DNA of 64,000 bases, taken from contig NC_092680.1 in assembly GCF_964355755.1 (NCBI RefSeq), positions 21,027,045 to 21,091,044 on the forward strand, written 5' to 3'. The DNA comes from Antedon mediterranea (lineage: Eukaryota; Animalia; Echinodermata). The translations under genes and the position numbers were made by a program. Shown in pieces: positions 1 through 64,000 of the stretch. Positions within the stretch are counted from its first letter, which is position 1; each line of letters opens with the position of its first letter. Under the pieces are notes generated by a model. That model made no database searches. It was not told the origin of the DNA and was given only the letters and a program-made list of their open reading frames with translations.

Positions 1-13900: not shown

Positions 13901-14671
13901 GTAAAACCTATGGTGGTCCAAGGACAGAGTCAACCAATGATGCTACAAGGGCAGTTGCAACCAATAGTGATCCAAGGACAGAGGCAATCAATGGTGATCC
14001 AAGGACAGGTACAACCTATGGTGGTCCAAGAACAGAGTCAACCAATGATGACCCAAGGACAGAGTCAACCTATGATGATCCAAGGACAGAGGCAACCAAT
14101 GCTGACCCAAGAACAGGTGCAACCGATTGTAGTCCAAGGACAGAGGCAACCAATGATGGTCCAAGGACAGGTACAACCTATGGTGGTCCAAGAACAGAGT
14201 CAACCAATGATGACCCAAGGACAGAGTCAACCTATGATGATCCAAGGACAGAGTCAACCAATGATGACCCAAGGACAGAGTCAACCTATGATGGTCCCAG
14301 GACAGAGTCAACCAATGATCATGGCGCAAGGGCAGGTTCAACCTATTATGGTCCAAAGACAGGGACAACCTATGATAGTCCAAACACATGGTCAAGGAAT
14401 GGTAGCCTCTGGTCACGTGTCATCACAACCAGGAATACCAACACAGTCTATGTTTATTCAGCAACCAGTGGTTACAGACGGTCAGGATGCAGGTGTAGTT
14501 CAAAGCCAGATGCAACAAAATAACCAACCAGCTCCACAAAGTCAGCTAACCAACCAGACAGTTAGCACAAAGGTCCAAGCAGGGTCACTTCCACAGGGAG
14601 TTGAATCGCCTGCTGTGGTCAGCGAAGATGCTAACCAAGGCATTGGGGTTATTTCAAACCCGACCGTCTGA
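7932..14671 (+). CDS. MS4A/CD20-like membrane protein with two tandem tetraspan modules and a Gln/Met/Pro-rich repeat tail (~769 aa). Coding exons 7932-8165, 8682-8732, 9231-9413, 10006-10137, 10717-10741, 11160-11362, 12612-12668, 12915-13142, 13375-13518, 13619-14671
   Basis: All junctions are GT-AG and phase-compatible (phase 0, except phase 1 between 10741 and 11160). TM motifs LSIIHIIIGVISVGLGI, GMPIWTGILIFMVTGFYG and LDSVIIFFGVLEMLVC are typical of the CD20/MS4A family. A likely non-coding first exon has its donor near 7191. Confidence 0.75.
8384..8464. repeat. 17-bp tandem repeat (AACCAGTAACCCGTAGT), intronic
   Basis: About 4.5 copies read directly. Confidence 0.9.
10323..10637. mobile_element. 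TTAA-flanked MITE (Kolobok-like). Related copies at 38511-38840 and 51839-52159, partial ends near 51160, 56770 and 59280
   Basis: TIR TTAAAGAT(A/G)TATTGTCCCC ... GG(G/A)ACAATACATCTTTAA recurs across the window. Confidence 0.7.
11375..12057 (+). mobile_element. Helentron-associated non-autonomous element (HINE/DINE-1-like), intronic
   Basis: Subterminal inverted repeats TTACCTC(A)GCC / GGCGGAGGTA, a (GTTT)n microsatellite, a 3' hairpin and a CTAGTT end. Confidence 0.65.
12261..12512. mobile_element. MITE with TIR AG(C/T)CTG(A/G)TTTCCATAAAA, TAA/TTA flanks (PIF/Harbinger-like)
   Basis: agcctgatttccataaaa at 12261 and ttttatggaaaccagact at ~12497-12512, with an internal gtcgccgac/gtcggcga inversion. 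Confidence 0.6.
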
Positions 14672-15214
14672 ATTCAACACTAGCATAAAATGTAAATATT
14701 AATACTGAATAATTTTGCAGTTTAAATAACATACACAGTTAAACAATTTTAAAAACACAGTTAAACAATTTAACAATGGTTTGATATTATATATATACAC
14801 AGTTTATTTGTTAATGAATTTTATACTAGATACAAATAGTCAACCAGATTAATACTGACGTGGTTGATTAAATATTATATACAATCACAATTAAATATAC
14901 TGTTTAAAGTAAATTTTCCCATATTATTTGTTTTGAATCTATAGTTATAATATTATAATCATATGAAGCGACTGTAATTACTACTTTAAAATCAAATACA
15001 CAACTGCATTTTATTACGATTACGATGAAGAAAAAAATGCTTTAAAACATCTACGAAGACTAGCATGACTCTATAAGATGATAACGCAATATGTGCATAT
15101 ATGGCAATATTATAGCATAATTGAATATTATAGCACAATTCCAAAAATGAATTGATTATAATATATCATGCCTTAAAAGATGTCTTTATTCTGTATAACA
15201 TAAATTTATATATT

Positions 15215-16425
15215 TATGTCAAAAGTGGTTACTATAGCAATTTACCTGTACTATAGTACAGGGATTTTTTTCAAAAAATGTCCAATTTTCGACCTTTTTA
15301 TTTTTCGATAAAACTGGTTACTATAGCACAATTGACATGCACTTACCTTACAACAGGATCTTTGTAAAATTTCCAAATGGTGTGAGGATAATAAAATGAA
15401 ATTAAATGCAAAGAAGTGTAAAGTCATGCACATAACTAGGAAACGTAATTATATCCCTCATTTTATTTATAAAATCGAATCCAATCCCCTTGAAGCTGTT
15501 AATTCACATAAATATCTTGGTATTAACTTCTCACGTGATTTAACATGGTCTGCTCACGTTAATGATGTATCGATGAAATCTATGAGAATGCTTGGGTTTA
15601 TCAAACGGTTTGTAGGTTTCAATGACACCGAAATTTTACTACGACTTTTTAATGCAATATAGCTATTAACAAGTCATTAAGACGGGTTACTAAATTGTGT
15701 GTTGAAGGCGATTTCACTGACAGGCTTAAGACACTAAATTTACCAGATATGGTTCAAAGAATGAAATTTCATAGTATAATTTTTGTAGTTAAGTGTTTGC
15801 ATAAGTTAATTGATTTTGATATATTTGAATACCTTACAATTAATTCTCGGTATCCAGAGTCCCTCACCTTTAAACACATGTATGCTAGAACTAATGCATT
15901 TAAATACTCCCTGTTTGTTAATTTCCCTCGAATATGGGAATGTATCCCGCATGAAGTTCGTAACAAAGTCCTGTTTAACTTTGGGGGGTTTAGAAGGGAT
16001 TTGAAAAAATGTATTACTGATATCGAATTCATCTAGACTATCACTGTGTTTTTATGTCTATTGCGTTTTTTGTACTATTAGTTGGGAAAGCCACTCGACA
16101 GTGTAGTTCTTTTTAACTGATCCACTTTTGATTACCCGCAGGTGCTGATAGTACTTTTCTGTTTTATTGAATGATGCCGTGCCTTGTTTATGATTTTTGT
16201 ATGTTACCTGGAAATTGAATAAAATAAAAAAAATAAAATAGAACCCATTATTCGTCTCTGCGCATGTTTATTATGCTATAGTAACCATTTATGTCAAAAA
16301 ATAAAAGGGTCGAAAATCGGCCATTTTTCGAAAATTTCCCTGTACTATAGTACAGGGATTTTTTTTTTTAAATGACTAATTTTCTACCTTTTTATTTTTC
16401 GATAAAACTGGTTACTATAGCACAA
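15215..16425. repeat. Satellite B units interrupted by a LINE insertion
   Basis: Same unit as 18899-20600 on both sides of the LINE fragment. Confidence 0.85.
15342..16240 (+). mobile_element. 5'-truncated non-LTR retrotransposon (CR1/L2/jockey-like RT C-terminus plus 3'UTR with AAAAT tail)
   Basis: LQQDLCKISKWCEDNKMKLNAKKCKVMHI, HKYLGINFSRDLTWSAHV, RMLGFIKR and ARTNAFKYSLF...WE are typical post-RT motifs. The frame breaks at ~15660 and the element ends in aataaaataaaa. Confidence 0.85.
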
Positions 16426-16439
16426 TGATTTGATTTGAT

Positions 16440-18898
16440 TTGTCTAACTGACTGCTTATATCAATATACTATATTTTTTGTGTTTCTGCCTAAGTCAGCT
16501 GTGTGACTTAAGCAATTAAGGAGAGCTGACTTATGATTTTTTTAAATAAAATAAGAAATACATTTTTATAGTATATTTTTTAACCCATTTGTTACAAATT
16601 CTTTCGCTTTTATTGCTACTTTCTTTTTCTAAAACCATCAGTGTTAATTTTAATCTGAAGAGCTGATGCTATTAAATTTTGTTACTTAAAGGTAGCATTT
16701 TTGTTTATAGATGATATCGACAGCCTCATAACAAAAGTGTCTAAGTCATAATTGTTGTTTTGTTTTTCTGCCTAACTCACTGCTTATATCAATATTACAT
16801 TTTTGTGTGTTTCTGCCTAAGTCAGCTGTGTGTGACTTAGGCAATTAAGGAGAGCTGACTTATGATCTGCCTAACTCACTGCTTATATCATTATACTGCC
16901 CTCTGTACATTATCTCTAAGTGCTTTTATATACATTTGCACATACTCGGATCGTTTTTTGTGTTTCTGCCTAAGTCAGCTGTGTGATTTAGGCAATTAAG
17001 GAGAGGATACTCATGATTTTTTTAATAAAATAAGAAATACATTTTTATAGTATATTTTTTAACCCATTTGTTACAAATTCTTTCTCTTTTATTGCTACTT
17101 TTCTTTTCTAAATTCATCAGTGTTAATTTTAATCGGAAGAGCTGATGCTATTAAATTTTGTTACTTAAAGGTAGCATTTTTTGTATATAGATGATATCGA
17201 TAGCCTCATAACAAAAGTGTCTAAGTCATAATTTTGTTTTTTCTGCCTAACTCACTGCTTATATCAATATACTATATTTTTTGTGTTTCTGCCTAAGTCA
17301 GCTGTGTGACTTAGGCAATTAAGGAGAGCTGACTTATGATCTGCCTAACTCACTGCTTATATCAATATACTATATTTTTGTGTTTCTGCCTAAGTCAGCT
17401 GTGTGACTTAGGCAATTAAGGATACCTGACTTATGATCTGCCTAACTCACTGCTTATATCTTTATGCTGCCCTCTGTACATTATCTGAGTGCTTTTATAT
17501 ACATTTGCACATACTCGGATCGTTTTTTGTGTTTCTGCCTAAGTCAGCTGTGTGATTTAGGCAATTAAGGAGAGGAGACTCATGATTTTTTTAATAAAAT
17601 AAAAAATACATTTTTATAGTATATTTTTTAACCCATTTGTTACAAATTCTTTCTCTTTTATTGCTACTTTCCTTTTCTAAATTCATCAGTGTTAATTTTA
17701 ATCCGAAGAGCTTGATGCTATTAAATTTTGTTACTTAAAGGTAGCATTTTTTGTATATAGATGATATCGACAGCCTCATATATAACAAAAGTGTCTAAGT
17801 CATAATTTTGTTTTTTCTGGTTTACTCACTGCTTATATCAATATACTATATTTTTTGTGTTTCTGCCCAAGTCAGCTGTGTGACTTAGGCAATTAAGGAG
17901 AGCTGACTTATGATTTTTTAAATAAAATAAGAAATACATTTTTATAGTATATTTTTTAACCCATTTGTTACAAATTCTTTCGCTTTTATTGCTACTTTCT
18001 TTTTCTAAAACCATCAGTGTTAATTTTAATCTGAAGATCTGATGCTATTAAATTTTGTTACTTAAAGGTAGCATTTTTGTATATAGATGATATCGACAGC
18101 CTCATAACAAAAGTGTCTAAGTCATAATTTTTGTTTTGTTTTTCTGCCTAACTCACTGCTTATATCAATATTACATTTTTGTGTGTTTCTGCCTAAGTCA
18201 GCTGTGTGTGACTTAGGCAATTAAGGAGAGCTGACTTATGATCTGCCTAACTCACTGCTTATATCATTATACTGCCCTCTGTACATTATCTCTAAGTGCT
18301 TTTATATACATTTGCACATACTCGGATCGTTTTTTGTGTTTCTGCCTAAGTCAGCTGTGTGATTTAGGCAATTAAGGAGAGGATACTCATGATTTTTTTA
18401 ATAAAATAAGAAATACATTTTTATAGTATATTTTTTAACCCATTTGTTACAAATTCTTTCTCTTTTATTGCTACTTTCCTTTTCTAAATTCATCAGTGTT
18501 AATTTTAATCGGAAGAGCTGATGCTATTAAATTTTGTTACTTAAAGGTAACATTTTTTGTATATAGATGATATCGACAGCCTCATAACAAAAGTGTCTAA
18601 GTCATAATTTTGTTTTTTCTGCCTAACTCACTGCTTATATCAATATACTATATTTTTTGTGTTTCTGCCTAAGTCAGGTGTGTGACTTAGGCAATTAAGG
18701 AGAGCTGACTTATGATCTGCCTAACTCACTGCTTATATCAATATACTATATTTTTGTGTTTCTGCCTAAGTCAGCTGTGTGACTTAGGCAATTAAGGATA
18801 CCTGACTTATGATCTGCCTAACTCACTGCTTATATCTTTATGCTGCCCTCTGTACATTATCTGAGTGCTTTTATATACATTTGCACATGCTCAGATCG
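16440..18898. repeat. Satellite A: ~97-bp subunits with a GCCTAAGTCA-gctgtg-TGACTTAGGC hairpin, arranged in a ~1.38-kb higher-order duplication
   Basis: Subunits recur throughout. The block ~16480-17520 is repeated at ~17855-18898. Confidence 0.9.
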
Positions 18899-20800
18899 TC
18901 AAAAGTGGTTACTATAGCACAATTGACATGCGCAGAACCCATTTTTCGCCTCTGCGCATGTTTATTATGCAATAGTAACCATTTATGTCAAAAAATAAAA
19001 GGGTCGAAAATCGGCCATTTTTCGAAAATTTCCCTTTACTACAGTACAGGGATTTTTTCAAAAAATGGCCAATTTTCTACCTTTTTATTTTTCGATAAAA
19101 CTGGTTACCATAGCACAATTGACATGCGCAGAACCCGTTATTCGTCTCTGTGCATGTTTATTATGCAATAGTAACCATTTATGTCAATAAATAAAAGGGT
19201 CGAAAATCGGCCATTTTTCGCAAATTTTCCTGTACTATAGTACAGGGATTTTTTCAATAAATGTCCAATTTTCGACCTTTTTATTTTTCGATAAAACTGG
19301 TTACTATAGCACAATTGACATGCGCAGAACCTATTATTCGCCTCTGCGCATGTTTATTATGCAATAGTAACCATTTATGTCAAAAAATAAAAGGGTCGAA
19401 AATCGGCCATTTTTCGCAAATATTCCTGTACTATAGTACAGGGATTTTTTCAAAAAATATCCAATTTTCGACCTTTTAATTTTTCGATAAAACTGGTTAC
19501 TATAGCACAATTGACATGCACAGAACCCATTATTCGCCTCTGCGCATGTTTATTATACTATAGTAACCATTTATGTCAAAACTGGTTACCATAGCACAAT
19601 TGACATGCGCAGAACTCATTATTCGCCTCTGCGCATGTTTATTATGCAATAGTAACCATTTATGTCAAAAAATAAAAGGGTCGAAAATCGGCCATATTTC
19701 GCAAATTTCCCTGTACTATTATTATAGTACAGGGATTTTTTCAAAAATGTCAAATTTTCGACCTTTTAATTTTTCGATAAAACTGGTTACTATAGCACAA
19801 TTGACATGTGCAGAACCCATTATTCGCCTCTGCGCATGTTTATTATACTATAGTAACCATTTATGTCAAAACTGGTTACCATAGCACAATTGACATGCGC
19901 AGAACCCATTATTCGTCTCTGCGCATGTTTATTATGCTATAGTAACCATTTATGTCAAAAGTGGTTATTATAGCACAATTGACATGCACAGAACCCATTA
20001 TTTGCCTCTGCGCATGTTTATTATGCAATAGTAACCATTTATGTCAAAAAATAAAAGGGTCGAAAATCGGCCATTTTTCGCAAATTTCCCTGTACTATAG
20101 TACAGGGATTTTTTCAAAAACATTGCTAATTTTCTACCTTTTTATTTTTCGATAAAACTGGTTACTATAGCACAATTGACATGCGCAGAACCCATTATTC
20201 GCCTCTGTGCATGTTTATTATACTATAGTAACCATTTATGTCAAAACTGGTTACCATAGCACAATTGACATGCGCAGAACCCATTATTCGCCTCTGCGCA
20301 TGTTTATTATGCAATAGTAACCATTTATGTCAAAAAATAAAAGTGTAGAAAATCGGCCATTTTTCGCAAATTTTCCTGTACTATAGTACAGGGATTTTTT
20401 TCTAAAAAATGGCTAATTTTCTACCTTTTAATTTTTTGATAAAACTGGTTACTATAGCACAATTGACATGCGCAGAACCCATTATTCGCCTCTGCCCATG
20501 TTTATTATGCAATAGTAACCATTTATGACAAAAAATAAAAGGGTCGAAAATCGGCCAATTTTCGCCAAAAAAAACACCAAATTTCGATAAAAACTGGTTA
20601 CTATGACTCTAAAAGATGACGATAACGCAATATATGTGCATATATGGCAATATTATTGCTTAATAATTAAATTCTAAAAAGTCGATATTTTAGCCATTTT
20701 TGTAAAAATCCCTGTACTATATACAGGGAAATTTTGGAAAAATAACCAAATTTCGAACCTTTTATTTTTTTGACATAACTGGTTAATATGACTCTATAAG
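18899..20800. repeat. Satellite B: ~195-bp unit made of two long palindromes, with a partial inverted unit at ~20680-20790
   Basis: Repeated catgcgcaga...tctgcgcatg and tccctgtactatagtacaggga cores. ORFs 18809-20155 are translations of the repeat. Confidence 0.9.
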
Positions 20801-21109
20801 ATGATGGTAACGCAATATATGTGCATATATGGCAATAATATTTCATAATAATTTAATTTAAGACGATAGCTTGATATAAATAGTAAAACTCAGATGTATT
20901 TTAAATTTTATTCATTTTTTTGTCAATACCCAAAATTTATTTAACAATACATGATTCTTCTATTTACATTTGACGGTACACAACCAAACTGGAGATTAAA
21001 TAACCTATGCTCCATCTTGAAAAAGGTATAGTAGAATAGTAAGGGTAGTTGAAAAAGGTATAGTAGAATAGTAGGGGTAGTTGCGGTGAGATACAATACT
21101 GTGTAGATG

Positions 21110-21710
21110 TAGAAGATTGAGTAGAGATGGGGGCGCTTTAAAACTGAGTAGAGGTGGGCGATGCAAGACTGAGTAGAGGTGGTGCAACGCAAGATTGAGT
21201 AGATGTGGGGGAGATGCAAGATTGAGGGTAGGGCAATGCAAGATTGAGTAGAGGTGGGAAAGATGCAAGATTGAGTAGAGATAGGGCGATGCAAGATTTA
21301 GTAGAGGTGGGGAATATGCAAGATTGAGTAGAGATGGGGGCGTTTTAAAACTGAGTAGAGGTAGGGCGATGCAAGACTGAGTAGAGGTGGTGCAATGCAA
21401 GATTGAGTAGATGTGGGGGAGATGCAAGATTGAGGGTAGGGCAATGCAAGGTTGAGTAGAGGTGGGAAAGATGCAAGATTGAGTAGAGATAGGGCGATGC
21501 AAGATTTAGTAGAGGTGGGGAATATGCAAGATTGAGTAGAGATGGGGACGTTTTAAAACTGAGTAGAGGTAGCGCGATGCAAGATTGAGTAGAGGTGGGG
21601 AAGATGCAAGATTAAGGAGAGGTGGGGAGATGCAAGATTTGAGTAGAGGTGGCCAAATAATATAGAGGTGGAGCAGAGATACAAAATTGTACAAGATTAA
21701 GTAGATGTAT
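21110..21710. repeat. Purine-rich minisatellite, 24-26-bp units (GATGCAAGATTGAGTAGAGGTGGG) with a ~207-bp higher-order period
   Basis: Read directly. ORFs 20941-21694 derive from it. Confidence 0.9.
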
Positions 21711-22420
21711 GGGGAGTGAGTGAATCAAATGTATTATATGCAATATATATTCAGGCAATTGTTAATTGGAAGATTCAAACATTATGGCCGTCAATACATA
21801 ATCAAAATTGAATTTACAAATACCGTCAACTTCTACTCTGTTTCCTCTAGCTGGCAGGGCTTAATACCAGTAAATAAAGGAAGGGTTAAAGGAAGGCGTT
21901 ATTGGAAGATCTAAAAGTAATCTTTTGTGACAATCAATTTGCAAAAATTAAGTAGTATACAATTAAAATAACGTTAAGTTAAACCTAATACAAATACAAG
22001 AACATAAATTAAATCAAATTCCTACTTTTTTGTATGTTTCACTTTTCAACACTTAATTCATTTACTTAATCTTATACTCGCGGCATTGTTTAATGTTATT
22101 CTTTGCAAGTGGGTACTGTTTTCAGAAATAGTACAATTACAATGAACAAAACTGACAGACAATAATACTTAAATTAAAGTATACCAAACATATTATTTAG
22201 TACAAGACTAACGTAAGTCACATATTATCTATGGATAAAATATAAATTGCTGCATTTTCAAGCAAGCATGTTTTATTTGTTTGGAGGAGTATTTTCTAAA
22301 TCCTGCACATCTCCTCACAGCTAGTAAAGGAAGAGCATTAATAATAAAGTTTCTCACTTTTCATTTATTGATATTAATTTCCCAATATATATACTGAGAT
22401 ATATATATATATATATATAT

Positions 22421-22580
22421 ACTGATGAAGGGCTAGTGTTGCCCGAAAGCTCTGCTAATTTTTCTGGCTGTTTTACTTTATCGTTTTGATTTAGCTTTTC
22501 GCTTTTTTTTTGTATCTCCATTGAGATCCAGCCACTGATACTCACAGCATTGTCATTTTTTCAGTAATTTGTCTTTGTAT
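22421..22580 (+). mobile_element. Penelope-like element terminal repeat fragment with a minimal hammerhead ribozyme motif, inserted in (TA)n
   Basis: CTGATGA-A-GGGC-tagtgtt-GCCC-GAAA-GC-TC. A near-identical copy lies at 38970-39130. Confidence 0.65.
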
Positions 22581-23882
22581 ATTATATATATATAAGATTG
22601 CTTCTTTTAATTTTGGTGAAATAAATTCTTTTGAAGTTCCATATGTTCTCGGCACACTTTGTTATACAAGCCCGATGTGCAGAGAACACTCAAAATGCTT
22701 CTCTATAAGAAACAATCGACAAAATATTTATATACAGTATAATAAATTTGAACTACATTATGGTAAGAGCTCATATTTTAAAATAATAATCTAAATAAAT
22801 ACTTTGGTTTAACATTGTGACTTTTCAGCAAACTGCTTTTATATAATTTTTCTTTAAATTGCATTAACAAAAATCATATTGTACCACCCAATGACCTATC
22901 CTGATTGTAACATGTAGTCTGTATAAAGGATTGCAATAATAATAAAATAATTACACAGTCCTTAAATTTCATTAATCTTAAAGGACAACTTCTATAATTT
23001 TGTAAACAGTTTATATCCAATTTATTTCTTTTCAAGATCTCTACGCTAAAATAAAGAAAATCCTCTATTAAGGACCAGATCATCTTATAATAAACAACAT
23101 TAGCAATTATTTCTGGTCCATTATTTCACCACAAGATTGCATTCTACTAGCAATGAATAGTTCATTGTATTAATATTTGTACTTTTTAATCTTTCTCGTT
23201 GTTTCTATTGTTATAATTTTGTATTTCTTTCTGTTGGATGATTATGTTTTGCTTTGGAGACCCACTTGATAGTTGATTTAGTTCGCTTTTGGGAATCCTG
23301 TCTCTCTCTATTGTTTGCTTTTATTTTATATCCGAGACAAAATAAATGAAATGAAATTAATATTAATCAATAGAAGAAAATAATCTTATAGCAACATACT
23401 AAAATTATCTATAGTATAACAACCAACAACCGTCAATGATAATCTCTTAATATATGTATTTTACATCTGTATTTTTCTCCTGCATTTAAAAATAAATACT
23501 TTATCTATAGAACAGAGAACTTAATACATAGATATTGCCATCTAAGAGGTACTGTATAACATTTGATATCCTCAGATACTAGATGACCTGGTTTATATTT
23601 TAATGTAACTTTTATATGTCTAACATGAACTTGTATTTTAAGTATTTAAATTATTTCATTAATTGTTATTTGTATATATTGTAAATTCAACAATGCTTCC
23701 CTGCAATAAAGAATTTGAATTAAATTCAGAGGGAATTATATTTTTCTCTATGGACTCTGTTTTAAGTACTGTATATTCCTGATAGAAAAATATAAGATTA
23801 TACCAAATGTTATATTACACCAAAAAAAAGGCAACATATGTTATACAGTATTATATAGCCTACAATTTATTGTTAGATAACC

Positions 23883-24003
23883 TTAAAGGTACATTCGTAC
23901 TTGATGTCTCTGTCTGTCTATTCTATTATATAATTTTCCAATATTTTACTAAACAGCGCCGTCTTCCGTTCTGTTAAACAGGACAAGTGCGGATGTACCT
24001 TTA
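23883..24003. mobile_element. Short TIR element (~120 bp)
   Basis: taaaggtacattcgtacttg ... caagtgcggatgtaccttta form an inverted pair. Confidence 0.55.
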
Positions 24004-24600
24004 GTCAGCGAAGAATTATAGCAGAAACGCAACATAATTTATTATTCCTTGTTCTTACAAGAGTACTTTTCTGTTTTCATTGAAAGATTTAAAACTATTT
24101 GAAGTCATAATTTAAAGCGTTAATTTATAGGTATAAAACATCTCAATGCTCTGATTTGCTAAAAACTCACATACCAAACGAAATATCAATTTTTAAAATT
24201 ATATTTTTATATATGGAGCAGTAGTCATGTGATGCCATTTCGACCAATCAGTTATTATATTTACTGTAGGCTATGCAATATCTTATAGGACATTCCAACT
24301 ACTGTATCTATAGAACAGACATAATAGTCACTGATAGAATGTAATATATATTAGGATGGGAGCTTTTTCCTTTCTCTTTTTTGTTTTGCAATGATAGCAC
24401 AATGTTATAGCCTAAAATTTGCGGTCACATATTTCCATCCCGTTGATTTTAACAGGATTAATTTCCTGGTTTAAAAAAAAAGACAAAATGATAAAAAGCT
24501 CCCTAAAAATTAAAAACTATATATAGTTTCCAGTTTATTCAATCAATTGAAAGAACAACATGTTGGTCAATTATTTTTGACAGTACTTCTTTTTATCTTA

Positions 24601-24745
24601 AGCTCTGGTGTAAACTATCCAACTAGTTTGACAAAAAAAGTGTGATGTACCCAAATATGGTAGTGATATGACATCATCATGTCCGTATACGGACATTTAT
24701 ATCACATTTTTTTGTCACATAAAGTTTGATAGTGTAGACAGAGCT
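24601..24745. mobile_element. ~145-bp PIF/Harbinger-type (Tourist-like) MITE family. Copies at 50475-50613, 55963-56151, 59879-59944, 60024-60156 and 61586-61770
   Basis: TIR AGCTCTGTCTACACTATCAAACT, TTA/TAA flanks, and a conserved body gtgatgtgcccaaatatggtagtgatatgacatcatcatgtcc. Confidence 0.8.
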
Positions 24746-24818
24746 TTAACATCACAAACATTCAACAAGTAGCTTTATAAGCAGCACCTTTTATGTTGTA
24801 TTATGTGTGGATACGATG

Positions 24819-27800
24819 CTATAAATCTCTTCTTACTCTCTTTTTCTTAGGCTTGGACGCATCTTTCCAGGAATCTGAAACAAAAGTTATTCAATACAAT
24901 TCAAATCAAACTAAAGTAGAACCCCTCCTTTGAGACACCCCTATACAGAGGGCATTCTCCTGCAAAACAAGTGCAAAAAGTTTTAGCCCTACAGCTAAAC
25001 CCTGTTAGAGGACAACCCTATTAGCGGACGAGGACACTTGATTCAACACATATGAGGAACATTTGATGGTTCCCGAAGGTGTCCCCATAATAGGGCTTCT
25101 ACTGTATTAGAAAATTAATCATTTTTAAGAGAAGGAAAGTTAACATTACAAAAAAAAATGGAGCTTAATAGTTGTAGATGCTCGACAGCCTTGCTTCCTT
25201 TTTTCATTATTTATAAATATCTCCTAGGATTGCCGGGTAAAATATTTCTGAAATTGGTAGTTGTGAACACAAAACAAGCAATAGAGTGAACAAAATATTG
25301 TGGCTATTTTAAAAGCTTACCTTTTTTTCCTTCAGTTTCTTGTGGTTGAGTTGGTAGTATGTCACTTGTCTCAGCCTTGGGATCTTCAGTTACCACTGGC
25401 TCTTGAGAACTGACAGCAGAAATACCACCAGACAAATCTGCAGGAAAGAAATGTACACATATTAAAACAAATAAAACCAGTGCAGTTTAAAGGGATATCT
25501 AGTTGATAGGTAGATTAGATAATCTGGAATTACAAGATTTAAAAGATTTAAAAGCGGATGATACTTGACACTTGAATGTTGTAAAGTCAGTCATTTTACT
25601 TTACTGACCATGGCAGCAAGTGGGTGTCAAAATGTATGGTAGGGATCAGTTTTCTCACAAAGCAAATTTTGCCAAAATTTGCTGGACTAAAGTTACTCCA
25701 ACTGATATTAAAAATGGTGTAAGAAAATTATACATAAAATAAACAATTATAGTAGTGATAGGTTGGGCCTGCCATTAAATAACACAGACCAAGAGCATTT
25801 GAAAGGTATATGTTGTCAGTTGGATAGACAAAATAAAATATTATTTTGATTGCATTTAATAGATTAGTAATACATCTATATAGTATCAATAATTTGGTCA
25901 GAATTCTATATTGGGAGAACACTGGGGATGTAAAATTTTACCAGAAATCTATAGTGTTTTCTAAGCTGGTTAGTAGAAACCTTACCCTCTGCACACAAAA
26001 AAACAAGTTTACTAGAGTAGAGTTATGAGTTCCCACAATCATTGTGTTGATTATCACGGAACTGTGGTGGCAGTATTCACAGCTGGTTTGGGGTTTAGTT
26101 TGGATTTATTTCTTATATTAATTTATCTATCTATTATTTTTTTTTAATCATGCCCGAATTTAGATGTACTATCTAAACCTCTGCCTAGTAGCTAATTACA
26201 ATGAACAAATAACACGATAATAACTGTGTTTTGTTCTTTTACCCTCAATTACTTACCACTTGGCAGTGTAGTTTCTGTTGAAATTTCAGCTGGAATTTCT
26301 TCGTGTGATTTGGATTTAGTCTTAGATTTTTTATTTTTCTTCTTTGTTGGGCTTTGTGTGGTACTTTCTGTTTTAGGAGGAGTTTCTACCGATGGCGCTG
26401 GTTGTTTTTCTTGAACATTGTGCTCAATTTCCGATTTCATAGTATTAACTTCTTCTGTTGTTTGTGGTTTCTCTGTCAGGTCTTCACTGTTCTGAGCTTT
26501 CTTCTTTTTCTTTGACTAACAGAAAACAAATTAACTATCATTAATTTAAATTTTTCTAGATATTTTACAACCACCAAAAGTCATGTTTATTTAAATTTCA
26601 GTAAAATGACGTCGAATGAGTAAAACCATTTTCATCTATGAATTTAAATGAAAATCCATTTTGTCTTACCTTCTTTTTACTTTTCTTATCCTCTGCTGTT
26701 ATGTCTGCCTTTATCTCAACTGACTCAGACAAAGACTTAGACTCTACCGCTCCAGCAACTGACTCCAACTGAGACTTAGACTCTACTGCTTCATCAACTG
26801 ACTCCAACTGAGACTTAGACTCTACCGCTTCATCAACTGACTCCAACTGAGACTTAGACTCTACCGCTTCAACTGACTCCAACTGAGACTTAGACTCTAC
26901 CGATCCATCAACTTGGCTTTCTGATATGTTTTGTACAGCATCACTCGGCTCAACTTTAGTCAGAATTTCCTCCTAATAATAATAATACAATGTTTCTAGG
27001 CGCTATACACAAAAACGATCCATAAAATATCCCAAGATAACCAAAAAAAAGAGGAACTAAATACTGTATGGTCGCAAAACAGTAACAATAGAAATACTGG
27101 CAAAATTCCAATCTATGAAACCATTTTTTCTGGTATATAGTTACAATATCAAGTTACAGAAAAGAATGTCTGGTACAGCAGAACTCTATTAAGGAAACAT
27201 CTTAGGTCCAAAAAAGTGTCCCTAAATAGGGGGCAAGTTGTAGAGTAATAAACCAAAGTCCCATCGTTCATGACGTGTAGATGTGTCCTCTAAATAGGGG
27301 TGTACAAAAGGAGGGCTTGGAGCAGAATTGACATTGTGAGACAGGTTTAACTTCTAATTTTAATCCCTAAAATCCTTATATAAATTGTTGATTATTGTTA
27401 ATTGTTATAATATTGTTTGTAATGAAAAAAATAACCATTTTAAAATAAATGTTTATTGAACTGAAAACTGAATAATAATATACCCTCATGATACATGTGT
27501 TGACTACATCAAAATCTATATAATTATACTAAATATAACAATTGTTTTTGTGATGTCATTACTATTTTAATTGTGACTATGACATGAGTATGGTCAGATT
27601 TAAGTACCGTACCTTTTTCAAACTATCAACTTCATGATCACCAGCACCAGTATTTTTCTTTTTCTTTTTTTTAGGGCTTTTTGCTTTTTTCTCTGTCTGT
27701 AGTTCCTCCTCTTTCTTGGAATAATCAATTGGCTGTTCAGCTTCTTTCTCTGGTATAGCATCAATGCTTTCAGTACGACTCTCTACCAATTCTTCTTTCT

Positions 27801-30800
27801 TAGCATCGCTCTTACTCTTCTTTCCAGCTTTCTTAGGACTCTTCTTAATTTCTACAGCTGCAACCTTTTCTTCTACGTTTTCAACACTCTCACTGACCTC
27901 ATGTTGGGGGGCTTTGAGATTTTTAAATTCCTCTTTAACGCTAATTTGTTCCTCCTCTATTTTTTTCTTTTTTCCTCTCTTTTTCTTTGACGATTTGTCA
28001 GCAATGGAAACCGGCTCTTCATCTACTGCTGTAGTTGTAATTGTTTCTGTAACAACTGGTTCAACAGCTTGCTGAGCATTATTCTAGTTGAAAATGACAA
28101 ATATGAAGAAATATGAAAACCCACTCATTCAATTTAAGCTAAACCAGACGTATTTTCAACGTACAGTAAATTTTTATAAAACACAAAACAGACTTTCCAA
28201 AAACTGTTGAATAAAGTTCAAAATTGCCTTGAAGAGTTTATGGATACAAAATATTTTATTTTCACCCAAGTAGATTTGATTGGAGGAGTGTCGGTCACAT
28301 GATATTCAATGAATATTCAATTATAGCCCATGCAACATCATCATCATGTGAGTGCAACTTTTATCATGTGCATTCATCCTTGTTATATGCAATCTACTTT
28401 CGACATAAAAAACAAATAAAAAATGCTATTTCAATTGTGCAAATGGAACAACAATTTTTATTCGATGAAAGAAATGTTCTATTTTTTACGTCATGAAAAT
28501 ATTTGGTAACTCTTAAACATTCATAATTGGTATAATGTATTACATATTAAATTATTTTTAGAGGTTCATGAACAAATATTTACTTCTGTGCTCTGTGCTG
28601 CTTGTTTGTTCTTCTTGTCTTTACGTGAAGACACTGTACTCCACTCTTCATTATCTGAAAATAACAAAATTATCGGAAACACACTGAATAATCACTAATG
28701 AACATTTTTTTTGTCAATAAAATTCAAAGTAAATCAGGAATATACAGTAGGCTCTTCAAAATGTATTGGTAGGTGATTTTCTTTTTTGTTGTTGTTAGGG
28801 TGAGCACCCAGTGAATACAGAGTATCAATCGCAAAAGAAAAAAAAAAAAATGTGCGTGTTTTTAATGGCGTGCAACACGAATCTACAGCTAACTATGTCA
28901 GTCAGTTGGTCGGTAAACACTAACTCAAATTTGAGCAACTGCAGCCATGTAAATGGCCTTGTTAGGTTAATTGTAGAAAATGCTACGAAAGCTAGATAAT
29001 ATGACATCATGTAGGCAGTAACATTAATCTAAATATGAATATTAGAAAATATGTGTATAATTAATAATTTGATAAAATATAGAATTTATTTATACTGTAT
29101 ATTACAGAACTTTTTGCTTTAAAGCATAACATATAAAATTACAATTTAAAATGTTTTATTGCTGTACATCCTCCAAAAGATACATTATTACAAGGTCTAG
29201 TAATTGAGTCTTGCTCGTTTTACAACAACATTCTTACCATTTTCCACCTCCTCATCTCTAATGAAGTTCTCCTTCTTGGATTCTGGTGCAACCTTTGTGG
29301 ATGTAGGAGACTTCTTTGCTTTTGTGGCTTTTTTGGGTTTTACTTGCTTTATTTCGTTTACTTCCTGTGATACTTCACTCAGCACAGGTTTGCTTGTTTC
29401 AGATTTCTAAACAAAATCAATTTCAGGAGTCTTAAATTTTTTTTATAACTAGACAAGAGGACCAGTAAAAAACATTGTTACTGGTCCTCCACTGCATTTA
29501 CTGGCCACAGAATATGGGCCTTATATAGTCCATGGGCCAGACATTTTTCAAACATGAATATGCTGTTCATTATAAAGACATTTTTTCGTCATTAATAATT
29601 TATGACAATTATGGGGTAGGGGGAAACATTTTTGCAAATAACTTAAAATTTAGTGAACAGATTTACATTTTCTTGTTATCAGTATGTAATGTATGTAATG
29701 GATTTCTTTAATTGTGATATGCTTTTAAAAAATGAATCCAACTCCAAATTGATGTATTTTAGAGGTCAAATGTCACTAACCTTTAATCAAAAATGCAATT
29801 TCTTCTATTAATTAGCTTATAAATAAAACACAAAAATACAAGATATCTTATGCAAACTAATGTTTTCTTAAACCTATAGACACAATAAATAAGAAAATTG
29901 AATTTAACAAACAAATATTCTGTGAATTTATGAGGACATTCTGTCTGTTAATTATAGTAATGTATTATACATTTTTCCTAATAAATTTGTATTTAGTGAT
30001 CACATTTGCATATTTTTGGTAATAATATGTACTGTACTGTGTAGGTTGCCTAATTGTTATATTCAATTCTGAAAAAATAAAACGTAACATATTGACATCT
30101 TTGTAGGTCAAATGGTCATTGAACATTTAAAGAAATGCAATTTCGTCCAAATGTAACATTAATAAAGTTTCAATATTTAACGCAAAAATACACCAAATCT
30201 AACTTTTTTTTAAACCTATAAAAACAATGAAAAGAAATTGAAGTTAAAGATTAAAAACAAATAAACATGTGTGATAATATTAAGAATTGTGACCGTAATA
30301 GTAATTTGTAATTATTAAAAATTATGGGGTAAGGGGTAACATTTTTGCTATAACTTTGAATTTTAAAGTGAACAGATTTTACATTTCTTGGAACCAATTA
30401 TATACACTGTTTAATTGCTTATTATCAATTATAGAAAAAATTCAAGTTAAAGATTAAAAACAAATAAACATGTGTGATAATATTAAGAATTGTGACCGTA
30501 ATAGTAATTTGTAATTATTAAAAATTATGGGGTAAGGGGTAACATTTTTGCTATAACTTTGAATTTTAAAGTGAACAGATTTTACATTTCTTGGAACCAA
30601 TTATATACACTGTTTAATTGCTTATTATCAATTATAGAAAAAATTCACCGTTTAGTATTATTAGAAAAATATATTACACTTAAGCAGTCTATACACCACA
30701 TATTGATACCAAGAAAATGCAAATCTGTTTATTAAATCCTGAGTTATTAGCGAAAGTGTTACCCCCTACCCCAAAATTTTGTGTTGCATATTTTCCGTAG

Positions 30801-33219
30801 GCGGTGTTATATACTGTAATCCTCAAAAATGACTATTATTAAGCTGTACAATTGGCATTGCCATCATGGATTTCTGAAAAGTAGACATATTAAGCTTTCC
30901 AAAATGTATGATAGCATTTGCCACCAATTTGATACTGCTTTCGCAAAATACTGGACACGGCCCATGGACTAATAAGGAAGGCCTTCAATTAAATTCAAAA
31001 AGTCAAATATCAACCTTATTTACACTTGGTAGTCCAATATATGAAATATCGTAAAAAGATGAATTGAGCCTATTATTGAGATTTTATTGGCTAAGAGGAC
31101 ATGTTATTTGACCTGGATCTACCTGAATTTTGAGACTTAATAGCATTAATGCTTCTGTGCTCACCTTGACCAGAACCTATTCTTCTTTGATTCATATGGT
31201 CTGTATTTTAATTTGTGGTTAGACCAGTGTTTTTTTTATTTTAGTTTACAAATCACAGTGAATTTTTAATTTTCAAATAAAGATAAAAATGTTAATTCAC
31301 ACATTATTTTGGTCTTGAACTACAGTAGTTTGAATCTTTGTTGTAAAGTTCAGTTTACATGCCAGTGTTTTTCTTCATTATAGTTCCTGGTGTATTATTT
31401 ATATATTATTCAGCACCATGGTTACATTGCGGCTAACAGGATACAATACTTTATCATTACAGTACGTTCAATTTGGAGTATATATGGGATAATTTGATTG
31501 ATTGATATTGAAATCCGCCAGAATGGCATAGTTTATATTGTTTTTTCAAAGTTATCTAAATGCACTTGTATTTTCTATGTGGTGTTCTAGGAAATAAACA
31601 CAATTTCACTTTTAAATTAAACATGCAATAAAAATTATAAAATATTATCAATCTTATTCTTAATGTAATAATTCTTTGAAAGATAGCCTAGGCCTAATTA
31701 TTATAATTTAAATGTTTATTTTATACCTAGACCTCTAGTCGATTTGATATCAAACTTGTATTATTATCGCCGTGGCTAAAGATACGGTACCGTATCCTAA
31801 CTTCCGTTTACTAAAGGAACGGTAAAATTGAATCACGTCATAATCAGCAAATGGGGTGCTGGTACGTGTGTGACATCATAGTATAAGGACTTTGGATTTT
31901 TTTCACATCGCGTCTCCAGGCTGCATGGATGTGTGCACTGATGATTCTGTGACTCGGCCTCGGGGCTAGACCTACAGTAGCAATGTAATAACGGCCGGTT
32001 GACAACGTCGATGCTATAGTAATAGCAAGATCATGTGGTTGGTGGAGGTTACATAAACATGCACTCAATCTCAAATATTATTTCATTATACACTACAGCA
32101 GAAATATGTTGATAGCCAAATTAGAAGTAAAGGAATTATAATTAAATGTTGGAAATTGTGTTGCGTCGAGTTCATTCGTCCATAGTTACTATATGAGGGT
32201 TTTATTTTTATTCCAATGGCCTATTTAGGCCTATATTGTTTAATAAACTTTGTTTACAGTGGTGATCACAAACAAAAAGCAAATGCGGATAATAAAGGGG
32301 CCCTCAAATACTATGATTTAGACAATAGGCCTATCCCCAGGTCTGAGTCACAGAACTCAGCGCATACATGCAGCTGGCCCCAACCTGGCAAACAAACTCA
32401 TATACCGAGGCTATAGATTATAGTACATAGTACTAGTAGGTCTCTTTTAAAATGGTCAATTTCTGTATTCTAGAATTAAAATCAACATGTACATGTTTTA
32501 GCCTATCAACAATAACAGACGTAGGCCTAGGCTACATTTAGTTTTGTCACACGACACGGATAATAGCGATAAATGAAGCATAAAGAAAAAATGTTAAGCT
32601 GCCGGTTGATCACTGTTTTTGTGATATGAAAAAAAATCCTAAGTCCTTATACGATGACGTCACACACGTACTACTAACCTAGCACCCCATTCATTGGCTG
32701 ATTTTGACGTAATGCAATTTTACCATACCTTTAGCAAACGGAAGTTAGGATACGGTACCGTATCTTTAGCCACGGCGTATTTATTATTGTAAATCATAAA
32801 GTAAAAATAAACTTTTTTTTCTGTTTGGAAGTATAGGCCTAGGCCCCACAGGGGGCCTAGCCTATAAATTATAAATTATTCATTTTTATAGATAGGCCTA
32901 GGCCTAGAAGAGCCTAGAGGGGCCTAGTTTTAAAGTAGAAAGCTTTCTGAACATATGTTTAATATTACACTTCTATATGGAAAATTAAATATAAACATAT
33001 GGTAAAATTCGCTAAGCCTAGGTTGTACCATACCTTCTTCCGCTTCTTCTTCTTTCCACCGCCTTGATGATCGCCTTTCTTTTCATCAAAGTCAAAGCTA
33101 GGAGGCTGGCTAGACGACTTGAAACCAAACGCAAAAACAAGACCTAAAAGTAGCATAACACTTACAATAGGAATTGAAAAATGGAGTGGAATTACATCAT
33201 TAAACCCTTTCACTTCCAT
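24819..33219 (-). CDS. Lys-rich single-pass membrane protein, metadherin/LYRIC-like (~543 aa). Exons 33219-33034, 29406-29238, 28654-28584, 28083-27613, 26972-26670, 26515-26257, 25437-25321, 24874-24819
   Basis: Eight phase-compatible GT-AG exons. N-terminal TM (IPIVSVMLLLGLVFAFGF) followed by KKKKRKK, an EWSTVSSRK motif, and a C-terminus DSWKDASKPKKKRVRRDL resembling the vertebrate metadherin end. The gene model is solid but the orthology is an inference. Confidence 0.65.
29524..30972. mobile_element. Non-autonomous TIR element (~1.45 kb) containing an internal ~204-bp tandem duplication (30241-30646)
   Basis: tagtccatgggcc ... ggcccatggacta form an inverted pair. The duplicated block starts aagttaaagattaaaaacaaataaacatg. 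Confidence 0.55.
31768..32777. mobile_element. Non-autonomous DNA transposon with long (~130-bp) TIRs in intron 1 of the metadherin-like gene
   Basis: cgccgtggctaaagatacggtaccgtatcctaacttccgttt at the left end with its exact reverse complement at the right end. No internal transposase ORF. Confidence 0.8.
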
Positions 33220-33692
33220 GCCGACTGTATGTATTTCAATAACCCCACAACAGCAAAAATCGGACTCCCCAAAAGTCTAGGCCTAAAAATAACAGCTGTG
33301 ACTCGGTCATGTGTTCGACGAGCGCGGCGCGACGGATCGGAGTACGACGAGACGACGTGTTCAATGTCAAAGGTCAGGTAAAAATAAGTTATGGTGCGCT
33401 GAGCGCGTCACATTAACGATCCTCTCTACAATATTGATGTCGCGGTTGCTTTAAATTGGTTATAAAAAAACTATGATACAAAGGTGGGGAGCTATTGTTT
33501 AAAATAAATAAATAGTATTGTTTTATTTTAAGGTAAACGACAAAGTTGATGGTGTGTGTGACGGTGGTGAATTTTTGCTAAGTGGGCCTTTCATATTGAT
33601 GACGTAATTAGAAACGTCAAAACAGTTGTACACGTAGAGAGTGCACTACACACTATTTTTATCTCCCAACCAATTCATTGTTTTTGGCAGAA

Positions 33693-33703
33693 GGGAAATT
33701 CCC
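33693..33703. promoter_or_regulatory. NF-kB-type site GGGAAATTCCC upstream of the single-BIR gene
   Basis: Matches the GGGRNNYYCC consensus, 160 bp upstream of the ATG. Function not shown. Confidence 0.55.
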
Positions 33704-33862
33704 GAACGAGGAGATTTAAGGCTGAACCAGGAGGAGGCTCACATCAGACTAGGCGTCCCTCTCTATAGTGAGCATGGAGGAGGACCTACCTATCCATCAT
33801 TACGTTTTAATTTCAGGATTTAGGACCATGAACAGTATTTAATCAATCTTCGACATCGTATA

Positions 33863-34450
33863 ATGGCATATCATTACAATGACAATAGCAGTAGGCCTAG
33901 GCCTAGGCCTAAGAAGCAGACTACTACAGACGATTTGGATGTGGATGAAGACGGTTGCCACCCCGGCCTTATTACTAGCTCTAGTGGCAATATTATTGTA
34001 GATGGTATACCTGTGCATATTGGATCTGGGAATGAAAGAAGAGAATCGAATAATATTTACATAAGTGGTCATCCAAGTAGTGAAATTATTATAAACGGAC
34101 AGCGTATTGTCGTTGCTGGAGGTGGTGGTTTTCCCAGAGCTGATCCACAAATAATTATTGAAGATCGGATACCCGAAAGTGAAAGCATTACGTCATCAGT
34201 GGAATGTGATAATGACGTAACATCGGTTGATGGACGGTTAGAAACGTTTGAAGATTTCCCTTCTGGTTGCCCCATGTCACCTGCTCAACTCGCCCGCGCA
34301 GGTTTCTTTTACACTGGGATAGCAGACATGGTACAATGCTTTATTTGTAATGGAAAAGTGAGAGACTGGGAAATTGGAGATTCAGCGTTTGGTGAACATT
34401 TGAAGTTTTTTCCAAATTGTGAATTTGTGCACAGACAGATGGATGCATAG
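33863..34450 (+). CDS. Single-BIR-domain protein (IAP family, 195 aa, no RING)
   Basis: RLETFEDFP...LARAGFFYTG..D.VQCFIC-x16-H-x6-C is a canonical BIR with the conserved W. Head-to-head with the metadherin-like gene. Confidence 0.85.
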   Translation: MAYHYNDNSSRPRPRPKKQTTTDDLDVDEDGCHPGLITSSSGNIIVDGIPVHIGSGNERRESNNIYISGHPSSEIIINGQRIVVAGGGGFPRADPQIIIEDRIPESESITSSVECDNDVTSVDGRLETFEDFPSGCPMSPAQLARAGFFYTGIADMVQCFICNGKVRDWEIGDSAFGEHLKFFPNCEFVHRQMDA

Positions 34451-36692
34451 GCTCGGCAACCAACAACAATATATCAATGACACTCTCTTAATAGAAAAAT
34501 AATCGACAAGAATTGAAGTAACACCCGCATAAGTTATAGTTATACTATGCTCACAAACTTTAACAGATTGCTCAATAATTTAAATCTTTGGCACCAGATT
34601 GTATTTATTTATTGTTAATGATCTCATTAATTATACTGTACGTTAGTGTATTCTATCTGTTGCTTGTGTACACTCTGTAAAGTAAAACAATGTATATTAA
34701 TTATAAATAAATGCTTGCTTATTGTAGATGCAAATACAGATAAGTGTGGATCGAGAGGGGGATGATGAGTTCTTTTAAAAGGGGAGATAATTAAGTAATA
34801 TAAACACTAAACTATAGTATTGATGTGTGCTATTAAAAAAGATGGAATTAACTGACTAAATAGAAGTGATTCAGTTGTGCTGACTAGACTATCTACGGGA
34901 CGAGAGATCGGAGGGAAATTTAACACGAATGTCAATCCTTTTTGTTTGGTCCAGAATGTTTCTCCCCACTAGGCCCTTTTTACTAGAAATATACATGAAG
35001 TATACTTGAGAAGACTTCTATATTTTATGTAATTTTATTTCAAGAAATTTTCTTTTTAAAACCAAGTAGGCCTATTTACTAATCTTACTGACGTTTATTA
35101 CTAATTTAATATAGTGGCCTAGGAAACATACTTATTTCAATACAATACAATTATTGAAAATGCAATTAACAAGATAAATAAGGTATAATTGCAACATTCG
35201 ATTCCGGAAGAAACCAAATAAATTAATACTGTACTAATCAAACGGTATGCCTACAGTATGTAAATATGGTATATCGATCAAATAAGTTATAAATAAATAT
35301 ATATTATAGGTCTTAGTTGGTTGCCGGGGTGCCATGATCACGGTGACAAAACACTGCTTTATACTTTAGTTAATTTTCGGAGACAGGGTATTATAAAACA
35401 TTTTCAATAAGCATGTTATTAATGATACGAATCGATTCTTATATTTTTGTAAAAGAAATTTATTTAAGAAGATATTTATGATTTTAATATGTCTATTTTA
35501 TTATTGATTATATTCTAATAAAAATAATATGCTGGTTTACTTGGTCGAGTTACCGACGCTTGACGTGTATCTTGTACTCTGAATACACTAGTGTATAGAA
35601 ACAAGTAAGATCATTTGCCTTTCGAAGAAATGTCGATGACAGCAATTTCTGATTAAAAAGATACATATATCTGCATAGGTTACATAAACTAAAAAAGTAT
35701 CAGTAAACATAAAAAAAGATTGAATTGTTCTATTTATTGTATAGTTAGAAAAAATGGTAAAAGGATTCCTACTTTCTAGGATTTTTATCACATAATCTAT
35801 ATTGTTTTGACAACTCTTGTAACATGACCACAGTGCTGATTTTGTCATTTTCCTCTATCAAAATTAATGTAAAATGCATTGGCAGCCAAAAGCTGACAAT
35901 TACAAATATCAAACGTCTAAATGACATCAAAAAGGTAAAATAGACTAAAATATAAAAACATTGATCATAAACAATTTGGTTATTGCGTAACTGAACTGAA
36001 ACAGTAAACATAGATCGATTGTTTTTTTGTTGTTTTTTTTCTTTGTGAACAGAACACTAGACGGGCATTATGCTTTTCAAAAGATTCAACTGATTGTTAT
36101 TGATTGGACGATCCACGTGATTATACTATTATTATTATTTACTCAATTATTCTATTTTTAGAATAAACGTAAAATCCAATACTAGCAACATCCGTTGTAT
36201 GTACTGACTCTACTTGAATACAACGTCACGTTTTCATCGGTCGTCTACATTTAAAAGGTAAGAAAGCTGTCATGGACAATGAAATTACTTAGAAATATAT
36301 ATATCATGACTATTATAGGCGTTGTTTAGGTCACTTAGGCCATGATCATCTGTATTTTGGAGTATCCCGTCCTACCATACATGCCCACGATTTTAGCGTA
36401 GGCCTACTAAACTCCCGTTGACGTGGCTAAGTTCTTCTTATGTTGCACGTTTTAAATTCGCCGATATTTATAGATATTGGTCACGGGTTTGACTGATGTT
36501 TCTGAATATTAACAATCTGAAACCGTCAGTAAGTGTATGACTAATTCTTCTTAAACTAATTTAGGCGCGCCTACTAAAAAGTTGAAACTAATTTATATTC
36601 TATAAAGCAGACCATAATAACATAATGAAGAAGAAAAATATGTCATAATTGTCTTATAAATATTTCAACATTTTTATATATAAAGGTCAACC

Positions 36693-38351
36693 ATGCATAC
36701 AGCACTTCCCGAGGATGATCTGGAGACAGACTCATTTGTGGACAATTATATAGGCGACATAGACGGTGAATTCACACTTAGGCCTATCCAATCATACCAT
36801 CACTATGATAGAAACAACTCATTGCTGCATCTCTTAAAACAACATAAATATAGGCCTACAGGTATCAACGCTAATTTAAATACTACACCAAAGAAAGAGT
36901 TCAACAAAAGATGGGGTGCCAGTACTGCAGAAGATGAAAGCTTCACAGAGCAAGAATTGGATATGACAGCATTGTCAAATCGGCTTTCTACATATAAGTC
37001 CTTGGATAGAGGTTGTACTCTTGATGTTTCCATTTCACAGCTGGCAAAAGAAGGGATATTTTATAAAGACAACTTGTTTTCATGTTCGTCTTGTAAATAT
37101 ACTATTTACGCAAACAGATATCCTAATGTTTCAGAGTTACATAAAATGGAATCTCCAAATTGTTACTACGTCAAAAAATATCCAAGAAATCCATCAATAT
37201 CATACCAGTCTGAAGTAGTCGCTCCTGTTGGTTCAAGCACCCCACGTGACCAAGAATTGGCAACTTCTAGAAGCGTATTTCAATCATCCGTTTTAAATCT
37301 GGATTTGGAAAGAAATATATGTTCGCCTCAATCTGCAAAAGTGATGGAAAAAAGTTTCGATTTGATGTCTAAAGTTACAGTTGGTCAACAAATGCCTGTC
37401 AGTGCGAGGTATATGTCTTATAAAACTGTTGAAGACGATCTCTCTCTATTGGAAAACAGATTGAGAACCTTTCGTAACTGGCCATATCAAAAACCTGATA
37501 AACAGTCAGTTGCGAGAGCAGGATTCGTCTATAAAGGTGTTGGTGGAAACGTAAAATGTTTTTATTGTGATTTGGTTCTTTTACTGAATCCAAATGACGA
37601 CCCTTTCATTGAACACGCTAGACTGCTGTCATCATGTAGATGGTTTGAAGAAATGAAAGGAGATCGTTTCATCATTGAGTGCAAAACAAGATGTTATATT
37701 AATCAAGGTGAGACAGAATGTGGAATCCGAGATTATAGGACAAATGGAAACTCACAACATCTACCGGAAACAACATTTGAAGAAACACCTAGAGATGAAA
37801 AGGAACAAAAAACCGTATCTAAAATCTCGGGAAGTTTGAGTCCATCTGCATATTCGAAAAAACTGAAATTGGATGCTAATGCAAAGTCTAAAATTAAACT
37901 TGCACAAGAATTTGGTTTTAATGGTGATACCATAATGGCGGTAGTAACAAAACACTTAAAAGATAACAATGGTGTTTTTTCTTTGTCAAACGAAGATATG
38001 ATTGAAAAAGTTATGGATGAAGATGCTGCTAATCAAGAAATTAAGCCGAGTGCCCATACTGAGATACCAGACCTAACAACCCTTACGTTAAATGATACAA
38101 CAACTGAAAGTCTTACATCTGATACACTGAAGACGTCCAATGAGGCATCGCAATCTAAAGATGATGTTGCCAAGGAACTAGAGGATCTTAAGGACCAGCA
38201 CGCGTGTAAAATATGCTTGGACCAATCTGCTAACATACTATTCAGGCCCTGTAATCACCTGGTTACCTGCAATGAATGTTCAAAGAACATCAACATGTGT
38301 CCAGTTTGCCGAGCAGCAATTGAAGACCGGATTAAAATTTATCAAAGTTAA
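36693..38351 (+). CDS. Inhibitor of apoptosis protein, BIR-BIR-UBA-like-RING (552 aa, uninterrupted CDS)
   Basis: BIR1 CSSC-x15-H-x6-C; BIR2 RLRTFRNWP...AGFVY...CFYC-x15-H-x6-C; UBA-like LAQEFGF; terminal RING CKICLD...PCNH..CNEC...CPVCR. Confidence 0.93.
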   Translation: MHTALPEDDLETDSFVDNYIGDIDGEFTLRPIQSYHHYDRNNSLLHLLKQHKYRPTGINANLNTTPKKEFNKRWGASTAEDESFTEQELDMTALSNRLSTYKSLDRGCTLDVSISQLAKEGIFYKDNLFSCSSCKYTIYANRYPNVSELHKMESPNCYYVKKYPRNPSISYQSEVVAPVGSSTPRDQELATSRSVFQSSVLNLDLERNICSPQSAKVMEKSFDLMSKVTVGQQMPVSARYMSYKTVEDDLSLLENRLRTFRNWPYQKPDKQSVARAGFVYKGVGGNVKCFYCDLVLLLNPNDDPFIEHARLLSSCRWFEEMKGDRFIIECKTRCYINQGETECGIRDYRTNGNSQHLPETTFEETPRDEKEQKTVSKISGSLSPSAYSKKLKLDANAKSKIKLAQEFGFNGDTIMAVVTKHLKDNNGVFSLSNEDMIEKVMDEDAANQEIKPSAHTEIPDLTTLTLNDTTTESLTSDTLKTSNEASQSKDDVAKELEDLKDQHACKICLDQSANILFRPCNHLVTCNECSKNINMCPVCRAAIEDRIKIYQS

Positions 38352-38969
38352 GATACTTAATACTTACTAATACTTACTGATGTTATGTAAATTACCAGAC
38401 ATGATCAAGAAAATGCCATACTGTATTAAACAATAATTTCTTAGGAGTAATAATACGATATAATAATACGATATCCCTGATAATAAAAATTATGAAATTA
38501 AAGGTTACAATAAAGATGTATTGTCCCCCAAAAACTATAAATAAATCTTTGAAAGGTTATTTTGTAGTGTTAATAGAGCTATTCACTTTCGTAGAAAAAA
38601 ATCAAGAAAAATAATGTTTTCACTTATAAAATAACATAATAGGCCTAAATGGTTAATTTCAACCACAATTCCTTTGGCTGGCAGCTTATTTGACTATTAT
38701 TACAGTTTTTTCAGGTAAATCAATTTTTGTTCGATCCAATTATTGGTCAAAGTGGATAACTAATATGGGAAATTAAAATGGTATATTCAACCAAAAAAAA
38801 TTGTAAGAATTATTTTTTCAGGGGGACAATACATCTTTAACAATTCCAGGATGTTCATCAACATCCGGGTTTAGCAACAAGGTTTTTATTATATATATTT
38901 TTTTCAAATTGAAGTTACTGTATGCTGAAGGTTCATGTAAAGAAAAAAAATATATATATATATATATAT

Positions 38970-39130
38970 ACTGATGAAGGGCTAGTGTTGCCCGAAAGCT
39001 CTGCTAACTTTTCTGGCTGTTTACTTTATCGTTTTGATTTAGCCTTTTGCTTTTTATTTTTGTATCTCCATTGAGATCCAGCCACTGATACCCACAGCAT
39101 TGTCATTTTTTTCAGTAATTTGCCTTTGGA
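38970..39130 (+). mobile_element. Second Penelope-like hammerhead-containing fragment in (TA)n
   Basis: Near-identical to 22421-22580. Confidence 0.65.
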
Positions 39131-40454
39131 TTTATACATATACATGTATATATATTTAAACAGAATACATTGCAGGATAGTACTTAAAACTTAGGCCTAC
39201 GTTGCATAGTAGTGCTTGTTTTCATATGTACTGTATCTAGAAATGTAACCACCGGCGTGCAAAATGGTGTCGACGATTGGCATTCACCGAGATGCACGCA
39301 ATTCGGTGATGCCAAAATGTATTTTAATCATTTATTAGACATTTACAAACAAATTTCAAATTCCAAATAAATACTAATTTCCTGTACCATACAGTATACT
39401 TTATATTAAAATGTTTACTGTGGTGTGCCCTGTATTAAAGATCATATAGAGTGTTATATATAGGTAACTTTATTCCAAAAAATGTAACCAAACCACGCAC
39501 TGTGGATTTACAAAATCTGATAAGTTCTTACATGCATGCATCTTACAACAACACAAAATATAAAATAACGTAAAAATAAAGATTCAAAATAACAAAAGCC
39601 ACTTATTTCTGTTGCTGGCAATCTCACGCAAACCGCAACCGTTTAATAAATATACATAATATCACTTGAAATCAATCATGGCTTACCTCTCGTTATTTGG
39701 AGTCAGTTTTATACTATTACTTGATATGTACAGTATTTGTAAAATCGTCACTATTCTCACATTCGTATGCCTAAATTAAAAAAAAAAACACCGGTATGCC
39801 AACAATATAACCTGGCGGCAGGGCATGGCATCATCAGGGCCTTGCAAGGGTGGGAAGATAACCTGCACCTGTGGTGGAATGAGACCGTCTCCTGAAAGTG
39901 TACCTCAATTGGAGAAGGCACCCATGTATATCCTATAGGCCTAGTTGTGGAAAATACAAGCCTCACGTGATCAGTCATAGCGCTGCAAATAATAGAAAAA
40001 TCGAGGCAAACGTCACATTTGCTAAAATAACATAGGTGGGGCAATTGGAAAAACGATTTATTAATCACGACTAGAGAGTACAGTAATTACCACATCACGA
40101 TAACCTACATTACAGAGTGGGACGACTTGGATGAGTATACTATTATTACTGTACTAGGCTACCGTAATTGTCTATGCATCCCTTCCCCCACTGTCGATAT
40201 GGATTATTATTCTTTGGGCTACTCGTAAAATGTAGCGATTTTTCAACGTTGTATGTTTGTGATATTTGGTGTGGCAACTGCGCATCAACATGAAAAAACA
40301 TTGATGTAGATTTTCCATTTAATTATAGGTGAGAAGCGAAAGCTATAATTGTCAGTTGATTCATTCTGTATACAGAGAAGTACAGTGTAATCTCGTATTA
40401 GCAACGTATTATTTGATTTGTATAAGGGTGTATGTTTCGCTTTGGGCCTACAAA

Positions 40455-41580
40455 ATGGCTACAGGAGGACAAGACGAAGTGATTTCATCATCACAGGACC
40501 TAGAAGAAAACGGATTTATTCAAATAAACAATAACTATCAGTGTTTGCATTGTAGGTTTACACTTACAGTTAAAAAAGGAAATATCAATATTAATTTCTT
40601 ACGATCGTTGCATAGTTTCGAATCTCCAAAGTGTGATTTTATTTCAAAAAAGAAAACAACACACATGGAAACGAAAACAATCCTAAGACCTCTTGCCAAA
40701 AATCCGATGTTGCGACTGAAAAAGTCAGTAAAACACGTCCACCTACACCACCTCCAAAACCTCAACATATTGCCGACAAATTCAAATCCAGGATGGAAAA
40801 AAGGTGTGAAGATTCCAGCCAACACTCGAAGCATCCAGTAATGCAGACAACATCTGACTCAAAATCGAATCCAGTATTGCAGACAAGATGCAACACAATT
40901 GGAAATGAACACAATCCTAAAACAGCTGACTCAAAGTCGAATGTTGCGATTGAAAAAGACCGTAATAAAACAGATGCCATGAAAATAAAAGGAACACGTC
41001 AACCAACACCACCTCCAAAACCTCCACATTTCCAAACACTAGAATCCGATATTACAACAACACGTCAAAGTAAATCCGAATATGAGCGACACTGTTATCA
41101 TCAAGTGAAGTTAAATAATATTAATTATGGTGTCGTAAACAATAACATTGCACTTGATAAAAATAGTTATGTTAAAGAAAGGTAGGTCTACAGCAGAATG
41201 CAGGGTATAGACATTCTAAACAAACATGGCTTAAAATGGAAGCAAGGGTAAATGCTCTCTCACAACAATTAGGAAGAATGACATTGGAACTGAACAAAAA
41301 AGACAAAATAATAGAAAATCTTCAAAATGATTTATTGAAGTTAAGACGATCGAGACGCCGTAACGTTAGAGGTAAAACTAGGGACACAAAAAACAAAGAC
41401 AGACCAAGTAAATTACAAAGAAAACAAAGCGTGTTACAGCTCGCTAAGATTAGTAACAAGAAATCGAAGGCTGTAAGAGAAAAGAAGAAATACAGAAGAA
41501 AAGTTGTTATGGCAAAAACAAATGCGTCTGATGAAGTTGATGTACTCAATGATGGGGAAACAGTACTATGGATATCATGA
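40455..41580 (+). pseudogene. Frameshifted, internally deleted BIR-ORF1p paralog
   Basis: MATGGQDEVISSSQDLEENGF...CLHC...LHSFESPKC, then PPPKP repeats, then LQNDLLKLRRSRRRNVR and REKKKYRRKVVMAK, all homologous to 42620-43990 and 45318-46937. Split over three frames by -1 shifts at ~40650 and ~41175. Confidence 0.75.
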
Positions 41581-42619
41581 ATAAACAAAACATCATGCTG
41601 CCTAACTCGGAAAAACCAGCATAACAATTCAAAGTAATGTACAATTCAATTAATCAAATAAACCGTACTGTCGGAATAACTATATTTTTACTAATACTAT
41701 TATTTTTAGTTTAGATTGTCAGACTCTGAAGCATTAGAAATGTAATGATAACAAAACCAGCCTAAAATAAACAACAATTTGGTTTATTCAATTGTTAAAC
41801 AACAATTTAGATTTTTTAAGGGGTGGCGGGAATGATTAATTTAGCATAATATTAGGTTTGATAACAATTGAATTGAACAAATGAATCTTAACATTAATTA
41901 TGAATGAAAATGTTGTTGGTGATGGGGCACTATGTAAATGCAGAACAATCTCTTTCAAGTTTTATGTACAGATCACTCCGTAAACAATAAAACATATTCC
42001 TGGTGTCACTGAGGGTTTCTGTTTAATTTTATTTTGTGTGAACGCTAAAACACAATAGTCGTAGAATACTATAATATTGATATAAGCGTCACGTGATTAT
42101 TCATAGCAAATCAGAGCGTCATAATCGATCACTTAGAACTAACAATAACGATTATTGATCAATATTCTGAAGGTTATTATTGCCACATCACAATACTCTA
42201 TATTACATCACGGTGATAGGTCCAACTTGGTAAGTAGGATTATTTTATTATTAATTCAGTTATATATATATATTCATTCAATATTCATCCCCCACCACCT
42301 ATATATTGTTAATGAAAAATCATTCAACTTAAAAGGCCTATGCTATACGTCCGGCTAGCTTGGGATTTCCAAAATCCGAACGCTTGGGTGAAGTCTAGAC
42401 ATCTCTGTCGTTTGCCAAATCAACGGTATCCAGATGGAAACATCATGTAGATATTTGATAGAAATTCTAGAATACATGCAGTTACCACTTGCCATTGGTC
42501 ACTAACAAATTTGTTTAGCAACGGGTTACACTCAAATGGCGTATGCATGTGGTAGTTTCACAGGACGTATATACAAACTCATTGTCCACTTTTTTTTACA
42601 ACTATAGGCATTAATCAAT

Positions 42620-43990
42620 ATGGCAACATCGGCAGATCTAGGTAAAGAAACAGTGATTTCACCACAGGAACTGGCAAGAATTGGATGTAGTCTCGATCTC
42701 AGAAACAATGAACTTCGATGTTTGCATTGTGATTTTACAGTCAAAAAAAGAAGTTTTCCAATTTATTTAAAGTTGCATAGGCACGGATCTCCAAACTGTG
42801 ATTTCAATATTGGAAACAACACAATTGCAAATGAACAACATCCCAGCACCTCTGACCTAACATTCCATTCCAGGATCTTGCCTAAGGACGAGAAATGTGT
42901 AACACCGCGTATAAACATGGAATCTACAAGTGCACGACCTCACAAATATCCAGTAGGCCTAATTCAGACAACAGCTCAATCAAATAATAACGAAGAATTA
43001 AGTATGAAAAGCACCAAAACAACAGCATTGGAATTGGAAACAGAAGATGACCGGATGGTTAGTTTTTCCGGTTGGCCACACAGAAAACCAAACAAATGGG
43101 AAGTTTCAATGGCAGGATTCTCTTTCCTGGGTGTTGGTGATAGGGTCAAATGTTTTTCATGCGGTTTTACAAAAGATTCATGGAAACCAACTGATGATCC
43201 TTTTTATGAACATGCAAAAACTGGAGAGTGTTCATGGCTTATAGAAAATAAGGAAAGGAGTTTAATTACAACATGTCAACGAAAGTACCAATTAGAGCAG
43301 CAGCAGAATTGTCTTCAAAAAGATATTAATAAAAACACTAACAGTTTGGGCAACAAAATAAACATTTCTGAATTGATGACTGCTAACAAGCTAGATTACA
43401 AAGATAACATAAATGCGGTTAAAAGCAAGGTACAGAATACTGAGTATGAACAGGCTAAACAAACTGATTCATCATTGCTTAAAATTGAGAAGAAAGTAGA
43501 GGCTCTTGCGCCACGAATAGAAATCATGGAACTTGAATTAAAAGAAAAAGATAAAACAATAACAGATCTGCAAAACGATTTACTGAAGTACGAGAGACGA
43601 TCAAGAAGTAGTAACTTGAGATTTGGAGGTGTAATCGAGGACAGAAACGAAAACACACTACATAAATTGCAAGGACTAATACGAAGTGTATTACACCTCG
43701 ACGACATTGAAATTGAGAAGGCGCAGAGAGTTGGTAAAAAGGTATCTGGAAATCCACGACACATTATTGCAACATTTAAGGATATACATCAGATGAATAC
43801 CGTTTTCAGAAAATCAAAATCTTTAAAAAGCGGTAGGTTTCACGTAATGGAAGATTTGGCACCAACAGACATGAGGGAAAAGCAGAGATTAAAAGATGTT
43901 ATGGATAAAGCATATGAGGCTGGATATCACCCTGAATTCCGCCGTGATGGTATACTATACATCAATGGCAAACCATACGATCCCGAGTAA
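42620..43990 (+). CDS. Chimeric BIR-BIR + LINE ORF1p (coiled coil-RRM-CTD; L1TD1/Transposase_22-like) protein, 456 aa
   Basis: Truncated BIR1 CLHC-x15-H-x6-C; BIR2 RMVSFSGWP...AGFSF.G.GD.VKCFSC-x16-H-x5-C; then heptads and the ORF1p motifs RSRSSNLRFGGVIE, IEKAQRVG...PRHIIATF, VMEDL and LYINGKPY. Confidence 0.85.
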   Translation: MATSADLGKETVISPQELARIGCSLDLRNNELRCLHCDFTVKKRSFPIYLKLHRHGSPNCDFNIGNNTIANEQHPSTSDLTFHSRILPKDEKCVTPRINMESTSARPHKYPVGLIQTTAQSNNNEELSMKSTKTTALELETEDDRMVSFSGWPHRKPNKWEVSMAGFSFLGVGDRVKCFSCGFTKDSWKPTDDPFYEHAKTGECSWLIENKERSLITTCQRKYQLEQQQNCLQKDINKNTNSLGNKINISELMTANKLDYKDNINAVKSKVQNTEYEQAKQTDSSLLKIEKKVEALAPRIEIMELELKEKDKTITDLQNDLLKYERRSRSSNLRFGGVIEDRNENTLHKLQGLIRSVLHLDDIEIEKAQRVGKKVSGNPRHIIATFKDIHQMNTVFRKSKSLKSGRFHVMEDLAPTDMREKQRLKDVMDKAYEAGYHPEFRRDGILYINGKPYDPE

Positions 43991-44254
43991 TTACAGCCTG
44001 TCATAACTATACTGTTAATTATTATACTGTTAATTTATTATAGGCCCACTTAGTATACAAATAATTTAGATTTATTATGTAAGCATATCCTTTGTTTTTA
44101 ATGTGAATATGTTTTTTTACAATTTGATTCTCTATTTGACTTTCCTTTAATTAAATGCATAATTCGTGTACCTTTTGGACAACTAGACGTAAACAGATAT
44201 AGGTTTAAATGTTAATACTTCAAATATTGTTGGTAAACTATTCGAACATAAACA

Positions 44255-44410
44255 AACCAGATGAATTCTGTATTAAAGGAAACACAGTTTTAGGTAATGG
44301 AGGATTAAGGACTTGGCACCAGCAGTAGTTAGAGGAACGTAGAAGACACATATTAGGGAGCTTCGATTATAACTGGATGGTATTCGAATTGAGCATGCGC
44401 ATAGGGTTAG
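44255..44410 (+). pseudogene. Scrambled relic of the ORF1p part of the chimeric genes
   Basis: ggatggtattcgaattgagcatgcgcatagggtt matches 46643-46676. gtaatggagga...ttggcaccagcag matches 43844-43869. Confidence 0.6.
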
Positions 44411-45317
44411 GTAGGCTACATTATTTACATTTATAACATTATATTATTTACAAACGCAACGGTAATTAATTGTGTAGTACCGGTGTGCTGGCGCCTTTTC
44501 TATGCATGATTAATACGTTTAAAATGTGTATGAAATCCACATAGGCCTACATTATAAACTTAATCAAGTACGAATGAATGTAACGTTTCCGTCGTATTTA
44601 TACTTTGTACACATGAGAAGCGTATGAACGGCATAACAGTGGTGGTACAAATATCTGATAATATAGACCCCGTATAGACCACTAATAAAACTAAAGGTTT
44701 CTATTCAAATAATCCTTTTGTTCAACAGTAGAAAATGTATTTGAAAAATGAACTCGTCATTCAACAATTTATTATTCAAGCACCGGATGGTTTTGTTGTC
44801 ACGTGTTTAATCGTACCAAATGCACAGGATAGAATATTAAAGGAAGACAATTTGGCGTAACATAGTGTAAATAATTGTCGCATTCTAATAACTGAATAAG
44901 CTACAGAATCTCAGAGATACAAATTGGTAAGTTTGTCATATAATCATTATCAATAACTTTCTATGGATCCTATTACGTCCTCTACGGGTGTTTTTCACTG
45001 AAAATCGATTATAACAAAAATACTATTCACTACAAGAATAGAAAAATGTTTCAATGTAAATTGGAATTTCCAAAATCCAGAGGCTTTATGACGTGTTGAG
45101 ATAGAGAGGCCCTAAATTTCCAAAGTGCATGAGGCATAATCGGAATTTTGCAAAACAACAGCATAAAAATAAAATATTGAAAGTAAATTTTGCATTTAAT
45201 TCTAGTTTCAACCGTCCCGTACACATTCTGAATAGGCCTACAGTACTTGGGTTTGTTCTAGCCTAATATTTGACAGTCAAGAAGAAAATACTTCCAGTTA
45301 CATAAATTGGGTGAAGT

Positions 45318-46937
45318 ATGGCAACATCCGCAGGCACAGTGATTTCACAGCAGGAACTGGCAAAAAATGGATTTACTCAGAGAAACAATGAACTTCATTG
45401 TTTGTATTGTAATTTTACAGTAAAAAAAGGAAAATTTTCAATTTATCGAATGTTGCATAAACACGAATCTCCAGACTGTGGTACACAAAGAGAGAACACA
45501 TTGAGAAATGAACAAACAACAAACACCAAACCAGGTACAATGAAAGTGAAAAAAACAGGTCCACCTATACCTCAGAAACCACAAAGATACAAACAGAATG
45601 TCCAAATTGACCAATCCCATCTCTTGCCTAAGACCGACATCAGTGTAAGGCTGGAAAACAAAAGCGAACGACCTCACTCAAGAAATGTTAGGCCTACAAT
45701 AATAAATACAAATCTTCCAATGTACTCAAAGCTGTATAGACATGAATCGTCTGATGAGAGTGGGAGGGCTATCATTTCAAACGCTAGAGCGAACAAGCTT
45801 ACTGAAAATGTACAAAAACCAAGCACATCCTATTCAAAATCAAATTATGGGACTAAAAAAGAGAGTACCGAAACCATGAATGTGAAACAAACAACTCCAT
45901 GCCCGTCTGCTGTACGTCCAAAACAACGCAAGAGAAACAAACAGAATGTCCAAATAATCCAATCACATCTCATCCCAAGACCGCGTGTTATGCTGGAAAA
46001 TACAAGCGAACGACCTCACAAATATCCAGTTGTAGGCCTAATTCAGACAGCAGCTAAATCAAATAATAACGATGACTTCAGTAAAAACAACGCATCGTAT
46101 GCACAGCGTGTACCTTCCAAAGCATTGGAATTTGAAGATGAACGGATGAGGAGTTTTTTACGTGGGCCACACAGAAAACCATGTCTTATAGAAAATAAGG
46201 AAAGGAGTTTTATTACAACCTGTGAGTTCCAATTGGAGCAGCAGCAGAGCTGTCTTCAAAAAGTGAAGTTAGATATTAACAAAAACAAAAATTGGGGCGA
46301 AAAAAGAAACATTTCTGAATTGATGACTTCTAACAAGCTAGATTACAAAGATAACATAAATGCGGTTAAAAGCAAGGTACAGAATACCGAGTATGAACAG
46401 TCTAAACAAATCGATTCGTCATGGCTTAAAATTGAGAAGAAAGTAGATCTTTCACCACAAATAGAAGACATGGCACTTCAATTGAAAGAAAAAGACCAAG
46501 CAATAACAGATCTGCAAAACGATTTATTGAAGTTAGAGAGACGGTCGAGAAGTCGTAACTTGAGATTTGGAGGTATAGGTGAAGACAGAAACGAAGACAC
46601 ACTAAGTAAATTACAAGGTCTAATACGAAGGGAATTGCGCCTCGATGGTATTAAAATTGACCATGCGCATAGGGTTGGTAAAAAGGTATCTGGAAGTCCA
46701 CGACACATTATTGCAACATTTAAGGACATACGTCAGATGAATACAGTTTTAACGAAAACAAAGGCTTTAAAATGCGACTGGTTTTACGCAAAGGAAGACT
46801 TGGCGCCAGCCGACCTGAGAGAAAAGCAAAAATATAAAAATATTATGGCTAAAGCATATGCGGCTGGACATCACCCTTCATTCCGTGATGGAGTATTATA
46901 CATTGATGGCAAACCCTACTTCGGAGATCTCGAGTAA
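45318..46937 (+). CDS. Second chimeric BIR + LINE ORF1p protein, 539 aa, with BIR2 deleted in frame
   Basis: CLYC-x15-H-x6-C BIR1-like start, an expanded linker, and an intact RSRSRNLRFGGIGE...IDHAHRVG...PRHIIATF...KEDL...LYIDGKPY module. Confidence 0.85.
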   Translation: MATSAGTVISQQELAKNGFTQRNNELHCLYCNFTVKKGKFSIYRMLHKHESPDCGTQRENTLRNEQTTNTKPGTMKVKKTGPPIPQKPQRYKQNVQIDQSHLLPKTDISVRLENKSERPHSRNVRPTIINTNLPMYSKLYRHESSDESGRAIISNARANKLTENVQKPSTSYSKSNYGTKKESTETMNVKQTTPCPSAVRPKQRKRNKQNVQIIQSHLIPRPRVMLENTSERPHKYPVVGLIQTAAKSNNNDDFSKNNASYAQRVPSKALEFEDERMRSFLRGPHRKPCLIENKERSFITTCEFQLEQQQSCLQKVKLDINKNKNWGEKRNISELMTSNKLDYKDNINAVKSKVQNTEYEQSKQIDSSWLKIEKKVDLSPQIEDMALQLKEKDQAITDLQNDLLKLERRSRSRNLRFGGIGEDRNEDTLSKLQGLIRRELRLDGIKIDHAHRVGKKVSGSPRHIIATFKDIRQMNTVLTKTKALKCDWFYAKEDLAPADLREKQKYKNIMAKAYAAGHHPSFRDGVLYIDGKPYFGDLE

Positions 46938-47530
46938 ACGTGGGTACCAAACGAAGATAGCAATTCTATTTTTGAATGTGACCTGATATCTTTATACAAG
47001 GAACATACCTTTTGGATAAGCAGTTTGCCTCACAATTTGTATTTTAACCCGAAAGTTTGGTGGTATCATACATGATTTATCTAATAAGAGATTTATTTCA
47101 AAGATTTGTAGCTGTAAATGTTAATGCTTTTATAAAATAAGAATACACACCAGAATGTCGTTTTAAAGTTGTAAAAACATAGACGAATAGATGAATATCG
47201 AAATAGCAATGCGTCTGTAAGCCTAAATCACTTTTGTTTTATAAGAGTAAGACTATGTTATAAAACAGAACAAGTTGTTCCCAATTTTAAAATCGTGGTA
47301 GAAATTGTACTTTCTTAGGTTGTGGCGGGTTTTTGTTGTTATGGGAACCAAGCTTAACGTAGTTTATTATTGGCAATGATGTAAATAAACAACTATTATA
47401 TATTATTTTCATACAATATTTCAAATCAGAAAAAGATAAGAACCAATGTTTAAAATAAATCAGTTTTTCAATTGTAGGAATACATGATAGCATAATATAA
47501 TATAGAAACAAATAACACAAAATAATAATA

Positions 47531-47790
47531 TCAGATAGGTGGTAGTCCCCCTGATACAGGGGCTATTGTGTGAAGCAGTTCACCGGGGTAACCCCCTACT
47601 CTTTTTCGAATAATGAACTGGGTTCTTTAAAGTACACACAGGCTATAACTGCGTACACTGGACCTACGGTTTATAGTCCTTATCCGAGAAGACTTGTTCC
47701 ACCACCAGAACCCTTGCCGATGTTGTTGTTGGCTCTTTAGGTACGGTAAACGGCGCCCCTGCCTTAACCGCTCGGCCATATGACTCGCGA
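47531..47790 (-). mobile_element. Nin/Deu-core tRNA SINE with a long flanking direct repeat
   Basis: Same core as 4838-5121, with A box TGGCCGAGCGG. taatataatatagaaacaaataacacaaaataataata flanks both sides. Confidence 0.75.
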
Positions 47791-49924
47791 TAATATAATA
47801 TAGAAACAAATAACACAAAATAATAATAAATAGATATTACCCATTAACTCCATCATAAAGGTTAAGTATTGTTCTGTCTGTAAGATTATTTTGTTTTTAC
47901 TATTTCATTTTACTTGTATAATCGCTTCTTATTTATTTAAGATTTGAAGTTATTTTTTATATTTTACTTTTTGTTTTATATTGCCTTGTAAATGAACATG
48001 TGCCGTTGATACAAAGCTGTTGTTCAATAAAGAATTAAAAAAATTAATAAAAAAATCGACCATAAAAAACTTCCTTGTGTAATTGAATTAGCTATCTACC
48101 TTTCGTAAAATGATTGCCTGCTACAGTGAGAAACAATATTCATTCTAGATTATAAACGAACAGATCGACCTGTGTGTTATTTAGTTTAGTGAGACATATG
48201 ACAATAGGCCTACATATTTTGAAAAGAAATATCTAAAATACACTTCACAATGCATCAGATTTTATCACTACCTGTATGTTTGAGGACAGACAAAGGAACA
48301 TGATGGTTGGATAAGTTACACAAACACAAGGTTTATGTTAATAAATGTGTGTTATTGAAATAATCAATTGTATTCGCCATTATTTTCTAGTTTACAAAAA
48401 TAGTTGAGTTCAGGTCATAGTTCTGACATAACAAGGAAATAATACCCAGACAATCACAAATTCCCAAACAATCACATGTTTCGAAAGAATATGAATTGAA
48501 AAAAATCCATAGATTTGAAATAGAAATTGAAAACCACTGATAAATGTGCAGTATGATGAAGATATACCAAAATACAACAATATAACTGAAACCATTTTCT
48601 GTTTAATATTATGCCATTTGATTGTAATTTGTTATTCACTTTGACAACAAATTATTGGTTTAAACAAATATTTGCCTGAAAAAACTATAATACAAAGCTA
48701 AAAACAGTCGATCAGAATGTTGGAGTTTAATTGGACATTTTGTCTTTTTATAAGTGAAATAATTAATTAGTTTTTTTCTACAGAAGTGAATAACTTTATT
48801 AAAACTGAAAAATGGCATATTCAATGTCTGATTTTATTAATCATAATTGTTCATATTGTTGTTCGCGACATGCTTCATACATCTTTACTATAACTATATG
48901 GACAAAATTGAATCTGAATTGATGCCTACAGATTTTAAAGTGTTTATCATGTCATCCGCTTGTTTTCAATTCTCGCACAAATTGAACATTCCTGAGCTAT
49001 TTGATTGGTTAGCCATTACCTACATCAACACTTTGCACGAACATATGTGACACTACTAGCTTTAAAAAATCAAAATACATAAGAAAATCTGAAGAGTTTA
49101 AACTGCGATTCATTTTATTGTTAATGTTGTCTTATAATGCAATTACGATTTTAAAATGGTGTGCCGATCAGCTCAGCTACACAATGCTGTTATAGGGTTA
49201 TCAACAAACTTTTAGTTCGCAGGTGCTAAAAACCAGGGACGAGTGAATTCACTTTTCCCTGCTAAAAAACAATAATACCCGCAGAGAAGATCATAAGGTG
49301 TGAATCTATGGTATTGCAACATAAACTAATTTAAATATGATTGTCAACTTAAAGTCCTAATAAAACAAAATATCTAAAAACAATATTAGGTATTATATAG
49401 TATTACTGTGACATTTAATTTATAGAAAATGTTTTAGAATTTCTGATGTTTATAGTGAAGTTTGTGACTGATCATGGAGAATAACTTATTTCTTCATGGA
49501 CTGAAAGAAAAATAATTTATCTAAAACTAATCTACTTTATATATTATTATATTTATACAATACTAACTAAACTAATCAAATCTGTGATTTATTTGAATAT
49601 TTTGCAGTCTTATGACGTCATACGTCTACTCGTAAAATGCCACAAGTGGCAGTCGACTTGCACATGCGCATATCATAAAAATGATGTCATAAGATAGCAA
49701 CCGACAAAGTTGATGTGAAAAAAATAATATTCCCAATTATTTGAATGTGAACAGGCATATTGGTTTTGTTTAGTTTCATTTATCAGGCCAAGAGAATAGA
49801 TTTAAAGAAATCACAAATATGGCACAAAATGGCCCAAAATGTCTGTTTTCAATTATATTACGACCATAAGAACATTCTTGGTTTGTCAGTACATGAATAA
49901 TTAATTTGTGTTAAAAAAACATTT

Positions 49925-52900
49925 TTAAACATTTTTGACAAAGGCAATGACAGCATCATATGCTTGACTAACATATGGCTCAACAACATTATAAACAGCA
50001 ACAAAATAAGGAGCAATGAATACCAAAATAAGTCCACAATAATAAGCTACAAATTCATACATAATTTGCAGATATCTTGAAACCTCTGCCAGTACAACTG
50101 GTGCCTTGGCTTCAACCTATAGAAGGAATAATTTATATGATTTTGTAAAAGTGATCGTATTTAGACATTATTTTACATATTATTTCACATATTCAAATAT
50201 AAATATGGATTAATCTCATAAATAAAAGATGAACTGTAGTATGTTATCTATGGCAAGATAACAATAGATAACAAAGACAAAGGAATTATGATAAAAATAA
50301 ATTATGAAACAAAATTAAATCAAATATTAAATGAGGTCATGAAGACTGCACAAATACGAGTCAACATTTATTATTACTTTTTTTAATTTTTTTTTACAAC
50401 AGTTGTGAAAAATAATATTTTATCACTAGGGTTAATTTTCCATAAATTCAATTTTTTTGAAGATGTATGCGCAAAGCTCTGTCCACACTATCAAACTACT
50501 TTGACAAACAAGGTGTGATGTGCCCAAATATGGTAGTATTATGATGTCATCGTGTCCATATATGGGCACCACATAATTTTTTTGTCACAAAGTTCGATAG
50601 TGTACACAGAGCTTAAACACTCTTGGTTAACCGATTGTTATGATGGTGAGCACAACCTCTATCTTTGAGGTATACAAAATAAACCAGCTAATTAATAACA
50701 TTTTGAAAAGAAGGTCGAGGTCGAAACAATAAATAGAATTCTTACCCAGGCTATTACAATTGGGATATATTCTTTAAACCATAATTGTATCGGTTGAGTT
50801 ACTTCTAGGAAGTAGTTGCAGCTGTATGCCATATATTTAAGTAACAGTTGCAGATAAGGAGCACAGAAGTTGCAGAATGTACTGTAATATTTAGGTATAT
50901 TTTCAAGAAGCCACCTAAAAAACAAACACAAATTAATGGTTGAAGTTTGCGGTACACCACGTATATTAGTTCTGAAAAGAACTGTTGAGTTTCTTTCTCA
51001 ATATGCTTTGATTATCCTCAGGAGTGAGAATGAATAAAAAATAAATATATTTTTCGACCTAATTTTTGGTCAAAGTTGATAACTATTATGTGATATTAAA
51101 ATGGCATATTTAACAAAACAATTTTAAATAATATTTTTTCAGGGGACAATACATCTTTAAATTACTTTAAAAAGGGATAATGCAGGTACTATAGCTAAGA
51201 CTTACTTGCTTGCAATCGATGAGTAAAAGGTTATTTTGCTCCAAGCCTGTAATAGTACAGCTGTCACACCAGACTTGTTGCCAAAGGCCACTAACCGAGA
51301 ATCTAACACAAAACAAGTAAGTTTTTAAATCTTCAGGAATAAAAATAAATTGGTTTTCCAATTTAGAATTCTATACCAAAATAGGAATACTATGAATACT
51401 ATTTCATTCTTATTACAAATAAAACTATTTTAAATACTCCGCATTTTGTACCTGTAAATGATCCTGATGAGTAAACATCAACAAACAACAGAACACCAAC
51501 ACTTAAGAGGACAGTAAATATAGCTAGTTTCCATGGAAACTCAAATCCAGTCATTCTTAATAACAGTTCCTAAAAAGGAAACAAAATCATTATGAATTTT
51601 TTAAACCAACTCAACTTACTGATTTTACAACAAAATTTGACACTAGAAATAAAATCGAGATGAGATACCAATACCAAAAACAATATAACAATTTTACTTT
51701 TTCACTTTTTCAATATACTACATTTTATAGTTACTTAAAAGTAATAAATTATGTTTAAAAATATCATTTTGTTAACATGTTTTTCTGTTGTTTAAAATGC
51801 AATAAAATATTGAAAGTGAAAATATTAAAATAACATTGTTTAAAGATATATTGTCCCCCTAACGTTTTTTTTTTAAATTTTTTTGTTGAATATGCCATTT
51901 TAATGTCATAATAGGTACTTCATTTTGATCAAAAACTGGATCGAAAACTAAATTATTTACTTTAAAAAAAATTAAATTAAAGCAAAAAAATACTTAATTG
52001 TCTGTCAGGCAATGGTTTTTGGTTAAAATTAACTGTTTCTTTTGACGTAGTGAAATAGTTATTTTTGTTGTTGTTTTTTTTAAACTGAAAATGGGCTATT
52101 AAAAGTCTGATTTTATAAATCTTTATTTTTCATGATTTTGGGGGACAATACATCTTTAAAATTAATAAATTATGTTTACAAATATCATTTTGTTAACATG
52201 TTTTGCATACTGTTTTTTAAATGCAATAACATCGGCAAAAAAATTATTATAATGTTGTTTAAATAGTGAACCAGTAAACAACATATGATCAACCTACCTG
52301 ACAGGTTTTCTTGCATTCATCCACTTTATAGTCACTAGAGAGATCCTCATTTGTTATACTAAATGCGTGAACTGTCTCGTGTAGCCACGATTTTGGGATC
52401 TAGAATAAAATATCATATTAATATATAACACAATTCTTCTAATCAAATACAGTGAGCTTTCCATATCTTACGTTGATTTTTGGAAAGGTTTCCAATTGAA
52501 AAAAAAAATCAAGAGCTTAGAATCTAAGCAAAATCATTGGCAAAATTAAGAGAGTAACAGGGGAGCAATATTTCGGCCTAGGTCATTAATATAGAATCAA
52601 TAATGTTCTGTCGGTATATCGTACAAAAAAAACCCCCAAATATTTCATTGCGCAAACAACCAAACAAAACAACTTTGTGCCAAGTAAAAACATGATAGTT
52701 CTACTAATGAAGATCATAGTATAGTATGTGATTTCACAGTCTTAAACTTACAGTTTTTGTCTGTCCGTCCCAGTTGTCAAGTAGATGATTCAGGAGTATT
52801 GCAGACTGTTGTAAGTGGGATACATAAAGAAGACGCCAGCCACTGAGACACTGTCTGTCATTAGACAGACATCGGACAAGACACAACAGCAACTGAAATA

Positions 52901-55900
52901 AGTAACAGCATTTAAAAATAAATTACAATCAATGGTGTTAGAATTAGAATACAGAGAAAAATTAAAATAAATATAAAAATTACATTTATATTTTTAATAA
53001 ATGAAACGATTGTATGCAGAAAAATATGATAATTTATGATGTAGGTTAGTAATACATGTAACAACTTAACTAAGTATAAAGGTAATAATTGTTGAAGACG
53101 TGAGAGCAGCGTGGTCCAAGAAGATTGTACCACGCCCTCTCAGTTCTCAAAATAGAATCGTGTTAAACTTTGTTTTCACATGCTTATCTGTCCAAACTCA
53201 TTTTTAAGTTTTCTGATATGCTTTTATATATATTTACATATTTATTCACTGAATTAAATATGACGTATAGTGTTAGCAATTTGTTTAATACATTTGTTCT
53301 GATAACTACTGTACTGATGAAAGTGTACTGTATGTTGATTATTATGTCAAAAACAATAGTATTGTTGCAGCTTACTTCATCCTTGTACTTTGACGAGTTG
53401 TGACCTGTGAGCCTGGTAAGAAGAGAAGGAAAATAGTGCCTCAGAGTCTCTTGTGGATCCACACCAAATGCCATTTCCTATAAAAACAATAGCACATACA
53501 ATGTCATTGGACATATTCCATTCAGATCAACAAGGTGACCGGTGACCTTTGACCCTAATCAAAGATCTATAGTAAAATAGATATTCATCTTGACATGAGA
53601 TTCAGTGTGAAGTGCACACAAAATCATTGCAGTTAAAGATGTCCACATTTTTGTGTGCAGACTTGTATACAAACTGTTACTTTTTTTTACCAAGATTGAC
53701 ATGACCTAAGATTGACATAACCCAAGATGGACATGACCCAAGATGGACATGACCTAAGATAATTTGACATGACCTAAGATTGATATGACTCAAGATGGAC
53801 ATGACCTAAGATAATTTGACATGAGGTCAACGCACAAAATGAATTTGTTAGCATTTAAATCTAAAATGTAGTACCTTCAATTTTGGATATAGATCTTCTA
53901 ATTTCTTTTGTAAACTGAAAAACAATAGACATTAAAAAAAATATAATACACAGATATATACATCATTGTATTTTAAACATATATTATTATATATTTACTT
54001 ATATAATGTGTTACATAAGTATCACAAATTAAATAAACAAGACAATTGACGATTGTGAAAAAAAGAGCAACTTACTTTTGTGGAAGTGACTGATTAGGTG
54101 TGAAGACAAAATCTAAAATTGGGAAGAATTCACTTGGCGTTATGTGCAACCTGGCAACTTTCTGCTTTTTCATTCTTCTGAAAACAAAATATTTGAGAGA
54201 AAGTATATTATAAAGTTATTTTACACATGAAGCTTGCTACAGTGAAAAATAGCTAACTAATTGAAGGATCACCTAAAGAAAACAAATATTTAAACAATGA
54301 AATTACTTACTGGATTATTTCCTCAAGATAATTAATTGAAAACTGTGAAAAAGCCTTGTAGCCGATAAGTGGAAGCATCAGATCACTCCAAACTAAAAAA
54401 AAAAGAAAAAAAAAAAGGAGGCTTTCAGTTAGCAATGCAATTATTATCATATACATAATATATGTAGCGCAATTAACTCAAAATAAGGCAACTTAACTTT
54501 AAATGAAGCTTGAAGGCAAGTTTAACAGCCATTCCCATATATTTATTTCATTAGAATTTTGATTTCAAAACTCAAATCACAAACTGACATAGTAACCCGC
54601 CTCCTCACCCTACATTTAAATGCTAGGACAACCTCATCCAGTCTGAATACAGACTTACATCACAAACTAACAATATTCCTAACCAACCATGATTCTATAT
54701 GTCAACAACTCAAGTTCAGTAAACTTACACTTTGGCACAATTATTGAATGAAGGTGCGTCCAGAATAAGTAAAATAAAATTTAAATGAAAGAAGGCCTAT
54801 TTACAAGGAAACTTAAACTAAACTATGTACAAAATATAAAAAAATAACAATAACAAAAGTAATTATCTTACCTTTAAATGCTATGTGTACATCATCATTA
54901 CCTGCCTGACTGCAAACCCACATCACAAACTGGCATTGTTGTTGCATCCCTTGTTTCTTCTTTATAAACTCTAAATTCTTATAAATAAACAAAATGGGTA
55001 TTTTAACAAACAAGGTAGTGAATACTGTTTAAATATCACTGATACACTTTTGATATTAAAATCAGAATAAGTAAGATAAGATAAGATAACTTTTATTGAT
55101 CCTCAAAAAGGAAATTCATTGCTCGTCATAATAACAAATCAACCAATACTTCTGAATTATATTCATTACATTTATAGACGGTAAATATACTACCATTCAT
55201 AGCTATTTTTATAGTTTAACTTTCAACTATTCTGTTGTAAAAGTTATCAAAAATATTGTATTCAATTTCATATATTATTTTTTTTACTTACTAATTTTGT
55301 TGACTTGGAAACAAATTGTGGGTAGTTTCTAGCAAGACACTGGAGTGTAATTCTGTAGCCATAGTTAGGACCAGCTGTAAATACAACAGGATACTAAGTA
55401 TTGGAGTCTTTAATTATGTTTACTAAAAAATAATTTTCTCTTTTAATTAATACCTTTTTTTTAAACAAATCTAATAAATAGTACAGTTTTTGGGGCCTTA
55501 CTTTTTTCTTCCTGCACCAACTTTGAAAATGTATTATCAAACCAAGTACAGGTACTAAAAGGCATCATAAACTAAAGTCTACATACTATCCTACATACTG
55601 TACATCTTGTATAAACTAAATTTGATATTTGATCTGGTATTAAAATCAGAGAATTATAATTAATCCATGAAATTAAAAACAATAATTGATCAACTGTACT
55701 TTTGTCAGAGTCTTTTTTCATCTCCGTCATACAATAAGTAAAAAATTGCTCCAGCATGGACTCATCAAACTGCTTAAAAGTTGCCACTAGGAACTCCAAT
55801 TGGTTTTGATTTAATGCACTCAGAGGGTAAGCTGTGAAAAATAATGCAAGAAAAAAGAGCTGTATTAAAGTGAAGTCAATTTTATTTTCATACATCATAA

Positions 55901-58334
55901 CAAAATAGGCAATTGCTGATGAGCCTCATCTAGCACCACCAGGCAAGGCCAAACAATCTTTCAGCTCTGTCAAAAAACTATCAAAAAAATGTGATGTGCC
56001 CATATATGGACATGATGATGCCATATCACTACCATATTTGGGCACATCACACTAGTTTGATAGTGTAGACAGAGCTTTACATTGGTCATATTTGGGCATG
56101 TCACTACCATATTTGGGCACATCACACTAGTTTGATAGTGTAGACAGAGCTGATGTATGAACGAATAAGCAGCATTGATCTTACAAAAAAACAATAATAA
56201 TAATTAATAGTGGTTATTGCAGTGTTATCTCAAAGCCTGTTGGTTTGCTAACAACATTTACAAGAATAAATTGGCCAAATAAAGTGATTTTACCTTTTCA
56301 TATTAGATTAGGTAAATTATGCTATGATATCAACATGCTTAATTAGCCAGAATTTAATTCTAAATTGGGAGAACAAAGATGCTGTTGCGATTGTTGTTAT
56401 ACTGTACTGAAAACAAATTTATTATAAATTCAAAAACAATACCTGGTGGTTTTTCTAAGAAGAAAGGATCTGTAATCTTAGTAGCCACATTCAATTTAAC
56501 ATTCAAGAAGTTGACAAACTCTCCAAGCCACAGCTGAAAAACAAATTTTAGTTTAATTTATACTGTACATTACAATCATAAATATTAATGATAAAATTAT
56601 GGATTTTGTCACGGCGGGTGCACATATAAACACATTTCACTTTTATGTAATTTAATTCCGAAACTGAAGGGAATAGTAACAAAATATGGTAAGCAAGAAA
56701 ACTTGTCAACAAAAAGCCTGCAGAACTTACACTACTGTATGTAAACAATCAGCGTAAGAATATCATACAGATGTATTGTCCCCCAAATAAATGAAGATTA
56801 ATAAAATAAAACATTTAATAAAATGGGCCATTTTGTTTAAAAAACATATTATTATAACAACATTTTTCTAGGGGGACAATTGTCGTATTCGATTGGAAAC
56901 TTTTGTTGTCAACGTAAAGATTCGTTGAGTACTTTTTATATTCGAATTGTAAATTTGTGCTCAACAGAAAGTCATTCGAATAGAAAACGTTGACAACGAA
57001 AGCTTTTTCGTTAAGAACAATCTCAACGCTCAAAATACTTCGTTAAATAAGTACTCAACGGAAAAACTACTCAACGGTTCACTCGAATACGACAAATATA
57101 TCTTTAATCAATCAATCTAATATTATAAACTTTACAGGGTTGTACAAAAAACTGTTATATTTGCATAATAATTGCATTGCATCTGGCAAAGTCTAATAAT
57201 AATACTGCTTGTTTACATTGTTGTACAATTACTGTTATTATACTAGGTTTAATTCCATAAAACAAAGATCAAAACCATAAAATTTAACTCACAGAGGGAG
57301 CGTTGCTTTTGGATTTGATTTCATTGAATTGTTTTTTCATATCATTACAGCCCAATGTTTTCAAAGCATCTTCCAAACATGTTACTGGTGCTGCCTTCTT
57401 TTCTTTCTTCTTTGTTTTTGTTGTTTTGTCTCCTCCTTGTGCTGGTTTCTTCGCCTGTATTCCATTAGAGGAGGAGCTTGTCGTCAAACTGTTCACAGGA
57501 CTTAATGGTTTCTGTTTTTTATCCAAAGCTTGATAAATGGTTTTACTGGTTTCTAACGGAGCTTTGAAATCAAGTAAATTTCATTTCAATATAAAAAATA
57601 AATTTTGATATTTATTATAACAAGTAATATATAAAGAAACCAAATATGAATGATTATGATATAAAATGATTTGTTTGTGGGAGTAGTAATTAATATAAAT
57701 TTTTTTAAGATACCTAAAATAATGGAAAGCGTATAAAGTTGGTCTTTGGGTTGGATCTATCTTTATTTAAGTTGGATATTTTGGTTGTGGAACAGCTAAA
57801 CATCTAGTTAGGCATAGGCCTACCAATCACCAGGCTAGCCTAGGTCAAAGTTTATATTTTATAAATATTATTAAAAAATACCTTTTTTAACTAATTAATG
57901 CATGGGCTACAGCAGACAGTGTGTATAAACTATTATGATTATATAAATTTATAAATTACATTAAAATTAATCAAACCCCTAACATTGGGAAGGTCACGGA
58001 TGCACCATATGGTACACAATCCGTACACAGTACAGTCAGATTGCTAGCCGTATGACTGTATGATCCTTTGTCGGTCAACCCGGATGCCAGCTCATTTCTC
58101 GGCCAACAGCAGCCGGCTGTCTTCCGTACGAACAGACCGCAGTCTAGCCTAGACTTTTCATAGTAAAACAACAAGTAGGAGGCCATTCCATGCCTTTATT
58201 TCTTTCAATTTAATACTAATGAACATACCAGAAGTATCGACTATAGTAGCGTTTTCAATAAACGCTTTCTTTGACGTTTTCTTATCTTTTTTCTTTCCAT
58301 GAGATACGACGTCCCATTTCGCCGGCGAAGCCAT
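49925..58334 (-). CDS. TMEM214: Transmembrane protein 214, about 16 coding exons
   Basis: Starts MASPAKWDVVSHGKK. Exons translate to LWLGEFVNFLN, YPLS, GYRITLQCLA, WVCSQAG, VWSDLMLP, TLRHYFPSLLTRL, CLSGWRLLYVSHLQQSAILLNHLL and FPWKLAIF, which follow the TMEM214 family in order. Stop at 49925-49927. Confidence 0.9.
53697..53825. repeat. 17-bp tandem repeat (GACATGACCTAAGATTG-like), intronic
   Basis: About 7 copies read directly. Confidence 0.85.
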
Positions 58335-58500
58335 TTTGACAAGAGAGATGATGATGTGTTGATTTTATGAATATGGAACGCCAAAACTGCCATTAGTTTA
58401 AAAAAAAATAACCTTCGTCCGGCTTCGGACCTAACAAAGTAAATAGGGGTTGGACATAGGCTAGTGTTAACTTTCCATTGCATGTTCAGTTCACAAGAAA

Positions 58501-58604
58501 GTGTCACAGGGGTGTTCACCCCGGGTGTCACAGGGGTGTTCACCCCGGGTGTCACAGGGGTGTTCACCCCGGGTGTCACAGGGGTGTTCACCCCGGGTGT
58601 CACA
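58501..58604. repeat. Perfect 24-bp GC-rich tandem repeat (GTGTCACAGGGGTGTTCACCCCGG x4) upstream of TMEM214
   Basis: Read directly. It produces the GVNTPVTP/SQGCSPRV pseudo-ORFs. Confidence 0.95.
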
Positions 58605-59597
58605 AAGGTTCTACTGTATATCAAATTTCAAAGGTTTATGGCTTACACATCATTTAAACAAAATAAATACACATTTTGAAAAAAGCACTGTATTTAAATT
58701 TCAAAAATCTAGTACTTTTCACATGTTTTCACGCTGCTGCTCTAGCCCGCTACGTCACACGAGATGACTCATTTATTAGATGAAATCAAGCAGCAGTTAT
58801 AGTACTACACTTTGACATTTTTGCTAAAATGGAAACTCGACTATAATTTATAGGTACCAGCTGCATTTCTGGTATTTATGAGTCCCATGACAATACTGTA
58901 TTTCGCTGTCAGATAATCATTTGAATTATTATCAAAACAGTCCATGAAAGTTTTTGTTTGTAATATGATACTTCACACTTGAAGTATCTAATTCGTGATG
59001 AAGTGACCCCCAGACTTGACCTTAGCAATAAAATAAACTAAATTGAGTCTGTTTCATATCAAAGTTATTCACTTCTGTAACAAAATTCACATTATAAAAA
59101 GAGAAAAGAAACGTTTAATTATTATAACTCAAAAACCACATTGTCTGACAGACAATTGAGGTATTTTTTGCTTTTGATTACATTTTTTCAGGTAAAATAA
59201 CTATTATGTGACAATAAAATGACACATTCAAAAACAAATTTGAAATAAAAAATATTTTTCAGAGGGACAATATATCTTTAAAACTGTTACATCAATAAGC
59301 GAGCAGCATTTTTTGTAAGAAATATTTCTTGTTTAATCATATTTTAAAACCTTATGACAATCAATATTATGTTATTTGACATAATAGTGTGACTCTGTTT
59401 TTGCTGAGACCTCTATTCCTTTAATATCTTGCATTGTCATTTTGAGAACTGTTTATAAGTAAGATTATCATTTTGTAAAGTAAGCAGTTTATTTTACACA
59501 TGTTTATTCAGAAGATACAATGTTTTGTATAAACAAAAATATTATTTAAAAAAATCAAAAACATCAAAATTAAATTTTAAAGTAAGTTAAAATACAT

Positions 59598-61906
59598 TTA
59601 TGATTCATCATCGTCATCATCTTCATCATCTCTTGCCATCTGATCATGTTTTGTACCATACATGGTCAACAAATCAACAATAGCATTCATTATCTTCCCT
59701 TCTTTTACGGTATTGCTCCAATTGGTCAACCCCGGACAGGTTATCTTTTTTTCCAACAGTTTGTCTAATTCTTTACGGAGATCCTACGAAAAAAAAACAA
59801 ATTAATCCAAAAGTTTTGATTTTTTATTTTTTAAAAATCATGCATGCAGTAGTACAGTTATCCAACACAATGATCGAAAGCTCTGTCTACACTGGGCACA
59901 TCACACTTTTTTTGTCAAACTAATCTGATAGTGTAGACAGAGCTTACAGCAATGTTCCACAAACTATGAATGTTGTACACAATGAATGAATATTTATGAG
60001 CATTAGGACATTATAAAGTCTTAAGCTCTGTCTACACTATTAAACTAGTTTGAAAAGTGTGATGTGCCCAAATATGGTAGTGAAATGACATCATCATGTC
60101 CATATATGGGCACATCACATTTTTTTGTCACACTAGTTTGATGGTGCGGACAGAGCATAAGTCAATAAACTTATGGAAGTAAGTTTATGGTTTATTTTAC
60201 ATCAACATTTTCATTTTTACACTCGTGCTAAACAGCGCATAGAGACTATTTGTATTTTGCGCTATATAAATTTAAAACCATTAAACCATTAAAACCATTA
60301 AACCATTAAAACCTTTAAACCAATACTGACCTTAACAATAGCTGCAATGCTTTCTTGTGACCTAAAAGTAATTTGATTGTCTACGGATATGATCTCAAGT
60401 CCATCGTCATCAACTCCAACGTGGAGATCACCGCCAAAGAATAGTAAAGGGTACGGCTCTACTATTGTGGTATCGTGTAGGTACACCTTGAAAGAAGTAA
60501 CAAAATTAGTTTTAAATATTATCAAATTCTTTAAAACGGTTTTATTGGAATATGTATTGTTTATGTATCATATTTATTGTTATTAGGAGTGTTCTGTAAG
60601 TGTAAGTGAAATAAACAACCTAAAGAAATAAGGGATTGTAATGTGATATTTTAAGCAAAACAAAGTTTTAAATGGTGGTGTAACGCAGCGAGCAAAGGCC
60701 GCTGATTTAGCACTCCTAAAGGGCCATCCAATGCTGGATTGGGGCTGCTAATGCTCTGGGCCCCTTAAGTTCTGGGGCGTCTACATTTAGCTGGTGAGCA
60801 CTCATAGCCGTTGAAAACAAACATTATTTCTTTCATTTTTATCTTCCTTAGAGGGAATACCATGTACATACAAATGCGTTTGTTGACTTACCCCGGTTGA
60901 TTTCATTTTCAAGTGATACAATAGGTAACTGCTTGCAAAGTTTGTCTCCTTTGAGTTGATGGACTTTGGGTGTATTTCCACTTTGCCATCTTGTTTGGTA
61001 TAGCACTTTACACTAAAAACAGATAATATTGTAGAACTTCTTATTTAGGACAACCGTGTTTTAGCACCATATGCAGTGTAAACCTCAATACAGGGGAAAC
61101 CCCTATTTAACAGACACCCTTGTTAAGAGCACACTTTTTAGTAATACGAATGTTTGTTTTAGCCCTATGGCCAATCCATCCTCAAGGTACTGCATCTCCT
61201 TAATGAGGGTACTACTGTATTAAACTGTTTTACTCTACAAGAAGCATGTTTCAAACAGTACCATAGTAATATTGGCCAGAAAATTGTCCGATTCGATACG
61301 AAAGGTAAACGAAAAACTGACATAAAAAATATGTAGACCCTAAGTCTGATTATTTTAAGAGTAATAATTTTCTATTTCTTACCGAGAAATTTGCTTCTTC
61401 TTTGAGAATCTTGATTTCACTTGCGCAACATTAGGATACAGTCCAGCGCACAGGACGGCCTTTATCAGCTGCTCATTGTCTAATAGAAAAAACAAATATA
61501 CAGATTTACATAGGAAGTAATGAAAAACTACCATAGCTTAATTCTTGATCAAACTTATACACTTTCTGATGTCTTTCTTAACCTTTGTCTACACTATCAA
61601 ACTAGTTTGACAAAAACAGTGTGATGTACCTAAATATGGTAGTGATATGACCAAATATGGTAGTGATATGACCAAATATGGTAGTGATATGACCAAATAT
61701 AGTAGTGATACAAAATCATCATGTCCTTATATTTATTTGTCGCATAAAGTTTGATAGTGTAGACAGAGCTTTATAGACAAGTATTGTGGTTTGCAAAGTG
61801 ATTTACCCGAGTGAATATTAGCCTCATCCTGTTTACAGCTCTTATTAAGTACAAAACCAATGTTACACAACAGCTCACAAAACTGTGTTTTCATGTTATC
61901 CAACAT
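59598..61906 (-). CDS. DHX36: ATP-dependent DEAH helicase DHX36 (RHAU), last five exons: ~61906-61807, 61479-61383, 61013-60892, 60487-60331, 59784-59598. The 5' part lies beyond the window
   Basis: MLDNMKTQFCELL, LIKAVLCAGLYPNVA, DGKVEIHPKSIN, LLYHLKMKST, VYLHDTT.V.PYPLLFFGGD and DLRKELDKLLEKKI follow the DHX36 OB-fold and C-terminus. Confidence 0.88.
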
Positions 61907-62139
61907 CTAAAAGAATAAATATGGATATAGATATAGATATACAGTATATAGAGAGCTTTGAAAACAATTCATATGCAACCATTACAGCAAAATTATTATT
62001 TTTTTTTATTAGAGGCTTAGGGAGTGTAGTAGAAAGAGAGAACCCTAGACCTTGGGATTGGCAAACACCACCACGCTACCAGCTCCACAAAAATGTGCAT
62101 GTTGTATACAGTAGTGTGCTTTTATTTGTATGCTGTATA

Positions 62140-64000
62140 TGTGTGATCTTATTTGTATGTTGTATGAGTTCTTTTATTTGTAAGTTGTATGTGTTCATTT
62201 ATTTGTATACTGTCTGTGTTCATTTAATTGTATGTTGTATGTGTTCATTTATTTGTATGTTGTATGTGTTCATTTATTTGTATGTTGTATGAGTTCATTT
62301 ATTTGTATGTTGTATGTGTTCATTTATTTGTATACTGTCTGTGTTCATTTAATTGTATGTTGTATGAGTTCATTTATTTGTATACTGTATGTGTTCATTT
62401 ATTTGTATGTTGTATGTGTTCATTTATTTGTATACTGTATGTGTTCATTTATTTGTAAGTTGTATGAGTTCATTTATTTGTATACTGTATGTGTTCATTT
62501 ATTTGTATGTTGTATGAGTTCATTTATTTGTATACTGTATGTGTTCATTTATTTGTATGTTGTATGTGTTCATTTATTTGTATGCTGTATGTGTTCATTT
62601 ATTTGTATGTTGTATGAGTTCATTTATTTGTATACTGTATGTGTTCATTTATTTGTATGTTGTATGAGTTCATTTATTTGTATACTGTATGTGTTCATTT
62701 ATTTGTATGTTGTATGAGTTCATTTATTTGTATACTGTATGTGTTCATTTATTTGTATGTTGTATGAGTTCTTTTATTTGTAAGTTGTATGAGTTCTTTT
62801 ATTTGTATGTTGTATGAGTTCTTTTATTTGTAAGTTGTATGTGTTCATTTATTTGTATGTTGTATGTGTTCATTTATTTGTATGTTGTATGTGTTCATTT
62901 ATTTGTATACTGTATGTGTTCATTTATTTGTATGTTGTATGTGTTCATTTATTTGTATGTTGTATGAGTTCTTTTATTTGTATGTTGTATGAGTTCTTTT
63001 ATTTGTAAGTTGTATGTGTTCATTTATTTGTATGTTGTATGTGTTCATTTATTTGTATGTTGTATGAGTTCATTTATTTGTATACTGTATGTGTTCATTT
63101 ATTTGTATGTTGTATGAGTTCATTTATTTGTATGTTGTATGTGTTCATTTATTTGTATGTTGTATGAGTTCATTTATTTGTATACTGTATGTGTTCATTT
63201 ATTTGTATGTTGTATGAGTTCATTTATTTGTATGTTGTATGTGTTCATTTATTTGTATGTTGTATGAGTTCATTTATTTGTATACTGTATGAGTTCATTT
63301 ATTTGTATGTTGTATGTGTTCATTTATTTGTAAGTTGTATGTGTTCATTTATTTGTATGTTGTATGTGTTCATTTATTTGTATGTTGTATGAGTTCATTT
63401 ATTTGTATACTGTATGTGTTCATTTATTTGTATGTTGTATGTGTTCATTTATTTGTATGTTGTATGAGTTCATTTATTTGTATACTGTATGTGTTCATTT
63501 ATTTGTATGTTGTATGTGTTCATTTATTTGTATACTGTATGTGTTCATTTATTTGTATGCTGTATGTGTTCATTTATTTGTAAGTTGTATGAGTTCATTT
63601 ATTTGTATACTGTATGTGTTCATTTATTTGTATGTTGTATGAGTTCATTTATTTGTATACTGTATGTGTTCATTTATTTGTATGTTGTATGAGTTCATTT
63701 ATTTGTATACTGTATGTGTTCATTTATTTGTATGCTGTATGTGTTCATTTATTTGTAAGTTGTATGAGTTCATTTATTTGTATACTGTATGTGTTCATTT
63801 ATTTGTATGTTGTATGTGTTCATTTATTTGTATGCTGTATGTGTTCATTTATTTATATACTGTATGTGTTCATTTATTTGTATGTTGTATGAGTTCCTTT
63901 ATTTGTATACTGTATGTGTTCATTTATTTGTATGTTGTATGTGTTCATTTATTTGTATGTTGTATGTGTTCATTTATTTGTATACTGTATGTGTTCATTT
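62140..64000. repeat. 25-bp tandem satellite (TGTATGTGTTCATTTATTTGTATGT) in a DHX36 intron, running off the window end
   Basis: More than 70 copies. All ORFs from 62228 to 63892 are translations of it. Confidence 0.97.

Follow-up and report, generated by a model that had tools for sequence, protein, structure and literature searches.

A small tandem array of predicted BIR-ORF1p fusion genes at an IAP locus of Antedon mediterranea

Isoforms in which a host protein is fused to the ORF1 protein (ORF1p) of a LINE have been described previously, and the relevant passages of Kitao et al. (2025, PMC12129022) name Lyosin (ORF1p-MYL4), L1-RFX5, NUP42-L1 and USP4-L1. As far as the cited passages go, these four fusions and the domesticated gene L1TD1 (McLaughlin et al. 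2014, PMC4161310) are all vertebrate. The ORF1p of type II LINEs consists of a coiled coil, an RRM and a CTD (structure 2yko), and is assigned to the L1, CR1, L2 and R1 clades in the pertinent section of Metcalfe and Casane (2014, PMC4120745). On the IAP side, the searched supplement text of Ribeiro Lopes et al. (2026, PMC13159474) contains no L1 ORF1 domain terms, and we found no BIR-ORF1p fusion in the published literature. The locus described here adds an invertebrate deuterostome host-ORF1p fusion with a new partner domain, and in it the parent lineage still neighbours two copies that were edited in different ways, along with a pseudogene and a remnant.

The BIR-ORF1p genes of Antedon mediterranea form a small tandem array of two intact copies (chimA and chimB), one broken copy (chimC) and one remnant, within a window of 64 kb that represents the whole stretch of DNA analysed (Table 1). 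BIR2 is not recognisable in chimC, and its core was removed from chimB by an in-frame 144-nt deletion. The original prediction described an IAP and a chimera as adjacent genes spanning 36693..43330; they do share a locus and the chimera ORF is confirmed, but chimC sits between IAP552 and chimA, and the chimA ORF extends to 43990.

Table 1. Features of the BIR-ORF1p locus in window coordinates; offsets in parentheses are relative to the start codon.
Feature	Position	Strand	Remark
IAP195, one-BIR ORF	33863..34450	+	p-AU 0.011 against being the source of the chimera BIRs
IAP552 E-box CACGTG (-579) and splice-donor-like GGTAAG (-435)	36114..36262	+	
IAP552, 552-aa IAP ORF	36693..38351	+	
chimC upstream region, homologous to that of chimA	39964..40454	+	z 14
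chimC, broken chimera with its ORF split in three: BIR1; linker; coiled coil plus frameshifted RRM	40455..41606	+	
chimA E-box (-530) and donor-like GGTAAG (-390)	42090..42234	+	
chimA kappaB-like motif (-258)	42362..42370	+	offset matches that of chimB
chimA, 456-aa BIR1-linker-BIR2-ORF1p ORF	42620..43990	+	
chimA BIR1, N-terminally truncated	42620..42805	+	four Zn ligands kept, x15 spacing
chimA BIR2, XIAP-BIR3-like	43052..43237	+	four Zn ligands, H-x5-C
IAP/ORF1p junction zone	43320..43395	+	bridged by one organism B contig
L1-type (type II) ORF1p module: coiled coil, RRM, CTD	43346..43987	+	
ORF1 RRM/CTD remnant, decayed	44244..44413	+	score 64 vs best of 300 shuffles 50.5
chimB E-box (-518), donor-like GGTAAG (-391) and kappaB-like motif (-255)	44800..45071	+	
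chimB, 539-aa ORF: BIR1, expanded linker, intact ORF1p module; BIR2 core gone	45318..46937	+	

The C-terminal part of the chimeras is an L1-type ORF1p by both profile and fold, as predicted. A profile of the family matches 2ykp/2yko with an E value of 6e-23, and the model of the module (pLDDT 93) matches human ORF1p in Foldseek at 4e-9. Of the family-conserved columns, 35 fall within the module and chimA retains 32 of these (the 36th on the list, residue 221, is outside the module), and the RhxxhE motif of the coiled coil is present in chimA (aa 299) and in 76 of 150 relatives but absent from chimB. Pfam Transposase_22 has no direct match in the chimeras and, with E values no higher than 0.01, matches 13 of the 115 proteins in the alignment; because Pfam is blind to this half and neither chimA nor chimB has an exact-sequence entry in the protein collection, such genes are overlooked. 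The Atlas clusters found with the C-terminal part (0.91–0.93; 0.75 for the whole protein) are baculovirus-FP-like or unnamed, and we take them to be distant ORF1p-like kin rather than a sign of viral origin. A continuation of UBA homology into the coiled coil was also considered and discarded, there being no match in the chimeras.

The breakpoint was expected at about 43320-43480 and was located at about 43320-43395. It is not an assembly artefact, as organism B, the one close relative compared (through DNA contigs), carries the junction on a single contig. Organism B contigs also span the upstream flank, the ORF1p half and the downstream flank, placing the gene at an orthologous position in more than one species.

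In the IAP half, the chimA start Met occupies the place of the conserved BIR Arg, and BIR1 lacks its first helix. ChimA nonetheless scores 65.8 bits against PF00653 (cut-off 22.9) with the C-C-H-C zinc ligands of a BIR protein, while chimB reaches 14.6 bits and falls under the cut-off; in the full-length chimA model the BIR half is of low confidence (pLDDT about 55-80) and uninformative. Neither chimA nor chimB contains a RING, so that neither classes as a RING-type IAP E3 ligase, and no UBA-RING remnant is present in the six frames of the window, bearing out the predicted loss of the RING. The N-terminal Ala-Thr-Ser-Ala was considered as an IAP-binding motif and rejected, positions 3 and 4 departing from the consensus.

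A dominant-negative or re-targeted IAP, also foreseen in the original prediction, would use the coiled coil to display three BIR2 domains and sequester IAP-binding-motif proteins or caspases without ubiquitination. Some features of chimA BIR2 speak for this: its best solved-structure matches are NAIP and XIAP BIR domains, none of its four Zn ligands is lost, the Trp and acidic residues of a typical BIR3 are in place (the Trp is lost from BIR2 of IAP552), and a single BIR2 residue change is among the listed organism B differences. However, it has Thr/Lys/Thr in place of Gly/Leu/Trp and is one residue short ahead of the last Cys. The Gly/Leu/Trp positions we presume, by analogy with XIAP BIR3, to belong to the peptide groove. 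ChimB moreover lacks BIR2 through a deletion common to both species and still keeps its frame, and with the loss of the first BIR1 helix and the constraint on the ORF1p half described below, this role is weakened and appears improbable.

The proposed origin of the chimera N-terminus from the neighbouring IAP stands at the level of lineage. The BIR2 motifs on which it was based (DDPFYEHA in the chimera, DDPFIEHA in IAP552) are correct and alignable, and the two proteins match at 27% over 263 aa in BLASTP (E 3e-26) and at 63.5% over 192 nt of DNA (E 1e-9). The BIR1s of chimA and IAP552 do share the Cx2C-x15-H-x6-C arrangement and the LHxxxSPNC ending, and so does BIR1 of the Anneissia orthologue in spacing and ending; the x15 spacing is found in none of 22 BIRs from nine proteins outside this group. 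The chimera BIRs, IAP552 and the Anneissia orthologue form one clade with support of 100/99 in a tree of 15 rows, its crinoid IAPs being limited to those of this locus and the Anneissia orthologue, and the same clade is recovered in single-domain BIR trees (97/98 and 99/98). Grouping of the chimera BIRs with a viral or another IAP, the outcome that would have spoken against this origin, is rejected for three alternatives (p-AU 0.009, 0.011 and 0.001). One of these has IAP195 as sister of the chimera BIRs (p-AU 0.011), and another joins them to L002, the one viral IAP included in the AU tests, arguing against a viral origin. The viral IAP search gave three loci from five matches, and L003 is placed apart from the chimeras in the tree. 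Today's IAP552 is no more than a candidate for the direct parent: chimA is closer to the Anneissia orthologue than to IAP552 (122 vs 98 bits), and the three branching orders inside the clade are indistinguishable (p-AU 0.40–0.41). Descent from the IAP552 lineage is supported by these comparisons, with either IAP552 or an ancestral copy of it as the putative source.

IAP552 itself is less canonical than was claimed. It has a single coding exon, whose product matches residues 211-762 of XP_071964217.1 from Antedon mediterranea exactly and is 35% identical to Anneissia XP_033112436.1, with a degenerate BIR1 (aa ~92-160), a BIR2 with one residue deleted (256-318), a UBA-like helix (~395-445) and a RING (502-545). 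The RING of the predicted UBA-RING is thus present, but the UBA is a degenerate UBA-like helix at most; it has no Pfam match, and our own UBA profile gives an E value of 1e-4 for the Anneissia orthologue and 0.5 for IAP552.

Evidence for local duplication comes from the upstream DNA. CACGTG occurs eight times in the 64 kb, and each of the four start codons has one of these sites ahead of it at a distance of 491-579 nt. GGTAAG follows at -390 to -435 in three of the four; chimC retains the E-box, and its donor and kappaB-like site have decayed. This layout, which was spotted post hoc, is common to IAP552 and the chimeras and points to local duplication at the DNA level, in line with the original prediction, and the retained donor-like site disfavours a template-switch retrocopy. 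Ahead of IAP552, the E-box and GGTAAG likely mark a promoter and a non-coding first exon. Beyond the layout, IAP552 and chimera upstream DNA give no significant alignment (z up to 1.9) and no nhmmer match. The additional motif ahead of chimA and chimB, which we take to be kappaB-like, was chosen as a pattern after being noticed in the sequence, and the window has one other such site, ahead of IAP195.

An in-frame junction after BIR2 was correctly predicted, but the LINE said to have inserted there was not recovered. The nearest ORF1p relative is a stand-alone 271-aa Antedon protein (XP_071957269.1) at 47% identity, and no closer donor family was found. None of 104 stop-to-stop frames of at least 45 aa in 38352-56000 matches a reverse transcriptase or endonuclease family, and no run of eight or more A follows chimC, chimA or chimB, such that the locus has neither the ORF2 nor the poly(A) tail of an autonomous LINE. 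Because donor LINE, ORF2 and UBA-RING remnant were not found, we infer the insertion rather than observe it. A search for the LINE context of ORF1-like relatives gave one locus from 24 metagenome pattern matches, on a 1045-nt contig that ends 15 nt past the stop, and none from five viral and 13 prokaryote contig matches; derivation of the family from LINEs is drawn from fold and literature rather than from a linked ORF2. Very probably, local duplication of the IAP552 gene took place at the DNA level and carried along the 5′ intron and the promoter; an ORF1-only element or a LINE situated in or behind the duplicate would have become joined in frame 35-55 codons past BIR2, and the BIR-ORF1p unit would then have been amplified in tandem, with some copies dying.

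It is far less plausible, to the point of being very improbable, that the unit represents a mobile retroelement of the ORF1-only (HAL1-like) type with captured BIRs, in the way that CR1 and L2 ORF1s carry PHD domains. The lack of an ORF2 behind the unit would suit this, a fused NADAR domain is present in all six long relatives tested, and domain shuffling in ORF1 is common in LINEs according to the relevant section of PMC4120745. But the copies are in tandem, have upstream DNA with a donor-like site in common and lack poly(A) runs, and a BIR is found in none of the 150 ORF1-like relatives. The ten contigs per DNA run on 42300-44300 at 80% identity also argue against it, although weakly, as contigs show presence only.

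Both intact ORFs (1.4 and 1.6 kb) remain open at about 17% DNA divergence, whereas in all of 600 neutral simulations, with each lineage changed by 10% or 15%, both ORFs acquired stop codons. Of the 19 DNA gaps between chimA and chimB, 13 have a length divisible by three; the remaining six all fall in the linker and offset one another in pairs. With kappa set to 1, 2.2 and 4, dN/dS between the two copies is 0.49, 0.62 and 0.73 in the ORF1p half (p 0.013 by neutral simulation), with a confidence interval reaching 0.98 at kappa 2.2 and including 1 at kappa 4, whereas in the IAP half it is 0.99, 1.27 and 1.51. The open frame and purifying selection of a domesticated transposon are therefore both seen, with strong frame retention and modest amino-acid constraint (p 0.002–0.10 depending on kappa). 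Constraint on the ORF1p half and not the IAP half speaks more for a domesticated ORF1p than for a dominant-negative IAP, for which the constrained RRM-CTD would be unneeded for display alone. Selection probably acts on the copies at the protein level and chiefly on the ORF1p half, to which the IAP half contributes a promoter, a start codon and, in chimA, a single BIR that may be functional.

In organism B the stretch 43220-43990 is free of indels, and the lost stop codon is made up for by another two codons downstream. Its divergence of 5/361 in the ORF1p half is not significantly lower than the 14/548 of the adjoining 43753-44300 (p 0.34), and eleven gap letters without placement in 42412-43249 mean that its BIR half may be broken. 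We consider it quite unlikely that the genes are relaxed or dying, whether selected once or never, and now on their way to the condition of chimC. The broken copy, the remnant, the dN/dS intervals that touch 1 and the lack of an exact database protein match speak for it, but the ORFs stay open with frame-preserving indels and the ORF1p-half frame is kept in the second species. Word-index searches returned two, seven and three proteins with no further chimera among them, and as they overlooked known relatives no absence is implied. X5 contigs (RNA by our guess) have a depth of about 5-15 on parts of both chimeras and intergenic DNA and of about 60-190 on the two IAPs, a contig depth that cannot rank genes. 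At 42300-42567 there is X6 and X8 cover but none from X5 or X9, which have no common end point.

Judging from sequence, the chimeras are in-frame BIR-BIR/L1-type ORF1p fusions that likely arose by local IAP552 duplication. We tentatively propose that the host has retained them as domesticated ORF1p genes, whose products would form trimers, bind RNA and thereby or otherwise interfere with LINE particles. According to passages of PMC5940361, human ORF1p requires its charged N-terminus, and N-terminal tags abolish retrotransposition. Because bulky BIRs replace this region, a chimera would not be expected to support retrotransposition; it could conceivably join ORF1p trimers and RNA and act as a decoy, as in the dominant-negative trimer model that PMC4161310, in its discussion of L1TD1, proposes. 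The corresponding passages of PMC12129022 report that Lyosin in human cells has no effect on L1 and is not in ORF1p foci, and that L1TD1 does not suppress L1. These results count against a decoy, as do the weak constraint, the missing RhxxhE of chimB, the distant donor and the non-aligning IAP552 upstream DNA. With no donor closer than 47%, any target similar enough to co-assemble with the chimeras may have died out.

A fuller version, in which a crinoid defence gene family expresses a captured LINE ORF1p from an immune-inducible IAP promoter, its product blocks retrotransposition by joining the ORF1p trimers of LINEs, and chimA BIR2 couples LINE particles to cell-death or NF-kappaB machinery, is unlikely, but would if true be a LINE counterpart of TRIMCyp/Fv1-style innovation. 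Somewhat doubtful too is a domesticated gene of the same origin with no anti-LINE role, acting in host RNA regulation or signalling. Its product, a trimer or granule protein that binds RNA, would be controlled by immunity or stress and recruit BIR-binding partners to RNA. The conserved RRM-CTD, the kappaB-like motifs at closely matching offsets with one other in the window and the distant donor speak for it, as do the failed L1-suppression tests of known ORF1p co-options in those passages of PMC12129022. However, BIR1 and linker are without amino-acid constraint and chimB has no BIR2, so that a BIR-dependent adaptor role fits chimA only, and birth-and-death turnover would suit conflict genes better. 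ChimA and chimB, with and without BIR2, are a natural pair for asking whether ORF1p is kept for transposon defence, RNA regulation or signalling.

Compared with the Lyosin-type fusions, as presented in the passages of PMC12129022, the chimeras likewise join a host domain in frame with an ORF1p coiled coil and RRM, and NUP42-L1, in which the CTD is almost complete, shares with them the C-terminal placement of ORF1p. Those fusions are alternative exons of vertebrate genes, whereas the chimeras are contained in a single coding exon, belong to separate duplicate genes, are tandemly amplified, have UBA-RING replaced and belong to an echinoderm host. With L1TD1, as treated in the cited parts of PMC4161310, they share a domesticated ORF1p, gene turnover and a proposed ORF1p-trimer interference; L1TD1 is mammalian, has two ORF1-homologous regions and no host domain, and positive selection is demonstrated for it and not for the chimera ORF1p half. 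The fold and conserved RRM/CTD residues are those of type II LINE ORF1p, as outlined in that section of PMC4120745, but BIRs stand in for the N-terminal 40-50 residues and no ORF2 lies behind. Finally, the chimeras resemble RING-type IAPs with E2+C BIR pairs (Anneissia XP_033112436.1, and PMC13159474 in its portions on this class) in the BIR pair, its order, the BIR1 x15 spacing and the single coding exon, and differ from them in lacking UBA-RING, in the truncated BIR1 and in the added ORF1p.

The window is AT-rich animal DNA in composition and carries two intact-frame BIR-ORF1p fusion genes, chimA and chimB, in a tandem array with a broken copy (chimC), downstream of a 552-aa IAP ORF (IAP552) and a one-BIR ORF (IAP195). 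The fusion is real, and the ORF1p identity proposed for its C-terminus is borne out. Pfam names no family for this half, and a search of 1.84 billion protein representatives (E up to 0.001) returned 1386 relatives, the best 150 of which (median length 264 aa) lack any BIR and are headed by three Antedon proteins. A 115-sequence profile, built from the two chimeras and 113 of these 150, matches human ORF1p at E 6e-23, and the predicted structure (pLDDT 93) matches human ORF1p structure 2yko at E 4e-9. By profile and model the C-terminal half is a type II ORF1p, a class reported from L1, CR1, L2 and R1 elements (PMC4120745, in part). XP_071957269.1 is nearest to the chimeras in a 45-row tree (the top 42 of the 150 matches, P0166 and the two chimeras). 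Among pattern matches in metagenomes (24), viral contigs (5) and prokaryote contigs (13), no ORF2 was found linked to an ORF1-like relative; the single locus recovered, from the metagenomes, is a 1045-nt contig ending 15 nt past the stop. All six ORF1p-like relatives tested for it (P0059, P0076, P0080, P0090, P0100, P0108) have a C-terminal NADAR domain, a recurring fusion.

Features of the chimera array and its surroundings (window positions)
Feature	Position	Strand	Description
ORF	13637-14671		344 aa, Gln/Met/Pro repeat; no Pfam match
Multi-exon gene	25300-33200	-	Lys/Glu/Ser-rich protein, head to head with IAP195
IAP195	33863-34450	+	one-BIR ORF
IAP552	36693-38351	+	552-aa ORF
Repeats	38500-39150, 47550-47830		interspersed, high-copy, flanking chimera array
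chimC	40455-41606	+	broken chimera copy
chimA	42620-43990	+	456 aa
ORF1 remnant	about 44244-44413	+	between chimA and chimB
chimB	45318-46937	+	539 aa
TMEM214 exons	50695-54477	-	Pfam PF10151, 'caspase 4 activator'

The BIR2 motifs quoted in the original prediction are correct, and the chimA-IAP552 alignment spans both BIRs (27%, E 3e-26). The unusual BIR1 spacing (Cx2C-x15-H) is likewise common to both intact chimeras, IAP552 and its Anneissia orthologue, and occurs in none of 22 outside BIRs from nine proteins; chimA starts inside BIR1, its Met occupying a conserved Arg position. A single-domain tree of 31 BIRs groups the chimera BIR1s with those of IAP552 and Anneissia (97/98) and the chimA BIR2 with theirs (99/98), and a concatenated tree (15 rows) supports the clade at 100/99; both BIR trees carry long-branch warnings and leave out two other Anneissia IAPs with the same E2+C BIR pair, among 29 reported (PMC13159474, in part). 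Clustering with viral IAPs or an unlinked IAP, named beforehand as the refuting outcome, is rejected on the concatenated tree for the viral IAP L002 (p-AU 0.009) and a scallop IAP (p-AU 0.001); grouping with the local IAP195 is rejected as well (p-AU 0.011). The proposed origin of the N-terminus from the adjacent IAP is supported at the level of this clade. Within it three branching orders are statistically inseparable (p-AU 0.40, 0.41), and chimA scores 122 bits against the Anneissia protein versus 98 against its neighbour; the direct parent may be IAP552 or an ancestral copy of it. IAP552 is not 'canonical', and its UBA is degenerate. IAP552 is fast-evolving, 3.9-5.3% from a close relative known through contigs (organism B), and diverges from it more than chimA does; among the differences listed, 11 of 15 codons change residue, with a cluster at the BIR2 start, and positive selection is possible. 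Anneissia XP_033106383.1, which combines a BIR with a Mab-21/cGAS-like domain (PMC13159474, in part), is a further crinoid BIR shuffling event.

What points to IAP552 specifically is the layout of upstream DNA; the trees do not single it out. In a post hoc observation, four of the eight CACGTG (E-box) motifs in the window lie upstream of the four start codons at distances of 491-579 nt (the motif is present in 1.4% of random 120-nt windows), and a splice-donor-like GGTAAG lies 390-435 nt before the start in IAP552, chimA and chimB. Upstream regions of the chimeras are homologous (chimA-chimC z 14, chimA-chimB z 8; chimB-chimC z 3.5, under the best shuffle), and no significant alignment of them with IAP552 upstream DNA was found. 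We read this layout as that of a DNA-level duplicate which retained promoter and 5' intron; the IAP duplicate most likely supplied promoter and start codon. A motif that we take to be kappaB-like, at -258 (chimA) and -255 (chimB), hints at immune induction of both; the pattern is post hoc, its count is reached by 3 of 100 shuffles, and neither site matches a stricter consensus. A kappaB-like site at 33693-33703, 170 nt before the IAP195 start, matches the consensus on both strands.

In RefSeq, 33863-38351 is modelled as one 762-aa protein, Antedon mediterranea XP_071964217.1, in which IAP195, a 15-codon stretch and IAP552 (residues 211-762 of the model, identical) are put together. IAP552 aligns over its whole length with Anneissia japonica XP_033112436.1 (35% identity), and these two matches identify the locus as one from a feather star. 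The join appears doubtful on three counts: it would require a GC donor, the orthologue in Anneissia is single-exon (555 aa), and IAP552 is preceded by an E-box/donor layout of its own. TMEM214, directly downstream of the IAP array, is a useful synteny anchor.

Alignment anchored in chimA BIR2 and extended from there reaches its maximum at residue 242 with IAP552 and at 258 with the Anneissia protein; extended backward from the RRM, it does so at residue 235 with the nearest ORF1 (226-275 across eight relatives). This places the junction at about 43320-43395, inside the proposed ~43320-43480, and the ORF1 part lacks some 40-50 residues at its start. Capture of a LINE ORF1 after BIR2 is upheld as an in-frame ORF1p join but not as a LINE insertion: no ORF2 domain matches in 104 frames (38352-56000), no poly(A) run is seen downstream of chimC, chimA or chimB, and no RING or UBA remnant was found elsewhere in the window. 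The junction may have arisen by insertion then deletion, or by a deletion joining a nearby element, for which the evidence is alike. That the chimera unit is itself mobile is very improbable.

In organism B a single contig bridges the junction (42300-43423, 27 differences), and contigs across 43220-43990 lack indels. The chimA stop is lost, with a substitute two codons later, and the 144-nt BIR2 deletion of chimB is shared. Across 42300-43249 there are 13 gap letters, two of them among the differences listed, and the chimA BIR half may or may not be intact there. Among the differences listed (40 of 194), nine of 15 chimA codons change residue, eight of the nine in the IAP half.

The reading frame is clearly kept, with modest amino-acid constraint located in the transposon half, as follows from several observations. 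Both frames are open even though the ORF1p halves of chimA and chimB are about 17% divergent; neutral simulations (10% or 15% change per lineage) kept the frame in 0 of 600; and of 19 gaps, 13 have lengths divisible by three, the other six cancelling in pairs. dN/dS, which varies with the transition bias assumed, comes to 0.49-0.73 in the ORF1p half and 0.99-1.51 in the IAP half; for the ORF1p half, 1 falls outside the interval at kappa 1 and 2.2 and inside it at kappa 4 (neutral simulation, p 0.013). Relative to organism B, the ORF1p half has diverged less than IAP552 (p 0.001), and greater conservation than adjoining 43753-44300 was not found (p 0.34). Decaying genes, for which chimC and the dN/dS interval that touches 1 speak, are an improbable account given the retained frames. 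The same constraint on the transposon half places the originally predicted dominant-negative IAP, similarly improbable, below readings centred on ORF1p.

Most likely the host retains a putative RNA-binding ORF1p trimer. Human ORF1p requires a charged N-terminus, and N-terminal tags inactivate it (PMC5940361, in part); on this basis one would expect a subunit capped by BIRs to poison the mixed ORF1p trimers it enters, as proposed for L1TD1 (PMC4161310, in part). We tentatively favour such poisoning at somewhat under even chances; against it, Lyosin and L1TD1, vertebrate ORF1p co-options, are reported without suppression in human cells (PMC12129022, in part), and the searches turned up no close target family. 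A host RNA or signalling role, which the constrained ORF1p half would also suit, is predicted with less probability.

No published BIR-ORF1p fusion was found in the literature outside subscription papers. In a metazoan IAP survey (PMC13159474) 'ORF1' is absent from the text, and the part of the supplement covered contains no L1 ORF1 domain terms; the supplement draws on InterPro, by which this module would probably go unrecognised. IAP genes with retroposition domains are reported in oyster and scallop (PMC8917759, in part), none of them described there as fused to ORF1p. Four vertebrate genes with host-ORF1p fusions are described (PMC12129022, in part); the type of fusion is thus already known, and its BIR partner is new.

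Follow-up and report, generated by a model that had tools for sequence, protein, structure and literature searches.

Host domains joined to the ORF1p of LINE retrotransposons have been described in vertebrates as the fusion isoforms Lyosin (L1-MYL4), L1-RFX5, NUP42-L1 and USP4-L1 (PMC12129022). In the available part of that study, NUP42-L1 has a dN/dS of 0.41, USP4-L1 shows no purifying selection, and Lyosin, which is without the CTD, is conserved yet has no effect on L1 mobility and is absent from ORF1p foci. The mammalian protein L1TD1, which is almost wholly L1-derived, binds L1 RNA and ORF1p and promotes retrotransposition, according to the accessible portion of PMC11925450. Within LINEs themselves, accessory domains are swapped among ORF1s; the kinds named in the sections available of PMC4120745 are PHD, CCHC, esterase and zf/lz, with BIR not among them. 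In expanded invertebrate IAP families, as far as the available text goes, duplicates that are intronless, tandem and RING-less occur commonly, 29 IAPs are known from the crinoid Anneissia, many of them single-exon, and RT, Pao, Tc1 or Harbinger domains are found in some IAPs (PMC13159474, PMC8917759, PMC7831173). The available part of one survey lists no L1/ORF1 domain among 2,843 IAPs (PMC13159474), and Pfam-type scans miss this ORF1 class.

In a 64,000-nucleotide stretch of the Antedon mediterranea genome (the window), two open reading frames of 456 and 539 aa, here c1 and c2, would encode proteins that are IAP-like in front and ORF1p behind. Both were picked out by an earlier sequence-only reading as members of a tandem family. 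That family proves to be an array that also contains a broken copy, c0, and a 41-bp remnant; these two, and a parent-type IAP upstream, were missed by that reading. The features of the locus are as follows.

33863..34450, + strand: single-BIR ORF of 195 aa, with which the IAP cluster begins (Pfam)
36693..38351, + strand: intronless canonical IAP of 552 aa, BIR-BIR-RING (Pfam)
40455..41580, + strand: copy c0, a frameshifted third copy, broken across three frames
42620..43990, + strand: copy c1, 456 aa, one open frame (ORF list, Pfam, ORF1p profile, AlphaFold2, Foldseek)
42647..42799, + strand: truncated BIR1 of c1, aa ~10-60, zinc ligands C34, C37, H53 and C60
43052..43237, + strand: complete BIR2 of c1, aa 145-206, ligands C178, C181, H198 and C204, spacing x16-H-x5
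43322..43345, + strand: fusion junction, c1 aa 235-242, where IAP similarity ends and similarity to the ORF1 protein P0001 starts
43397..43603, + strand: coiled coil of c1, aa ~260-328, predicted parallel trimer
43607..43987, + strand: ORF1p RRM (aa ~330-412) and CTD (aa ~413-456) of c1
44373..44413, + strand: RRM-coding remnant of 41 bp, 88% identical to 46641-46680 of c2
45318..46937, + strand: copy c2, 539 aa, open frame
within 45318..46937, + strand: truncated BIR1 zinc core of c2, aa 10-54
46263-46928, + strand: complete ORF1p module of c2

From its N-terminus, c1 consists of a truncated BIR1 zinc core, a linker, a complete BIR2 and the coiled coil, RRM and CTD of ORF1p. The linker of c2 has been lengthened through internal duplication. 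Copy c0 contains the BIR1 zinc core, a repeat linker and a coiled-coil stub (41194-41443); its ORF1 similarity ends where the RRM begins, and a basic tail follows. Spliced host genes lie downstream of the array, which is bordered by the IAP on one side and by TMEM214 on the other. Ahead of the c1 ATG, at a distance of 12 bases, is a sequence resembling a splice acceptor. By eye only, the 36693..38351 IAP has a UBA-like segment ahead of its RING, and one Anneissia IAP in the sources available is similar to it (555 aa, two BIRs and a RING).

The front half of the fusions is paralogous to this intronless BIR-BIR-RING IAP, which lies ~4 kb upstream and matches c1 aa 4-242 at 27% identity (E 4e-24). 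At c1 residues 235-242, the IAP's C-terminal half is replaced in frame by ORF1p. An assembly artefact is ruled out because the junction is common to two diverged copies and is bridged in c1 by a DNA contig of sequencing run X3, possibly from the source sample. The fusion is a real chimera, as the sequence-only reading had supposed, and the paralogy to the adjacent IAP, the ORF1p match described below and the shared junction all speak for it.

Like the vertebrate fusions, c1 and c2 join host domains to LINE ORF1p, which is also C-terminal in NUP42-L1 and USP4-L1 in the part available of PMC12129022. By contrast, the vertebrate proteins arise through alternative splicing of an intact gene, whereas c1 and c2 are each one open frame in a separate duplicate (PMC12129022, same portion). 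The Antedon fusions further differ in being invertebrate, in having an IAP partner, in keeping the whole CC-RRM-CTD unit and in their tandem amplification. Like L1TD1, they have a probably domesticated ORF1p without ORF2 and an intact module, predicted in their case to bind RNA. L1TD1, however, is a protein with proven expression and RNA binding; c1 and c2 carry IAP-derived BIR parts. In our leading interpretation, to which we assign a probability of roughly 45%, c1 and c2 are domesticated, RING-less RNA-binding proteins that form a predicted trimer and act as decoys, joining and poisoning LINE ribonucleoprotein particles.

The C-terminal module of both copies is a complete type II LINE ORF1p, in which one RRM and a CTD come after a coiled coil. 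A profile built from the module and 149 relatives matches human L1 ORF1p (2ykp) with E 1.1e-24, the RRM alone (2w7a) with E 1.5e-12 and the CTD (2jrb) with E 3.5e-4. The single-sequence fold was poor (pLDDT 57), and an alignment-based AlphaFold2 model was used instead (pLDDT 97); with this model, Foldseek places human ORF1p at every rank from 1 to 11 (best E 1.7e-9, TM 0.81, 2yko). These matches bear out the ORF1p C-terminus that had been read from motifs. The HMMER/Pfam check proposed with it succeeded only in part, finding a BIR in c1 (PF00653) but missing the ORF1p module in both copies, for which the family profile was needed; a single-sequence PDB search with the module reached E 0.076 at best. 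Of the 24 positions that 70% or more of the ORF1p family conserve, copy c1 keeps 23, and its coiled coil has one RhxxhE-type motif in the family register; the coiled coil of c2 is without this motif. The RRM-CTD is net basic in both (24 K+R vs 19 D+E, and 27 vs 17), and these charges and the kept residues are consistent with single-stranded RNA binding. In the tree, a long branch of 1.36 changes per column leads to the module, whose placement beside the stand-alone ORF1 protein P0001 is unsupported (83/50); the nearest known ORF1 is only 50% identical to it. In fold, domain order, conserved residues and predicted trimer, the fusions resemble type II ORF1p of L1 and CR1/L2-lineage LINEs as described in the available part of PMC4120745; they differ from these in having BIRs in place of the N-terminal segment and neither ORF2 nor a 3' tail.

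That difference bears on whether the array is itself mobile. Searches of the window for long frames, and for similarity to the frame downstream of ORF1 at two loci with ORF1 relatives (L002 and L003), found no ORF2-like frame after c1 or c2, and the 700 bp that follow contain no poly-A or short tandem tail (longest A run 4-5). Neither an ORF2 with endonuclease and reverse transcriptase nor a 3' tail is thus found in the window, as had been noted before. At L002 and L003, a second frame common to both (46% identity) lies behind the ORF1 relatives; it resembles an ORF2 start and, by motif, may be an endonuclease, but Pfam and PDB searches with this frame gave no match. One could imagine a LINE family whose ORF1 captured BIRs, since ORF1s swap accessory domains (PMC4120745, in the part available) and a NADAR domain occurs in 5 of 150 ORF1 relatives among the matches listed (of 1377). 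No BIR, however, is carried by any of the same 150, the front half of c1 and c2 matches the adjoining IAP, and spliced host genes follow. Moreover, the contigs that cover c1 and c2 are long and single, with depth 34-59, like those over the IAP, whereas real repeats near the array stack to depths of thousands, although depth is not true copy number and diverged copies dispersed elsewhere in the genome could escape notice. The same idea has a viral form, the remnant of a large DNA virus with an IAP and an ORF1p-like FP25K gene: the ORF1p model resembles baculovirus FP25K (E 1.8e-5), which was also the only lead of an Atlas search (0.75). Identity to FP25K is only 13-17% and 0 of 31 viral-contig candidates were positive; we reject a viral origin. 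Taken as a whole, a mobile unit is very improbable.

The BIR parts have fared unevenly. Both ORFs do begin with a zinc-binding BIR core, as had been claimed, but a complete BIR is present in c1 only (PF00653, E 5e-18, 65.8 bits, aa 145-206). The c2 BIR scores 14.6 bits against the Pfam cut-off of 22.9 because 144 bp (48 codons) of its second BIR have been deleted in frame after 46179, and c0 has no BIR2. By the measure of a complete BIR with CCHC ligands, c1 is a member of the IAP (BIRC) family and c2 is not. All copies retain only the zinc core of BIR1, which in c1 and c2 reads Cx2C-x15-H-x6-C and is without the first BIR helix; its four ligands have survived in 3 of 3 copies, for which the neutral chance is about 0.001. 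Pfam finds no RING in c1 or c2 and does find one in the neighbouring IAP. The groove of c1 BIR2 keeps the W and acidic D/E positions of XIAP BIR3, but T-K-D-S stands where XIAP has G-L-T-D, and a T and a gap take the place of the W-Y pair; in XIAP, these residues have roles in IBM peptide binding.

These observations weigh on the possibility of a signalling device, in which the ORF1p trimer would cluster BIRs, or dock them on LINE particles, for caspases, IAP antagonists, TRAFs or RIP kinases, or in which a RING-less protein would antagonize the neighbouring IAP. The complete BIR2 of c1 with its conserved groove positions, the invariant BIR1 ligands and the predicted trimer speak for such a device. 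Set against them are the loss of BIR2 from c2 and c0, the altered groove, the missing BIR1 helix and RING, and dN/dS values of 0.72 (CI 0.39-1.69) and 1.26 (CI 0.72-2.59) for the BIR-side segments of c1 and c2, where no significant purifying selection was detected in this comparison. We therefore find no support for the caspase/NF-kB coupling, or for the clustering of BIRs in place of RING dimerisation, that the sequence-only reading had suggested, and regard a signalling role as quite unlikely. In the decoy model, the BIR part would be a secondary handle rather than the core function.

By contrast with the BIR side, the ORF1 half has a dN/dS of 0.42 between c1 and c2 (CI 0.27-0.69; 219 codons; Fisher p 2e-4), a moderate value that comes from one paralogue pair with ORFs picked for being open. 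Neutral simulations that used the locally observed substitution spectrum had medians of 0.74-0.76 and fell to 0.42 or below in 5-13 of 1000 runs (p about 0.01), and 0 of 1000 kept either frame open. With adjacent gaps grouped, each of the 12 indel events in the coding sequence has a net length divisible by 3; the flank indels do not. Statistically, the ORF1 half has been under purifying selection since the c1/c2 split. Selection on the ORF1-derived part, as expected of a domesticated host-ORF1p fusion gene, is thus seen in this one pair, and with the absence of ORF2 it upholds the domestication proposed earlier; the suggested paralogue comparison shows constraint on the ORF1 half and no significant constraint on the BIR side. 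The strength of selection is like that of two vertebrate fusions (0.32-0.41 in the part available of PMC12129022).

An alternative is that the chimeric duplicates are now silent or decaying, with the low dN/dS reflecting earlier constraint or gene conversion rather than present function. The c1/c2 flanks are far more diverged than the coding dS of about 0.31 predicts (scores 54-58 vs simulated medians of 149-332), and gene conversion or flank replacement may therefore distort the selection estimates. Decay is visible in the frameshifted and truncated c0, the remnant at 44373 and the BIR2 lost from c2, and has precedents in retroposed clam IAPs, most of them reported untranscribed (PMC7831173), and in USP4-L1 (PMC12129022), in both cases from the portions available. 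Yet neither frame was broken while 12 in-frame indels and a dS of about 0.3 accumulated, the zinc ligands persist in every copy, and gap-free pieces occur in a second organism. Its DNA matches 43411-46370 and 46697-46923 at about 97% identity, with gap positions not readable; 42306-42822 is uncovered and there is little cover to 43339, but holes in cover prove nothing. Contigs of run X5 (RNA type guessed) cover both ORFs at depth 4-15, the spacer 44060-45979 at depth 7 and the two upstream IAP ORFs at depth 94-131; contigs can neither show transcription nor rank genes. On this evidence, we consider present-day decay unlikely.

Because the ORF1 half seems to be kept by selection, c1 and c2 likely encode a host RNA-binding trimer. 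The proposed trimer check gave a score of 0.55, compared with 0.02 for the best of 3 controls; the runs agreed to 77% or more, and pLDDT was 79 or higher. The scale was calibrated with two copies only, and the predictor may be reproducing the solved L1 trimer 2yko; 21 of 30 solved homo-pairs (7 of 16 for animals) and 0 of 23 single chains attained the score mark. In the available part of PMC5940361, human ORF1p reduced to its conserved portion still forms trimers and binds nucleic acid; without the N-terminal part, it cannot support retrotransposition.

For the decoy, we propose the following sequence of events. After a tandem duplication of the IAP, the 5' part of a LINE would have landed in, or recombined with, the duplicate, displacing its RING end at what is now the switch at aa 235-242, and the remainder of the element would have been lost. 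Two or more local duplications of the chimera followed. Constraint, as judged statistically, fell on the ORF1 half and the open frame, and BIR2 was dispensable in 2 of 3 copies. Trimerisation is predicted for the coiled coil, and binding of single-stranded RNA for the basic RRM-CTD cleft. Finally, mixed trimers or RNA coats could bind LINE RNA and fail to support retrotransposition, because a zinc-finger/BIR block replaces ORF1p's own N-terminal segment. Several points count against this scheme. Mixed trimers with the proteins of active elements may be impeded by the long branch and 50% identity. Of the three copies, one is broken already, and c2 lacks the RhxxhE motif. Lyosin and L1TD1, as precedents, do not favour restriction.

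The same selection evidence and the long branch away from known ORF1s would also suit a domesticated RNA-binding protein with a host role apart from LINE control, for example in RNA granules or germline/stem-cell mRNA handling. There, the IAP duplicate would have supplied mainly a promoter, start codon and zinc finger. Lyosin, conserved but inactive on L1, and NUP42-L1, with a dN/dS like that of c1/c2, offer parallels in the available part of PMC12129022, but Lyosin lacks the CTD, whereas c1 and c2 keep the whole CC-RRM-CTD unit. We regard such a role as rather doubtful, and the LINE-particle decoy as the best guess among the proposed roles. A further, improbable reading is a young host defence gene family, in which an IAP would have given up its RING for a capsid-like RNA coat of LINE origin; the trimer would enter LINE particles via ORF1p and the BIR/zinc-finger heads would pass the particle to cell-death or immune signalling.

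The BIR-ORF1 architecture was not recovered elsewhere in the searches made. None of 317 candidates from an ORF1-half search had it, a search that is insensitive because P0001 was also missed; with full c1, the 2 hits among 4374 candidates were ordinary IAPs; and a search of longer proteins (1013-2890 aa only) gave 1 coiled-coil match of 7835. The exact c1 and c2 sequences are not in the protein collection searched. The sequence-only reading knew of no described BIR+ORF1p architecture, and an IAP partner was not found in the literature, but host-ORF1p fusions as such are a described class (PMC12129022).

More broadly, surveys of IAP domains can overlook ORF1p fusions, and since Pfam misses this ORF1 class, more of them may hide among 'BIR-only' invertebrate proteins. 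Few LINE ORF1p domestications have been described, and those in the available portions of PMC12129022 and PMC11925450 are vertebrate; c1 and c2 are invertebrate. Parent gene, junction, duplicates and decay products lie side by side within 13 kb, and the order of events is therefore directly readable. Since c1 and c2 form a natural pair in which one protein has an intact BIR and the other does not, the locus offers a clean test of how domesticated ORF1p proteins act on LINEs: by restricting them, by helping them or not at all. If the defence-family reading were true, Antedon would have a retrotransposon sensor made from the retrotransposon's own protein.

The locus is a real, locally amplified IAP–ORF1p chimera, set in a window of ~33% GC. 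Its copies and neighbors are:

33863-34450: single-BIR ORF, upstream of the fusions
36693-38351: intronless BIR-BIR-RING gene of the IAP (apoptosis-inhibitor) family, upstream of the fusions
40455-41580: broken third copy, c0, over three frames, with ORF1 similarity ending at the start of the RRM
42620-43990: fusion copy c1, a single-frame ORF of 456 aa
44373: RRM remnant of 41 bp
45318-46937: fusion copy c2, a single-frame ORF of 539 aa
55572-57580 and 60298-61044: minus-strand exons from two genes, one TMEM214-like (Pfam: caspase-4 activator) and one with a helicase-type OB-fold

The sequence-only reading placed BIR zinc-binding motifs at the start of both intact ORFs. In c1, Pfam recognizes a BIR at E 5e-18, strongest over aa 145-206, and it leaves c2 below threshold (14.6 bits, aa 10-54). 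Every copy begins just inside the first BIR (BIR1), and thus all keep its zinc core and have lost its first helix. The second BIR (BIR2) is missing from two of the three copies, in c2 through an in-frame 144-bp deletion, and the c2 linker is duplicated. A pyrimidine tract and AG (42590-42619), in frame and open 12 bases 5′ of the c1 ATG, is likely to be the acceptor of a 5′ UTR intron.

A Pfam scan assigned no family to the C-terminal halves of c1 and c2; their identity as ORF1p, as originally proposed, is secure. The last 172 residues of c1 have 1377 relatives at E ≤ 0.001 (median length 265 aa among the best 150), and 18 of the 150 listed match Pfam Transposase_22. A profile of the query plus 149 relatives matches human L1 ORF1p at E 1.1e-24, with RRM and CTD each also matched separately, and a structure model from the profile alignment (pLDDT 97) retrieves human ORF1p chains at Foldseek ranks 1-11 (best E 1.7e-9, TM 0.81). 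In c1, 23 of 24 family-conserved positions are kept, the RhxxhE-type motif has the register of most family members, and the RRM-CTD is net basic. The nearest relatives, where named (4 of 10 clusters), are all crinoid (Antedon or Anneissia), which makes a crinoid host likely. NADAR occurs in 5 of the 150 listed relatives, at the C-terminus in 4 of 17 long proteins scanned (P0080, P0099, P0125 and P0143). The model of 43472-43987 also resembles baculovirus FP25K (E down to 1.8e-5, identity 13-17%) and one viral entry at E 5e-10.

Residues 4-242 of c1 align with aa 103-354 of the neighboring IAP (27% identity, E 4e-24), and similarity to P0001, a stand-alone ORF1 protein, runs from aa 235 to the end (41%). 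These alignments indicate that the IAP C-terminal half, including the RING, was swapped in frame for ORF1p at ~43322-43345; reciprocally, the IAP part stands in for the first ~50 residues of ORF1p. In two of three related metagenome loci, ORF1 is followed by a common second frame (46% identical between loci), for which Pfam and PDB searches gave no match and whose start looks endonuclease-like by its motif. Nothing resembling this frame was found in the window and no tail follows the fusion copies, in agreement with the absence of ORF2 and poly-A reported at the outset. The donor class is therefore probably a LINE ORF1, and the copies themselves are not LINEs; that they constitute a mobile unit is highly improbable. 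The module may have come directly from an active element, or from an ORF1 gene that by then stood alone. In L003, one of the two loci with the common second frame, an RT-like fragment (1254-2321) without a Pfam match, presumably Penelope-type by its motif, breaks the frame following the ORF1 relative.

Across the ORF1 half (219 codons), c1 and c2 differ with dS 0.31, dN 0.13 and dN/dS 0.42 (bootstrap 0.27-0.69), with similar values, at approximate borders, for the coiled coil (0.46), RRM (0.39) and CTD (0.44). Because the simple dN/dS method is biased low, neutral change was simulated with the local substitution spectrum (1000 runs per set), giving medians of 0.74-0.76 and values ≤0.42 in 5, 13 and 11 of 1000 runs. 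No neutral run of 1000 left either frame stop-free, and all 12 coding indel events (adjacent gaps grouped) are net multiples of 3. With a single paralogue pair behind the test, the case for domestication is fair and lies mainly in the ORF1 half; the tandem amplification first proposed, and a signature of the proposed domestication, are supported. On the BIR side, short segments give non-significant ratios for BIR1 (0.72; 0.39-1.69), for the linker plus BIR2 start (1.26; 0.72-2.59) and for comparisons with c0 (0.69 and 0.87). The four BIR1 zinc ligands are retained in all three copies (neutral chance ~0.001; 0.04 for c1 and c2 alone). The BIR side shows decay; decay of the fusions as a whole we regard as unlikely.

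DNA similarity between c1 and c2 ends at the stop codons. The flanks score 54.5 and 58, against shuffle maxima of 67.5 and 50.5, and lie far below the medians of 149-332 predicted by dS 0.31. This shortfall suggests either an older duplication that underwent gene conversion or flanks that have been replaced.

Nine runs contain the stretch; they come from three studies and carry two organism labels, A and B, and none is recorded as RNA. Contigs of organism B span 43411-43771 (5 differences, gap-free), 43753-46370 (70 differences, 57 gap letters) and 46697-46923 (6 differences, gap-free); among the 40 of 488 differences listed, three fall in c1, of which two are synonymous and the third changes K to R. 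As the c1–c2 split (dS 0.31) is ~10x the A–B distance, the array would predate the A–B split. A contig of run X3, possibly the source sample, spans the c1 junction with zero differences. Several contigs cover the c0 linker repeat (40890-41030) at 6-10x local depth in organism B, possibly reflecting repeat expansion or additional family members. In the canonical IAP (36693-38351), 13 of 19 differences in other runs (among the 40 of 488 listed) change an amino acid, many in organism B grouping immediately before and within BIR2, which lacks the groove W kept in c1; this gene possibly evolves fast.

The TMEM214-like and OB-fold genes could serve as synteny anchors. Elsewhere, a hydrophobic exon-like ORF (7932-8252) and a long Gln/Met-rich tandem-repeat ORF (13637-14671), neither with a Pfam family, are probably one spliced membrane-protein gene. 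By eye, long terminal inverted repeats ~1 kb apart (31769-31870 and 32650-32778) form a MITE-like element immediately upstream of the IAP cluster. Downstream of c2, a ~260-bp very high-copy element lies between exact 39-bp direct repeats (47492-47828), and 62093-64000 and 16240-21652 hold a satellite of 25-bp units and several larger tandem arrays.

What might the fusions do? The suggestion that their BIRs couple to caspase/NF-kB signaling fares poorly. The c1 BIR2 retains a W and acidic groove positions; it has T-K-D-S where XIAP has G-L-T-D and no W-Y pair, residues whose groove roles we assume, and BIR2 is lost in two of three copies. BIR-based signaling is accordingly doubtful, and distinctly so. 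Three copies of c1 aa 233-456 are predicted to form a parallel coiled-coil trimer (runs agree by 77% or more, with pLDDT of 79 or higher), with a score of 0.55 against 0.02 for the best control, on a scale calibrated on two copies and with a predictor that may recall 2yko; the mark was reached by 21 of 30 solved pairs, 7 of 16 from animals and 0 of 23 single chains. When its N-terminal part is removed, human ORF1p reportedly still trimerises and binds nucleic acid yet fails to support retrotransposition (PMC5940361). By this precedent, a protein that joins the conserved ORF1p part to a BIR block, where ORF1p has its N-terminus, would make a natural decoy, our best, still tentative reading (probability roughly 0.45). 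A host RNA role not tied to LINEs seems rather unlikely.

Vertebrate host–ORF1p fusions are described as splice isoforms (Lyosin, L1-RFX5, NUP42-L1 and USP4-L1), with dN/dS of 0.32 for L1-RFX5, 0.41 for NUP42-L1 and 0.86 for USP4-L1, and Lyosin is reported to leave L1 mobility unaffected (PMC12129022). L1TD1 reportedly binds ORF1p as well as L1 RNA, and it raises mobility (PMC11925450). Accessory domains are exchanged among LINE ORF1s (PMC4120745), and tandem and retroposed IAPs are reported in oyster and clam (PMC8917759, PMC7831173). Across 2,843 surveyed IAPs, 121 architectures are listed, occasionally with RT, Pao, Tc1 or Harbinger domains, and the text and supplement entries searched name no L1/ORF1 domain (PMC13159474); since Pfam misses the ORF1p module, such absence is weak evidence of uniqueness. 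Our literature searches found no paper combining BIR with ORF1. The IAP–ORF1p chimera extends the described class of host–ORF1p fusions.
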